DNA of 63,786 nucleotides, the filler included, from Folioceros fuciformis (Eukaryota): assembly GCA_049999805.1 (NCBI GenBank). It is 6 parts of 6 records of this genome, joined end to end, with 100 filler letters (N's around TTAATTAATTAA, not from the genome) between each part and the next. Parts side by side here need not be neighbours in the genome. Positions count along the whole stretch, not along the records: positions 13,548 to 27,506 come from JBNGIO010004608.1; 5 more parts are not named here. One strand, 5' to 3'. Positions 1 to 63,786 of the stretch are shown here, in pieces (positions within the stretch are counted from its first letter, which is position 1; each line of letters starts with the position of its first letter). The position numbers were made by a program, and so were the translations under genes. Below the pieces are notes generated by a model. It did no database searches and was not told where the DNA came from. It saw nothing but the letters and a program-made list of their open reading frames with translations.

Positions 1-13
1 AACGTCCACACTC

Positions 14-330
14 TCCTCCAATCTCCAACAATCTTCAACAATCTCCCACCAATGCCCCAAAAGCTCTCAACAATCTTCTAGACATCATCTCAAATCTCCA
101 GCAATCTTTCACCATCTTCCTCAATCTCTCAACAATCTTGCAGCGATTTCCCAGCAATTCCATACAGTTTTCCAGTTAGTTCAGTTAGTGCTCCTTCTCA
201 ATCTCAATCAACCACCTCACACATCGCATCGTGTCTAGTGCTTGGCCACACTTCTCTCCTTCTCTTCTTCTCTTCTCAACTCACTCAACTCTCTCAACTC
301 ATTCAACCAAACACACTTTCCTCATTCACT
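14..330. repeat. Degenerate C/T/A-rich short-unit repeats (caatctc(c/t)aa-like)
   Basis: Many imperfect copies of caatct/ctcaa; G-poor on the + strand. Confidence 0.55.
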
Positions 331-484
331 CCTTCAATCTTCGTCTTCGCACACATGCTTCCACACTTAGATACTGACCAGTGACTAATGTCTTAAGGTG
401 ATCCTGGCGAATTTTCACAACTATCTTCATCCTCATCTACCATGACACCGGCTTCATGATCCTCACTTTTAGATTTGGAATCCG

Positions 485-1100
485 ATGAAGTGGGATCAAA
501 GGAAATTCTATCCTCGTCATCCAAATTCTGTTCTTTGTCGATTCTTTGCTCAGACTCTGCACAAAGAGTGGGAGTTGTTAATAAATGAGAGAGTTTCTTG
601 GTGGCTAACCTGTACGTCAGGATATCAGCACTTCATGACAAACATGATCAAGTATCAGGTGGCTAACGAATTTCAGCAAATGTTTCTGTAGCTGAAAAAT
701 CAGCAATCTGTTCACAGTAACATCCTGAATTCATAGATTTGGTCATGGTCACAAACTGTCTATTTCGCATGGCTATACTGATGTGTGAGCAGTTGCATTG
801 CTGCTATTCGAACCTGAACCGAATCTAAACTGAATGAATCAAAAAAAAATAAAAAATTCGACAATTGATACCAGCGGGGGCTAGCGAATACGAAGTGTGC
901 TTCCACAGCAACCCATCAAGTGAGGAGGATTCGGGCAGCAAATTCGCAACGCACCCAGGCTGGATTCGGCGCATGGAATTGAGAACAACAAGAAACCGAG
1001 CAGATGTCAACCCATCCTAGAGGATATAGTAGCAAGTGGGAGTGTTGAAATGACTTCATTAGAATGTTGCCTATATTAACTAGGGTTAGGGCACGTTTCA
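485..1100 (+). mobile_element. Probable Ty1/copia-related remnant: decayed accessory ORF followed by PPT and LTR start
   Basis: The ORF from 485 contains FYPRHPNSVL, matching the leader ORF of the copia at 38858. The purine tract GCAAGTGGGAG (1032-1042) is followed by TGTTG at 1043, the same PPT|TGTTG junction style as at 45319-45332. The right LTR end is not determined. Confidence 0.45.
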
Positions 1101-2089
1101 TATTTTTAATTTTAGATATGGATGCACTTTGTTAAAAGGTGCACTCATTGGTGGTAGTTATAGAGGAGGAACCAATAGAGGAGGAAAGATGAGGAACAAC
1201 CCAAGGCCTTCTACAAATAACCTAAGGGCCTCTAACAACCCATGGCCAAAAGGGATATGAACCCCAAAATAATAAGAACTCTTATTTAGTATTATACGCA
1301 GAACTTAAGTGACCGTCATTGCATAAAGAATTAAGGGATCTACAAACTACCAAGAGAAGGATAATAATAATTTTCTTGTTATAATAAATTATTAAAATTA
1401 TTCTATTATTTCTGAAAATTATTCTATTATTTCTTGCTATAATGCTATTGTTGAAAAATGAGCTAAATGAGAATTTCCTAAACGGTAATTGAGACCTTTT
1501 CAAAAAGTACATTCTTCTCAGTTATACTTCGGTTAAGATTTTATTTTATTATTTAATAGTATTAGAAGTTGCTCATAAATAAAATTTTATCGTAGAAGAT
1601 GCTATCGAACGTTTAAAGGACACCTGCCTAAATGGGACCTTAGAGGGAACTTCCCAAGAGTCCCATCTAGGGAGGGTCGACTGTAGTGGACTACTGACCG
1701 AGATACGAGAACCATCTGTGGACGACAAAGGCAGCCTCTTTCGAAATGGGACGAGGCCCTGGAGGGGAATTGTACATATCGGTCTGAGACGAAATTGAAG
1801 TGGGGAGAAAATAAGAGACCCTGAAACGCACTGCGATGCACTCGTTCTCAAGCGTTAAGATGGCACAGTCTGAAGGAAAAAGATGTGGNNNNNNNNNNNN
1901 NNNNNNNNNNNNNNNNNNNNNNNNNNNNNNNNNNNNNNNNNNNNNNNNNNNNNNNNNNNNNNNNNNNNNNNNNNNNNNNNNNNNNNNNACAAACTTCTCT
2001 AAAGCCGAGGGTGACAGGTTCCATTCCCCAAAACTTGGCATGCCTTCCCCGCTGCTTACGGGGACGAATAGCTAGAGCTGTTGATGGCT

Positions 2090-2923
2090 CTACGCCACCA
2101 GAGTGCTGGCCGTGGATGACTCGCTGCACACCCGCACATATTGCATCCAGTGAGACATGAGATTTAAAGTGCTATGCAGGAAGATATGAACAAGGCGAGG
2201 ATCCCTGGGGAACTTACTACTTCCAGTTGGGTGGAAGCTTCTTGGTCCTCTTGTAGTACCGTGCCAGGCGGTGAACCCTGCTCTCGATCAAAATGAGCCT
2301 AAACTTAGAATCCTTGTCCTTGCGGTTCCTCTCGAGGTGCTTCCTCACCGCAACAGCCTTCTTGATCAAGTGGTACAAATCCTCGGGGATCTCTGGGCCG
2401 AGACCTGCGAAACCGATCCGTGTGAGGAAGCTTGCTGAAGTGACAGCCAACAACAGGTCCGTCTCGTCCTCGAGGATAAAGAGCCACAAGGAACCAGAGA
2501 ACGGATACCCATTACCAGTATACACCCCTGACGGCTCACTGTCGCAAGCCCTCACCGATTAAGGCGCTTGTCAGTGCGGCATACAGCAGGTAAGGGAAGA
2601 AAAGATTCAAAAGGTACCATGGCCCTTAAGGATCCGCAAAATCTTGCTGCCTGTGACGCTGCTCACTTGAGCGATTCCATACGAATCTCTCAGAATGACA
2701 CCGATCTGAGATGGCGTCAAACCCTTCTTCGCCAACTTGCAGATGTGCTCTTCGACCTGAAACAGCCCACGGCAGGCGCCAAACCCTAAGAACTGGGCGA
2801 TTGAACCTCAGCTCAAGAAAAAAAAAAACTGCGGCTCAGCTGCAACTTACCTCCGGGGCCGTGATCTTCAGCCAGGTGGGAGGAGTCCTCTTGTACGGCA
2901 ATGCCGACGAGGACATGCCCTTC
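2090..2923 (-). CDS. RPS13: 40S ribosomal protein S13 (uS15). Visible exons: 2923-2851, 2756-2618, 2404-2218, 2123-2090. The first coding exon is probably hidden in the N gap 3048-3147.
   Basis: The spliced translation gives [19 protein letters not shown]...[14 protein letters not shown]...[49 protein letters not shown]...[16 protein letters not shown]. All junctions are GT-AG. Confidence 0.97.
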
Positions 2924-2999
2924 CTGCGGAGAACACATCAAAGCTTACAACCGGGACAACTCCATCAAACCAACTTCAATCGACTTAGCTAAACCCTAA
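2781..2999 (+). promoter_or_regulatory. Two telo-boxes (AAACCCTAA) at 2781-2789 and 2991-2999 in the 5' introns of RPS13
   Basis: Exact AAACCCTAA matches; telo-boxes are typical of plant ribosomal-protein genes. Confidence 0.6.
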
Positions 3000-3580
3000 A
3001 CCCGCCTAGCAACAGAGACAGGCCCCCAGAACATACCCGCGACTGTGNNNNNNNNNNNNNNNNNNNNNNNNNNNNNNNNNNNNNNNNNNNNNNNNNNNNN
3101 NNNNNNNNNNNNNNNNNNNNNNNNNNNNNNNNNNNNNNNNNNNNNNNCACTGCGCCCCGCCGCGCCGCCGGTGAGAAACTGGGAGGCCGGAGACAAGGGT
3201 TGTCTTCACGGAAAGACCTTGGAGGCTGGCCCAGAGAGAATATGTAGAGCACAAGGACGCCCGTGCCCTGCTAGGGCTGATAGCCAATATATATAGGCGA
3301 ATGAGACCTAGACCACCGAGACTTCTTTCTTTTTTGAGAAATGTTTATTACCCGTGTGAAACCAAATCCATACAACCTCGGAAATAGCAACATAGAGCGG
3401 ACATTGCCCACACGACAAGGCCGATGCTACGCAAACGTCTCGGGGGGAACATGTTCCGATTTCTGCCGAGCAATTGGTACATGGATCTGTTCTTCACGCT
3501 GAACTCTTGGAAGGTTTTCGTTGAACCTAGAGGTCTCGAGTGGATTGCATGAGTGGTGCAGGTTCTGCACCGAAGCAGGC

Positions 3581-5448
3581 ATGGCCGCAGCTGCACTAGC
3601 TTTGTCTTCTGCCTCGTCCTCGTCTATGCGGCAGTCACAGCTCCTGGTCGCCTCGCATACAAGCTCAAGAGCCGCAGAGTATGTGCTGCGGGTGCGTGCC
3701 GAGGGTGTCGACACATCCAAACCCTCTACCACCTCCGCACCAGCTTCTTCCGACTCCAGTCCCTCCTCCTTGTTCCAGTCCAGCGTGAAGGCGGGGAATG
3801 CGTATCCGGGAGGGCTGGGGCCTTACACTGGCCGAGATCCGACTGTGAAGAAGCCTTCTTGGCTCCGGCAGAGAGCGCCCCAGGGAGAAAGGTATACTGA
3901 GCTCAAGGAATCGCTTTCCGGACTCAAATTGAACACAGTTTGTGAGGAAGCACAGTGTCCTAACATCGGGGAGGTCAGTCGGGACTTGTGCTCTTGTTTG
4001 TCCCTCTGTTTGGAGTTTGAGAGTGTAATCCCTCGCTGATGTTTTCATCGTTTGCTTTTGGTTTGCGTCAGTGTTGGAATGGTGGGGGCGGAGCTGGAGG
4101 AGAAGGAGATGGGATAGGGACGGCCACGATAATGCTGCTTGGAGATACATGCACTCGTGGTTGCCGCTTTTGTGCCGTTGCGACGAGCAAAAATCCTGCC
4201 CCTCCGGATCCTATGGAGCCCGAGAATACGGCTGCAGCGATTGCAAGCTGGGGGTAACATTTTCAGCCTGTTTGTGAAGTGCCTCGAAGCTCTTGAAGGT
4301 TTGGAACGTCGGGACTCGTTGTGAATTGGCTTGACGTTTGTGTTGGTGGTCTGTGTTGTTTTTCTCGTGGCAGTGTGGGTTACATCGTTCTAACAAGCGT
4401 GGACCGAGATGACATGCCCGATGGTGGCAGCAATCACTTTGCCCGGACAGTCAAAACACTGAAGGTGGCATACGTGTTTAGTAGGGTGTATGCTAAGTAC
4501 GCCCATGAATTTTTGCCGTGTTCTTTTCTCACTTTGTCTGGTTATGGTTTTCGTTCGGCAATGGGTTCTCTGAAAACATGCTGAGTCCAAGGCTGAATGG
4601 CAGGACCTCAAGCCGGACATATTGGTGGAGTGCTTGGTATCTGATTTTAGAGGGGATTTGGATGCAGTGGACATAGTTGCAACCTCCGGTCTGGATGTCT
4701 TTGCTCACAACATTGAGACAGTCAAGCGGCTACAACGGATTGTGCGAGACCCACGTGCAGGGTACTTTGTGAGCGTTGAGAGAATCATTAACCTGACGCG
4801 GGAAATGGAAAACTTCTGAACAGCAGGCTGACACATCAGTTGCTCTCTGTCGGCAGATATGATCAGAGCTTGTCTGTGCTGAAGCATGCAAAGCAAGCAA
4901 TTGAAGGCATGGTGACAAAGTCATCCATTATGCTAGGGCTTGGTGAAACCGATGATGAAATCAAGCAGACAATGCATGATCTTCGACAAGTCGGAGTGGA
5001 CATTCTTACGCTTGGCCAGTACCTACAGGTATGACGAAAGCTGGCCTTTCAGCCAGTGAAATTATCTTGCTGCTGGGCTCCCTAAACCAAAAGTCGAGGA
5101 CTGACATGCAGCTCGTCTCCATTGCACAGCCGACTCCTCTTCATTTGACAGTCAAGGAATATGTTACCCCAGAGAAGTTTGATGCTTGGAGAGAATATGG
5201 TGAATCCATTGGCTTCAGATATGTAGCGAGTGGACCCCTTGTAAGGTTTCATACTCATTCGTTTACAGGGGACGGCTGGGTAATGTTTCAGGGGGTTGCC
5301 TTTGACTCGTGCCATACGAAGCCTTCGTCTGAGCTTGGAGTGATGTTTCACGCAGGTTCGTTCTTCATACCGTGCCGGAGAATTTTTCATCGAAAGCATG
5401 ATCCATGCGGATCGGAGCTCGGCTGGCAAGGATTCAAAGTCTTCATAG
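3581..5448 (+). CDS. LIP1: Lipoyl synthase, plastid-type (radical SAM). Exons: 3581-3973, 4072-4253, 4374-4464, 4604-4761, 4857-5028, 5130-5240, 5356-5448.
   Basis: Motifs [45 protein letters not shown] and [13 protein letters not shown]. The Ser/Ala-rich N-terminus resembles a plastid transit peptide. Introns are GT-AG and keep frame. Confidence 0.96.
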
Positions 5449-5890
5449 CTCTAACTAGACTTTAACCCGAGCCGTAGTAGTTTTCAACGGAATCCTCAAA
5501 GATACAGCTAAATGCAGAGATTTGTGCGTTTCAACAACGCTTACGAAGGACACATTGGTCAATAATTGTTGCAGCCAATTGGCTCTTGTGTAGGAGGAGA
5601 GATTCATGAAGTTCTTAACAAGAAACTGAATTGTGACACCTACCCGTGCTCCATGGTTCCAGTGGCTATTGATAGACACCTCAATCGAGTGCAAGCATCG
5701 GTGCTTCCGCTATCTCAACACACATGCTTGAGCAGCGAGCGTACACACAACATCTGGGAAGAAGCGCAGTCTTGGTGAACGTACTAACGGCTTCACACCA
5801 TGTTGCTGTCAATCGCGTGTGATGCTCGAGGTGCACCATTTGCATGTGCCTTGCATCCATGCATAGGCTCTGGGCTTCCTGCTGTCAGCG

Positions 5891-8467
5891 ATGGCTGTCA
5901 GGAGGTTAACCGGCATTCTAGGAGGAGCTCTGGGTTGCCCGACTACTAGGAGGCCACTCTTTGCAAACAAGGAACCTGCCAGATGGAGCACCTTAGCAAC
6001 CTTGACCCTTGCTGGACACGGATCTTCGAGGCAGGAGGTGGTGGCTGAAACTGTGAGCAAGCTATGTTACGATGGCCATCTCAACGAGGCTGTTCAGGCT
6101 TTGGGAGCTCTGGTGCAGTCAGATTGCGCTATATCCAAATCCCTGTTTTATACCGTCCTCAAGGGCTGTGCCGTGAAGAGGAATCTTGTTTTAGGTCGTC
6201 GCGTCCATGCATTCACGGTGCAAATGGGTTATGAGTCGGACAGCTTCTTGTGCAACCACATCCTGCGAATGTATGCATCTCATGGCATGTTGCAGGAAGC
6301 GATGAATGTGTTCACCGTGGCTGCCGAGCCAAATGCCTTCTTGTGGTCTGCTATAATTTCTGCCCACGTTAAGCATGGACAAGCTAAGCAGGCTATAACA
6401 CTTTATCATCAGATGTGCAGGTCAAGTGTGAACCCGGATGGGCATGTGTTTGTGGCAGCCCTGCAGGCCTGTACAAACGAGGCAGACTTAAAAACTGGGC
6501 AGAAGGTGCACGCTGATGTCCTAGCCTGTGGGGCTGAGCCTGATGTCTTTGTCAACAATTGCCTGGTTGACATGTATGCCAAGTGTGGGGGCTTGGAAGA
6601 CGCGAAGGCTTTGTTTGAAGGGCTTCCTCGCAAGGATGTGGTGACTTGGAATGCCATGTTAGCAGGATATTCCCAGCACGGCAGAGTTCACGAGGCTCTT
6701 CATCTGTATGCTGCCATGCAACAAGAAGGCATCACGGCCCCTACTACGGTTACATTTATGTGCCTGCTGCAGGCATGTGCAAGTCTGGGTAGCCGGGCTT
6801 TAGAGAGGGGAAAGCAGCTTCACGCGCAGATCAGAGAACGAGGACTTCAAAATGACATGAGTGTAGCCAACACTTTGGTAAACATGTATGCAAAGTGTGG
6901 CAGTCTCGAGGATGCCCAGCACGTCTTCGACGGCCTCACTCAGAAGACTGTTGTCACTTGGACCACATTGGTCGCAGGATATGCCCAGCAGGGTATGGGT
7001 CAAGAAGCCCTTCAACTTTACAGGGCAATGGAAGAAGAAGGTATCGTTCCATCCAGTTCGGTCACATTTGTTTGCCTCCTGCAGGCATTTGCAGCTGTGG
7101 GTGCCTCGGCTTTGGAGATGGGAAAGGAGCTTCATGCGCAGATTGTAGAACAGAGCTTTCAGATTGATGTGGTCGTAGGCAACAGTTTGATAAACATGTA
7201 CGCCAAGTGTGGCAGCCTCGAGAAAGCCCAGAGAATGTTTGACGGGCTTGGTAAGAAGGACGTGGTGGCGTGGAATACGATGATAGCAGGGTATTCCCAG
7301 CAGGGCAGGGAAGAGGAAGCTTTGCATCTTTACAGCGCTATGCAGAAGGAAGGCATCACCGCAGCCAATTGTGTCACATTTGCGTGCCTTCTGCAGGCAT
7401 GTACGAGTTTAGGTGCTCCGGCTCTTGAGAAGGGGAAGCGACTTCATGCACAGATCACAGATCGGGGACTTGAGGCTGATATGGCACTAGGTTCCGGCCT
7501 GGTAAACATGTTTGCAAAATGCGGCAGCTTGCAGGATGCTCAGAGGGCGTTTGACAGCCTTCCTCGCAAGAATGTGGTGACATGGACTGCTCTAATTGCA
7601 GGGTACTCACAACAGGGGATGGGTCAGGCAGCTCTTCATCTGTACCATAATATGCAACAAGAAGGCATCGCTGTTCCAGACTCCGTGACATTTGTATGCC
7701 TCCTGCAGGCATGTGCAAGTGTGGCTGCCTTGCATCAGGGAAGGGAGCTTCATGTCCAGATTTCCAAACAGGGTCTTGAGGGTAAAGCCTCCGTAGCCTT
7801 AGGTTTGATCAACATGTACGCAAAGTGTGGGAGCATGAGTGACGCCCATCAGCTTTTTGATGGACTGCCGGAAAAGGGAATCGTCACCTGGAACACACTG
7901 ATTGCAGGACACACTCGTCTAGGAGACAGCGAAGCGGCCTTCAACTTGTTTCACAGAATGCGGGAACATGGCATACATCCGAACGGCATCACATTCCTTA
8001 GTATACTTACAGTCTGCACCCATGCTGGCCTAGTGAGCAAGGGAAGAGAGTACTTCGAGGCTATGGGCGGGCAGTACTGCCTCGTCCCCCGCATGGAGCA
8101 CTACACATGCATGGTGGACCTCCTGGGTCGTGCAGGCCACCTCAACGAGGCACTAGCCCTGTTGAGGACGATGCCTGTAGCGCCTGACGCTGCAGTGTGG
8201 CACACTCTGTTAGGTGCTTGCCGACTGTGGAGCAACGTGGAGGTCGGACTCCACGCTTTCAATGAGGCGGTGAGGCTGGATGAGAAAGACACGGCAGCAT
8301 ACGTCCTGATGTCGAACATATACACCGGTGCCCAAATGTGGGAGCAGGCACAGAAGATGCAGGGGAGGAGAACAGGAACAGGGACACGCAAGGAGGCGGG
8401 CCAGAGCTTGTGGGCAGATTTGAACGGAGCTGTGCACAGCTTCGTGGCCGACAATTCCGCTCCTTGA
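5891..8467 (+). CDS. Intronless PLS-class pentatricopeptide repeat protein with E domain and partial E+/PG-box, no DYW (organellar RNA-editing factor-like)
   Basis: 858-aa ORF with repeated P-L-S triplets (NSLINMYAKCGSLEDA...VVTWNAMIAGYSQ...VTFVCLLQAC) and an E domain (HYTCMVDLLGRAG...VWHTLLGAC...AAYVLMSNIY), ending GQSLWADLNGAVHSFVAD. Arg-rich N-terminal targeting-like peptide. Confidence 0.95.
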   Translation: MAVRRLTGILGGALGCPTTRRPLFANKEPARWSTLATLTLAGHGSSRQEVVAETVSKLCYDGHLNEAVQALGALVQSDCAISKSLFYTVLKGCAVKRNLVLGRRVHAFTVQMGYESDSFLCNHILRMYASHGMLQEAMNVFTVAAEPNAFLWSAIISAHVKHGQAKQAITLYHQMCRSSVNPDGHVFVAALQACTNEADLKTGQKVHADVLACGAEPDVFVNNCLVDMYAKCGGLEDAKALFEGLPRKDVVTWNAMLAGYSQHGRVHEALHLYAAMQQEGITAPTTVTFMCLLQACASLGSRALERGKQLHAQIRERGLQNDMSVANTLVNMYAKCGSLEDAQHVFDGLTQKTVVTWTTLVAGYAQQGMGQEALQLYRAMEEEGIVPSSSVTFVCLLQAFAAVGASALEMGKELHAQIVEQSFQIDVVVGNSLINMYAKCGSLEKAQRMFDGLGKKDVVAWNTMIAGYSQQGREEEALHLYSAMQKEGITAANCVTFACLLQACTSLGAPALEKGKRLHAQITDRGLEADMALGSGLVNMFAKCGSLQDAQRAFDSLPRKNVVTWTALIAGYSQQGMGQAALHLYHNMQQEGIAVPDSVTFVCLLQACASVAALHQGRELHVQISKQGLEGKASVALGLINMYAKCGSMSDAHQLFDGLPEKGIVTWNTLIAGHTRLGDSEAAFNLFHRMREHGIHPNGITFLSILTVCTHAGLVSKGREYFEAMGGQYCLVPRMEHYTCMVDLLGRAGHLNEALALLRTMPVAPDAAVWHTLLGACRLWSNVEVGLHAFNEAVRLDEKDTAAYVLMSNIYTGAQMWEQAQKMQGRRTGTGTRKEAGQSLWADLNGAVHSFVADNSAP

Positions 8468-9279
8468 AGGCCGGTGTATGCTACAGCAAAAGATGCTCTT
8501 CTCAGCCTGTCAGCCTTTACAACTGGCAGCATAGATGGAATGATCGACACTTGTGATATCATGTCGTAACATACCCTTCTTGTGGCATTGGGGCGGGCCA
8601 CAAAACTCCAAGAATCACAAATCCCAACCACCATTATTGGGTCATTGGCTCCTGAAGTGGTTGTCAACCTGGCAGTCAAGTCATTGTGGTCTTGTCCTGG
8701 TCATCTGGAGTCGTGAAGTCGGCCTGATGTCACTGTCATTCCCTCGATAGAACCACATATCGACTGCAGTCCAATTAGCTATGTAGTTATTTGTCCGAAC
8801 AGCTCAGCCCGAAAAAATGGCTTGCTGCGCATTCATACCGAGACACGAACCATACTATGATTTGTACTTGGTAGTGGGCCTAAAGTCATTGCTGGCCAGC
8901 TGCTAGCCCACCGGCCGTAGGATAATCCTCCCTGCAAAGTAAAGGGGTCTCCTGAGGTGGTGGGTTCCACCGCCCCCCACTCCCATGACCGCCTTGCCAT
9001 GTCCATAGACGATGGACTATGTATCTGCCCCTTCCCGGCACCGGAGAGCCGTATGAAATGCCCTTCAACGTTGGGAAAAGTCCCGGCCCGGATGGGATCG
9101 GAGTTTTTTGTTTGGGAATGCGAGTTTTTCGGATATCCTTTCATGTTCGTCATTAAAGACATTGCTGCTAGGGGTTCTACGGGGTAAAGGTCAGTGGAAG
9201 CCTAATCACGGTGCTGGCCAAGCTCATTGCGGGCAAACTCTATCCTCAACTAGCGGCCGATAAGTCTTTTGAATACACT

Positions 9280-10950
9280 TTACAAACTCATCTTCAAGCC
9301 ATTAACACTAAGATGCACTCCAAGGTGCATGGCTGGATTGGAGAGGGATAGGGATTCATCAAATGTAAGTGCATTTTGGATAGCTTGCTCCTAGTCATAG
9401 AAGCAAAGTGGTGGATCTCACAACAGTGCATCCCTACAATATGATTGAGTGGCCCTTTCTCACAAGAAGCTTAGGAAGTTTGGCTGTGGTAAGAATTTCT
9501 GCAAATAGATAGACATTATCTCAATGGATGCTAAGGCATGGGTTACATCAATGGAGATATCACCTCTTGCTTTGCCATTGGCTGTTCAATTTGTTAAGGG
9601 TTTCTACTTGCATTTACGTTGTTCACCATCATCATTGACTTCTTAATGTAGAAAGTCAAACCATCATTATTGACTTCTTGATGTAGAAAGTCAACAGCCT
9701 GACGGAGGCTAGTGTCATGCTGGAAAGGAACTTTGCATCTCTTGTCTGGCCAATGATACCCTTCTAGTTTCTCTTGCAGATGATAGATACCTACAAGCCA
9801 TACTACATGTTGTGTGGATAGTTAGCGAACATTCAAGTTGCAAGGTGAAATGGAGCAAAACTAAAATGCTTTGCTTGAATATAGATGATGAAGTTCTAGC
9901 TTTGGTGAGACACATTGACAAGATCCCAAGGGAGCAGTTCTATAATCATGTAGGCATACCATTGAAGAAAGATGATGAAAATTCTGCTATTTCTAAAAAC
10001 ATCTTCAACAAGTTTATATGCAAAGCTAGAGAAATTCAAGTTCTATAACTCAGCATGCCAGCTAGAATCATTGTCATCAACCACATTCTTACTACAACCT
10101 TACGGTTCAGGACATGGACAAGTGTAAAGCCTTGATTTTGTAGTTCCTCCAGAATTGCTTGATTGGCAACGCTTCCAAAGCTTGTAAGGTGGTGTGGAGA
10201 ATTCTAATTAAACCTAAGTCCAATTCTAATTAAACCTAAGTAGGCTCAAGCTAGTGGATCCTTTTTTGAAGACAATCCTTGCATGCCTATTGGATTTTAA
10301 AGGCCATTGGCCTTAATGACTCCCCGTGGAAATGTTTCTTGAACCCACAGGCTTCATAGTGCTAGACTTACATGTCGCGAAGCCCAACATCTTCTCTTTG
10401 AGTGCCAAACTTGCTATTTTTGGTAGCTCTTTATTATGGAACTCTCTCTGGGTTAGCTTCAACAAGGTTATTTAACTAGCTATTTGAATACCTTCTACTT
10501 TGAGGTTGGACCTTCTTGCCCTTCCACTCTAAGGCTATTGAGACATGTGGCAACCTCCCAGTATGGTTGCTATTCAAAGATCTCAACGCTTATAGAATGT
10601 AACGTTGGCAAGGTCTCGTCTTCTTTTCACACTTATGGGACCACAACAAGAGCACACGGAAACAAAATTGGGTCCTACAAAGTCAATATCGTATGTCCAT
10701 GCGATGTGCTTGGTTTATTTTGCACTGTGTGCAACAAGACTTATCAGCAAGAATTCTAGCTGCTCTTGAGATCGTACGAGAGAGCACTATTACATGGTCA
10801 ATCCAGCTCTGGTTCATGTGAACTTGTTGTGTTCCGATTCCATCTTCCAACTCAATTTAACAACTATCCCAATTTCGTCTTCTGGGGTAATTTGACAACT
10901 GATAGGCACAACTCCCTTGACAAGTTTTTGCCTAACACGAAGGGATTTCT
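9280..10950 (+). pseudogene. Decayed LINE (L1-like) reverse-transcriptase remnant
   Basis: Frame-broken motifs in L1 RT order: YKLI.K, GFIK..ILD.LL, IEWPFL, FGCGKNFC, ING, ISCLANDTLL (FADD equivalent), CKVKWSKT, HVGIPL, LSMPARIIVINHIL. Boundaries approximate. Confidence 0.75.
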
Positions 10951-11120
10951 ACATATGAAACAATAGGGCATTCCCTCTAATAGCTTCGGGCTCATTGAAG
11001 CTAACATGAGATCTTCGATTATGAGGACTCCAAGTTATTGTGAAGAGATGCCCTCCACAAGGGCGCTCTTTAAGACCAAATGTTGTGGAGGTTGCCCTCA
11101 ACGAGGGTCCAGTGTTGTGG

Positions 11121-11356
11121 AGGGCCAGTAGATGTTCTGCGGAGGGCACCCTCTACACATAAATGGGGTGCTATGTTAGAGGGCCAGTAGATGTTCTACG
11201 GAGGGCATCCTCTACACATAAATGGGGTGCTATATTAGAGGGCCAGTAGATGTTCTGCGGAGGGCATCCTCTACACATAAATGGGGTGCCATATTAGAGG
11301 GCCAGTAGATGTTCTGCGGAGGGCACCCTCTACACATAAATGGGGTGCCATATTAG
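11121..11356. repeat. Minisatellite: 4 near-identical copies of a 59-bp unit
   Basis: The unit agggccagtagatgttctgcggagggcaccctctacacataaatggggtgcyataktag starts at 11121, 11180, 11239 and 11298. Confidence 0.95.
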
Positions 11357-11359
11357 AGG

Positions 11360-11590
11360 GGTTTCTTCTGAAACTTTAAGATGGGATGTTGTGGAGGACA
11401 TCCAAGGTTTCTTTAAAAACTTTAAGATCGGTTGTTGTGGAGGATGCCCAAGGTTTCTTTTGAAACTTTAAGGCCAAGATGTTGTAGAGGGCACCCAAGG
11501 TTTCTTTTGAAACTGTAAGATTGTATGTTGCAGAGGATGCCTGAGGTTTCTTTTCAAAATTTAAGACCGGATGTTGTGGAGGATGCCCTT
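11360..11590. repeat. Minisatellite: ~5 diverged copies of a ~45-48-bp unit
   Basis: Repeated ggtttctttt(g)aaactttaaga...gatgttgtggaggatgcccaa. Confidence 0.85.
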
Positions 11591-12832
11591 CATGAGGGTC
11601 TGGTGCTATGGAGGGCCACCAAGCGCCCCATGGAGGATGCCCAAGGTATTGAACATCCAATGGAGGCACCCTCTATGACATTGTACGTCTTATGTTGTTA
11701 AGACGCTATAGATGGCACCTTCCACTGGATGTTTGGGCATGCTTGAGGAGGATACCTTCGGCGTTTAGGCATGCCAATGAGATACACCCACACTTGTACT
11801 TAATACATAAAAAGTAAGAAAAGTGTGAGTTTTGCGAACTCAAAACGTCCAACCGTTTGGTCAAAAGTGCAGTAAAAATCTCAAAAAATAGAGGGCTTTC
11901 TCAAACTCAACCAAATAAATTGTATTTTGAACGTGGTATAAAATAACAAAAAAAATCTAAATATGGTAGTTTAGAGGATGCTTCATTTGCTTAGAGTTGT
12001 TATTTTCTATCCTTTTATTTACAAAACGGTTCTTAGCAAAGAAGGGTAGAAAACAACAACTCTAAGCAAATGAAGGGAAGCAAAGAGTGCAACGGAAGCG
12101 AAGAGTGCAAGGGAAGTTTTGAGGTTTGGTAAGATCTTCAAAGTGAGAAAATCTGTACATATATTTATTGTGCAGTGAGAATATGGATATATTGCATGTA
12201 GATATTGTTGTGCGTTGCGTACGGAATGACAGATAGGACCTGGTCAAGGCATCGACTTGGTTCATTGACAGGGTTGACTGACGGATGACAGTGGTGCCAC
12301 ATTGCTAGTCGCTGTGTGGGGCGAATCGGCGAAAGCCGGCTACACGACGGGGTGAAGCCTGAGGCTCCCACCTGGCGCGGCGACCGAGAAGGATGGAAAC
12401 CGCGGGAACCACCGGGCGGCAAAACGGCGAAAGACTGGAGTCGGTCTCCGGCTCGGAACGTTCCTAGATGGTGCCGGCCCTACCGCGTTCTCTGCGGCCC
12501 TACCGCGTTCCCTGCTCTTCATAACGCACGTCGCGCGAGACTGTTCTCATCCCTCCCACTACCACTTGACAGCGCCCGCCCATCCCATCCTCTCCTCGCG
12601 CTTCATATACGCCTCCACTTCACCTCATCGGCCGCAGACAATACTTTTTCGTTACATTGCAGCGGGGAGACGGGAATTCCTTACCTCCGTGTTTGAGAAG
12701 CTCGCGCCTGAGGACCGGCCAGGGACGCTCCCCGCCCCCTCCGCTTCGCTTCGAATTCTACTTGGGCTTGCACTTCGACTCCGCGCGCTGTTGGAGCGGC
12801 TGATTCGCGTCTCGGAAGCACCGTGCTTGGGC

Positions 12833-13447
12833 ATGGCGAGGAGGCAGGGAGGAGGCAGTGCGTGCGCGGCCGTGGCCGTGGTCACCCTGCTCGCACTGCT
12901 GCAGACCGCGCTAGCTGCCAACTACCCTGTCAACGGCGATGGCAACTGGGCCTACGGGAAAGACTACCAGCCCTGGGCTAACGGGGTGAACGCTGTGGTC
13001 GGGGATACCCTTGGTGAGTTCGAGGGTTTGGATCTGGATGCAGATCTGGCTGTTTGGATGCATTGTGGTGTTGCGGTCCGCGGGTGTTTTGTTTGGTTGT
13101 TTCGGAGCCAGATCTGGCTGTTTGGGGGCGGGATGCGTGTCGGTGTTGTGTTATCCCGGGGTGTCTACATTTGTTGGCGGGTGCTGATCTGTGGTGTGAT
13201 GGAATGCGGCAGAGTTCAAGTACACCGCCCCTGGCCATTCCGTGTTCCAGCTCGCCGACAAGGCCGCCTTCGACGCCTGCGACATCAGCACCCCTACGCA
13301 GACGTGGGTGTCAGGAGATGATTCTGTTCCACTGACGGCGGCAGGGACGTTGTTCTTCGTGTGCGGAGTCCCGGGGCATTGCGCTGGCGGAACAATGAAG
13401 TTCTCCATCAACGTTGTGGCTTCGAGTGCTGGTGCGCCTGCTACACC
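12833..13447 (+). CDS. Phytocyanin (plantacyanin/uclacyanin-like blue copper protein). Exons 12833-13013 and 13213 to beyond 13447; the 3' end is lost in a linker gap.
   Basis: Signal peptide, then NGDGNW...DYQPWA...VGDTL|EFKY...GHSV...FDAC...FFVCGVPGHCAGGTMKFSINV. The His/Cys/His/Met copper ligands are intact, and an Ala/Pro/Ser/Thr-rich tail begins before the gap. Confidence 0.93.
12843..12863 (+). promoter_or_regulatory. miR408 target site in the phytocyanin coding sequence
   Basis: GGCAGGGAGGAGGCAGTGCGT pairs with miR408 AUGCACUGCCUCUUCCCUGGC with G:U at miRNA positions 2 and 13 and one mismatch at 20; positions 3-12 are perfect. Confidence 0.88.
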
Positions 13448-13547
13448 NNNNNNNNNNNNNNNNNNNNNNNNNNNNNNNNNNNNNNNNNNNNTTAATTAAT
13501 TAANNNNNNNNNNNNNNNNNNNNNNNNNNNNNNNNNNNNNNNNNNNN
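13448..13547. other. Artificial assembly linker N44-TTAATTAATTAA-N44 (also at 27507-27606, 37275-37374, 59244-59343, 62487-62586)
   Basis: An identical 12-mer with stops in all six frames is centred in 100-nt N blocks five times. Confidence 0.97.
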
Positions 13548-16430
13548 GGCGTATTGGATCGTGACCTTAGCAGGCATGCAGGCAAGCAGGCAGGCAGGCA
13601 GATGTAGACAAGACGCCAACTCGTGACTACTCGAAGGCACCAAACGTCCTTACCTGTATCCTTGAATTGGAAGAACGACCATGTCCTGTCCCCCTCGAGA
13701 GCTGTTGCTTCTTGAAAGCGTCCAAGATCCTTCCCTGGATCGTTCTCGCCAGCCGAATAGCAACAGCCTTGCCAATTCCGTTTCGTTCACGAGTGTACGG
13801 TCACGTTCATCGCCGATCCGTCCAGCCGGCGCCGAGACGTTACGAGGTACGTAAGATCAAGATCGATTCCTGTCGCTGCTCTGCCGCGCGCGTCGCAAGC
13901 TTTGCATTGTCCATGGTCACGGGATGTTGGTTGCGGAGCCATGAATCACAATTTTCGTCTTGTTATATTTTTCCTCCATGAGAGTGTCCAACTGCAGGGT
14001 TGATCCACGCATGCCCACACGTGTGAAGTCACTTATTTCAGTTGTGTCCCTCGACTATTGCGGAATCGGGTTAGCGTCTGTGAGCTGGAAATTGATGGAA
14101 ACCTTCTTCCACGCCATGGAAATTTGCTGCTGTGTCAAACATTGCGTGATCGATTAATCGTCCGCAACAAGGTCAGGTCCCGGGACCCCGCACATTACAT
14201 GGTGTGTGTAGGGCGCTCCTGCAGCACGGGAGCGCATGTTGTGAGGCGAGACAGATTGAGCTGCCCAGCCACTTTGCACAGTAGTGTCAACGGGGTCTAC
14301 CAGAATATTCTTCATGTTGTCGTGGCATATATGGTTTTTTACATTTGTCTGGCATTTTATAAATGTAACTGTGTGACATTGTCAAATCTAGACGTGTTGG
14401 CGTTGTGCACGTATGTGGGCTCAATTGTTTGCACCATGAGGAATGTGTGGCCCTGAGCCGGTGGGTATGACATTTTTTGCCGCTTCCTCTTGTCATGATC
14501 CCAATTTTGTGCATTATAAGAGCAGTGAGGAGCCTCTTTGAACGCACCTATCTCTTGGACAAGCCTCGTGGAGGAGACAGTACGGTTGCTGACTGAATAT
14601 TCAGTTCTTTTCTTAGGCAGGTAGGGCCATTATGTGGCAAGAATGTTCTCTTCTTGTTCCACTGTTTGAGAGGCTGTGTACAGTCGGTGAGAGCTGGTCT
14701 TACTACACAGGCTTGGTGACGTGAGTGTGTCGTTAGAGTTACTTACTATGGTGAAGCTACGTACATTCTCCGCTCCTGTTTGACGACCTCGCTCAACACC
14801 CAACCGTCCACTTCCACTTTGTCAGCCGGCCGAGGAGGTGCTGTTGCTGGCCACCGGAAGAGTCTTGACTGCGGCAACCCACAATGTTGCCAAAGTCAAG
14901 ACTTAGTGCATCTCCGCGAGCGCAATATATTTCAAGGTGTGTAGACTAGACTAGTGCAGAGCCCAGTTGTCACCTCGTGCTTTTTCTGACAACGGTCTAC
15001 AGTAGACAGAGATAAGTTCGAAGTTGCCACAGCGTTCAATGGAATTATTGCTTGCAAAAGGGTGGTCAAGAGAGAAAAATTGAAACCCGTGGAGCAGCAT
15101 GTATGTGGTTAGGTGCAGCTAGCTGGATGCTTCTTACGAATTTCTTCTCGTGGTGAAGGTCCACACCTTTTTTTGCCAAGAGGCACACGCTAAGGCTGTA
15201 AGTAGGGTTGTAGCATACTGACGCCGCTGTGCACCAACTCAATCCGAGCGTCCAATACGTCATAACAGACGGTAAACAGCTTCTTCAACTGGAAACTGTT
15301 GCCAGTACTTTCAGTTGGACTAGTACTTCTGCTCTTGTACAGCAGCATGCGCACCAACCATTCGGTCAGGAGTGCAGAACTGGCCAGCTACATAGCGTTA
15401 TACGACTGTTGCCGTACATGTGCTGCATGCATTTGTAATGTTCCACGTTCCAAATGTGCGCAATTCAGGTACGCACCACTGCTGACTCAAGTGGTAGAAT
15501 TTCATCTTTCAGTTCAGGTGCACTTCACTCCTGACTCAAGGGCTGGAATTTTTTCTGTGTGTACAGATCGATTCTTGAGTAGTTGTACTTGGCAAGAATG
15601 AGGAGGACTCACAAAACTTGATCAGGTCGCATATCTACACAATCACACTCGTTGGTCTCTGTTATTCAGAAGATTTCCATTTTGACACACCCGATCGTCG
15701 GGATCAACATTTCACGGAATCAGATCTATACCAGCCAACACTACCTCTAACACAAAGATCAAGCAGTTGTCAAAAGCAATGGCTGCTCATCGAGTCGTTC
15801 TCTTAATTGAAGGAGCGAGAAACCAGAGCATCTAGATCTAAAGGCTTGAGCATCTTGCTACTGAGGACTTGCAAGTCACCTTTCCACAAATAGTGTAGAA
15901 CGAGGACACCTTCCCAAAAATGTACAACGAGGCCATCTTTCGGCCAGCAATCAGGAACTATAACTCTCCATACCCTGCTGGTTTCATGAACTCCCAATTC
16001 CCAAGTTTGGATCCACCTGTCGATGTCTTAAAGTACTGATCATGAGGACTTGTCAGACTTGGAGGTTGTGCATCGGAGGACTTGTGACATCTTCAACATC
16101 GCATTCGACTGCATCCGCTTGTTGCAAGCTGTGCAATGGCAATAAAAAAAAAATTCAACTGATGTCTCAAACCTGAAATCGATCCATGAAACCTCTGTCC
16201 ATAAGATGGATCCATGAACGCACTGTACTTATGATTGCATCCCCGTTTCCCGTGGCAACAGAACAACCCAACAACGAGGTGAGCGTGAACCAAACTTAAG
16301 CGAACAAAAACCAATTGCAAGTTCAGGCACATGCTCGAACAAGGGAAAGTTGGAATAGATTTTGGCATCACCGCACTTCAAATCTTACCATCAGCAGTGA
16401 CCTGCTGTACATTTGATTAGCTTTCTTCAC

Positions 16431-16540
16431 TGAAGCTAAGAAGAGAGACGAAAGAGAGTGAGCACGCTTTATTACATGCATGCCTTCATGGACGTAACCA
16501 AATGTGCTCACTCTCTTCTGTCACTAACTACTTATCCTCA
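16431..16540 (-). ncRNA. MIR156: pre-miR156 hairpin B; mature UGACAGAAGAGAGUGAGCAC at 16523-16504
   Basis: Exact canonical miR156 on the minus strand, star arm at 16465-16447. The lower stem TGAGGATAAG/CTTAGCTTCA contains a G:U pair that works only on the minus strand. Confidence 0.93.
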
Positions 16541-16594
16541 AAACAGAGCCTTGCAAGCCCTCGAGACCGATTCTCTTTCAACCCAAGAAACACC

Positions 16595-16690
16595 CGAAAC
16601 AGAGTGGCAGAAGAGAGTGAGCACGCATCACTGGATGCAGCCTCTGCACAAAGCAAAATGTGCTCACTCTCTTCTGTCACTAGACGGTTG
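16595..16690 (-). ncRNA. MIR156: pre-miR156 hairpin A; mature UGACAGAAGAGAGUGAGCAC at 16679-16660
   Basis: Exact canonical miR156 with a near-perfect star arm at 16624-16605 (one mismatch) and a ~35-nt loop. Confidence 0.93.
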
Positions 16691-19600
16691 CTTTCGAAGC
16701 TAAAGGGTATCATGACCTGAAGTCGTGCAGAGCAATCTGCCACCATCATCTGGACATGTGATCTACAAGTACGTGTGTCGCCCAGCCAGTTTTCATTACT
16801 CGAGTCTCCTCGAGGAGGAGCTAGCTGCTTCGAGCTTTCATCATATATCCACGTCCAATTCATCCCCCGCTGACCACGCACGAGAGTAAGATACCTGCAT
16901 ATATACATGCCAGGGATACTCAAGATGAAAAAAGTACAGCGGACAGCCCAAAAACAAAAAACAATTGAAAGGTTGAAGACAAATTCTTGAGGCCAAATAG
17001 TAGTTGATAGCAGAGCTTTGATCGGTTGGCTTAAATTCTGTGACCGACCGCAATCACTCCGACTCCCGAGCTATCGTCGATCAATCGGGAAGCAATAGTT
17101 CAAAGTTTGACACACAGCTGTGGACATGAACACCAAGAATCTCGCTTGCAGTGTCACAGTGCGTTTGAAGCAAACTAACATAGTCAGAACTAGACCTGCA
17201 CACCTCAGAAGAATCCACAACAAAAGCATTCCGCAGCTTGCCTTGATTGCTCTCGGGACAAGCCACAGGCCGGGATATCCGCCACCATTTGTCCTCACGA
17301 CCGACGGGTATCGACAAGTTGGAAGATGAGGCATAGGTGAAATGAAGGCTAGGAACATCGCCTCTGCACCACAATCTAGTACTGCGGCCTGGTGAGCGAG
17401 CTGTACCTGCAGATACCATGATCAAGCTCCCGGATACTCAAGACAATCTTAGCGTATACCCAACACGCGAGGAACACATTCGCCTTTCAAGAGCAAAGAG
17501 AAAAGGTTGTAGTCGGAGGAAGAAAGTCGAATTGTCGTTAGGTAGGAAGGAGGACTGAGCACAAGTAGCCAAGAGGCTAAGCTGGGAGTCCTGGCTGATG
17601 TGGGAAGGAAGGAAAGAGGCCAGCGATGGAGAGAAATTCAGGTGCACAGTCCGCCCCCGCACATGACACCGCACGACATGTGATGCAGTATGGGGGGTTG
17701 GGAGGTGAGGTGGCGACACGATTGTGCGAACACAAGGAAGAGGAAGTGAGATTCACGCATCCGCACCAAACCACAGGAGATGAGCCTGTTTTTTTCTTTT
17801 TAAATGATTCACGGCGGCTATCAAAATGCGGGCCCAGGCTGAAGGCTCCAGACGCTCAAGCGCTTTGTGTTGAGCACAAAGGTGCATCAAACGCATGCCC
17901 AAGCTCAAAGGGAACAGACGGGTAGCAAAAACTTGAGCACACAAGTTGTGGAATGGCTAGATTTGGCTGCCCCTGTACAGTACTTGGTCCCTCGAGGAGG
18001 AGACGCAGAATTCTGGTTCAGGACAAGATCGACTGCGGGATCATGGCGTGTGAGCGGCAGCACAGCCACGTCGGTGGCCCCATCATCCCGGGGAAACAAG
18101 TTTGGGGGAGCGATAGAGCATGAGGCCGTACGGCACATGCGTGACTTGACTGGAGATGAATCCCGGCGCAGCATGTGGAGCAAGTCGAATGGGCACTGAA
18201 CGTTCAGTGCACATAGGAATCGAACAAGACACAGGCGCTGAAAAGCATGCGCAAGAAGCACTAGAGGGAGCACAGAGCAGAAGCAGACCGGACCAGTTTG
18301 GAGACACAGTGACAGCGCTAGTGGACGAGACTGGTTTTGATGTAGCCCAGGACTTTGGGCAACAGCAACTGTACAGCAACAGTGCAGGTCGACAGGCCTA
18401 GGCCTAGCGAGGGGCGAGCAGAGTCGTCGATGCCCGCCGGGTGTCTCAGGATCCGCTGGCTGCTCGATCAAGCCCAGCCCCAGGAGCCAGCACGGAGTGT
18501 GGAGAAGCGACGAGAGCGGGGCGGATAAGAATTGTGTTAGGGGCGTGGAAGGTCGCTTAAAAAAGACTTGAGAGAGATCCGGCAAGGAAAGCGGAGGAGA
18601 TGCGCGCAGCAGCTAGGCAAACTGAAGTCAGCTCCCTGGCCTTCTAAAAAACGACCGGCCCGGCCCATCCCGATTCCCGCGCCCTGTCTTCTTGTGCCTA
18701 CAGCCTACGCTTCCTCGCCATGGTCAATCATCACGACTATAGCTACCGTCAGAGTGCCTGCGTCGGGGTCGGGCCGGGCGCGCCCAGGCACGTCTCGTCT
18801 GTATTCTTGTACGCCGGAAGTAGTTGGAACCTGCATTCCCCAATCCCCTCCCAGCAACTGATCCTTCCACAATTCGATAATGCAGTTATGAACGGGAAGG
18901 TTGAACGGGACGCTTGCCAGCCCTGCATCTGCTTGGTGGCCGGTGTCTCTCATCAGCCTCGCTTGCTTCTGTGCTACGCGAAGTCATGCGATGACTGGCT
19001 GCTGGCTGCTGGCTCGTGCCCCCTGCCCTGCCCTGCCCTTGTGCCCGGCCCGGCTCGGCATTTAACGGAATGATTGGAAGCATTTGCGAGACCCAGCTAC
19101 ACAACAGTGGTATGAGACAAACGGGTGGAGCCAAGAGCCCCCATCACCTGCACCACTGCACATGCCCAAGACAGTTGCCACTGTTTGCCTGTGTACATGT
19201 GTGTAGTGTATTGTATGTAGAGGGGTTATAGGCTGGCGTATTCGTATGGCCTTATACCCTTGTATAAATCCAAATGAAGGAAGGAACCTGGTACCTAGGT
19301 AGGTAGAGGCTCTGGTGGCCGTCCCGTGGGAGCAGATACGGGAATAGACCCGCCGGCATAGACACACACATATGTACATGTAGGTCCGTGGAGCCTCGAG
19401 GTACACGCGGGGCCAACCCTTCGTCCATTTTAACTGTTATGTGTGACGGGTACAAAGCGGTAGTAAAGGCCGGCAGACCTAAACCGTGCTCCCCGCGCCA
19501 CCCTCACCCTGTTTTTAACTTTCAAGTGGACGCACCCACTCGAATTTTGGTTCTTGAGCCAGCAGCAGCTACAGGCCAGTCCAGTAGCTTCCATGCAAAA

Positions 19601-20804
19601 GCTTCATGTCGGTGACTGGATCTGCTTGGCTCGTAATCCGTTTCACACACTTTCCTCCGACTCCGACTCCGACTCCGACTGCGACTCCCACTTAGCTGCA
19701 ACTTCTATATGTGCTCAACAACAACCTGGCTGATTGTGAGTGGGTGGCCACGCAACTTGTACATGTAGCAAATCACTGCACTGCGCGCTTCCTACCCTGT
19801 GTTGTTGCTAAATGGTCTGAAACGACCTGACCCGCCGTGTCCGACGCGTCTGTCGCCACTGCCACTGCTGTGTGTCACCGTGTTCATGAGTAGGAGTGGA
19901 CAATACGCTGCCTCACCTATTCCATGCCTGCCCTGGAATTGTGGAGCCTAATTCTTTGTGAGGCCATCCAAGGGTGCGCTGCCACCTAAATGCCGTCCAT
20001 AGCCGCACCCATTTGAGCAGCTTGCCGCCGGCGCCGGCGCGCGCTGGCGGGCCTACGATACGATGTGGGCAACTGACAACTGCTCAACGTGTTTCCACGA
20101 TAAAACTCCCTGTATACGAGCGAGTCTCCGATATACGAGGTGCCCACTCGGCGCAGTGGTGGTCTAGGTGACAATTGCGTGTTGCCTGTCCCTAGGTGCC
20201 AGCAGAAATCGTGTCCTGAATCGGGATCCTACTTTACCTTTGCATGTACATGCTGTCTACGCAAACCACTGCAGCTGCTGGCCCACTGCCTTTTCACTGC
20301 CTTGACAGATATGTCTCCTGACCCCACCGACCCCACACTCACCTCCGCTCCCTCGTGGCTGCCGTAAGAGCCTGCCTTGTAACGGTCAAGCTAGTTCAGA
20401 GACTGATGAAAACCCATATCTCTACATGTGAACACACCCACAGGCTTGAGTGAAATCACAGGACGCACCTGACCGGTGCTTCAGCTCTGTCACGCTTACT
20501 CGCTTTTCGTCACATGTCGTCCGTGCCCACATCAATGCCATGGGCACTCATCCAACAGCTCTCGCTATCCGAGCTCGCTGTTAACACCCACTTGGCGTCT
20601 CATATACCATTTGCGGAGGGTGTACACTCAACTTCGCCAATTGGCAGCCGGACAAGTGTGTCCAGTACACGATCAACAGATCGAAAATAATGAGGAGCTG
20701 GAGATTTACAAAGCTGAGGGGGCTGATGATGGAGGAGAGGGTCGCCCTATCAGCTTATGTGGATCTCTTGGCACACTCCATTAACCTACGCTCATGTCCA
20801 CTGG

Positions 20805-21961
<1,157 letters not shown>

Positions 21962-22299
21962 GACTGTATGCCACTCGACCTGAGACCGAGAAACAGGCAG
22001 CGGCTCCCCTCAGCAGGCCTCCCTACCCCTCGCTTCAGAGAAATGAGCAGGACGTCACCTCAAAACCCTGCACTGACTACCACTTCCATTCCTGCTTCAG
22101 CCGTTGTAGACGCAAGCCAGCACCACTACATCCCTCAAGTTTCCCAAAGGTACCGGCAACGTAGAGAATCCGGAGCGTTTGGTTTGCTTTGATGCGTTAT
22201 GGTTTGGTTTAAGTTGCAACATACTTGCCCAGGAGTTTTACAATGTGACGCCCTTACATGCGCCTGCCATCTCATCGCGCGAGCTGCTGTGCACGTTGA

Positions 22300-23242
<943 letters not shown>

Positions 23243-23974
23243 GAGTCTAATGGTCGTTAGGTGTAGCATCACGTGCATGTTCCCAATTGAACTGCTGCAG
23301 CTGCAGACGACAATATGACCTGGCTCTGATACTTTTCCTGCTGATCCTGGAGATGCTGCACACTACCACATTGACCAGTAGCGGACGTGTGATGGGTCTA
23401 ACAGTGTGGTGGCTGATAATGCAAGAGCCGTACAAGGAGGCAGATGCTAGCATGTGAGTTGATCTGCAGCGTCTCCTAGGCCAACAACCCAGAACCACTA
23501 CATGCACACTGGCAATGCGCATAAATATTTCCAGTAGTCACAAGGTGTAATCGGTGTTCGACAACATGTCCTTCCATCCATCGCTGGGACAGGGGGACGC
23601 GGAGAGGGTTCAAGTCCCAAGACACAAAAAAACCGCGTCAAGTCCTCCTACAAGAACAAGTTTGCATGATTCATTCCCTTGTTGTTTGCAAAACTGGGCA
23701 TCACCACGCCAGAAGTACCCTGACAGAGGGAACAAACTGCTTTACGCCACTGCAAAAGTCGGAGCAACCGAGAATGAGGTAACGGACAAATGCGAGCAAC
23801 TGGTAGGGAGACTTGTAACCGAATATCACCTTTCCCGAGGCGGACTGGTGGGCTCCCCTGCATTTCTCTTAGGACATCCGAATCGACGCCAAATTCATAA
23901 CTCGGAGGTATTCGGACAGCTCGTTGCTGGCGGGAAAGGACATCGGGAGGCTTTAGGGATGCTTGGCACCAAAT

Positions 23975-26900
23975 CTACCGACGAACTGCCCAACAACTCA
24001 TGTCACCAAATGTTCTGATCTGGAACAGGCACGGATTATGGAATGGAGTGGCTGTAGGGCCGTAGTACCTAGACAGACGAGACACAACCAGAAAGTTAGT
24101 ACAGAGGGTGGAACAGAATCTGGAAAACGACGAAATCAAGGAGCTTTTAGATACTCACAAGCTGTCCTAGTGTTCGCCAGCTTTAATCCAGTCCCCAGTC
24201 GCAGTAATGCCTGCACAGTGAAGAGTTCGTAATTAGCCAACACATTTCACAGCATCTTTGAAAAGCGTACGCTGCCGATGTCCGTTGCTGTAAACAAAAT
24301 CAGCTGAGAATCAATCACGAACCTTGGCAGCAGCTAATCTTCGGGCCACTCGCTTTTCTTGATGTTTCGAAACACCACAAGGCACGTCATTGATAACTGC
24401 TCGCGCAATCACCATTCCACTCAGACATACGCAGTCCATATCCAACCTCCAGTTGTGTTCGTGACAGATCTTTTCAAGTTGCCTCACCGGCTGCAAGATG
24501 ACAGTGTCGGGAGTCACCAGAGGCTCAAGGAATGGTCTGAGCACCTGCGCACAATTTTCACAACTCTTCAGGAACACATTGGATAAGGCTGCTTAACTCA
24601 ACTGCAGTGAATGACACAAGACCATTAATGATACACGGGTAGAATATAAAAGAGAGCAGCATAACACAATGCATAGAGGCTCAACGGAACCAGGATGGCA
24701 CCTACTTTCCACACGGTCTCCGCATTGAACCCAGAATCAAGGAATATTGCAGCTGCCATTGTCTGAAAGATATCTCCTACTACCTGCTCAGTATCGTTGG
24801 AGAAGGTGGTCGCACAGCAGACAATACTCGGTTTGATGAGTTTAAAGCCTGCGCTTTGCTCTACGCGAAATACGGAAAGTCGGAAGGTCAGGAATTGAAG
24901 ACAGGGACAAAACTCACCTTCGGTGAAGTCTGGCTTGAGAGACCAAAAGAACTCCATCTGCTAGCTCCGTTCTCCTGGCAAAAGTCTATTACGTATGTCA
25001 GTATCTCATCCTCAAGAACCGGAGATACTTGCTGAAGGTTTACGTGCAAGCCGTTGCGAACCACTACAGAAGCATAGTTTTCACTGTTGACGGTAGCCTG
25101 CTTCAGATCGTTGAGCTTGCCGGGCTCTAAGTCGGGGTGAGCAGACACAAAATGCCGAGTAACAAGGAAGTGAAGCACAGCATCCCCTAAAAATTCCAGT
25201 CTTTGGAACACGAAGACACTTCCAGGTTCCGCAGGCACGTAGTGCAGAGCAGCAGCCAAAAAGTGAAGATTCTGGAACCGATATCCCAGTTTGCTTTGCA
25301 GCTTCTGAACATCTGTCAACTGTGAAAGTAGAATACCACTCATAGTCCCTGAGGAACAGACGTCTAAACCCAGAGTTCTGGCTGGGGGAAAAGAAATGGG
25401 TATCTCCAACCAGGCCATGACGTGCAGAGCAGCCTTGAATCCTCCGTGGAGGAGATATGCTCCTACTAAAGCCTCAACAATATCCGCTAAAGTCTTGTAG
25501 GACAGCCGCTGAGTTGCTGTCAAACATGACTGGACGTCTGAGGCAGATGCATGAAGAGGACCTGGCGGAATCCAACCCCGTGGAGTGAATATATCTGCAA
25601 AAACATATTCTTGCAATTTCCGTCCCAAAGCAAAATGATAAAGTGTCTTGTTCTTGACCAGCTCATACATCTCATCTCCAAGAGTTTCATAATCCATGGC
25701 CATGTCACGTGTGTAGAGATAAGTTGCCCCTGCTATCTTCAAGACACTGTCTCCAAGGAGCTCAAGAGACTCGTAGGATTTACCTCCCTGACACGACTCT
25801 GGTGTCAGCGCCCGTAAGACCTGCAACACCACAACGAGTCGGCAATCAAATCACTGCAAGAGAAATTTCGTCACCCGGAAATTTGCGGCAGGATCAGAGC
25901 CTGCGAACCATCATGCGTCCCCTCTCAAGCATGAGCTAACAGAGCCAGTCCCTTCTTCACCTGAAGCAAAAGGCATCCGATCTGAAGTCAAACGTTTGAG
26001 GAAGATGATAAAATGACGAAGGAGTTCCCCAGTGAAGCAAAAGCATGAGAACCTTGAAGGTAGACATGGATATCCCAATGCGGTCCCGGAGCTCCGCAGC
26101 CAGCAGTGCTTTCTCCAAGCTGTACAGCACAGTTGGCAGGCGCAATGCACCCCTCAGTAGCTTCGCCTTCAATCCTACGTGCAAAACGCAAATCTCTGGA
26201 GGCAACTGCACAATCTCCATCTGCTTGGAGAAATTTCCACCTGCGCACACGAGTGGCAGCACAGCGTCTAAAGTTGTCTCCGTTGAGGCGGTACGCGACG
26301 TGTCCTAAAATGCGCGACCAACTAGGAAACTTTCTTACCAAGTAATAACTCTGCGCATCGACCTTGGCTACGTAAATAGCTGGCCGCGCATGAAAGCTTG
26401 CGGCAGCTGAGCAGAGGCTGCTCCTTACGCCTCAACTTGAAGTGATACCTGAAGTGCGGAACAGGCATTCAAACCCGCAAAAAAGCTCAAGGCACAAAAT
26501 CCAAGAGATGGGAGATGCTATCCGACATCACCTGCAATGCCAGAGGAGAGCAAGCAGAGGCGCACGGACCTGTGACGGTAATGCTCAGCAACGGTTACAC
26601 AAGCTGAGCAAGTTTTCTGTGGCACACTACTCCCCCCGTTGGAGTCGGAAATGTCGACAACGTAAAACACCATCCCGTTGAGCGCACAGGTGACCATGGC
26701 ATCATACAGAAGGTCCTTGTCCGCATCTCCACTCCACATTCGCACTTGTCCCTCCACTGGCAAATCGGAGTCCCCTTGCATACAATCAATCTCGCAGGAG
26801 TGGTGCACGCCGCCGGCGGCGTGCTGCGCTTTCCTGCTGCAATCCAGACCCGAGGAGAGGGCGCAATCCACTGTAGACCAGTCAATTCCGCCCTCCGCCT

Positions 26901-27506
26901 CGGTACTCAAGGGCAGTACGTAATAGCCTTTGGGCCCGTCCTCAGGGTCGCCCGCCGCGGACTGCCGACCAAGGATGACATTGAAGAGCCACAGATTGAA
27001 ATGCTTGGTCCGCTTCTCCTGCTCCCGAGGAAGCAGGAGGCAGGAGGCAAGGAGGTGGAGATCAGATCCAAATTTCCACACCGGAGGAAGCAGGATCTCA
27101 AACAGGCATGGGAAAACACACACAAAATTATCATTCAAGCAAGCGCAAACAAACACACAAATTTGAGCGAGCGGGAGCCGGCAATTCCCACCTGGTCATC
27201 GGACAGAGCCAAAACTGCACGGAATTGCACACGGGCCTCCGCGGAAGCGCCGAGCGGCAGGTGGAGCTGCAGCACCATGTTGCTCGCCTCCTGGTCCAAG
27301 GCCACGGGCACGAGCAGGAGAAAATCCGCAGCCTGGCGCTGCTGCAGCGGATCCCCGCCCGCCTCCAGGAGCGTGAACTTGACAGAATAGGCATGGAATT
27401 GGCGTTGGTGGGCGGGAGCGCCAGCGTCAGAGCGCCGGGCGAGCGCAGCGGCGGGCGGGAGCAGCGCAGCGGGGAAGCGGCGGGCGTAGGTAGCGGTGGC
27501 AGAATC
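23975..27506 (-). CDS. Dicer-like RNase III protein (platform-PAZ-RNase IIIa-RNase IIIb-dsRBD). Exons: from at least 27506 to 27192, 27018-26570, 26448-26339, 26240-26053, 25820-24918, 24783-24706, 24544-24323, 24210-24159; last exon uncertain (stop at 24003 or 23975). The 5' end runs into a linker.
   Basis: Platform-like FHAYSVKF...DFLLLVPVALDQE and IDWSTV; PAZ-like YHFKLRRKEQPLL; connector LPPEIC...LPTVLYSLE. RNase IIIa YESLELLGDSVLK / KTLADIVEALVGAY; RNase IIIb FQRLEFLGDAVL / PKVVGDIFQTMAAAIFLDSG; dsRBD PVRQLEKIC...KRVARRLAA. Confidence 0.92.
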
Positions 27507-28329
27507 NNNNNNNNNNNNNNNNNNNNNNNNNNNNNNNNNNNNNNNNNNNNTTAATTAATTAANNNNNNNNNNNNNNNNNNNNNNNNNNNNNNNNNNNNNN
27601 NNNNNNGCTGATGGGTCCCCTAAATCTGCGGCGCTGACTGCGGCAACAGATATCGCCGCCGGTTCGCACGCGCAACGGAATCCGTTTCAGTTTTTGCGCC
27701 GAGCCGATTCTCGGGCCCCCTTCATTGTTCCTCGTTTCGTACGTAGGAAACGCCCACCGGTGGCTCGGGTGGAGTCGGGGGTGTGGGCCTTGTTGGGGAT
27801 TTGAGGCAGCGGTGGTGGTGGGGCTTTGTTTGCTGCTGTGACCTTGTCTGGAGCCGGAGATTGGCAATGGGCCACACATGTACAGTAAGTATGTAGTTCC
27901 CGCCGGGTTACATCGTCTGTGGGCCTGCGTGAGGACAAGCGAACCACATGGCTGTGCGTTCCCCGGGACATGGGCTTCATCTCCCGCTTATCCGGCCGGA
28001 ACATTGCCATGTGCTTAGCGCTCCAATAAGCAAACGGTCTTTCATGCACATGCACTCCGGGGCCACGGCTCGCTCTCCGATCCCGGATCACGCTTCGTCG
28101 CTCCTTCCTCTCTACTCGATATTCGCACATCATTCATCACCACCACAAGCCCCACAACCCCACAACTTACAACTCCATATGCCATCGCACATTCCCTATA
28201 ACCGCCACCACAAACCTGCCCTAACGTGTTCTGATCCACATCCCACAACTTACGTCACTACTTTCACCGCATGCCACAACCCACAACAACCCGGGCTGGG
28301 TTGCACAACATCTTAACTCGAGTCTTTCT

Positions 28330-29790
28330 ACACTTGGAGGTCTTGAGCCTGTACTGTACAAGGAAGATGAAACCCATGAAAACCCATATTGCATAATAAC
28401 TCACTTCTCACAATTTGCAACTCACACGTTTAGACTAGTATACCTCTCATCTCCAAACGAAGCATAAACCCACACCGCACAGCTGATAACTTACAAAATC
28501 GCACAACCCACATCACTCAACTTATAACCTACAATCCACAAAAACCCACATTGCACAACTTACTTTTTTCATTCATACCCATAAAATTGTATAACGTCAT
28601 GAACCCATAATTGCCACCCACAATATCCTATAGCGTTATGAACTTACATCTAAGCCACGATATACCACAGTCTACAAATTCATGAGCCAAAGCGCACAAA
28701 TCTCAACATCTTCATCATGACCAGAAAAGAGCTTAAACCCACCAAATACCCACATTACATAACTTACTTAAACCCACCAAATACCCACATTACATAACTT
28801 AAAACTCACAAATATACTTTCACATGTTGTTGTCGCTCCAAAAGCCACAAAAAGCCCAAATTGCACAACTTACAACTCACACACAATCAAGTACTTTTAC
28901 ATGTCTTCTTCACTTGAAAGCCACATTGCATAACTTACAACTCACGCATGTACTTTTGCACATCTTCATCGCGCAAAAGACACNNNNNNNNNNNNNNNNN
29001 NNNNNNNNNNNNNNNNNNNNNNNNNNNNNNNNNNNNNNNNNNNNNNNNNNNNNNNNNNNNNNNNNNNNNNNNNNNNNNNNNNNTCTTTGTTGCCTCAATG
29101 CCACAAATTTCAAACATCCTCATTGCCTCAAAGCTACAAGTTTCACACATCTTTGTGGCCCATTTACACACTTTCATGGCCCTTGAAGCCACAAGTTTCA
29201 CACAGCTTTGTTGCCTCAAAGCCACAAATTTTACACATCCTCATGGCCCCTTTACACACTTTCATGGCCCAAAAGCTACATCATACAACACACAATTCAC
29301 ACCTCTTTATTTATACATGTCCATCACTTGAGGCCAAATGCACATGTTCGGCCTAAAAGCTACAACCTTAAAGGCACAATAACCTATGTGGCACAAAACA
29401 CAACTTAGACCCCTTTATGCATACATGTTAATCACTAGAAGCTAAATGCACATCTTCACAACTCGAAAGCTATAACTCAAAATTCACAATAATCCACATC
29501 TTCTGCCTTTACACATACATGTCCATCATTCAAAGCCTAAATCCATAGAAAGTAAGTGTGATGATAAATTAATTGGCTCGAGAGCCACAATCCAAAATCC
29601 ACCATAACCCACATTGCACAACTCAATCCAAAATCCACCATAACCCACATTACACAACTCAATTCAAAAGCGACCATAACCCACATTGAGCAACTCATAT
29701 CTCACACCTCTTCACATACATGTTAATTAGTGAAAGCTAAAAATCTCATGCCTCTACATATACATATTAATCATTGAAAGCCAAAACCCA
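28330..29790. repeat. Degenerate A/C-rich tandem repeats (acccacattgcacaactta-like; cctcaaagccacaaatttcaca-like)
   Basis: Numerous imperfect 30-80-nt duplications, for example at 28733-28801, 29084-29280 and 29587-29696. Confidence 0.7.
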
Positions 29791-30149
29791 TAAAATTGAG
29801 TGTGATGGTACATTGATTTCACAAGAAAGTTATCACTTCTTCAATGTTATAGTGTTGAAACACAACAGACATACGTTGAGATGCAAGTCTAGATGATTAT
29901 TTTTATATTTTTTTGATACCATGAAGATTGCATTAAAGTAAGAGAATAGAAAACTCATGTACCTTAGGCCCAGAAGAAAGAACAATCTAAGTGCATATGT
30001 TTATTTCGTGTTATTATAACGATGTGACGATTGTATAAAAAGGAAAAGATTATTTTGTACTTTTATAGGAATGTGAAGATTGTATTCAAAGGAAGAGAAT
30101 CAACAACTCATATACCTTGCATTGAGGAAGAAAAAAAACCACCAAAGGA

Positions 30150-33100
30150 CATAAACAAACAGGCTAAGCCCCCCTTAGCTCCCCCACCTTAGCTCCCATA
30201 TATACAACTTACCAAAGGAAAAGTCTGCACACTCATTTAGGGATGTGAACAAAAGAGTTTGGGGGCAAGAATGAAACACCAGGTAGTGCACAAGGACGAA
30301 AGGGCTAGCTCCCATGGATATGACCCACTAAAGGACATGAACTAAGGGTTAGATCCTATGAAACCAACCCATTAAAGGACACGAACCAAGTGCTAGGCCC
30401 CATGAATGCAACCCGTCAAAGGACAACAACAAAAAGAGCAAATCCTTCACGTAAACAACTTATCGAAGGACCAGAACCAAGAGGCTAGTCCCCACACAAA
30501 GGAGGGTTTGGTGAGAGGGTTCGGTGGGCAAGAACCAAAGGGTAACTGCTGAGCATACCACCAAGTAGAGGACAAGAATCAAGGGGCTAGCCCAATNNNN
30601 NNNNNNTGAGCATACCACCAAGTAGAGGACAAGAATCAAGGGGCTAGCCCAATGAAAACAACCCATCAAAGGACAAGAACCAAGTGCTAGGCCCCATGAA
30701 TACAACCCATAAAAAGACAACAACAAAAGAGCAAAGCCTTCATGCAAACAACTTACCAAATGACCAGAACCAAGGGGCTAGTTCCCACACAAAGGAGGGT
30801 TTGGTGGGCAAGAACGAAAGGACTAGCTCCCATCAATACAGTGCACTGAAGGATAAGAACCAAGGGGTAGTTCCTGCACTAAGGAGGGTTTGGTTGGGCA
30901 AGAACAAAAGGATTAGCTCCCATCAATATAATGCACTAAAGGACAAGGACCAAAGAGTAGTTCCTGCACTAAGGAGGGTTTGATGGGCAAGAACAAAAGA
31001 ACTAGCTCCTATTAACACAACATACTAAAGGACAAAACCAAGGGGCTAGGCCCTATAAAAACAATCTACTTAAGGACAAGAACCAAGGGTTAGGCCCCAT
31101 GAATACAACCCATTTAAAGGACAACAACAAAACGAGCAAAGCCTTCGCGCAAACAGCTTACCAAAGGAGAAGAACCAAGGGGCTCGTCCCCACACTAGGG
31201 AGGGTTTGGAGTGCAAGGACGAAAGAGCTAGCTCACCATGGAAACAACCCACTGAAGGATAAGAATCAAGGGGCTAGGCCATATGAAATCAATCCACTTA
31301 AGGTCAAGAACCAAGGGCTAGGCCCCATGAATACAACCCATCAGAAGACAACAACAAAAGGGCAAAGCTTTCACGCAAACAACTTACCAAAAGGCAAGAA
31401 CCAAGGAGTTACTGCCACACAAACAGGGGTTTGGTGGACAACAACCAAAGGGTAGTGCGCAAGGATGAAAGGGATAGCTCCTCATGGACACAGCCCACCA
31501 AAGGACAAGAACCAAGCGAAGCACAAGGCTCTATGAAAACCCCACCAATGTACAAGGACTATGGGCTAGGCCCCATGAATATAGATCATCCAAAAACAAC
31601 AAGAAAAGACCAAAGCCTTCACGCAAACAACTAACCAAAGAAGGAGAACCAAGGGGCTTGTCCCCACACCAAGGAGGGTTTGGAGTGCAAGAATGGAAAG
31701 GCTAGCTCACCATGGATACAACCCACTGAAGGACAAGAACCGAGGGTTGTACTAGGCCCTATGAAATCAACCCACCAAAGGACAAGAACCAAGGGCTAGC
31801 CCCCAATCCATCAAAAAACAAGAACAAAGGGCAAAGCTCCCACACAAACAACTTACCCAAGGGCGAGACAAGTGGCTAGTCCCCACATCAAGAAGTAACT
31901 CACCAACATGAAAGAACGAAAGGGTTTGGTGGGTAAGAATGAAAGGGCACTACGCAAGGACAAAAGGGCTAGCTCTCATACATATGGCCCACAAAAGGGC
32001 TAGCTCTCATACATATGGCCCACTAAACGATAAGACTCTAGGGGCTAGGCCTTATGAAAACAACCCAGCCAAAGACAAGATTCAAGGGGGAGGGGGTAGG
32101 CTCTATAAATGCAACCCATCAAAGGACAGAAACAAAAGGCAAAGCCCCCCACGTAAACAAAGGACACAAACAAAAGGCAAAGCCCCCCACGCAAACAAAG
32201 GACAGAAACAACAGGCAAAGCCCCCCACGCAAACAACTTACCAAATGACGAGAACCAAGGGGCTACGTTCCACATCAAGGGTTAACTCACCAACACATAA
32301 GAATGAAAGGGTTTGGTGATCAAGAACGAAAGGGCAATGCGCTAGCTCCCATACATATGGCCCACTAAAGGACAATAACCCAGAGGCTAGGCCCTATGAA
32401 AACAACCTATCAAAAGATAAGAACCAAGGGGGAAGGCCCTATGAATACAACCCATCAAAGGATGAAAACAAAAGGGCAAAGATTCCCACGCAAACAACTT
32501 ACCAAAGGACAAGAACCAAGGGGCCAAGTCTCACATCAACGGTAACTCACCAACGCATATGAATGAAGGGTTTGGTGGGCAAGAACAAAAGGGTAGTACG
32601 TAAAGACAAAAGGGTTAGCTCCCATACATATGGCCCACTAAAGGACAAGAACCCAAGGACTAGGCCCTATGAAAACAACCCATCAAAAGACCAAGGGGGA
32701 AGGCCCTATGAATGCAACCCATCAAAGAACAAAAACAAAAAGCGAAGCCCCCATGTAAACAAAATACCAAAGATGTAAACAAAGGGGCTAGGTCCTCACA
32801 AACAATGTACCAAAGGATGTAAACAAAAGGGCTAGGTCTTCATAAAAAATTTACCAAAGGATGTAAACCAAGGGGCTAGGCCCCACAAACAATTTACCAA
32901 AGGATGTAAACCAAGGCGCTAGGTGTCCACAAACAACTTATCAAAGGACGTAAACCAAGGGGCTAGATCCCCACATCAAGGGATAACTCACCGTTAAGTA
33001 AGAATGAATGAAAGGGTTTAGTGGGCAAGAATGAAAGGGTTTAGTAGGCAAGAATGAAAGGGCAATGCGCAACGACAAAAGGGCTAGCTCTTATGCATAT

Positions 33101-34100
33101 GGCCCACTGAATGATAAGATTCCACGGGCTAGGCCCTATGAATACAACTCATCAAAGGATAAGAACCAAGGGGCTAGGCCGTATGAATGCAACCCATTAA
33201 AGGAAAGCCCCCCACGCATACACCGTACCAAAGCGCAAGAAAGAAAGGGCATTGTATAAGGACAGAAGGGCTAGTTCCCATGCATATGGCCCACTAAAGG
33301 ACAAGAACCCGAGGGTAGGCCCTATGAAAACAGCCCATCAAAGGATAAGAACCAAGGGGCTAGTCCCCACACTGAGGACAGTTTGGTGGGCAAGGATGAA
33401 AGAGCAATGCTTAAGGACTGAAAGGGCTAGCTCACTTGGATACAAGCCACTGAAGGACAAGATACAACTGGGCCAGGCCTACGAAAGCAACCCACCAAAG
33501 GATAAGAACCAAGGGCTAGGCCCACCAAAGGATAAGAACCAAGGGCTAGGCCTTATTATTACAACTCATCGAAGGACAAAAGCCAAGAAGAACTAGGCCC
33601 CATGAATACAACCCACCAAAGGACAAGAATGCAAGGGTTTGGTGGGCAAGAAGGAAAGGACTAGCCCCTACGGATACAACCCATTAAAGGATAAGAACCA
33701 AGAGGCTAGACCAATACAATTCACCAAAGGACAACAGCTAAGAGGCCTAGCCCCCATGGATGCGTGTAATATGAAACTACGTAGCACTGACACCTGACAC
33801 AAGGAGCAACAACCTACAAAAGGATAACAACAAAGAGGCTAGCCCATGCAACCCATCAAAGGACAAGAACTAAAAAAAGCCTAGCATACATGGATGTGTG
33901 TAATACAAAACTACTTGCTACCTGACTACTTGCTACCCGACACCTGACATTGAGGAGGAACATTGTAGCAAAGGGCAATACTTGCCACCTAACACTTGAC
34001 CTCGAGGGCTAGAACGAAAGGGTTTGGTAGGCTAGAAACGAAAGGGCTAGCCCCACGGATGCAACCCACCAAAGGACAATAACCAATGGGCTAGCATGCA
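30150..34100. repeat. ~4-kb diverged satellite built from ~44-45-bp units (aaggacaagaaccaaggggctaggccctatgaatacaacccatca) with higher-order variants
   Basis: Dozens of copies of caagaaccaaggggctag and agggtttggtgggcaagaa; a homogeneous 43-44-bp sub-array at ~32770-32970. Confidence 0.9.
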
Positions 34101-34156
34101 TGAATGCTTGTAATGTCGTGATCATTCAAAGTTGAGGAAAGACTTACCTACAACTA

Positions 34157-34283
34157 TGTACAACTAATACGGATGATGCTTGTGTCACATGCTTACTCCA
34201 CAACTACAACTTATACGGAATATGCTTGTGTCACATGCTCACCCTTCAACTACAACTAATACGGATGATGCTCGTGTCACATG
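34157..34283. repeat. Three copies of a ~45-bp unit (tacaactaatacggatgatgcttgtgtcacatg...)
   Basis: Direct repeats visible in the sequence. Confidence 0.8.
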
Positions 34284-37200
34284 GTCACTGCCATCGCATA
34301 AGTTGCAGTGCCCAGCTAACACCAATAACTCCAATGCCTTGTCTTCCACGCTTACTTACTGTGGTCCGTGAATGGGAGCAGCTAGTGGATATTGATGTGT
34401 GGCCCGGAAATGGCAGCCTGACTAGTTGATGTCAATGAGTCCTTGTCTTTCACGTCTTAAACTCTTTTGGAAAGCCTACCATGAAACCAATTCCCTTGGC
34501 CAACACTCCTTGCCGGACGATGGAAGGCCACGGCCTTGAAACCAACCCCTTGGCCAGTACTCTTGGGAGGACGATGGAAACCCCTGTGGAACCAAGACCA
34601 AGATGACTCAAGAAGGAAGGAGAGCCACTTCGTTTAAATTTTACATTTATATTTAAAGTATATTTAACAGAGGCCTTGAAGAGTTACAGTTCCGTCCGGC
34701 CCGTTCCGTTTGGGAGGTAAGTTACGTTTGTATGGACATACAGTAGATAGGCGTGGTGATTTGCCGGCCACGCACACTGAGGGGTGAGAGAGAGTGAGAC
34801 AGTGACAGAGTGACTGATGAGGAGCGTAATGTGGGTGTACGGACGGCGTGTCAAGTTGCGGAGAGCCACGTGAGGGGAGAAGAGATGCCGGGGTTGCTGC
34901 CAATCATGGAGCGGGAGGGTGTCGTATTGGCCGCGCTCCGCCTGCATTGCTCGTTCGCGGCGCTGTTCCCAAGGCCGGCCCTGCCCGGCCCGGCCCGGCA
35001 TTGGCATTGGCCATTGGCTCATGATGATGACCATGGCGTTGGCCGTGGCCTTGGCCTTGGCGTTGGCCCTGGCCATGGCATGGTTCCTCGCCTCGCTGCG
35101 CGAGAGTGTTTCGGAGGTGGATTCACACGGCAGCTCGCTAAACGACACGGCACGTGGCATCACTTGTCGCTATCCATGGCTCAGAGGCAGCGGCACAGCC
35201 ACTCTCATCTCCTCGGAACGGGAAAAGGCCAAGGCCGTGGCCTTTCCGCCATCACCGTCGTCTTCGTCTTCGTGGGCGCTAGGGTTTGGGTTTTGTTTGT
35301 GGGCGGTATGGGGTGATGTGGTGTGGGAGGCAGAGTAACGGGGTGGTGGGCGATAGCGCCGTCCCAGATTCGTCCCAGGTTCCAGCCCTCCAGCTTCACA
35401 TCATGTACATGGCCCAGCCAATGCGGCGTTGCCAGGCAACCCACCTCTGTGTTTGGACGTTTCCGGGTACGAGGCCGGCAGGTGGTGATCCTCTCGCCGA
35501 GGGCCAGAGGGCGCGTTGCAGCGCAGACAGTGAAGTGGATGGGATTGGTGTTGAAGAGAGTTGCAACAGGAGCTCAGTGTGGAGGGGAAGGAAGGAGGGA
35601 GGGAGCAGTGCAGTGCAGTGGAGTGCGGCAGGTCGGCATCTGTAATAGCATGTGCTCATGTATGCACCGCACTCTGCACAGTGTGTACTAGTGTACAAGG
35701 GGGGGAGGAGGGCCTACCAGCTGTGTGTACCGGCTACCAGCCTTACATTGCGGCAACACGAGCATTGCATGACAGTACCAGGACCTGAGGACCTGAGGAC
35801 CTGAGGACCAGGCCCAGGTCCAGGTCCAGCAGCAGCCTCGCTTCCTTTGCTTTGCCTCGCCTCCTTTGCTTTGCCTCGCCTCGTCCCGCCCCGGCTGCTG
35901 CCACTGATGCTGCGTCTTGGCGATTGTGGGCGCCCACAATCCCGCTTGCAGGAACCTGTGAGAATCACGGTGCAGTTCAACGAGTCCGACCTCAGGCGCC
36001 CACCGCCAGGCCTTCGAAGCTAAGCTATGTCCCCATCCCATTTGACATTCCGCTTACACCCAAATCCCGTCATCCGAATAGTATCGCCACAGTCAATGTG
36101 CGATGAAGGCGCCCGCACATTTGTTTTGTATATTTTTCGTGAAGCCAAGCGCCGAAATTCTCCTCTTACAATTTGATGCTGTTACAGCTCATGCCCTCTT
36201 GGCGACTTGTACCAACCATCTCCTTTTTTTCAAAATTTCACTGCTCGGAGGAGGAGCAGCAGCTCGAGGGACGAAGCTGGCAATTCAGACAAGAGCCGCC
36301 CAAGACAAAATCCAGATTGGGTCTTGCTGGAAACTGCCAAACCGCACCCCACTTGCACACTCCCTTGTTGCCTAGTTCCCTTTTTATCCATTCCATTCCC
36401 TTCATCAACACCTCTCATGTATTTCCTCCCCGAGTCTCCTACAATTCAGCATCCTATCAAATCCCACGACACCAGCATATTCGTGCCCCCGTTGCAACGT
36501 CACAGCTCTCCCAATCACATGATCCCTCCCACATACTCCCAATCCCTTCCCTTCCCTGCCTTGTTACATTGCCCGTTTCAATACAACCCATGAAAGCACA
36601 CCACTCCAAAACAACAGCCCACAAAAGCAACAAAAGCTCATAAGCAAAGGCAAAAGGCCTTAGGGTTTAGGGACTAAACATCGCAGCCCACATTGTGACA
36701 TCGGTGAAATGGTAATTGATCTGCCTGCTTTCTTCTCCCACAAAAGGAATCATACACATATGTGTGCGAATTTCGTACGCTGCAACTTCCAAGGCAACAT
36801 AAAAATAGAGCGCACAGCGGAGCAAGGTACCTACACGAATCCAAAGGGCAAGTGGGACCCCAAAACGGGCCGCTTTGGGATATTTGAGGCAACAGGAGCA
36901 GCAGCAGCAGCAGGCCACACAGGCCCAGCCCGAAACGGGCTTTCGCCGCCCCAGCGGTATCGCCACAGCGACTGCCAGTCTGGGTGCCGCCTGCCCCGTC
37001 TATAATTACCTAAACTGAAATCAATAAATATAGCATCATTTGACCGCGGAGGCAGTCCAAATCGAGAATCAACAAAAATAAAAATTTATTTTCACGCACA
37101 TCGAAAGGCCATGCGCGGTCGCGGCAGGGGCAGGAGCAGGGCGGGAAAATATCTGTTAACTCTCTCACGTGCACTGGGGCCCGCAGACATCCAGGCCGCC

Positions 37201-37803
37201 CGGTGGGGCCCGCCTGAGTATGTCATCTCGCATGCATGTGGGCATCATGTGCTGCCAAGGACGCGTGGCGGGGGNNNNNNNNNNNNNNNNNNNNNNNNNN
37301 NNNNNNNNNNNNNNNNNNTTAATTAATTAANNNNNNNNNNNNNNNNNNNNNNNNNNNNNNNNNNNNNNNNNNNNTCATCGCGTGGCAGGACAAACCAGAT
37401 ACCAGTGCCACTTGGGAACCCGCAAGCTTTGTTAGTTGTTCTTGTGCTTGCGAGCACAAATCCTCGACGGCAAGGAGGACTTGGCTGTAGGGTTATTAAA
37501 GCCTCCCTCAGTGGAGGAGAATGAAATAGTCGCGGACCTACCGCCACCCCGTGACCATTCCAGCCTAGTGCCCTAAGGGATAGAGATGCCCATCATAGCG
37601 GTCCACAGTCCATCCAGCCCAGAAAAACCCCTCGCGATACAAGAGGATAGGCGAGGGCGTATACAGCAGCTGCATCCCATGAAATATGTAATTGGAGGAA
37701 GCTACCTAGGTATCGCACCCCAGCTTTCTCAATCATCAAGATTGTGTACCTTGTCTGTATAGGTCACAGATCTGCACATAGCCAACATCCTAACAATTAG
37801 GAT

Positions 37804-38540
37804 ATGATTTACATAATCCTAAAAATGGCTGACACCACTAATCTTGGTGGTGATGGGTTTAAAGAGAAAGATCATTTTGGGGGGGCAAACTGTGCTATTT
37901 GGGTCATGCAAATGCATGGAGCCCTACAAAATAAAAGGCTTTGGAAGATAGCCACAAGAGAAGAAATACTCCCTCACCCTTCTTCTTTTGATACTACTCC
38001 TTCTTCTGCTGAAAGGAGAAACCAAGATGCTTGGTATATTAAGGATGAAGCCACAATGTATTTAATAAGAAGTGGACTAACCTCTGATATGCTTAGACAG
38101 ACCATTGGATGTAAAACATATGCTGAGATTTGGTCCAGACTATAAGAGCTTTATGTAGGAGTAGATACTACAAGTCAGATGACTGCCCTTCGAGATATTC
38201 AAAATTGCAAAATGAGAGAGGGGGAGACAATTGAAAACATATTGGGCACTTGAGGACGCTTGTCTCTAAGTTAGAAAGTGCTTCTCAGGAAATTCTTAGT
38301 GATGAGTTACTTACTTTGTATTTCATGATGTCTCTTCCTAAATCCAGGTCACACTTCGTGACCTCATATAATGCTTCTCAGCTTCAAGATGCTAAGATCG
38401 CTAAGGCTGCAAATGTCACATTACCACAGACAACATTTTCAGAGCTAGTGAGAGCTCTTCTTCAAGAAGAAGCAATAAGACCCTATCTAGCTTCTCCCCT
38501 TGAGTCATCCTCCATAGAAAATGTAAGAATCCATGACTGA
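37804..38540 (+). pseudogene. Ty1/copia gag remnant
   Basis: KEKDHFGGANCAIWVMQM, LQNKRLWKI, KTYAEIWSRL, KMREGETIE and FMMSLPKS, with stops and a frameshift. Related to the gag genes at 40052 and 55866. Confidence 0.8.
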
Positions 38541-38627
38541 AGTAAGAGGTGTGTTGGTAATTTACAAGTCCCAAGACAATCTTGGTAAAAAACTTCCACT
38601 TGTGGTCCTTAATGTGATCTGTCTTCT

Positions 38628-38810
38628 TGTTGGAAGTAAAGCCAAGACATAGTCTAAGTGACATTAGGGTTTAGGTGATAGGCCCAAGATGAAACGTCAT
38701 CTGGGTTTAGTATATAAGTAACACTTATAGACTTTTTCAACAACACAACTCATTTTTGTCTTTCCATAATATAAAGTTTAATTGAGCCAAACTCCTCTCC
38801 ACAATTTTCA
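38628..38810 (+). repeat. 5' LTR
   Basis: TGTTGG...TTTTCA, directly followed by the PBS. Confidence 0.97.
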
Positions 38811-40051
38811 TGGTATCCGAGCATGTTCTTAATGCTCCCTACCTCTCCTAAGACATAATGCCTGGTCGGGGTAGATCTCGTGCAGATCAACGCCAACACA
38901 GGAGAAGACTTGGTGGTGGAACATTTTGTCCACGACACCCTAACCAAGTCCTAGTTGACACTGTCCCTGATCTGTACAAGGCAAACTACCCTGACATATA
39001 GCTATGGCAGTGGTTCGCAAGGAATTCAAGCATATTAAATTCTAGGGCGCGTGCAATCAGGCCTCAGCAATTGAGAATCTCAGAAGCAGATTCTCATTAC
39101 CCTGCCTGGTGCACTACCAGGAACCTGCTTGATCCTTGCTTCTGACCACTGACCAGGAGTGCTGAACTGGAGTCACTGACTTCAGCATTACCGAACTACA
39201 CCCTTGACTTGCGCCCGATTTCTGATTGGAAATTGGAAGCTTCTAGAGAAGCCTGCGACTTGCCACATCATCAACGGATGATCAGGCGGCGCCAGGGAGA
39301 CAAATTTGCTGAAGATACAGAGCGAATTGAGGAATTTGCTAAAAATTAAAAAAACAAAATTTCCAAGAGACTCCAGTTGAAACTTCCCTTTGGAATCTTC
39401 TGATAAATGAGCACATCTTGGGAGACGGAGTTGCTCGCCTGCAAGTCTGCATCGAAACACAACTATCCAGAATTGACAGTAACATCTCTCAAATTGCTGG
39501 GCTGCTGTGTTTGATGGATCTTGGATAGGGTTTTTCCACAGAATTCCTGCCTGCGAGCAGAGACTCCATCCTGTGACCTTGCTTCCGTTGGCGGGGAGCG
39601 TAGGAGATGCCAAACAGTGTGCATCATCAGCAGTGGCTCTTGGCGTGGATCTGAAATGTCACAATTGCATTGCTGACCCTTGGCTTGCTTGCATCTCCTG
39701 TTGTTTGTTTGGTAACTAACCTATCGTTTCAGTAGACAAAGACATGACGGTTAGAAACCCTAACTAAAGAAAACCGAAACATTTTTTTTAAAAGTAAAAA
39801 GGGCTTGGTGTCTGACTCATTCCTGCACTATTACGTATTCAGGAAGGTAGATGAGGGAGCTAGTCTATTAAGGTTCAGATACATTTGTATCCACCCCCTC
39901 CTAGGCTGTCACCCTCAACTACTCCCCTGGATACGTTTTGTTAGTATCACTAATCAACATTTGTCAGGAATAGTAAGATTGGAGCATAACTGACCTAACT
40001 ATTTTTTCTTTTCAAACCATAGTTTTTGAAAGGAACCTAGCTAGTTCACAT

Positions 40052-43000
40052 ATGTTCGATACAGAGAGTACACACAATGCATCTGACCTTTGCTTCGGCG
40101 GGTTCTTGGAGCCTGAGGGGGAAGAAGAAGACCTACAGGCTGCAAATATCTCCAATTTCTGGACTAACCCATTTGTTGTACCTATCACAAGGACAACAAC
40201 CCCTTCCTTCATGTCAGAGCTAAAGGAAAAAGATAGGTTTAATGGGAAGCTTTACCTTGTGTGGAAAGTTCGCATGAAAGCTCTCCTGATAGCCAGGGGA
40301 GTCTGGAGTGTTGTTGGTGGAGGATTTCCTAAACCGGATCCTCAGACCAGTAGCCAAGATGATATAGATAAATGGACAGCTCACAATGAAGTTGCTGTAG
40401 CTATCATTATCAATGGCTTGGATGCTCTTCTTGTTCCTGACGTTGAGTACCTGACCAAGGGCATTGAGATTTGGAATCAACTTGAGAAAACGTATCAGGT
40501 TACTAACATCATGACCAAGTGTGCCGTATGGCAAGAATCCTACGCCCTGAGGATGAAGGACGGGGACAAAGCGAGGGGATTTACCAGTAAATTTTGCCAC
40601 CTTTGTGCTTAGCTTGCCTCTTTCAATTACAAGATTGAGGAAGAGCATGCTATGGTCCAGCTCTTGAGCAGCTTGCCAGCATCACTCCAACATTTTGTTA
40701 GCTCGTACAACGGACCCTTGTGCACCTCATAGGCTGCTGTTGCTGCCGGAATGCAAGCACCCTCACTGTCGACGACATAGTGGCTGCCTTACATAAGGAA
40801 GAACAAAGCCGTTTCTTCTCTGTAGGAAACACAAGAGCAAAGGCTGACAAAGTGTTAGCTGCAAAGTTCAAGCCTAACAGACAAAAAGGCAAGAACANNN
40901 NNNNNNNNNNNNNNNNNNNNNNNNNNNNNNNNNNNNNNNNNNNNNNNNNNNNNNNNNNNNNNNNNNNNNNNNNNNNNNNNNNNNNNNNNNNNNNNNNCTC
41001 TTCAGGCATCAAGAAAACTGGTAACTGCAATTGGTGTGGGGCACATGGCCACTGGGCACGTGACTGCCAGAAGAAGAAGGCAGGAGAACCCTAGCGGCAA
41101 CAGTCCACAAAGCAGTCTGCTAGTGTAGCCTTGAAGGATAAGGGAGAAAACTCGAAAGCCACAGTGAAGATTCTCATTATTTGCCTGACAAGCACCGTTC
41201 ATGATGTTGGGGATTGGTATCTCAATTCAGGAGCTACCACCCACATTTGCAACGACAAAACCTTGTTCTTCAAGCTATCCCTGCATCGCATGAAGGACAA
41301 AGCTCTGTTAGGAGATGAGCGAAGTGACACTGGACTTTTTGTGGAGGGACATGGCACTTGTACCTTCATTCTCAATGATGGATCTGTACAACCTGTCGAA
41401 GGAGTTCTGCATGTGCCAAACATGGCAAAGAATCTTCTGTTGATGAGCAAGCTCATGCAGTTGCATGCGTATGAGATACGCGTGACTGATGATGCCTGCT
41501 ACTTCTACAGGAAGACTTCTCCCTCTGTTTGTGTATTTAGAGGTCTCCTTGACTATGACCTGTACAAATTAGATTTGAGATGTTCTCCCACCCAATAGTC
41601 AGCCTTCACAGTCAGCATGACTTCTAGTCAGCTTGCTTCCTTGTGGCATGCACGTTTAGGGCATGCCAATAAAAACAAGTTGATAGATATGTTTAAGCAG
41701 GATTGCCATAGGGAACCGTTGCCTAGCTGTTTTAAGGACTTACCTGTTTGTGAGTCTTGCATTCTTGCTAAATAGAAGGAACTTCCTTTCCCTAAGGCTG
41801 CACATAGAGTGTCCTCATTGTTACGACTCGTGCATGTTGGCATTTTAGGTGAGATACATACACCTTCTTTAGGGGGGGGCTTTGTATTACCTGACTCTAA
41901 CAGATGATTATAGCCGGTACTCAAGGACTATTCCCATGCGACTGAAGAGCGACACACTTGGCTGCTTCAGGGATTGGTTGCCAACAATTCAATGTCAGTC
42001 AGGCTGCCTACTCAAAGTACTGCGAAGTGACAATGGTACTAAATTTGTCAACAATGCTTTCGATGCGTACTTATCTAGGCAAGGCATCTAGAGGTAGTTG
42101 ATTGTGCCGTATACCCAACAGCAAAATGGCATTGTTGAACGCAAAAACCAAACCCTATTGGGCATGACGAGAAGTATGCTGCTATGGGCTGGTCTTCCAC
42201 AAGGGTACTGGGCAGAGGCTGTAGTCACAGCCACTTACATCCTGACCAATTCAGTCAAGGGGAGGACACCCTTTGAGGTCTTCTGGCATCGCAAGCCTAG
42301 CTTACTTCATCTCCGGGTCTTCGGGTCTAAGGCTTTTGCCTATATTCTTGCAGAGAAGAGAAAGAAGTTAGACAATCGTGCTCAAAGCCTTATTTTTGTC
42401 GGCTATAGTGAGCATGTTAAGGCTTACAAACTCTATGACCCTGTATCACAGACAGTAACACTAGCTCGAAGTATTACCCTTGTAGAAACACATACTCCTA
42501 TTGCTACAGCTTCGGTTATGTCCGAAGGCTCAGTTGATGAGGATTCCAACATAGCCATTTTTCCTCTTGATGAGACTGAGGATGCTGCAGATCCTGCCTC
42601 AGCTGATACTGCAGACTCTGCTGCTGTTGACGATTCTGCTGGCCTTGTTCCTCCAACTGTACCTGCACCACCCACTATCAATGAGTTAGTCCAGAATCCT
42701 GCTGCTCAGGATCATGCTGCCACTATTGATGAAGTGGCCTCCATTGGGGACATGGACCTGGACTCTTCCGACAGTGCTGCTGAGGTTACCTTTGAGGACT
42801 TTGTAGCACCTACTGCACATGGCCCTCGTCGTTCTACCCGTACTCGGCCTACTCCTAATCAGTGGCTTGAGCCCCGGTATCAGTCTGTGGACTTTCGGTC
42901 TTCTTCAGCAGTATATGGTGCTACCCTGTCCATTCTTCCTGCTGAGGAACCCAGCTCCTACAAACAGGCTATGGCCAGGCCTGATGCTTCCAAGTGGCAG

Positions 43001-44445
43001 CTCGCAGTGGAGGACGAATACTAGTCCTTGCTTAAGAACAAAACCTGGACACTCGTCGATCTGTCCCCTGGACGCAAACCCATTTCTTGCAAGTGGGTGT
43101 TCAAATTGAAACTTAATGCCCAAGGGGAAATCGCACGTCACAAAGCAAGGCTTGTAGCTAGGGGGTTTACCCAAGTTGAAGGCTTGGACTACCAGGAGAC
43201 ATTCTCCCTTGTAGTTCGCTCGCAGTCCATCCGCATAATCCTTGCCTTGGCAGCCGAGCTCAATTTGGACTTGCAACAAATGGACGTGTGCACTGCATTC
43301 CTTTATAGTGCTCTCGACGAGGACCTGTACATGGCACAACCGGAGGGATATGAGGATCCTAACAACCCTACCAAAGTCCTAAAGCTGCTTAAATGTATCT
43401 ATGGCTTGAAACAGAGTGGCAGGGTTTAGTATATCACCATGCACATTTACCTTATGAGTATTTCCTTCGTCCAGAGCACCACCGACTCAAATGTATATAG
43501 GCTAAATAGAGGTGATGACTTCGTGGTGTTGGCACTGTATGTAGATGACGTAATCCTCGCCACAAACAATCAACTGCTGTTAGCTGAAGTCAAACTTATG
43601 CTGAGCACCAAATTCAAGATGAAAGATATTGGTGAGCTCAAGTACTGCCTTGGGGTACAGATCCTAAGGGTACGAGAGGAAGGACTGATTATAGTGCACC
43701 AATACAAGTACATCAATGACATTTTGCAAAAATTTAAGCTTGATGAGGCTAGGCCTACTACTACTCCTTACTCTACAGGAGCTAAGCTTACCAGCTTACA
43801 GTGTCCACAAACTCCATAAGAGGTTCAGGACATTCGTGATGTACCTTACAGGCACGCTGTAGGAAGTCTTATCTTTGTAGCAAACTGGACTAGGCCTAAT
43901 ATCCAATATTCCGTGAGCACTGTGTCTCAGTTCCTGGAAAGGCCTGGAAGGTCACACTGGAGCACAGTTAAAAGGATATTTAGGTACTTGAAGGGTACCA
44001 ATACATATGGCCTATTTTACAGAAGGACTGGGGAGGAGAGACTTACACTTTCTGATTTTACAGACGCCGACTGGGCATCTGATAGTGACTCCAGAAAAGC
44101 CTCTCAACATATTGTTTCCTGCTCACATCCGCAACTGTAAACTGGTCATGTAAAAAGCAGTCGTCCATTGCCCTGTCATCAACAAAAGTAGAGTATAAGT
44201 CTCTGACAGATGCCTCGAAGGAGGCAGAATGGGAAAGGACTTTCTTACATGACTTGGGGCAAACTCAACAGGCACCTACCTCAATACTGTGTGATAACAT
44301 GTCTGCACTTGCTCTTGTCGCAAACCCTAGGTTCCTTGCTCGTACTAAACACATCGAAATACAGCATCACTATATAAGAGATGCTATTGAGAGAGGAGCC
44401 GTGAAGGTTGGATACATAAACACTACAAGCACATGTCAGGCTTAG
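40052..44445 (+). pseudogene. Copia gag-pol with multiple stops and frameshifts (gag, Zn knuckle, protease, integrase, RT, RNase H)
   Basis: CNWCGAHGHWARDC; WYLNSGATTH (catalytic Asp replaced by Asn); LWHARLGH; LRSDNGTKF; QQNGIVERKN; HKARLVARGFTQ; YVDD; DADWA; ARTKHIEIQHHYIR, in copia domain order. Confidence 0.95.
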
Positions 44446-44706
44446 GCCTGGATGATTCCTCAAGATACTTAGACAGCCAGTGACTTATCTGTGGGAGGTG
44501 GGGCAGGAACTTGAAGGTTCCCTAGGCATTGATGAGTTGTGCATGTGTTTCCTCCGTAGACACTGGATAACTGCATAAGCCCCACATACACACAGTCGGG
44601 TCAGCTGCTGCGAATTAGTACTTGAGGAGACAGAGGGAGCAAACACTACGCTGCAAGAAGGATGAAACTTACCTTAGTATCTAATCTCCTTACAGTGCAG
44701 TCCCTT

Positions 44707-45078
44707 CTACACAGACAGCTTCACATCATGCCGATCTTCATTGGGGGATGGTCTCCTTCTAGCTGCAATCATATCCTCAAGCTCCTTGATCCTGTCTGTC
44801 ACCAATCGGAGCTAGGCAAGTGGAGTGGGCAGGGCCATATCAAAGAAGCGGAAGTCGGTATGTTGCGGTTTAGGTCCCAGAGATGCTGGGGCCTGAACTA
44901 TCCCTGGGAGAGGCCCAAGAAGTGCTGGGTAACTGTTTATGAGTCGTATGACCTCCTCCAATGATCCGCAGCTCACCCAATTTAGCAAACTCTGCACTTC
45001 CTCTTCAATCCTTGGCTGCCTTCTGCACCTCTCAACCCTCGGTGGCTCAGTAAGGATCTTCCCGCTGCGCGTCTGCAT
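44707..45078 (-). pseudogene. Antisense accessory ORF in the 3' region of the copia element (124 codons, one internal TAG)
   Basis: MQTRSGKILTEPPR...PTPLA*LRLVTDRIKELEDMIAARRR...SV*. It is followed by a canonical intron 44672-44608 and preceded by AAACCCTAG at 45201-45193. Confidence 0.5.
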
Positions 45079-45327
45079 CTTGTCCAAGTGGCGGCTGGCG
45101 CAAAAATTGGCTATGGTGGCAACAAGGAAATCGAGAGCTGTGGCGGTGGCCGCTAAGTCCAGCGTAACGAAGAAAGTTAGTTTTTTGAAGTGCTAGGGTT
45201 TAAGAGTAATCGTGATCCTGTCAAAGGCTGAAGACCCTTTTTGTTGTTCCGTCATGCTGGTCTGCAGGAGACTCTTCCCCGACTGTCTTATGTGATTACC
45301 TTAGACCTAGTGTTGTTTGAGAGGGAG

Positions 45328-45510
45328 TGTTGGAAGTAAAGCCAACACATAGTCTAAGTGATATGAGGGTTTAGGTGATAGGCCCAAGATGAAACGTCAT
45401 CTGGGTTTAGTATATAAGTAACACTTATAGACTTTTTCAACAACATAACTCATTTTTGTCTTTCCATAATATAAAGTTTAATTGAGCCAAACTGCTCTCC
45501 GCAATTTTCA
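45328..45510 (+). repeat. 3' LTR
   Basis: Preceded by the PPT and followed by the TSD; 177/183 identical to the 5' LTR. Confidence 0.97.
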
Positions 45511-46619
45511 CTTCTAGCCATTCTTGGTCTTGGCCTCTAATCCTCCAATCAACATGTCCACTTCCCCATCTAGTAAGGGGTAAAGCCTCGAGAAGGAGTC
45601 CCTGGAGGTACCTGCTAACCAACACTGGTGGCCTCAACGTCGCTGGCTAGAGAAAAGAACTAGTCCGTTGGTCATTCATGGCCAACATAGAAGCTAGAGG
45701 AGCGTGTAGTGGATGGAGACACTTGTCTCCTTTAGCGTCCGGTGGTTTCTAGCCACCTACTTCAATAAACGCGTGTATTGAGAGTGACCCATAGATGGTA
45801 TTTTGAGTTGAGTGGTAGAGTAGGTAAGTAGATAGCTGCTTTAGCATGACACCAGACTCATGGGGACGGACTCCAGGAATCTACTACAACGACCACAAAT
45901 GATGTAGCCGCGACCATGGGATTGACAACTCCATATGGTACTTGGTACTTGGGTGGCCCCTTAGTTCTCTCTCTCACCGTGTCTCCTCCTGTCCACCTTC
46001 TTCTTTGCCTTCATCTCTACCCCCTTCTTCTTCTCCGTTGCTTCTACTTCCGTTGTGTTCCCTCTTCGTCCCTCACCCCTTCTCCCTAGTCTTTGCCCTA
46101 AGTACTAGCCGTACACAACCCTGGCACTACACGGTCTCTTACCTAAATTGTAAAGAAGCATGATGAGAATGCACACATGGCATTTTTCTAGGATTCTTCT
46201 ATCCTATAGCCTTCATGGACTTGCCTCTACTCTTGCTCAAGGAAGAACATGAATTGGCTTTTGGCCCAACCCTCTAACTAAGTGTTTTGGATCACACTCG
46301 CACTTTTTGCCATAATGTGCTTTCATTTAGGATTGGTCCGATCACTAGCCTCCTCTATATTAACATGCAAGTGCAGTGTACCCCACAATGCCTCCGGTAC
46401 TCAAGTAGCATATTGCCCCAATGGTGGACAACACTATACATCACACCATCCAAAACAATTTGTAGTTAATATAGAAGAAGATGGTTTTTTCTAACGAGTA
46501 AGTGCCCTTTGAATACCCTTATAAATATAGTTTCTGTTTGGGCTAATTTGTTTTTGACTTAGAGGGGGTGGGTAGATGTTATGGTTATTGACCCGATGTG
46601 TTTTATCATGTTATCCTCA

Positions 46620-46640
46620 CCCTAAACCCTAAACCCTAAA
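46620..46640. repeat. Short interstitial plant telomeric repeat (CCCTAAA)3
   Basis: Three exact copies. Confidence 0.7.
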
Positions 46641-47486
46641 ACCTGTCTAGGTTGGGTGGCAAAGGACAAGCGGCAACAATTGCCCGCAAATACTCTCCTA
46701 TGCAAGGTGGTCATACCATAATCCCCTTTCTATTAAGAATTATAGAAGCATGATCAAGGGTTTCTCTAGGTTTATGAAGCCCTTACTCTTACTAAAAGGT
46801 ATGATAGGTCTTTCCCTTGTGTTGTGGCTTTCTTTCCACCATAGGAGTCCTTTGCCCTTTAGACAACATTGGCCAATATGGTGCATAGAATAGTCGCTAG
46901 TGCTAGGAAAGCTGTTCCTTTAGCACTAGTGGTAGTCATATGCCCTTCCATATTCTTAACCCAAAATTCTTGGATTGTTGGTAGGGTCCAAAATGCATGA
47001 TCACGCAGGTTAGTCCATTTGGATTGATGCCTTTGGTTGATTGTTCTTGACCCTACCCCCCTTGCCCTTTTTGTTTCTTTTTTGCAATCCTCTTGTCTCA
47101 TGCAAGGCACAATGCCCTTCCAACACACCCCTTGTCACCTGCATGGATGATAGAAATCGTCTACTTGCAAATGTGTTAAGATGTCAAGAAACTTGATCTT
47201 ATGTGGTTGTTATTCCGAAGATTGCAAGTCATTTAATAGGTTATTCCACAAATCTCGTGGTTGGCATATTGTACTACTTGCCTATTCCAAGAGATTTTAA
47301 CCTCTAGGAGGAAGTTTTAGTCTTCGGATTCCATGAATTCAAGATAATGTAGTAGGCGCAAGCACTGCTGCTGTAGGCCTAGAGCGTTTGAGGAGGTGAT
47401 CTCATACCTGCTAAAGTATGCTTCGTTGGAAGTCCAGGATGCTGTGTGCGATTTCAAAATCGTTCTTATTTGGGTAATTAGTTTGC

Positions 47487-50308
47487 TCATAGGTGTACCA
47501 ATGAGGGATCGTATTGTTGCATGACTATCACAGAGGCCTCGGTTGGCACACCTTGCAATTCAGATGTAAGAGCATCGCCGATTGGACCCAACTCTGCAAA
47601 CTCCCGGGCTGGCTGATTGCATCGAGCCACCAGTAGAGTTGGAATCCGACTCCTTCCGACTAGGATTAGATCATACTTCTCTGACTTAGCGTACTCCAAA
47701 GCCGAGTCAATAGCATCAGTTGTACGTACTTCTGCGTATGTCATTCCATCTGTTCCATTAAATGGCCTTGCTTCCAGCACGTTGGTGGCATAGTGGATAC
47801 ACTCTTCATCCATCATCCTCTGTTCCTCCTGGTCTATTCCAAGAGTGTGGAAGATATACTGGTTCTGAGAAGGGCTCCCCGCCATCATAGAGTGCACAGG
47901 GCTGGAAAGAATGCCGGAGCGAGGGCTAGCAGGTGTGGCAGAGCGAGTTGAGCCGCCAATCGTGACAGAGCGAGGAGGACTGCCGGGAGTGTCAGAGGGC
48001 TCTGAATCCTCTTCAGAACCGTCTAAATTTTTGCGGCTTGATATTCCGGAGAAGGCCGTGTAATTGGAGGGGGAGGGGTCCTCTGGCATTCTCTCCACCA
48101 CATGCTCGGGTTCTACGTCCAGGAAGAACCGGAAGACGCTCAACCTGACTCCAGGATGCTCAACCATCCGGCAAGCCAAGGTGAGAGCCTCCCTATCATC
48201 GGGACCTCCAAAAAAGAGGACTAGGATGTTGTGTTCAACGCTGCTGGGTGAAAGCTGAGCATTTCCTCCCAGGCCTCTGTTGACAACCACAGCGACAGAG
48301 CAGGGGGCATGTTGTAGGATCCTTTGGTTCACAGACCGAAATCCAGCTTTCCCTTGGTCTAGCAGCCCGTCATGCCCAATCTGCTTGTGGAAGGGCACAA
48401 TGAGGAGTGTGATTCTCTTGTCTGAAGCTGTGGTGCAGATGTCTTCATGCATGTCCTCAAACCCCGAGATGGCTGTCATGGGCCTCACCGTCACCTTGGA
48501 GAGCTGGGCGTAGGCCTCAAATGCGAAGGTGACCTGGTCCTTGTTCCTATCACTGCTTTGGCCTCCAGGGAAATAAGGTATGCCATCCTTCCGTGCCCTC
48601 TGCACCAGCAAAATAGCAGAACTCCTCTCCGACATCTGCATCATGTGCAACACGTAGAGCCGGATGGGCCGCTTCCTGGTTCCCCGAGTTGCTTCCGTGA
48701 AGTTGATCATGGCTGGCACGTGCTTTAGCCCTCGGATGCATGCCAATAGCCTCAACTCTCTGTTTTCTTTGTCGGAAGCCAGAGTTCGCTGTGTGTAAGG
48801 TACTTGATTCCTGGCCGGCTTGTAGATGGTCATAATGAGCGGGCTTGTCATGAATGTAGTAAAGAGAGCCATGAGCACCATGATGGCAAAGATCTCATCT
48901 GTCAAAACCTGCACAAGAATAGGCAATGGCAATGTGGCCTTTGTGGTTTAGCAGCAGAAGCTTGTGTTACAAACTATTTAACAAGGCAAGGTAATAGAAT
49001 GCTAAGCTTACACCCCTATCTCGCCCTATGTTTAACACAATGAGCTCCACTAGGCCTTTGGTGTTCATCAGAACGCCCAGAGCCAATGCTTTGCGAACTT
49101 CTATGCGATTTAGCATGGATGCAAACACAGTGGCTAATATCTTCCCTCCGCATGCAACGCAAACCACAGCCACTAGGATCCCGCCGCCCTGGGCTCCGTG
49201 CACCGTCCCGATGTTGGTCTTGAGCCCACTTGATGCAAAGTACAGAGGCAGCATCAGAGTGGAGACAACGTCCTCAAGCTTCTCTATCATGGCGCCGGCA
49301 AAGGGGCCATCTTTAGGCACTATGAGGCCAAAGATGAAGGCCCCAAAAATGGCATGTATGCCGATGAGGTCAGTTATGAATCCAGCTGCCAGGACAGCCG
49401 CAATTGTCATGCAAATGTAAATCTCTCTCACAGGTTCGTTCTCAGGGTTCCGCTTCACCACCCACTCCAGGCAGGGCTTCACCACCACAAACATGAAGAT
49501 GACAAAGGCCGCAGCCGATAGCAACACCCAGACGGCAATGGCAGGGCTCACGTTGTTCCCGGAGCCCGATAACGCCACAGCCAAAGCAAGCAAGATCCAG
49601 GCCACTACATCATTTACCACAGCGGCCGACATGGCCATGCGCCCCACGTCTGTGGTAAGCAGCTTCCGCTCTGCCAAGATGCGTGCTAGCACGGGGAAGG
49701 CAGTGATGGACATGGCCACCCCCATGAAGACGAGGAACGGCGCCAACCTGGTGCCCTTGTTGATGGTGTGGCTCATGAGACAGGAGATGGCAACGCCCCC
49801 GGCAAAGGGAACCACGATCCCGGCCGCGGCTATGGTCATGGCGGCTCGCCCGGTCTTGCGCACCTCCCGTAGGTCCAGCTCCATGCCCACCATGAAGAGG
49901 AAGAAGAGTAGGCCAATGTTGGCAAACGTGTCCAGTACGGGAATGCTCTTCTTGGGGAAGATGTGATTTAGGTAGCTCTTATTCCTGCCAAATGCCGACG
50001 GGCCTAACAAAATCCCTCCCTACACCCATCCATACCGTCATCCTTTTCACATAATCCTTTGTTCGCCTTCACCGCAGAATGTAGTGGAATTGGAGTTGCA
50101 ATCAGAGTCTTACCAGCATCTCTGCAATCACTCGGGGCTGCCTTAGCGGCTTGAGCAAAACCGCTAGACCCCGCGTTAAGGCCAGAACGAACACCACTTG
50201 GACTATGAACAACGGCACCGCGAAGTCCAGGGGCTTGTCTTTTTGGAAGATACCATTGGAGGCGGCCGCCATGGGCTTGGGGCATTGTGGACATGTTGGG
50301 CAAGACAT
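47487..50308 (-). CDS. CHX: Cation/H+ antiporter (CHX, CPA2 family). Exons: 50308-50114, 50019-49012, 48908-47487.
   Basis: LRQPRVIAEMLGGILLGPSAFG, SITAFPVLARILAERKLLTTDVGR, AAVVNDVVAW, LMNTKGLVELIVLNIG, LVHMMQ-like/HEDIC, APCSVAV, FFGGPDDREAL and ELGPIGDAL. Confidence 0.96.
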
Positions 50309-50713
50309 TTTACTTGCTCAACAATGTCCATTCCACATCATGATTGTCAATTCTTGCGTGTAAATGGCCTTCAGCAACTTCACCTCTACAACCTCTCTCA
50401 AGCTCCTACTAGTTGTGAAACACAATTGCATTGTAAGGAAGTACCTAAACTCCTAAAAAATCGCAATTGTTACTACTAGTGTTAAGCTCTATCCTCCCCT
50501 TTTCTCCTCTCTCACAAGCCTTTTCCAATGCTCCTACAATGAAAGGTTCAACCTGGTACATATAGGTTCCTTTTATCTTATTATAGCATATTGGCTCGTG
50601 TTTCTTAATAGCTAGAAAAATAAATTTTCATATTTTTTAGATTTAATTTAAAAACTTTAATGCTTTGATAAAAATACATATTTAATAGAATATCAATTCA
50701 ATATTGGACAATT

Positions 50714-51274
50714 TTGGTAGGTATAGCTATTCATAATGGTCACACTTGTCGTGAATGTAGAAAGACTATACATGTCAATGCTCCCATTTATGTTCGTGAT
50801 GGACGAAAGATCCGACTATTTTATCATTTAGATTGTTATTCTGGGGAAGCAGATCCTCGATCACAACAACATAGCTCAATTCATAATCTTGAGAAATGGG
50901 GGAACAACATTAGCACTCAAGCTCCTAATGAAAAAGGTTATGGCAAATGGTGGACAGGGGAATATGGATATCAAGCTGGTGGAAGAACCCTAGTTTCTTC
51001 ATCAACATCTTTGAATGAAACTCAACAAAATTCTCTATTGTTTCACCATGATATAAATGAGGAATATGCTTATAAAAGGGGAAAAAAAGATAATACTCAA
51101 AAATCTACTAGCAATCTCAATGTCATGTCTAATGTTGATCATGCTCTAAGGTTGATACATAATAGGCTAAATATTTTAAAGTATACAAATAATAAAAATA
51201 CACACATAATACATTCATCTACAAATTTTGGTAGTGGCTCTAAGGAATCTAATATAAATCTCAAACCAAAATAA
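50714..51274 (+). CDS. AT-rich ORF/exon with a C-x2-C...H-x2-C (PARP-type-like) Zn finger; possibly a pseudogene
   Basis: GHTCRECRKTI...RDGRKIRLFYHLDCYSGEADPRSQ...APNEKGYGKWW...YGY in a 186-codon open frame within very AT-rich DNA. A candidate upstream exon MKGSTWYI at 50539 does not join cleanly. Confidence 0.55.
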   Translation: MVGIAIHNGHTCRECRKTIHVNAPIYVRDGRKIRLFYHLDCYSGEADPRSQQHSSIHNLEKWGNNISTQAPNEKGYGKWWTGEYGYQAGGRTLVSSSTSLNETQQNSLLFHHDINEEYAYKRGKKDNTQKSTSNLNVMSNVDHALRLIHNRLNILKYTNNKNTHIIHSSTNFGSGSKESNINLKPK

Positions 51275-52122
51275 GAAGGTTAAAAAATCAGATATTTGTT
51301 TTACGTAAAGAAAAATTGGAATCAATGCATAGTAGAAATTCAAAAGTTTGATAAGATTCGTGTTGACAATTCATTATTTTTGTACCATTTATACAAAAGG
51401 TTAAAGGTCAAAGATGATATTCAAGGAAGATATTCAAAAGATAGTAAGAGTTATGGGCTTTTAAATCTTTTTATTCTCTCTCTCTATATACATACATACA
51501 TGCATATATCCACAAAGAAGTTATGCTGATAACATATATTTTTTTTCTTAATATGGGAATTCTAATGTTAATTATGAAGAATCTTTTATTCATAAAGGTC
51601 ATAACTTATTTCTATTCTTGTAATTTATAATCTCATGAAAGTCATTAAAAAGAGGCTTTCTATTTTTGGTAAAAATGAAGTCCTTATTATGAAAAAAGAG
51701 ATGAGAAACTCATCTTACATTTATCTATGATTAGAAGTTCAAATATCCAAAGGAACTAATTAATATGGAGTCAAATATACATAGGATGTGGAATTCTATG
51801 AATTGGAAAATATGAGAGGAGAAGATGGAATTCTAAACCTTGTACCAAGCATGAAAAAGTGCACAATCCCTTAAGGAGCGTTTTATAGCGGTTTGGTGGC
51901 TACACTTTGTAACACATGAGGGTTTTCCATCATAAAGCAAATTGTCACTGAGTGCAACAAAGCAATTAATTTAGTTTATATGGTTTTATTTTGTTTATTT
52001 TAAAGTTATATTCTTTTTATGTTTTTTTCTTATTTCCTTTGAATGTTTTAAGGGTTTTCTTTTCTCCCTTTACTTTTTCTTTCTTTCCTTTGGAATGCCA
52101 TAGGACCCTCTTTGTTAGAACA

Positions 52123-53840
52123 TGTTGTGGGCAAGCGGCTGTGGTATCTCTACCAGCCACCCGCTCACATGTATCGTGGCCACATCAATCCCACGGTCGT
52201 TGTAGGCTTCTCGGGAATCGTGCCCCTCTGAGCCTGGTCAGCTACGTTTATCGTTCCCCTACAATAGTCAACCCTTCCAATCACATACCTACCAATCCTG
52301 CAACACGTCCAGTCAGTAGGAAGGCACCATTCCTTCACTTGGAAGGGCCCCAATACCTCCCCCTACCAATTTCTACCTCCCTACACTCAATACCTTTTCC
52401 TCACAAGGCTCCCTACGACACTTTCCTCAAACCCCACAATCTAGCTGCTCGTCTCCCTATGCCCAACGACCAACAAGTTTCCCTTCGAGCCTGCTCAGTT
52501 CCCTCCAACTGTGTTTATCGTTCACCTACGACATTCAACCTTCCCTAGTGCATACCTTCAACATGTCCAATTAGTAGGAAGGCACCATTCCTTCACTTGG
52601 AAGGGCCCCAGTACCTCCCCCTACCGATTTCTAACTACCTACATCCAACACCCCTTTCCTCACAAGTCTCCTTACAACACCTTCCACAACGATCCAGCTG
52701 CTCGTCTCCCTACGTCCAACAACCAACAAGTTTTTCCTTGGGCCGGTTGTTGCGTGCTTGCGCTTGTTAGTGAGAACTTCCAGGGAGTCTTTCCCTGGAG
52801 TCTACCCTCAAGCCAACAGCCACACAGGTATTGCCACACACCTACAGTAGCACGGCAACCATTCACAAGGGAAGCAACTTGCAGGGGTGCCCATGGAAGA
52901 ATATAAGCCCTTCGCCAAGCACTTTGACCAGTGCAACTCTAGCCACAACGAGGCGCTATGATGGCACACAGCCGGCAACGAGATTCCTACAATCTGCTGA
53001 GCATGAGAACTCGCCTTGAGAAGAGTGCAGAATGTGGTGGTTCATTTCTTTGTGTAGCCCTTCCTTATAGGAGAGATCGACACATGAACCCTCTCTTACA
53101 TGTAGGTGGTGACCTACCCTTCTCTCACACTAGGCGCCACCAACTTTAACTGCGCACACCTACCAAGAGACTAAGTCCTTCCAATAATTGCTAGGGCATT
53201 GCACTCCACTGAAGATTAGGACTGCCGCGCTGCCATAGAAGATTCGTTGACCCTCTCTTCAAAAAAGTGTGGCTAGGACTGCTCTTGAAGGGAGGCAGAG
53301 TCTAAAGGTTGAGCTACTAGGCCCCCCTCCATTATTGGGATTCGTCTTCTTTTGGATCCACGAACTTGCACCGTACCTTCCTTTGTGTGGATCTCTTGGG
53401 ATATCCCTTCACCACCACCTTCAAGTTTGGTAGGGAAGGGATCCACTTGTTCTTCAACTTGAGGTTCCTTCCCTACGTAGGGTGAGGATGTCCCCTTCGT
53501 AGGTAGGTTCCCTACACCTCGTAGGTAGATTCCCTACCCTTCCTCTCGTAGGTAGGTTCCCTACCATTCCCACCCATTGTCGTAGGTAGACAGCCTACCC
53601 CATTGCCTTAGGTGGGGTGTCTACCGTATAAGTACCTTCCCTACCTACGTAGGTATCTTCCATTTTCCCCACGTAGGTACTCTCTCTACGTATGTAGGTA
53701 GACATTCTACTACGTAGGAATCTTCTTATCCTAACCTATTAGAATAGAACTAAAAAAATCCATAAAAACCTTCACCAACCGCTCACTACCTACCATGGAC
53801 ACTTGCCTAGAAACCTACCTTCCACATGCCTCCCTTCAAA
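52123..53840 (-). mobile_element. Putative long (~1.7-kb) LTR on the minus strand preceded by a PPT (gypsy-like)
   Basis: Minus strand reads TTTGAAGGGAGGCA|TGTGGA at 53840-53821, with a candidate end ...CACAACA at 52123. Internal gtaggtaggttccctac repeats (53470-53720) recur inverted at 62428-62486. No second LTR is visible to confirm it. Confidence 0.45.
52247..52744. repeat. Diverged tandem duplication of ~265 bp
   Basis: gtttatcgtt...agtaggaaggcaccattccttcacttggaagggcccca...agctgctcgtctcccta occurs from ~52247 and again from ~52513. Confidence 0.85.
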
Positions 53841-54449
53841 TTGTTCTGAACAAGAAGAAACCAAGTTAGACTTTCCTAGACCGATTACCAAACTTTTCCG
53901 TTCCACACATGTGAAGGTCATTCTCAAGAGATGTGTGTGGGAAATTGTTCAAGACTTAGGATGTGAGGCCCATATGTAACTCTTCATATTTCAAATACAC
54001 TTCATGAACCTCTACTAAAGTATCGGCAATGGTTGCACATGCAGGCATCATCTCTATCATGCTCTAAAAGATCTTGACTTCTTACATCCAACTTCCCTCA
54101 ACTCTATGACCGACCAAGTCTAGCATGTAAGTTTGCATTATATATATATATCTGTATATATATGTGAGGTGGCCAGCCCCTATAGGAATATACACACACT
54201 CTCATAACAATGCACATAGATGCCTTCGCTTGGGTGCTTCCTCCCCATCGTGCACACCAAGGCTACCGACTATCCCTCCACTCTTTGGTGGTTCACTACA
54301 CATGAGATCGACGAAAGGAGTAGCACCTAAGGGGAGGTTAACACCACTTCCAGATCCCTCTCCAAGTTCTTCAATCTTTTCATCATACCTCACCTGCCTC
54401 TTTTGCTTACAAGCACCACCTAACACGTCATCAACTTCCCTCATCCTCT

Positions 54450-55039
54450 TGATCTCCCCCCAACTTCTAGACTTTCGTCCCTTTTTACTTCACCCAAATT
54501 ACGCTCTTCTATCCTTGTATTCAAAATAACTTTCCACTTCTTCTTCCACTCTTGATAAACTTTTATAGGCATCATAAGCCACTTAATGGTATTTAAATCC
54601 ATAGCTTGCCCAAGCTTTTTGTTTCTCTACTCAAATGTTATGCCCTCCATGTCATTGGTATTTGTATCAAAACCCATCGCTCTCTCTCTCCATGGGAGAT
54701 GGCACATCCCACATATTTCTCTTCGTGTCAAATATCATCCTAGGTCCATCCCCCTTAAATGCATTAGCATTTTCAAAACTAACAAATGTCAGCGATGCTC
54801 TCCTAAGTTCACCCTTTTTATTTATACAAATAAAAGGGTTATCTGTCATGTGAAGTCACCCGCTTACTTACTCGCCCCTCATCTAATATCTAATCAACTA
54901 TCAAATCATCATCCCTATGCCATCGATCTACATGCCTTTGCAACAAATGCTTGGGCATCATAGTATTCCAGAAACACCCATGCCTATGAGCCCTAGATCC
55001 AAATTGCACCGCATCCAACTCTACAGGTATTAGAAAAGC
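54450..55039 (-). pseudogene. Decayed C5 cytosine DNA methyltransferase catalytic C-terminal half (DNMT3-like motifs VIII-X)
   Basis: Reading across 2 frameshifts and 2 stops gives PVELDAVQFGSRAHRHGCFWNT...ILDEGR...PSPMERE(R)AMGFDTNT...GITFE*RNKKLGQAMDLNTIKWL. This matches the DNMT3-type pattern DA..SAAHRARYFW / ER.FGFP..YT / R.KLLG in order. Confidence 0.75.
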
Positions 55040-55139
55040 NNNNNNNNNNNNNNNNNNNNNNNNNNNNNNNNNNNNNNNNNNNNNNNNNNNNNNNNNNNNN
55101 NNNNNNNNNNNNNNNNNNNNNNNNNNNNNNNNNNNNNNN

Positions 55140-58100
55140 GCATTTACAGTTTAGACAGTTCAATAACCACTTAATAATTTGTATAAGACAATTCGTTTTA
55201 GCAATAAACAATATCCTTTTTGCTTCACACTTGAGAGGACGCTTTCCTTCCATGGCTCCCAAGAACATCCATCGCCTAGCCTCCTCACCTCGATCTTGCC
55301 ATAGCTAGCTTCATAGCTTTTATGGTATCAGAGCTAGTTCAATGAGTCCTTAGCAAATGCGATGGGTGTCAATCCATCTTGAATGCATCACTTTGCCTTC
55401 AAGATGTCGAAACAAAGATTTCCTGCACCCAACAATCTTCTCTAATGCGCCCACTTTCTGCTTGCTTGGGCTAGATTCTTTGTTCCTTTTGTAGATCTAT
55501 GGAGAAGAGGGCGACTTTGTCAACTCCCCAGAGTCATCCCGCACGTTTTCCGACGCCCAGACGTGAATGCCGACATCGACATCCTGCCATTGCATATGTT
55601 CTTCGCTGCATGACCGAGAGAGTCTTGCATACGAAGAAATCCTCTCCAAGACGCACCAATGAAGATAAAATTGCGTCTCTTCACAGAGAGCTCTACACTC
55701 TACAAATGTGTGTGAGGGAGCAGGATGCATTCATCTCAAGGATATTTGAGAACGTTGAGGTTCTTCACTTGTCTTGTGTAGAACATTTTCAAACGGATAT
55801 CAAATCTGTTAGTCCTCCTTGAGCTAGAACACGTATGTCTAGCACCATGTTGTAGTTTCTCGTTTATGATAGATAGTTCAGACTTTGAGGATGAAATTGT
55901 CGTGGACATTTCATCTCTCTTTGCTGAACCTCCTAACCTCTCTGTCTCGGATTTCTCCCCGAGCAATCTCTTAGAAGGACAATGTCCACAACCATCAGTC
56001 CCTAATAGGACTCTTAATCCTTTAGTCATGTTTGGAGCCTCATCTTCTGTCCTTGTTGTTCCTGCCTTGAAGATTGAATTCAGGGACAAGGACAGGTTTA
56101 ATGGCACAGACTATAACATTTGGGCTATGAGACTCACCCAAATTTTTGAGGAGAATGAGCTGTTGTCCATTGTGGATGGCAAAGAACCTAAGGTGATGAT
56201 GACACCTGCTAGAACGGCTGACGAAATCCTAGCCTAGGAGCGTAAGGATAGACGAGCACGTTCCATACTCATTGCTGCCTTAGACAGAAACGTTATGCCA
56301 CACACAATAGATGCGAAGACATATGCAAATGTGTGGAAAGTTTTTAAGTCAATTTACCAAGATAAGAGCTCAGCGTCTCTGGTGCATGTGCACAGAGATT
56401 TTTTCAATTTGAGAATGAGGGACAATGAGCCTGTTGAGGCTTACATCAACAAATTTAGGACTCTTCATGCTAATCTTGCGTATTGTGGCACAGTGCTCAC
56501 GGAAGTACAAGCAGCGATAAGCGTCCTGGCTTCACTTCCTGAGAGCTATTAGCATTTTGTTGGCAGTCAAAATGCCACAATACACGCAGCTGTTCAGGCG
56601 GCAACATCAGGTCAACCACCAAAAGTGACTCTCGAGGAAGTCATCGATGCCCTCATATCTGAAGAACGCACAAGGAGCTTCCACAAGAATAAGAGTTCCA
56701 CTACCAACAACACAAGAGTCCTCTTCACGTCAAGAAGACGAGGTGGTTTTCGTGGGCGTGGCAGAGGACAAGGTTCCTACACAAACTCACAGCGTGATGT
56801 GACCACAAAGAAGACCATTGTTTGCAACTGGTGCAAGATACCGGGACACTATGAATGTGACTGCTGCAAAAAGAAGGGAGGTGAACCCAGACGAGAACAT
56901 CCTCCAGAGAGCAACATCACTACCAGCAAGACTAAGCAGCCCACCATCCTGGCAGTTTGTTTGTCATCCACACAAGTACAATCAAACACATGGTTTCTCG
57001 ACTCTGGAGCTACAAGTCACATTTGCTTTCATAGGCGTGCTTTTTCTTCCTTCATTCCTTCTGCTGATGCAAAGCTGTTTGTCTTACAATAGTGGACTTT
57101 CTATCAAAGGCTCAGGCTCAGTTATCATTTACCTACCTGATTCTACTAGACTTACACTCACAAATGTTCTTCATGTTCCTTCAATGACCAAAAACTTGAT
57201 GTATGTTCTAAAGTTGTCACAGGAACATTATTGCCGAGTGTGTTTTGATCAACAAGGGTGTTATGTCTCAAGTACTAGGTCTGGACATGATCTTTTCTCA
57301 GGCTCACCTTTTCATGACTTGTATCTCTTGAATGTCAAAACTAATCTCAGTACCATTCAGTCAGTTCACTCTACAAAAGTCCCCTCCACACAATTGTGGC
57401 ACTGTCGTCTAGGACATGTCAACTTCTAACGTCTTAGTTCCCTTGTCAAAGGAGAAAGTTATAGAGAGCCTTTGGATTTCTCTTTTGATAAGAATACTTT
57501 TTGTGAAGCCTGTCAGTTGAGTAAGGCTCATTCGCTGCCTTTCAAGGAGTTAGCCCTTAGCAGAGCCGATGGTTTACTTCACACTGTACATAGCGACATA
57601 TGTGGCCCCATGTCCACATCTCCTTTGGAGGAGCAGACTATTTCTTGACGTTCATTGATGAATGGAGCAGATACTATGTGGCTTACTTACTTCGACATCA
57701 GAGCAAGACTTTCGACTACTTCAAGTCTTATGTTCAGTATGGTCAACGGCAGACTACAAGTAAGATTCGAATTTTGCGAACGGACAATGGTGGTGAGTAC
57801 ACCAGCCATGCCTTCACTTCATTCTGTACACAGGAAGGAATTCTTCACCAGTTGACAGTTCCTTACACTCCATAAAAGAATGCCTTCTCAGAACGCAAAA
57901 ACAGAATTTTGCAGGAAGCTACTTTGGCTTCACTGTCCTTTGCTGGATTAACCCGTGGATATTGGGCCGAAGCTTTGATGGCCGTCAACTGTGTGCAGGA
58001 TCGCTTGCCAACAAAGGAGCTTGGCCCCATAACTCTGTATGAGAGATGGACGGGCAAGAAGCCCCAAGTACGTCATCTACGAATTTTTGGTGCTCCTACC

Positions 58101-58677
58101 TATGCCCTTGTACCTCCAGCATTGTGTTCTAAATCAGATCCTAAGGCTTCAAGACATGTTTTTGTTGGCTACTCAGAAGAAGTGAAGGGTTACAAGTTGT
58201 TCAACCCTATCACTTGTCAGCTCACCATCTCCAGGAGTATGGTTTTTCATGAGGCAGCCCTTCTTCGCCGTCATATTGCAGCTTTGCTTCTGGATGCTAC
58301 TCCTTTCCCTTCTTCTACCCACGACATCGAAGATTCAGCACTCATGGATACTGATGAGATGAGTATCTTCGACGACAAGGATGCTTCTCCTTCTCAGGGG
58401 CCAACTGGAGCAGTTCCAACTTCTGATCATCCAGATGGCAAGAATGATAAGGTTTCAGATGCAGTGTGTCCTTCAACGCCTTTGCTATCAACAACAGAGC
58501 CTTGTGACGTCAGTGATTCTCCGACTCTGTCTAACATAGAAGTTTCTTTAGTTGAGTCCATACCCACGTCTGTTGCCGAAAATGACCCTGTTGAGACAAC
58601 TTCACCACTCCGTCGGTCTACCCGAATTCGACGTCCCATGCATGAGTGGAAGGAGCCTCCCTTTTCTGCACACACAG
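55140..58677 (+). mobile_element. Truncated decayed Ty1/copia element (partial LTR, PBS, gag, protease, integrase; RT missing)
   Basis: PBS TGGTATCAGAGC at 55323-55334; DKDRFNGTDYNIW; CNWCKIPGHYECDC; WFLDSGATSH; LWHCRLGH; LRTDNGGEY; FVGYSEEVKGYKL; LRRSTRIRRP. Confidence 0.92.
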
Positions 58678-59243
58678 TGTGAACCTCCAAAGTTTGGGAT
58701 AGTGGTTTGTTTTGGTTGAAAAAGGGTTAATAGTGGTATGGTTTGGTTTTCTTTTTCTACTTATTTTCCCTAATTTTCCTTTATTTTATGGTTATTTTCT
58801 TATTTTTCTTTGTGCAAATTAGGTTAATTGACCGGGAAATAGTTGGTTTGGTTATAAGAGTGGGTATAGGTTTGGTCCCAGACTTGGGAAAGTTTAGGTC
58901 TGGTACCGGACCATAGGGTCGAGAAAGTTTGAGTCTAGGTTTGGTGATTTGGTTTATTATTAATTAAAGATATATAGTATCAAATGATTAAATAATATAG
59001 AATAAATAAAAATAATAAAATAATGGTTTGAACCTAGGAATGGGAATCTGGGGTATGTCAGAGGGTCAGAGTCTATGTCGGGTTTGGCTGGACTAAACGG
59101 CCATGGAGGCCGTGCCCTAGCTAGGGTAGGGGCTGCGGCCGCTCCCATCCCTTTCTTCCTCTCTTCCTCCCTCCCTTCCTCCATTTTCCTCTTCTCCCCC
59201 TTCCCTCTCCATCTCTTTGTCCCGCTTCTTCTTTTGGATCCAC
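58678..59243. mobile_element. Probable nested insertion (LTR-like, starts TGT) interrupting the copia pol
   Basis: Abrupt switch from pol coding sequence to T/G-rich non-coding DNA at TGTGAACC. Confidence 0.4.
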
Positions 59244-59343
59244 NNNNNNNNNNNNNNNNNNNNNNNNNNNNNNNNNNNNNNNNNNNNTTAATTAATTAAN
59301 NNNNNNNNNNNNNNNNNNNNNNNNNNNNNNNNNNNNNNNNNNN

Positions 59344-61077
59344 GGCATATCCCTTGGCCACAAGCCTTGCCTTGTACCTGTTGATACTACCATCTGCGTT
59401 GTGTTTGACCTTGTACACCCATTTGCAACCTATTGGTTTCTTGCCTTCAGGTTGTTGTACTAGGTCCCATGTTGCATTCTGATTTAACGCATTCATTTCT
59501 TCATCCATAGCATGTTCCCACTTTGTGTCTCCAATAGCTTCTTCAAAGCTTCTTGGTTCCACATCCTGTACAACCTTTGCCATATAGGCATGGTGCCTAG
59601 CTACATAGCTATCATAGGTCAACCGCTGTATTGGAACCTTCTGCCTTCCAGATCTCCGTGGGATTGAACCACTTCCAGGGGCTGATTGAACCTCTTTTGC
59701 ACCAGGTGTTTCGATTTTCGGTACACCGAATTCCTCATCCAAGCTCTGCTCAGAGTCGCTTGAATCATCCGCACCTGCACTTAGGTCTGGTATCTTTGAA
59801 TCCTGGACTTTTTCCTTCCCTTTGCGAGACACAGCTGTGGAGCTCGTAGGACTCACACTACCTCGCAACCTGCCACTCCATGGATTCTGAACAGTTGTCG
59901 AGTTTGATGACGCTTGCGGTCCACTCAACACTTGTGATTGTTGACCTGCATTGCTTGTTACCTCAGTTTCAAGCACATCAGCTACACTACTTCCTTGTAC
60001 TTCAAAGTACCAGCTACCCATTTCATCAAAGACTACGTCTCTGCTTACTCTCATAGTCCGTGTACTGGGATTGTAGCACCTGTATCCTTTCTGTGTAACA
60101 GAATACCCAATGAAGACACACTTTTCTGCTTTTGGATCAAGCTTAGTCCGCAACTCATCCGGAATATGGACATAAGCAATGCAACCAAATACCTTTAAGT
60201 GTGACAAGTCAGGTTTCTTCCCTGTGAACTTCTCCTCCGGTGTTACACTGTGCACCGCTGCTGTGGAAGTTCTGTTCATGATGTACACTGCTGTGCTTAC
60301 AGCTTCAGCCCAATAGCAGTGAGGCATCTTCTTCTCTGTCATCAAGGCTCTCGCCACTTCTGCTATGTGCCTGTTCTTGCGCTCTGCAACTCCATTTTGT
60401 TGTGGCGTATAACGACATGAGTACTGCCGTTGAATGCCCTGTTCTGATAAGAATTTGCTGAACTCTCTGGAGAAGTACTCTCCCCCTCCATCAGATCTTA
60501 GGCATTTGATGTGCCTACCTGTCTGCTTCTCAACCATCGCCTTGAAAGTATGAAAATGAGTGATCACTTCACTTTTTTCTTTCATGAAATAGACCCACAC
60601 CTTCCTTGTGTGGTCGTCAATGAAGGTCACATAGTACTTGCAGCCTCCGATTGATGCAATCTGTGTAGGACCCCATACATCTGAATGCGCAACATCCAAC
60701 ACATATCTGCTGACATGTTTGTCATGGGGGAACGCATTCCTAGGCTGTTTCCCAAGTTGACATGCTTCACATATACCTTGCAGTCCATTTTCTGTAAGCT
60801 TGGGTATGCCTGTGACAACCTTCTGATGCTGCATGGACTTCAACTTCTGCACATTTACATGTCCAATGCGTTTGTGCCACATCTCTAGGTCTGTCACTAC
60901 CCTTGTACCCTTCGCAAACATGGCTGACTTCAGCTTAGGAACCTCCACGTTCAAGGTGAACATCCGTCCAACCTTCTGTCCTTGAGCAATCAGGCGACCG
61001 CCTTTCTTGCACTCTTCAACAAAGAGTCCTGCAGGTGTAAATCTAACCTGCAGTCCTTGCTCAACCATCTGCCCAAC
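59344..61077 (-). mobile_element. Ty1/copia pol fragment (GAG-pre-integrase, integrase, start of RT) with an uninterrupted frame
   Basis: About 575 stop-free codons: MWHKRIGH, CEACQLGK, HSDVWGP, LRSDGGGEY, TPQQNGVAERKNR, KKPIGCKWVYKVK, YKARLVAKGYA. Cut by a linker at the 3' end and by foreign sequence within the SVGQM motif at the 5' end. Confidence 0.95.
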
Positions 61078-61078
61078 T

Positions 61079-61336
61079 TGTCAATAGGATCGACTCCAAT
61101 CTACGTGCAAGTGTAGGAGAGGAGAGGAGAGAAGAGAGGGTGGTATTGGTGATCACAACCATGAAAACAATACACATCACCACTGTCTTACTATGGAGGT
61201 CCGAGGTCTCCATTTAAGTAGTACATTTAGGGCTACACAACTTCCAGGTTCAATATGGGATAATCTACACTATCCTAAGTTCACTAATAACTAGAACTAG
61301 TATAGTATGAACCCAACTGGGATAACTAACACCACA
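61079..61336 (-). mobile_element. Putative LTR of a nested element (TGT...ACA)
   Basis: Starts at the break in the copia ORF and shares a ggagaggagaaagagag tract with the LTR at 63513. Confidence 0.4.
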
Positions 61337-61794
61337 TGAGTTTAGCTCATATAGAGCTCGATAACTCAACACTAGCTGGCTGGACCTGCCAGCTGTAGTC
61401 TGGATCCGGCCAGGCTGCTTGCGAGCTTGCCTGGATCCGGTGGCAATCCGGCCAGTATCTGCCTGGATCCGCTTGTACCGCTAGGGCGCCTGCCTGCCCC
61501 CTTGGATCTGGCCAGGCAGCCAGCCCGCAGGGCTGCCTGCTGCAACCCCTAGCCAGCCTCCTCGCTATCCTGACCAGCCAACCATGGCTGCCTAGATCCC
61601 GACACCCTGCCTGCCCGCAGCCGGGTGTCTGTGCTATTGGCGCAGCCACCCTCCAGCTGATTCGCTCAGAGGCCGCCTATCACTTGATCCAGCCAAGGGG
61701 CCACCTAAGCCCGCTGGCTAGCTGCCTCAGCCACTGCTGCTAGCCTCCATCGCCTGGCAATCCCGCTAGTCTGGTCTCCATCGTAGGCCGCCAA

Positions 61795-62486
61795 TTGGGC
61801 GTGGGGTGCCCTATCTTCGACCCTGGCAAGGCAACCACCCGTTTGGCCTACCCGGCGAACCAGGAACTCCAGCAACGACTTGAAGCAGGGCAACGAGAGC
61901 GAGTGGACAGGGAACAATTGACCATCCAATTAGAAGACCTTCAGCAGGAGAAAGCACAACAAGAAGCTGAGCATCAGACCAAGATTCACAGGATGCTGGT
62001 GGTTTGAGCTCGTAGGTTTCGTGCTGACTATGCCTACTTGACGGGCTGCATGACCAAGCTTCATGCAACTCATCAAGAAAGCCTTGACCTACAGTTGAAG
62101 GTAGGGGAAATGGAGGCTGAACGGGATATCGACAAGAGTAGATGCGAGGGTGGGGATTGGGTTGTTGACATGGATACCATAGATCTAGCTCAATAGAATC
62201 GCAACCTCCACCTACACCAACGTCTACTCGCTCATCACAAGGAACTGACAGCATTGGCAAGGCGAAGGTATCTTGGGCCACATGATGACGACCGTGAGGC
62301 CTTGGAGACAATGCCTCTACCAACAGACTTTCAAGAGGACAGCAGTATGGACCTAGAGAGCTCGCAATGGGAACCTGAGGAGCTGCTATGGGCTAGGAAG
62401 AGCACGCAACAAGGGGTACCTACTCCCGTAGGGAACCTACCTACCAGAGGAGGGGTAGGGAACCTACCTACCAGAGGAGGGGTAGG
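61795..62486 (+). pseudogene. Decayed coiled-coil-rich ORF (~230 codons, 2 internal stops) ending in 27-bp tandem repeats; likely retroelement accessory or gag-like ORF
   Basis: ORFs 61795-62007 and 62254-62486 are in the same frame and joined by open sequence with a single extra TAG; Q/E/L heptad-like composition. Confidence 0.4.
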
Positions 62487-63498
62487 NNNNNNNNNNNNNN
62501 NNNNNNNNNNNNNNNNNNNNNNNNNNNNNNTTAATTAATTAANNNNNNNNNNNNNNNNNNNNNNNNNNNNNNNNNNNNNNNNNNNNGTTGTGGGTCTGTT
62601 GGCCGCGAAGCGAGAGTAGTCAAGTCGAGTCGCGACGGGGGACGGCGGTGTAGCCGGCTGGAGAAACCGTGAGTGTGAGAAGGCGAGAGTCAGAGGTAAG
62701 GTGAGTCTGTAGGTGAGATTGGTTAAACGACTATGGAAGTCTGGAGTATTAAGAACCCAGGAACATCGCTTAGACCCAGAACGAGGTCAGGAGGGGTAAG
62801 TCGTACCTAGAGTTAGAGAGAAGAGAGATAGAGAGAGAGAGAGTGGGGCCCACTGAGGTAGTAGAATCTGCGACCGTCGTCGAGTCGCGACCGAGGTAGT
62901 CAAGACCTGAGGTAGCCGAAGTGTCCCCGGGGTAGCTGAGGGACGGTAGTTGAAGAGACCCACTCCGGTAGCCAAGTGAATTTGTAGGGGGGATCATGAT
63001 TGGGGTAGCGGAGCCGCAATGAAGGTAGCGGTAATTGAGCGGCAGGTAGAAGAGTGGAAGGTAGGTAAAGACTGACCCTGGGTAGTAACTGACTTTATAA
63101 GAAAACCTGTGTTATTTAGCACAAATCATTCCCTTGGGATTGAATCCCAATGCTATAACAACAAAGAGGGTTTAAGTGGACCTCGCAGCATCCCTGGGTG
63201 CAATATTTTCCCCCACAACAAGATATTCCAAATGTGGAAGAGGAGTGAGCTCCCTGAACAGATAGTAGGAGGAAGCTCTGGGACAAAGAAATGTGCAAAA
63301 GCCAAGAGGAAACTTGGGGAAGCTGAACTCGCTTCCAGTAGTGCGCAAATATCAGATAAGTCATTGAAGAAGGTTGTAGCAATGCAGGGAAGGCCTTGAG
63401 GGCTTTTCAAGGAGTCCCAGCAGGGGTTAAAGGCAAGGAAATGCTTATAGCTGTGACGTCCGCAGCAGCTGCATCCCTCACCCTCTTGCTCCGCACCT

Positions 63499-63786
63499 GC
63501 TCTGATACCAGTTGAAGGATCTCTAGAGGAGGTGCATAGTGAAGGAGGAGAAGAGGAGGCAAGGAGGAGAGGAGAAAGAGAGATCACACTCTCACACAGA
63601 GTCTCAATAGCAGGGGAGCTCAAGGGGGTATTTATACCCTCTAGAAGAGCTCCCTAGGAAGCTTCACAAGAAGCGCACATGAAGTTGCGCAAGAAGCTTC
63701 CTACAAATTAGCTTAAGCTAATCTAAACTAATGATATTGAACTAGATACTAATCTTAGACTAAACACATTAGTCTAAGCACATTGG
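63499..63786 (-). mobile_element. 5' LTR end and PBS of a minus-strand LTR retrotransposon
   Basis: Minus strand reads ...ATCCTTCA (LTR end at 63513) AC TGGTATCAGAGC (63510-63499), with TATAAATA within the LTR at ~63636-63629. Confidence 0.8.

Follow-up and report, generated by a model that had tools for sequence, protein, structure and literature searches.

A helicase-less Dicer-like gene of the mDCL family in Folioceros fuciformis carries glutamine at a catalytic position of RNase IIIb

Results

Gene structure and domain architecture

We examined a 63.8-kb stretch of Folioceros fuciformis DNA (63,786 nucleotides, filler included; called the window here, and all positions count along it). 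A gene occupies the minus strand between about 27.5 and 24.0 kb, and all exons given below lie on that strand. The first visible coding exon (27192–27506), located by tblastn with orthologues and by its open frame, encodes an N-terminal, platform-like region. A transcript contig from the RNA-type run X3 spans 27191–27480 of this exon and continues 167 nt further; two masked runs of N (27507–27550 and 27563–27606) remove the 5' end of the exon, probably together with the start codon. The platform and the start of a PAZ-homologous region follow in exon 2 (26570–27018), which is bounded by contig joints (27017/27191 and 26446/26568) common to X3 and the runs X6 and X10, has GT..AG borders, and aligns by tblastn to residues 143–299 of P0001, a protein of Marchantia paleacea. 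The PAZ-homologous region continues in exon 3 (26339–26448; joints in the same three runs, borders and tblastn) and ends, together with a connector, in exon 4 (26053–26240; joints 26238/26337 and 25818/26051, and borders), which is 60% identical to P0001 residues 329–401 (tblastn).

Exon 5 (24918–25820; 301 codons) encodes the entire RNase IIIa domain as well as the N-terminal half of RNase IIIb, contains two Pfam Ribonuclease_3 stretches (E 5.3e-29) and shows 0 differences from the X3 contig. The second catalytic motif of RNase IIIb (VVGDIFQT...) lies in the 26 codons of exon 6 (24706–24783), whose translation (24783–24706) is VVGDIFQTMAAAIFLDSGFNAETVWK; the corresponding X3 piece (24704–24781) again has 0 differences, and the position of the intron that precedes this exon is common to the fragments P0121 and P0122. 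A C-terminal dsRBD-like region is encoded by exon 7 (24323–24544), defined by contig joints and aligned through P0001 to the first dsRBD region of DCL1. Exon 8 (24159–24210; joint 24209/24322 in X3, X6 and X10, and borders) is followed by the last coding exon (23998–24068), where the coding sequence ends with a stop codon at 24000–23998 and gives way to the 3' UTR; the free end of the X3 contig lies at 24037–24066. The reading frame is open over 795 codons with eight contig-supported introns. The preliminary description had placed a Dicer-like protein at 24706–25820 with intact splice sites; both limits are genuine exon ends, and the splice sites are backed by contigs beyond consensus alone. 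Two plus-strand ORFs beneath this interval (24643–25035 and 25542–25817) have no Pfam match, and we did not see an opposite-strand gene there.

The encoded protein comprises a predicted platform-PAZ region, the RNase IIIa and IIIb domains and a tail resembling a dsRBD, and is without a helicase or DUF283. The tandem RNase III domains are present as the Pfam pair in 24918–25820 with the second IIIb motif in 24706–24783. Tblastn with four full-length DCLs, including DCL1-like and DCL3-like proteins, gave no helicase match in the 63.8-kb window; these queries match the window only from their residue ~1335 onward, and the X3 transcript reaches its upstream limit about 167 nt past 27480. The PAZ and dsRBD assignments rest on collinear homology to orthologues, single window exons giving matches to 0 Pfam families. 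The predicted PAZ domain, divided over three exons, has no Pfam match on any one of them; the spliced protein is collinear with P0001, P0004 and P0005, whose PAZ scores of 35.3, 29.8 and 32.7 bits, respectively, exceed the Pfam cut-off of 28.8. The dsRBD likewise lacks a Pfam match on the window exon alone, and in P0001 the dsrm match is weak (E 0.011) and below the Pfam cut-off.

Catalytic residues

RNase IIIa retains its acidic tetrad (E, D, D, E). Its first motif, YESLELLGD (25775–25749), supplies E at 25763–25761 and D at 25751–25749, and its second motif supplies D at 25484–25482 and E at 25475–25473. In RNase IIIb the first motif, RLEFLGD, keeps E (25196–25194) and D (25184–25182), and the second keeps D (24774–24772), followed by CAG (24763–24765, minus strand), which places Gln at the position of the metal-bridging Glu in an alignment through P0001 to the PDB chains of DCL1, DCL3 and DCL4. 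The IIIb tetrad thus reads E, D, D, Q and is incomplete. The counterparts of the Gln are E. coli E117, Arabidopsis DCL3 E1329 and human DICER1 E1813. In chain 7vg2_A the aligned Glu residues stand at chain positions 1187 and 1370, which a 41-residue offset converts to E1146 and E1329; the DCL4 chain 9kby_A has N and Q at the corresponding sites, in both domains. The motifs of the preliminary description, which had reported all four acidic residues kept in RNase IIIa and a Glu-to-Gln change encoded by CAG at 24765–24763 in RNase IIIb, are where it put them on the minus strand: translation bears out the complete IIIa set, and translation, alignment and the RNA-type contig all agree on the Gln.

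Expression and selection

Transcripts of the gene are spliced, and purifying selection acts on it. A 2822-nt X3 contig joins 24322–24542, 24704–24781 and 24916–25822 with 0 other letters. X3 is an RNA-type run whose sample and study are independent of the likely source of the assembly, and X6 and X10 are runs from two relatives that give spliced contigs with joints in common with X3; an RNA origin is assigned to all three from the spliced joints, which are absent from the DNA run X1. Between the window gene and two related species, 28 synonymous and 12 non-synonymous changes are found among the 40 listed of 211 differences. With 267 synonymous and 858 non-synonymous sites, these 40 give an approximate omega of ~0.13, and coding indels in the relatives add up to multiples of three. 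Of the checks proposed with the preliminary description, the cDNA check comes out in favor of CAG at this codon, through an independent spliced contig with 0 differences across the exon, and the dN/dS check (below 1) in favor of a gene under constraint.

These data bear on a further explanation of the Gln, namely a mistake in assembly or sequencing, or a gene decaying into a pseudogene; we give it next to no credence. Nothing was found in its favor, the one weak point being that the N runs hide the 5' end of the gene. Against it stand the independent contig, the 795-codon frame across eight contig-supported introns, the predominance of synonymous changes among those listed, the frame-preserving indels, and the identical residue at the same position in eight other species. 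As far as the contigs allow, the error or pseudogene reading is refuted.

Membership in the mDCL family

The locus almost certainly holds a live mDCL orthologue that carries a genuine Gln. The spliced protein, 795 aa of which are visible, forms a single collinear alignment with Marchantia paleacea P0001, residues 31–773 against 71–817 at 44% identity (E 0), and likewise with Physcomitrium P0005 at 39% identity, the database model of P0005 ending early so that its C-terminal tail is outside the comparison. [quoted passage not shown]

In a 42-row tree, with rows hand-picked from 304 proteins, the window protein falls in a 15-row clade (SH-aLRT 100) to the exclusion of DCL1–4. The clade comprises proteins from Physcomitrium, Ceratodon, Sphagnum, four named liverworts, two lycophytes, Ceratopteris and Ginkgo in addition to the window protein, which forms with P0121 a lineage of its own, placed by the tree outside the mosses, the liverworts and the vascular plants. 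A 57-row tree agrees (11-row clade, SH-aLRT 100); both trees are quick searches without bootstraps. Of 8000 candidates scored in a search with P0001, 11 proteins had E at or below 1e-20, and the search brought four more members into the clade. A profile search with alignment A1 returned 21 proteins and no further clade member, and we therefore regard the census as surely incomplete and the clade as containing at least 15 members.

The preliminary description had called for alignment with DCLs and moss mDCL, and the protein groups with Physcomitrium mDCL and the Marchantia-type minimal DCL (SH-aLRT 100). That result does not support the idea, implied there, of a hitherto unknown pathway component: the gene is an orthologue of a published family, represented by Physcomitrium mDCL and Marchantia Mp6g09830. 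The helicase-less mDCL family is known already, and the window gene adds one more orthologue to it. Physcomitrium mDCL goes back to a 2015 description cited in PMC5144951, PMC10721683 and PMC13738684, and Mp6g09830 of Marchantia polymorpha has gone under two names, MpDCL1b (PMC11799827) and MpMDCL (PMC13738684). [quoted passage not shown]

An incomplete RNase IIIb tetrad across the family

The Gln, at first seen as a peculiarity of one gene, proves in the tree and alignment to be a trait of the whole mDCL family. Among the 229 aligned rows that cover both RNase III domains, 214 have Glu at the RNase IIIb site; this alignment was used in place of a regular-expression motif count, which left 65 of 267 proteins unscored. 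The 15 rows without Glu consist of 11 from the window gene and its family (the window gene, three named orthologues, one Logan protein and six isoforms of one Ceratopteris gene) and four from one Selaginella cluster, so that outside the clade every row has Glu save that cluster.

Within the clade, the site corresponding to Glu117 is Glu in none of the 12 covered members; nine have Gln, one has Lys and two have Pro. Orthologues do share the Gln, as the preliminary description had asked: it is found in nine of 12, the window gene included. The other IIIb ligands have also been lost in places, with E at the Glu41 site in 8/15, the Asp45 site kept in 14/15 and the Asp114 site in 10/12, and no covered member has a complete IIIb tetrad. 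The IIIa tetrad (E, D, D, E) is whole in 15/15. On the 42-row tree the fewest changes required at the four IIIa sites are 0, 0, 1 and 0, the lone change lying outside the clade, and at the four IIIb sites 5, 1, 2 and 4, of which 11 fall within the clade or at its base. Taken as whole domains, IIIb and IIIa are equally conserved in the clade (mean pairwise identity 0.45 vs 0.46). Reconstructed from the aligned proteins in this way, the loss of the IIIb Glu is placed at the base of the family, has been kept since, and dates to early land plants.

A separate case is Selaginella P0140, a short DCL1-like protein unrelated to the clade, in which both centers are hit (D to N in IIIa, E to Q in IIIb); therefore wholly dead short Dicers may exist.

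Our literature search, with Coruh et al. 2015 and supplements lying outside it, found no note of the RNase III catalytic residues in the mDCL family and no enzyme assay of an mDCL. The word 'catalytic' has 0 occurrences in PMC13738684 and appears in PMC11799827 only in GO terms and one reference title.

Discussion

A candidate one-strand-cutting Dicer

A genuine, family-wide Gln suggests that mDCL enzymes cut only one strand of dsRNA. On balance we favor this reading, under which the window protein would be a natural half-active Dicer, or dsRNA nickase. The preliminary description had offered it for a single gene; the comparative data agree best with this idea, IIIa being whole in every clade member and IIIb never complete, but not with its restriction to this gene, the pattern belonging to the entire family. 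The displaced Glu coordinates both metals and is described as functionally essential (PMC3867540). The E1329Q form of Arabidopsis DCL3 no longer makes the domain-B cut, and its domain A goes on cleaving the opposite strand, giving 23 nt (PMC8846587); in human DICER1, E1813 is a metal ligand required for cleavage of the 5p strand, with E1813Q still reading a G-C pair (PMC11487123).

The predicted dimer would combine an intact IIIa with a degenerate IIIb. The two domains would associate with each other, as they do in every Dicer, and hold a dsRNA whose end occupies PAZ. To judge from the residues, hydrolysis would fall to the IIIa center alone, and therefore one strand would be cut per binding event. 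The cut strand would be the one with its 3' end at PAZ, and the reaction would leave a duplex with one nick, or yield one short strand, with no duplex siRNA. The amide of the retained Gln probably preserves a contact, structural or to the minor groove, without coordinating metal; alternatively, retention of the Gln in nine of 12 members could mean that the site is still catalytic in some way, with another metal geometry. By analogy with DCL3, in which the 23-nt strand comes from domain A, one-strand cutting may lie behind the tie of moss mDCL to 23-nt heterochromatic siRNAs.

An alternative that we consider unlikely is that the protein cuts no RNA and is instead a dsRNA binder, built on PAZ and the RNase III fold, affecting canonical DCL3 or DCL1 as a competitor, a recruiter or a modulator. 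It would then be comparable to plant proteins whose two RNase III domains are both inactive, among them the chloroplast splicing factor RNC1. The IIIb center is clearly free of catalytic constraint, the P0140 losses touch both centers, and the Marchantia knock-out alters few sRNA loci, its authors discussing indirect effects on DCL1a-dependent miRNAs (PMC11799827), all of which would suit a binder. If cutting were dispensable, however, the IIIa tetrad should decay like that of IIIb, and it has undergone 0 changes in 15 lineages from mosses to Ginkgo, vs 11 in IIIb on the same tree. Catalytic loss is thus confined to one of the two RNase III domains, here and in all 15 clade members, and the pure dsRNA-binding modulator that the preliminary description had entertained is a poor fit with the untouched IIIa.

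Still less probable, in our estimate, is dicing of both strands, either with the Gln tolerated or with two molecules (or mDCL together with DCL3) each contributing a IIIa-type center, as in bacterial RNase III homodimers. The prevalence of Gln at the site, which is not free drift, would agree with it, as would the reported dependence of moss mDCL function on DCL3 (PMC5144951) and the ability of short Pol IV-type duplexes to be entered from either end (PMC8846587). Yet the same substitution kills the domain-B cut in Arabidopsis DCL3 (PMC8846587), and the Glu is called essential and bridges both metals (PMC3867540). The Glu41-type ligand is also lost in seven of 15 members and Asp residues in some, so that IIIb cannot be an active center in those lineages, and an intermolecular IIIa-IIIa center finds no support in any of our analyses.

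A wider version of the one-strand reading is speculative but worth entertaining: the whole mDCL family may have been a strand-specific nickase since early land plants, with IIIb switched off once (Glu to Gln) and retained as an RNA clamp, and with IIIa alone cutting the strand whose 3' end lies at PAZ. In non-flowering plants the 23-nt strand would then come from the action of this enzyme on heterochromatic siRNA precursors. In mosses, 23-nt and 24-nt siRNAs are equally numerous (PMC5009732), and the nickase reading, if true, would explain both this parity and the link of mDCL to the 23-nt class. Two secondary accounts of that link conflict: 23-nt siRNAs depend on mDCL in moss according to PMC5144951, whereas the moss mdcl mutant has more 23-nt and fewer 24-nt siRNAs according to PMC10721683. 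The Mp6g09830 knock-out of Marchantia, with normal development, only 217 differential sRNA loci and increased salt tolerance (PMC11799827), gives no direct support for a 23-nt role.

Since 2015 there has been no clear role for mDCL, and its possible pseudogene status is openly raised by the authors of PMC11799827. This helicase-less Dicer has been kept in bryophytes, lycophytes and ferns; in moss it has been connected with 23-nt siRNAs, and in Marchantia with salt tolerance. For the window alone our result is modest, one further mDCL orthologue; a disabled IIIb beside an untouched IIIa in every member gives the family a concrete and inexpensive hypothesis, one-strand cutting.

Comparison with known systems

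Physcomitrium mDCL (P0005) belongs to the same clade, likewise has no helicase, and combines a IIIb Gln (PKAIGDLMQT) with an intact IIIa; it differs in being only 39% identical to the window protein, which forms with P0121 a separate lineage. For the minimal DCL of Marchantia, the nearest sequence, P0001 (M. paleacea), has the same IIIb Gln at 44% identity, and a knock-out phenotype is known for Mp6g09830, whereas the window gene is known from sequence. [quoted passage not shown] In trypanosomes, KREN1–3 and the degenerate KREPB4/5 provide a proposed pairing of active and non-functional RNase III domains in which one strand is cut and the other spared; unlike the domains discussed here, these are separate polypeptides without PAZ, in an unrelated pathway, and the pairing is the hypothesis of a review (PMC3867540).

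Two further parallels are engineered or pathological. Arabidopsis DCL3 E1329Q has Glu to Gln at the homologous IIIb position and cuts only the domain-A strand, to a 23-nt product (PMC8846587), but it was engineered from a full-length enzyme with a helicase, whereas the window protein is natural and has none. The human DICER1 RNase IIIb hotspot mutation E1813Q affects the same residue with the same substitution, and 5p cleavage is lost while the IIIa cut is kept and the Gln reads a base pair (PMC11487123); it is a somatic disease mutation in an animal Dicer and no evolved state. If the one-strand reading is true, the mDCL family would be a rare evolved Dicer with one active and one inactive center, mirroring these human hotspot mutants.

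Gene structure and motifs

Translation of 24400–26200, together with stop-to-stop frames, placed the gene on the minus strand and recovered every motif of the preliminary description, which had proposed a Dicer-like protein with a Glu-to-Gln substitution in the second of its two RNase III domains (IIIa and IIIb). IIIa carries a first motif, YESLELLGD (25775–25749), and a second, LADIVEA (Asp codon 25484–25482, Glu codon 25475–25473). The first IIIb motif is RLEFLGD (Glu 25196–25194, Asp 25184–25182), and the second part of IIIb lies in the exon after an intron, VVGDIFQTMAAAIFLDSGFNAETVWK (24783–24706), where a Gln codon, CAG, occupies 24765–24763; all five features are read from the minus strand. 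Pfam Ribonuclease_3 matches two stretches within the large exon (E 5.3e-29), and the two longest plus-strand frames beneath the finding gave no Pfam match. Joined by script, the spliced exons stay open for 795 codons, between a masked gap at 27507 and the stop codon at 24000–23998.

The window holds several 100-N runs and five pairs of 44-N runs with 12 bases between partners (13448–13491/13504–13547, 27507–27550/27563–27606, 37275–37318/37331–37374, 59244–59287/59300–59343 and 62487–62530/62543–62586). The pair at 27.5 kb covers the 5′ end of the gene and probably its start codon as well. Directly upstream lie ~6 kb of satellite-like tandem repeats (28700–34300; periods of 44, 88–90 and 35–38 nt) with a strong A-over-T skew (+0.44 to +0.46); long K/Q/P-rich frames inside this tract are most likely repeat artefacts. 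Neighbouring genes encode a dephospho-CoA kinase (22300–23242, plus strand; two exons match Pfam CoaE at E 2e-18 and 2e-13) and a protein with the cytidine/deoxycytidylate-deaminase fold (21079–21506, minus strand; Pfam, E 1e-12).

The protein belongs to the MINIMAL DICER-LIKE family

The 301-residue exon was searched against longer proteins (721 at E ≤ 0.001 among 3973 candidates, the best 120 listed) and against 1.84 billion representatives (4657 matches, 48 at E ≤ 1e-30). In both searches the top matches were not canonical DCLs but short proteins (600–870 residues): Marchantia paleacea P0001 (45%), Riccia fluitans, Ceratodon, Diphasiastrum, Physcomitrium P0005, the Ginkgo model P0123 and three Logan proteins, P0121 (62%), P0122 and P0124. 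P0001 as query added Calypogeia, Riccia sorocarpa, Sphagnum and a 609-residue Selaginella protein. The spliced protein aligns with P0001 in a single piece (31–773 against 71–817, 44%). Full-length DCL1-like and DCL3-like queries matched the window only by their residues from ~1335 onward, and the helicase and DUF283 are therefore absent.

Trees of the RNase III core (57 and 42 chosen rows; quick IQ-TREE, SH-aLRT only) both placed the window protein within a clade supported at 100. In the 42-row tree this clade has 15 rows: mosses, the window protein with P0121, liverworts, and vascular plants (two lycophytes, Ginkgo, and P0124 with Ceratopteris), the lineage of the window protein being separate from the other three, a placement that would be compatible with a hornwort. 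The clade is the published MINIMAL DICER-LIKE (mDCL) family, which Coruh et al. (2015) reportedly described from Physcomitrium, and the gene is a further member of this known family, not a new family.

The Marchantia orthologue, Mp6g09830, goes by MpDCL1b in PMC11799827 and by MpMDCL in PMC13738684; the latter uses MpDCL1b for Mp7g16380, a clash that can mislead comparisons. Homologues are given for Anthoceros, Sphagnum, Ceratodon, Physcomitrium, Diphasiastrum, Azolla, Salvinia and Ceratopteris (PMC11799827). The same source reports the type as absent from seed plants, yet the Ginkgo biloba model (Gb_37867, P0123; a gymnosperm) lies inside the clade beside fern members with a support of 92.

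The gene is transcribed, spliced and constrained

Contigs of four sequencing runs were compared over 24100–27480: X1 (DNA, the likely source), X3 (same organism label, different sample and study), and X6 and X10 (related organisms). A 2822-nt X3 contig joins 24322–24542, 24704–24781 and 24916–25822 with 0 other letters, and a second joins 26051–26238, 26337–26446, 26568–27017 and 27191–27480. X6 and X10 contigs show 90–95% likeness and have most joints in common with X3. The DNA run X1 has no joints over 24100–27480, so the joined form is RNA-derived. With each joint moved to GT..AG, there are eight introns.

Among 40 listed differences to X6 and X10 (of 211), 30 fall at third codon positions, and 28 are synonymous and 12 non-synonymous. 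With 267 synonymous and 858 non-synonymous sites these yield an omega of ~0.13, which is approximate because only this part of the difference table was used. Coding indels in the relatives sum to multiples of three. The preliminary description had named an assembly error or an incipient pseudogene as explanations that would undo its claim, and had proposed looking for the CAG in cDNA and for a dN/dS below 1. The CAG exon is reproduced letter for letter in a spliced contig from a separate sample, and the ratio is well below 1. To the extent that contig data allow, the X3 contigs, the open frame, the mostly synonymous differences and the in-frame indels exclude assembly or sequencing error and pseudogene.

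A further X3 contig reads through the acceptor at 25820 as far as 25958, which is joined to 26051, and thus skips 92 nt instead of 232. It looks like an alternative splice form, which would carry an in-frame stop because the stop-to-stop frame starts at 25850. The 2822-nt contig continues ~1500 nt past the stop codon, below 24000, representing a long 3′ UTR or else a merger with the convergent transcript of the plus-strand CoaE gene. In X10, a separate contig covers part of the Gln exon (24707–24767) at a depth of ~167, against ~22 for the orthologue, with 1-nt and 3-nt gaps and with flanks that differ; as the threshold was 80%, this contig may stem from the corresponding exon in a different Dicer gene, or be unrelated.

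Catalytic residues across the family

In an alignment of 229 rows covering both RNase III domains, the IIIb site is Glu in 214, all of which also carry E, D and D at the other IIIb positions and a complete IIIa tetrad. The 15 rows without the IIIb Glu are the window protein, P0001, P0002, P0004, P0124, six isoforms of one Ceratopteris gene and four rows of one Selaginella cluster. The 15 clade members were scored by direct reading and small alignments. All 15 have an intact IIIa tetrad. The IIIb Glu117-type site, covered in 12, is Gln in nine, Lys in one (Riccia sorocarpa), Pro in two (P0124, Ceratopteris) and Glu in none; the rows of P0121, P0122 and Ginkgo break off or go astray precisely at the conserved exon border preceding the second IIIb motif. 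The Glu41-type site is Glu in eight of 15 (otherwise Val, Val, Gly, Ser, Asp, Ala and Ala), the Asp45-type site Asp in 14 of 15 (Asn in Sphagnum), and the Asp114-type site Asp in 10 of the 12 covered.

Minimum changes on the 42-row tree were 0, 0, 1 and 0 at the four IIIa sites and 5, 1, 2 and 4 at the four IIIb sites, 11 of the latter in the clade or at its base. The lone IIIa change is in a Selaginella 608-residue protein outside the clade. Were both centres equally free, 11 changes against 0 would have a probability of ~0.0005 (simple sign test, hand arithmetic). The IIIb domain is conserved to the same degree as IIIa (mean pairwise identity 0.45 and 0.46, 28 pairs). As judged from these alignments, the substitution is a family trait of mDCL, and the picture they suggest is that the IIIb centre was inactivated once, early in land plants, and the remaining ligands drifted afterwards, with the IIIb domain still needed and the partner IIIa centre never touched. 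A wholly non-cutting RNA binder is possible, although it leaves the 0 IIIa changes unexplained.

The 608-residue protein (P0140, Selaginella moellendorffii) is a second, unrelated short Dicer that groups with DCL1 (support 96–99), not mDCL; it gained Gln independently at the same IIIb site and has Asn at the IIIa Asp114-type site.

Proposed mechanism and comparison with known enzymes

This Glu, equivalent to Aquifex E110 and E. coli E117, binds both Mg2+ ions and is functionally essential, and heterodimers with a single dead site can nick dsRNA, as proposed for trypanosome KREN/KREPB pairs (Nicholson review, PMC3867540). Human DICER E1813 is an essential metal ligand in 5p-strand cleavage, and E1813Q retains the wild-type G-C pair response (PMC11487123). 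Arabidopsis DCL3 was made catalytically inactive in domain A by E1146Q and in domain B by E1329Q; the 24-nt cut in the measured strand normally comes from domain B, and with that domain mutated the bottom strand alone is cut, to 23 nt (PMC8846587). This E1329Q result and the additional ligand loss in seven of 15 clade members contradict full dicing of both strands by mDCL, whether the Gln were tolerated or two molecules paired.

For an expressed protein of this short architecture, with the IIIa centre intact and the IIIb centre disabled family-wide, we propose that IIIa and IIIb would pair like those of other Dicers, that PAZ would hold the duplex end, and that IIIa alone would hydrolyse, so that one strand would be cut per binding event; the Gln amide may retain an RNA or structural contact. 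If DCL3 serves as a guide, the domain-A-cut strand could be the source of 23-nt products, and such a one-strand model would fit the dependence of moss 23-nt siRNAs on mDCL cited in PMC5144951 and the similar abundance of 23-nt and 24-nt siRNAs in Physcomitrella (PMC5009732). Against this link, PMC10721683 gives the moss mutant in the opposite direction (23-nt up, 24-nt down), and the Marchantia Mp6g09830 knock-out has few sRNA changes and a salt phenotype (PMC11799827).

The main-text passages searched, from papers other than Coruh et al. (2015), held no mention of the mDCL RNase IIIb state. In alignments with structures, both domains of DCL4 chain 9kby_A have Asn and Gln at these sites, which we take as engineered inactivating changes. 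In P0001 aligned with DCL3 chain 7vg2_A, chain residues 1370 and 1187 face the family Gln and the IIIa Glu, respectively; the chain is offset by 41 residues (1621 against 1580), making these E1329 and E1146. On this basis DCL3 E1329Q is the exact counterpart of the mDCL Gln: the laboratory mutant has the same Glu-to-Gln change, at the homologous IIIb position, as the mDCL family.

What the first reader, a model, noticed from the sequence alone, without database searches (positions are those of the whole stretch)
53821..55039. DNMT3-like cytosine methyltransferase remnant embedded in an LTR-retrotransposon context
Seen: the minus strand encodes motif VIII-like DAVQFGSRAHRHGCFWN (55015-54965), motif IX-like ERE(R)AMGF..T (broken by a slip in a GA run at ~54685) and motif X-like RNKKLGQAMDLN. 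It is intronless and lies ~0.7 kb upstream of a same-strand PPT|TGT junction (53840-53821), among TE debris. The N-terminal motifs are lost at the gap and neighbouring copia. The ORF track misses it because of the frameshifts. Established: retrotransposons carrying C5 methyltransferases have been described in dinoflagellates and charophyte algae. Motif X at the C-terminus is the non-permuted DNMT3 order, unlike DRM. Inference: a methyltransferase-carrying retroelement family existed or persists in this land-plant lineage and may methylate its own cDNA.
Basis: partly seen in the sequence, partly recalled or inferred. Interest (0 to 1): 0.8.

Follow-up and report, generated by a model that had tools for sequence, protein, structure and literature searches.

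The report
Dead retrotransposon-borne DNMT3 methyltransferase fragment
This is a broken, gap-truncated tail end of a DNMT3-type DNA cytosine methyltransferase whose closest relatives sit inside Gypsy-type retrotransposons of green algae and a liverwort, which suggests that such methylase-carrying jumping genes also lived in this land plant.

Summary
On the minus strand, 55039-54516 encodes the C-terminal ~175 residues of a C5 cytosine methyltransferase (motif VIII, target-recognition region, motifs IX and X). It is spread over three frames by two frameshifts and carries 2-3 in-frame stops. A 100-N gap at 55040 cuts it off.

Pfam and PDB searches with the peptide itself found nothing. A HMMER search of 1.84 billion proteins gave 106 relatives, best E 3.5e-12. 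Of the 26 I scanned, 14 carry PF00145 and 9 carry it in one protein with gag/PR/RT/RNase H/integrase domains.

A profile of 25 relatives matches solved DNMT3A/B/C best (E 5e-22; DRM2 3e-10). It also matches the three window frames colinearly.

Named relatives are Closterium, Chromochloris, Cymbomonas and one Marchantia protein.

Contigs of the same organism's DNA runs give the segment about 10-20 times single-copy depth.

Not shown: any physical link to an LTR at this locus. RT, RNase H and integrase are absent. A much higher-copy repeat starts at ~54300. The proposed PPT|TGT junction lies inside that repeat.

Verdict: a dead relic of a Gypsy-DNMT3-type element. It is a new member of a known kind.

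The parts
54812..55039 (-). DNMT piece 1 (frame starting at 55039): end of motif VII, motif VIII (LDAVQFGSRAHRHGCFWN) and the first part of the target-recognition region. In-frame TAG at 54892-54890 and probably TAA at 54841-54839. Cut at its N-terminal side by the gap.
   Evidence: family profile positions 202-273, 57-61 bits; tblastn hits colinear with pieces 2 and 3 (e.g. P0083 residues 512-582).
54682..54837 (-). DNMT piece 2 (next frame, after a frameshift near 54830): target-recognition region PFICINKKGELRRASLTFVSF...WDVPSPMERE, up to the start of motif IX.
   Evidence: profile positions 265-316, 46-50 bits; tblastn (e.g. P0083 residues 577-631).
54516..54689 (-). DNMT piece 3 (third frame, after a frameshift in the GA run near 54685): motif IX (RERAMGF), in-frame TAG at 54629-54627, motif X (LGQAMDLN), then the end of the domain.
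   Evidence: profile positions 315-378, 38-42 bits; phmmer with P0001.
54304..54515 (-). Stretch after the domain (linker). Same moderate copy level as the DNMT pieces. A few relatives still align down to about 54453.
   Evidence: X1 depth 132 in 54304-54555 against 8-13 over the single-copy CHX region. P0046, P0052 and P0102 align to 54453-54480.
55040..55139 (.). 100-N assembly gap that removes the N-terminal half of the methyltransferase (motifs I-VI) and everything upstream.
   Evidence: no profile 1-201 match beyond the gap.
52140..54303 (-). High-copy non-coding repeat that abuts the DNMT segment. It has an internal ~260-bp duplication (52246-52733) and a 27-bp tandem repeat (53497-53571). 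Whether it belongs to the same element is not shown.
   Evidence: X1 summed depth 740-4377 against 8-13 for single-copy DNA, with steps near 54300 and 53800; internal repeats, terminal TGTGG...CCACA read from the sequence, no second copy in the window.

Best explanation
The stretch 55039-54516 (minus strand) is the decayed C-terminal half of a DNMT3-type C5 cytosine methyltransferase domain. That domain once belonged to the Gag-Pol polyprotein of a Ty3/Gypsy-type LTR retrotransposon, of the kind described as Gypsy-DNMT3 in streptophyte algae.

In intact relatives the domain lies either between protease and reverse transcriptase, or between RNase H and integrase. It is presumably made with the polyprotein and, by the published hypothesis, methylates the element's own new DNA copy or nearby host DNA.

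The window copy cannot work:
- the catalytic half is missing (lost in the gap)
- the second arginine of motif VIII is replaced
- two frameshifts and 2-3 stops break the frame
- the pol domains that should follow are gone; about 85 codons after motif X, a different and far more abundant repeat begins

Related copies at 80% identity or more are present at roughly 10-20 times single-copy depth in this organism's DNA runs. So a family of such elements amplified in this land-plant lineage.

Shown: homology, DNMT3 type, retroelement context of the relatives, decay, multi-copy state. Inferred: that this particular copy sat in a Gypsy element, and what the enzyme did.
For: (1) phmmer with P0001 found 106 hits at E<=1e-3, best 3.5e-12, at about 40% identity.

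(2) Pfam on 26 of these hits (mostly the longest): 14 of 26 have PF00145. 18 of 26 have retroelement domains. 9 of 26 have both in one protein. Examples: P0061 is CCHC-PR-DNMT-RT-RNaseH-INT, and P0036 is RT-RNaseH-DNMT-INT-PHD.

(3) All three frame pieces hit the relatives colinearly and hit the family profile colinearly.

(4) The consensus of the relatives shows motifs I, IV (CQ), VI (ENV), VIII (AHRxRxYW), IX and X in the unpermuted order. The profile's best solved matches are DNMT3A/B/C at E 5e-22, with DRM2 at 3e-10.

(5) Named relatives are Closterium (8 of 30 looked up), Chromochloris and Cymbomonas. One more is Marchantia polymorpha MARPO_0008s0049, which has a CCHC-like knuckle, a protease and a DNMT. 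Its tblastn to the window gives 9.6e-20.

(6) Depth in run X1 is 132-215 over 54304-55039, against 8-13 over most of the CHX region. 18 different X1 contigs share one variant at 54569.

(7) The peptide itself gave no hit to solved DNMT3A, even at E<=10. It is therefore nearer to the retroelement family than to host DNMT3.
Against: - No RT, RNase H, Gypsy integrase, gag or protease remnant lies on the minus strand near the fragment.
- No paired LTR is present, and the window holds no second copy of the candidate LTR.
- The DNMT segment and the adjacent repeat differ 4- to 30-fold in summed depth. They may be two unrelated elements. The assembly path through a 2-kb high-copy repeat could also be wrong.
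- Pfam PF00145 does not hit the window peptide.
- The tree cannot say which of the two architectures the copy had. The AU test does not reject moving it to the other side (p 0.572).
- No host plant DNMT3 sequence was available for the tree, so 'nearer to the TE family than to host DNMT3' rests on search scores only.
- Summed contig depth is only a rough guide to copy number, as the tool itself warns.
Confidence: 0.82

Rival explanations
1. It is a processed or otherwise decayed pseudogene of the plant's own DNMT3 gene, unrelated to mobile elements.
For: Non-flowering land plants have host DNMT3 genes (Yaari et al. 2019, PMC6453930; passages read). The family profile is DNMT3-like. No pol domain lies next to the fragment.
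Against: The peptide gives no hit to solved DNMT3A/B at E<=10, yet it hits retroelement-embedded domains at 1e-12. The segment has about 10-20 times single-copy depth, with many variant contigs. None of the 30 relatives scanned against Pfam showed PWWP, ADD or DUF3444.
Confidence: 0.06
2. It comes from a methyltransferase-carrying element of another class (Copia- or DIRS-type), or from a non-autonomous composite element that carries only a DNMT relic next to the high-copy LTR-like repeat.
For: A 2025 survey says DNMT3 members are embedded in LTR Copia and DIRS elements (PMC12344493; passage read). One Closterium model (P0070) joins a Copia-type integrase to this DNMT. The fragment directly abuts a high-copy repeat with a PPT-like tract and TGTGG...CCACA ends.
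Against: Every relative with a clear architecture is Gypsy-type, with RT_RNaseH and Integrase_H2C2 in the order RT-RH-INT. P0070 may be a chimeric gene model. The depth step at about 54300 argues that most copies of the repeat do not carry the DNMT segment.
Confidence: 0.09
3. It is an assembly artefact: algal or other foreign DNA, or a mis-join, placed at the end of a plant contig.
For: The window is a chain of contigs joined by N runs and TTAATTAATTAA linkers. The fragment lies at a contig end, behind a 2-kb high-copy repeat that short-read contigs do not bridge. Most named relatives are algae.
Against: The block 40998-55039 contains no N. Contigs of two DNA runs labelled with the same organism cover the fragment near-identically at single-copy depth (X1 record 7: 54239-54643, 2 differences, depth 8.35) and also as many diverged copies. 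Identity to algal proteins is only about 40%. These runs may be the assembly's own source, so they are not independent support.
Confidence: 0.03

Closest known systems
KnitGypsy-Dnmt3 of Klebsormidium nitens (de Mendoza et al. 2018, PMC5890265; passages read)
   Same: An intronless, unpermuted DNMT3-type domain inside the Pol polyprotein of a Gypsy-type element in a streptophyte. The window's relatives show the same kind of fusion.
   Different: No Klebsormidium sequence was among the named hits, so direct kinship was not tested. The window copy is a dead fragment in a land plant, with no pol domains left. The relatives show two different insertion points (PR-DNMT-RT and RNaseH-DNMT-INT-PHD).
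Marchantia polymorpha MARPO_0008s0049 (P0271), annotated 'hypothetical protein'
   Same: A land-plant protein with the same DNMT family. tblastn to the window gives 9.6e-20, at 32-46% identity over the three pieces. Motifs VIII, IX and X are nearly word for word those of the family. It carries a CCHC-like knuckle (read by eye in the print) and a protease-like region (blastp label) ahead of the DNMT.
   Different: It is an open 961-aa model that retains motifs I, IV and VI. Its genomic surroundings (RT, LTRs) could not be fetched. I found no paper naming this gene (0 papers).
Host DNMT3 (animal DNMT3A/B/C; plant DNMT3 with DUF3444, Yaari et al. 2019, PMC6453930)
   Same: These are the best solved-structure matches of the family profile (E 5e-22). 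They share the motif VIII signature AHRxRxFW and the unpermuted order.
   Different: The window peptide alone does not reach them. The relatives lack PWWP, ADD and DUF3444 and sit in retroelement polyproteins. The segment is multi-copy.
DRM2 (plant domains-rearranged methyltransferase)
   Same: DRM2 is a DNMT3-derived catalytic domain. The profile hits it at E 3e-10.
   Different: In DRM, motif X is followed by motifs I-V (recalled, and stated in the PMC5890265 passage). Here nothing resembling motifs I-V follows motif X.
SymbioDIRS-Dnmt3 of Symbiodinium (PMC5890265)
   Same: A DNMT3-type domain in a retroelement Pol. That paper showed its de novo CG methylation in yeast.
   Different: It is a DIRS-class element with a tyrosine recombinase, in dinoflagellates. 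It was an independent acquisition according to that paper.

Membership tests
C5 cytosine DNA methyltransferase (Pfam PF00145) | Significant match of the peptide to the curated family model | tested here: not met
   No PF00145 hit at E<=10 for the three pieces or for the read-through P0001. In the relatives, PF00145 mostly matched their N-terminal half (model positions up to ~130-160, at most 233 of 324). That half is missing here.
C5 cytosine DNA methyltransferase (Pfam PF00145) | Conserved motifs VIII, IX and X in order | tested here: met
   Colinear matches to a profile of 25 relatives, of which 10 of the 14 scanned against Pfam hit PF00145 themselves (P0108, from P0005's cluster, is among the 11 not scanned). 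Profile positions 202-378, 38-61 bits per piece.
C5 cytosine DNA methyltransferase (Pfam PF00145) | SAM-binding motif I, catalytic motif IV (PCQ cysteine) and motif VI (ENV) | tested here: not met
   No match to profile positions 1-201 anywhere in the window. They would lie in or beyond the gap at 55040. They are present in the relatives' consensus.
DNMT3 subfamily | Closer to DNMT3 than to other C5 methyltransferase classes | tested here: met
   Family profile against all PDB chains: DNMT3A/B/C at 5e-22 to 6e-18, DRM2 3e-10, M.HhaI 3e-9, DNMT2 3e-6, DNMT1 not listed at E<=1. This tests the family, not the window peptide alone. No tree with host DNMT3 was possible.
DNMT3 subfamily | Unpermuted motif order (X at the C-terminal end, not followed by I-V as in DRM) | tested here: met
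   The window shows VIII, then IX, then X, and then no further profile match. The relatives run I to X in order.
DNMT3 subfamily | Host-type reader domains (PWWP/ADD in animals, DUF3444 in plants) | not testable with these tools
   The N-terminus is lost in the gap. None of these domains was seen in the 30 relatives scanned. Some have a PHD finger after the integrase.
Gypsy-DNMT3 LTR retrotransposons | DNMT domain in one reading frame with gag/PR/RT/RNase H/integrase | tested here: not met
   Met in the relatives: 9 of 26, more. At this locus no such domain lies on the minus strand within the contig. Truncation can explain this, but the link is by homology only.
Gypsy-DNMT3 LTR retrotransposons | Paired LTRs with PBS/PPT around the coding region | tested here: inconclusive
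   There is one candidate 3' LTR (53826 to 52140, TGTGG...CCACA) with a short PPT-like tract. The window has no partner. A depth step at about 54300 separates it from the DNMT segment. Two metagenome loci of relatives showed no LTR pair within the DNA held.
Gypsy-DNMT3 LTR retrotransposons | Repeated (multi-copy) in the genome | tested here: met
   Summed contig depth is 132-215 (X1) and 89-193 (X2) over 54304-55039, against about 8-13 over the neighbouring single-copy gene. There are many variant contigs. Depth of contigs is a rough measure.

The most novel reading that the evidence does not exclude
Gypsy-type retrotransposons that carry their own DNMT3 de novo methyltransferase were not confined to streptophyte algae. 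They persisted into land plants, in this lineage and in Marchantia. Intact copies that could still be active, and that write cytosine methylation on their own new insertions, may still exist in this genome alongside the host's RdDM and DNMT3 machinery.
Probability: 0.3. Interest if true: 0.7.

Novelty: new member of a known kind. Interest (0 to 1): 0.5.

Why it matters
Retrotransposons that carry a cytosine methyltransferase turn the usual picture around, since methylation normally serves as host defence. So far they are described from dinoflagellates and the charophyte Klebsormidium (PMC5890265). Later papers speak only of 'streptophytes'.

Seven full-text searches turned up no report from a land plant. 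A multi-copy relic here, together with an unremarked gag-PR-DNMT protein in Marchantia, suggests the family crossed into embryophytes.

If intact copies exist, land plants would offer a setting with genetics and methylomes in which to test what a transposon gains from its own DNMT3. This copy itself is dead and has no function.

Tried and rejected
- **Pfam and PDB with the peptide:** Pfam on the three pieces and on the read-through gave no DNA_methylase hit, only sub-threshold noise (Ad_cyc_g-alpha, Kelch_FKB95). PDB phmmer with the read-through gave 0 hits at E<=10.
- **The search for homologous proteins with P0001, longer proteins:** none at E<=0.01. The word index is too coarse at 40% identity.
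- **Whole-genome search:** no genome is held for this window.
- **Other copies in the window:** none found by tblastn, blastn or HMM. The only shared DNA is a 27-bp tandem motif, also present at 62428-62486.
- **RT/RNase H/integrase remnants downstream (50020-54500, both strands):** nothing below E 0.04, and all hits were short.
- **Architecture of the window copy from the tree:** the free tree puts it on the PR-DNMT-RT side (the split has SH-aLRT 91). The AU test does not reject the other side (p 0.572; the constrained tree is 5.04 log-likelihood units better), so this is left open. Of 161 candidate proteins, 88 rows went into the tree. Dropped: P0051 (a WD40 protein, a false hit), rows with no profile match in the core columns or with over 30% gaps in the 156 core columns, and duplicates.
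- **Paired LTRs around relatives:** With P0268, 4 metagenome loci were fetched. L001 and L002 show no direct repeat of 80 nt or more. The L002 contig is almost filled by ORFs, so its LTRs would lie outside it.
- **TSD for the high-copy repeat:** none found by eye at the candidate ends. The alternative TGTAG(54300)...CTACA(52201) ends do not fit the depth boundary.
- **RNA:** no RNA holder listed. The one run guessed to be RNA (X3) covers the CHX gene, and touches the DNMT stretch only with a 51-nt purine-rich match carrying 7 differences.
- **CpG depletion:** observed/expected is 0.46 in the fragment against 0.58 window-wide, which is not telling.
- **Supplements:** those of PMC5890265 and PMC12344493 were not opened. 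They may list land-plant hits.
Full report
**What is there**

On the minus strand, directly below the 100-N gap at 55040-55139, three reading frames carry consecutive parts of one protein domain.
- The frame that starts at 55039 reads AFLIPVELDAVQFGSRAHRHGCFWNTMMPKHLLQRHVDRWHRDDDLIVD, then a TAG (54892-54890), then ILDEGRVSKRVTSHDR, then a TAA (54841-54839), then PFY.
- The next frame reads PFICINKKGELRRASLTFVSFENANAFKGDGPRMIFDTKRNMWDVPSPMERE.
- The third frame reads RERAMGFDTNTNDMEGITFE, then a TAG (54629-54627), then RNKKLGQAMDLNTIKWLMMPIKVYQ...

The two frame changes lie in a T-rich run near 54830 and in the GAGAGAGAGAG run near 54685. The coordinates and peptides in the finding are correct.

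**Is it more than chance, and what is it**

Pfam finds no DNA_methylase in the pieces or in a read-through of the last two frames (P0001; X at the frameshift and at the stop). phmmer against all PDB chains finds nothing at E<=10.

A full HMMER pass of P0001 over 1.84 billion representative proteins gave 106 hits at E<=1e-3. The best were 3.5e-12 and 4.1e-11, at about 40% identity.

I scanned 26 of them, mostly the longest, against Pfam:
- 14 carry PF00145 (C-5 cytosine methylase).
- 18 carry retroelement domains.
- 9 carry both in a single protein.
- One (P0051, a WD40 protein) is a false hit.

Two layouts recur. P0061 is zinc knuckle - protease - DNMT - RT - RNase H - integrase. P0036, P0041, P0083 and P0064 are RT - RNase H - DNMT - integrase - PHD finger.

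tblastn of all hits back on the window shows that all three frames match, in the right order, and nothing else nearby does. For example, P0083 residues 512-582, 577-631 and 630-668 match the three pieces in turn.

**DNMT3 type**

An alignment of 25 relatives (A1) has a consensus with these motifs, in the unpermuted order:
- motif I: ELxGGI
- motif IV: AGWxCQ
- motif VI: ENV
- motif VIII: GSxAHRxRxYWxN
- motif IX: ERExAMGY
- motif X: LGxAMDxN

Its profile hits solved DNMT3A, 3B and 3C first (E 4.9e-22 to 6e-18). DRM2 follows at 3e-10, M.HhaI at 3e-9 and DNMT2 at 3e-6.

The same profile was run without filters over all six frames of the whole window. It finds exactly three positive-scoring matches:
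- profile 202-273 at 55027-54812
- profile 265-316 at 54837-54682
- profile 315-378 at 54689-54516

Nothing matches profile positions 1-201, and nothing follows motif X. So the catalytic half is absent, and the order is not the DRM permutation. In motif VIII the window has AHRHG where the family has AHRxR.

**Who has such domains**

Of 30 relatives looked up by exact sequence, 10 carry an organism name. Eight are Closterium, one is Chromochloris zofingiensis and one is Cymbomonas tetramitiformis. The other 20 come from unnamed metagenome or read-assembly sources.

A word-indexed search with the alignment listed 22 proteins. One of them is Marchantia polymorpha MARPO_0008s0049 (P0271, 961 aa). 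Its sequence shows a CCHC-like knuckle, a protease-like region and a full DNMT with PCQ and ENV. It matches the window at 9.6e-20. So at least one annotated land-plant protein has the gag-PR-DNMT layout.

**Is the window a land plant**

Yes, as far as one can tell. It holds an E-motif PLS-type PPR gene (5867-8467) and Copia elements of plant type. It also holds a CHX17-type cation/H+ antiporter (47487-50019) that is 64-69% identical to proteins of lycophytes, mosses, liverworts, ferns, gymnosperms and angiosperms alike, with no close relative.

**Copy number**

The same organism's public runs were laid on 47500-55039 at 80% likeness or more. They are Logan contigs, and two of the DNA runs come from one sample that may be the assembly's own source.

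| Stretch | X1 summed depth |
|---|---|
| CHX gene and its upstream DNA, to 52035 | 8-13 in most bins (two reach 15.6 and 31.1) |
| 52036-54303 | 740-4377 |
| 54304-55039 (DNMT stretch) | 132-215 |

For the DNMT stretch, X2 gives 89-193. Eighteen different X1 contigs share one variant at 54569. The tool warns that this is no true copy number. Even so, the contrast with the flanking gene, and the many variant contigs, argue for a family of roughly ten to twenty related copies and against a lone pseudogene.

**The LTR question**

This is the weak point. In both known layouts a pol domain (RT or integrase) starts 130-190 residues after motif X. In the window that would be near 54150-53990. Nothing of the kind is found between 50020 and 54500 on either strand.

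Instead, about 85 codons after motif X, at about 54300, the depth jumps roughly five-fold into a non-coding repeat that runs to about 52140.

Depth roughly doubles across it (977 to 2239 in X1). On the minus strand, the stretch from 53826 (TGTGG) to 52140 (CCACA) has matching inverted ends. It may therefore well be the PPT and 3' LTR of some abundant LTR element.

Nothing shows that this element is the one that carried the DNMT:
- the window has no partner LTR
- I found no target-site duplication
- the short-read contigs do not bridge the repeat

Three readings remain open: an internally deleted element, two juxtaposed elements, or a mis-join through the repeat. The Copia at 55782-58682 is on the other strand and beyond an assembly gap. 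It has no bearing on the fragment.

**Tree**

Eighty-eight of 161 candidate rows were aligned over 156 core columns (profile 202-357). Dropped were one false hit, rows with no match in the core columns or with over 30% gaps, and duplicates.

The rows split into a PR-DNMT-RT side (Closterium, Marchantia) and an RT-RNaseH-DNMT-INT-PHD side (Chromochloris, Cymbomonas), with SH-aLRT 91. The window falls on the first side, unresolved, on a long branch of 1.13.

An AU test does not reject placing it with the other side (p 0.572; the constrained tree was even 5.04 log-likelihood units better). The architecture of the window's ancestor is therefore open. No host DNMT3 sequences were available to me as stored proteins, so the tree does not test host against transposon origin. 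That rests on the search results above.

**Mechanism**

For the family, the domain is translated as part of Gag-Pol. de Mendoza et al. (PMC5890265; abstract and passages read) showed de novo CG methylation in yeast for the DIRS-borne DNMT3 of Symbiodinium. Their result for the Klebsormidium Gypsy-borne one was inconclusive. They proposed that such enzymes methylate the newly made DNA copy. That is a hypothesis, and nothing here tests it.

For this copy, no activity is possible.

**Literature**

Known cases are Klebsormidium (Gypsy) and dinoflagellates (DIRS, LINE). A 2025 survey speaks of DNMT3 in LTR and DIRS elements 'in streptophytes and dinoflagellates' (PMC12344493; passage). A 2026 preprint speaks of 'streptophytes (Gypsy-DNMT3)'.

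Seven full-text searches found no report from a land plant, and none naming the Marchantia gene. I did not open supplements, and subscription journals are not covered.

**Verdict**

This is a real, dead, gap-truncated relic of a DNMT3-type methyltransferase of the retrotransposon-borne family. It is multi-copy in a land-plant-like genome. It is a new member of a known kind. Its interest is moderate, and would rise if intact copies exist in this genome.

Noticed in passing
window 59243-59344 and 62487-62586; same 44-12-44 layout at 13448-13547, 27507-27606, 37275-37374: Some gaps are 44 N + TTAATTAATTAA + 44 N (letters seen for the first two; the others share the layout). These are contig-joining linkers, so neighbours across them, and perhaps across the 100-N gaps, need not be truly adjacent.
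   Followed up: partly
window 47487-50328 (-): CHX17-type cation/H+ antiporter gene. A 2470-nt contig of run X3 (guessed RNA) joins 50018 to 50113, i.e. a 94-nt GT..AG intron on the minus strand, with a 5' exon at 50113-50328.
   Followed up: partly
run X4 laid on window 50272-55039: X4 (same sample as X1/X2) differs from the window almost only by G>A (259 places) and C>T (158 places), as a bisulfite- or enzyme-converted library would. A methylome of this organism therefore seems to exist.
   Followed up: no
proteins P0061, P0050, P0020 versus P0036, P0041, P0083: The same DNMT family sits at two different places in Gypsy polyproteins: between protease and RT, or between RNase H and integrase (with a C-terminal PHD finger). 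The two layouts fall on opposite sides of the DNMT tree (SH-aLRT 91). This suggests either two captures or one relocation.
   Followed up: partly
protein P0271 (Marchantia polymorpha MARPO_0008s0049): This protein is annotated as hypothetical. It reads as gag-like CCHC knuckle + protease + complete DNMT3-type domain, a retroelement-type protein in a model liverwort. I found no paper naming it.
   Followed up: partly
protein P0070 (Closterium sp. NIES-53): A Copia-type integrase (rve + SH3_retrovirus) and the C-terminal half of this DNMT lie in one 834-aa gene model. It is either a chimeric model of nested elements or a Copia-borne DNMT.
   Followed up: no
window 53497-53571 and 62428-62486: A 27-bp tandem motif (TCGTAGGTAGGTTCCCTACC...) occurs in the high-copy repeat and again, inverted, at the end of another contig block. 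It has the highest depth of the laid stretch (X1 4377).
   Followed up: no
window 3503-4039, 5867-8467, 22700-23242, 24888-25850, 39977-43024, 56238-58682, 59296-61080: Other content of the window: a lipoyl synthase N-terminal exon, an E-motif PPR gene, a dephospho-CoA kinase exon, an RNase III-domain exon and three Copia elements or fragments.
   Followed up: no
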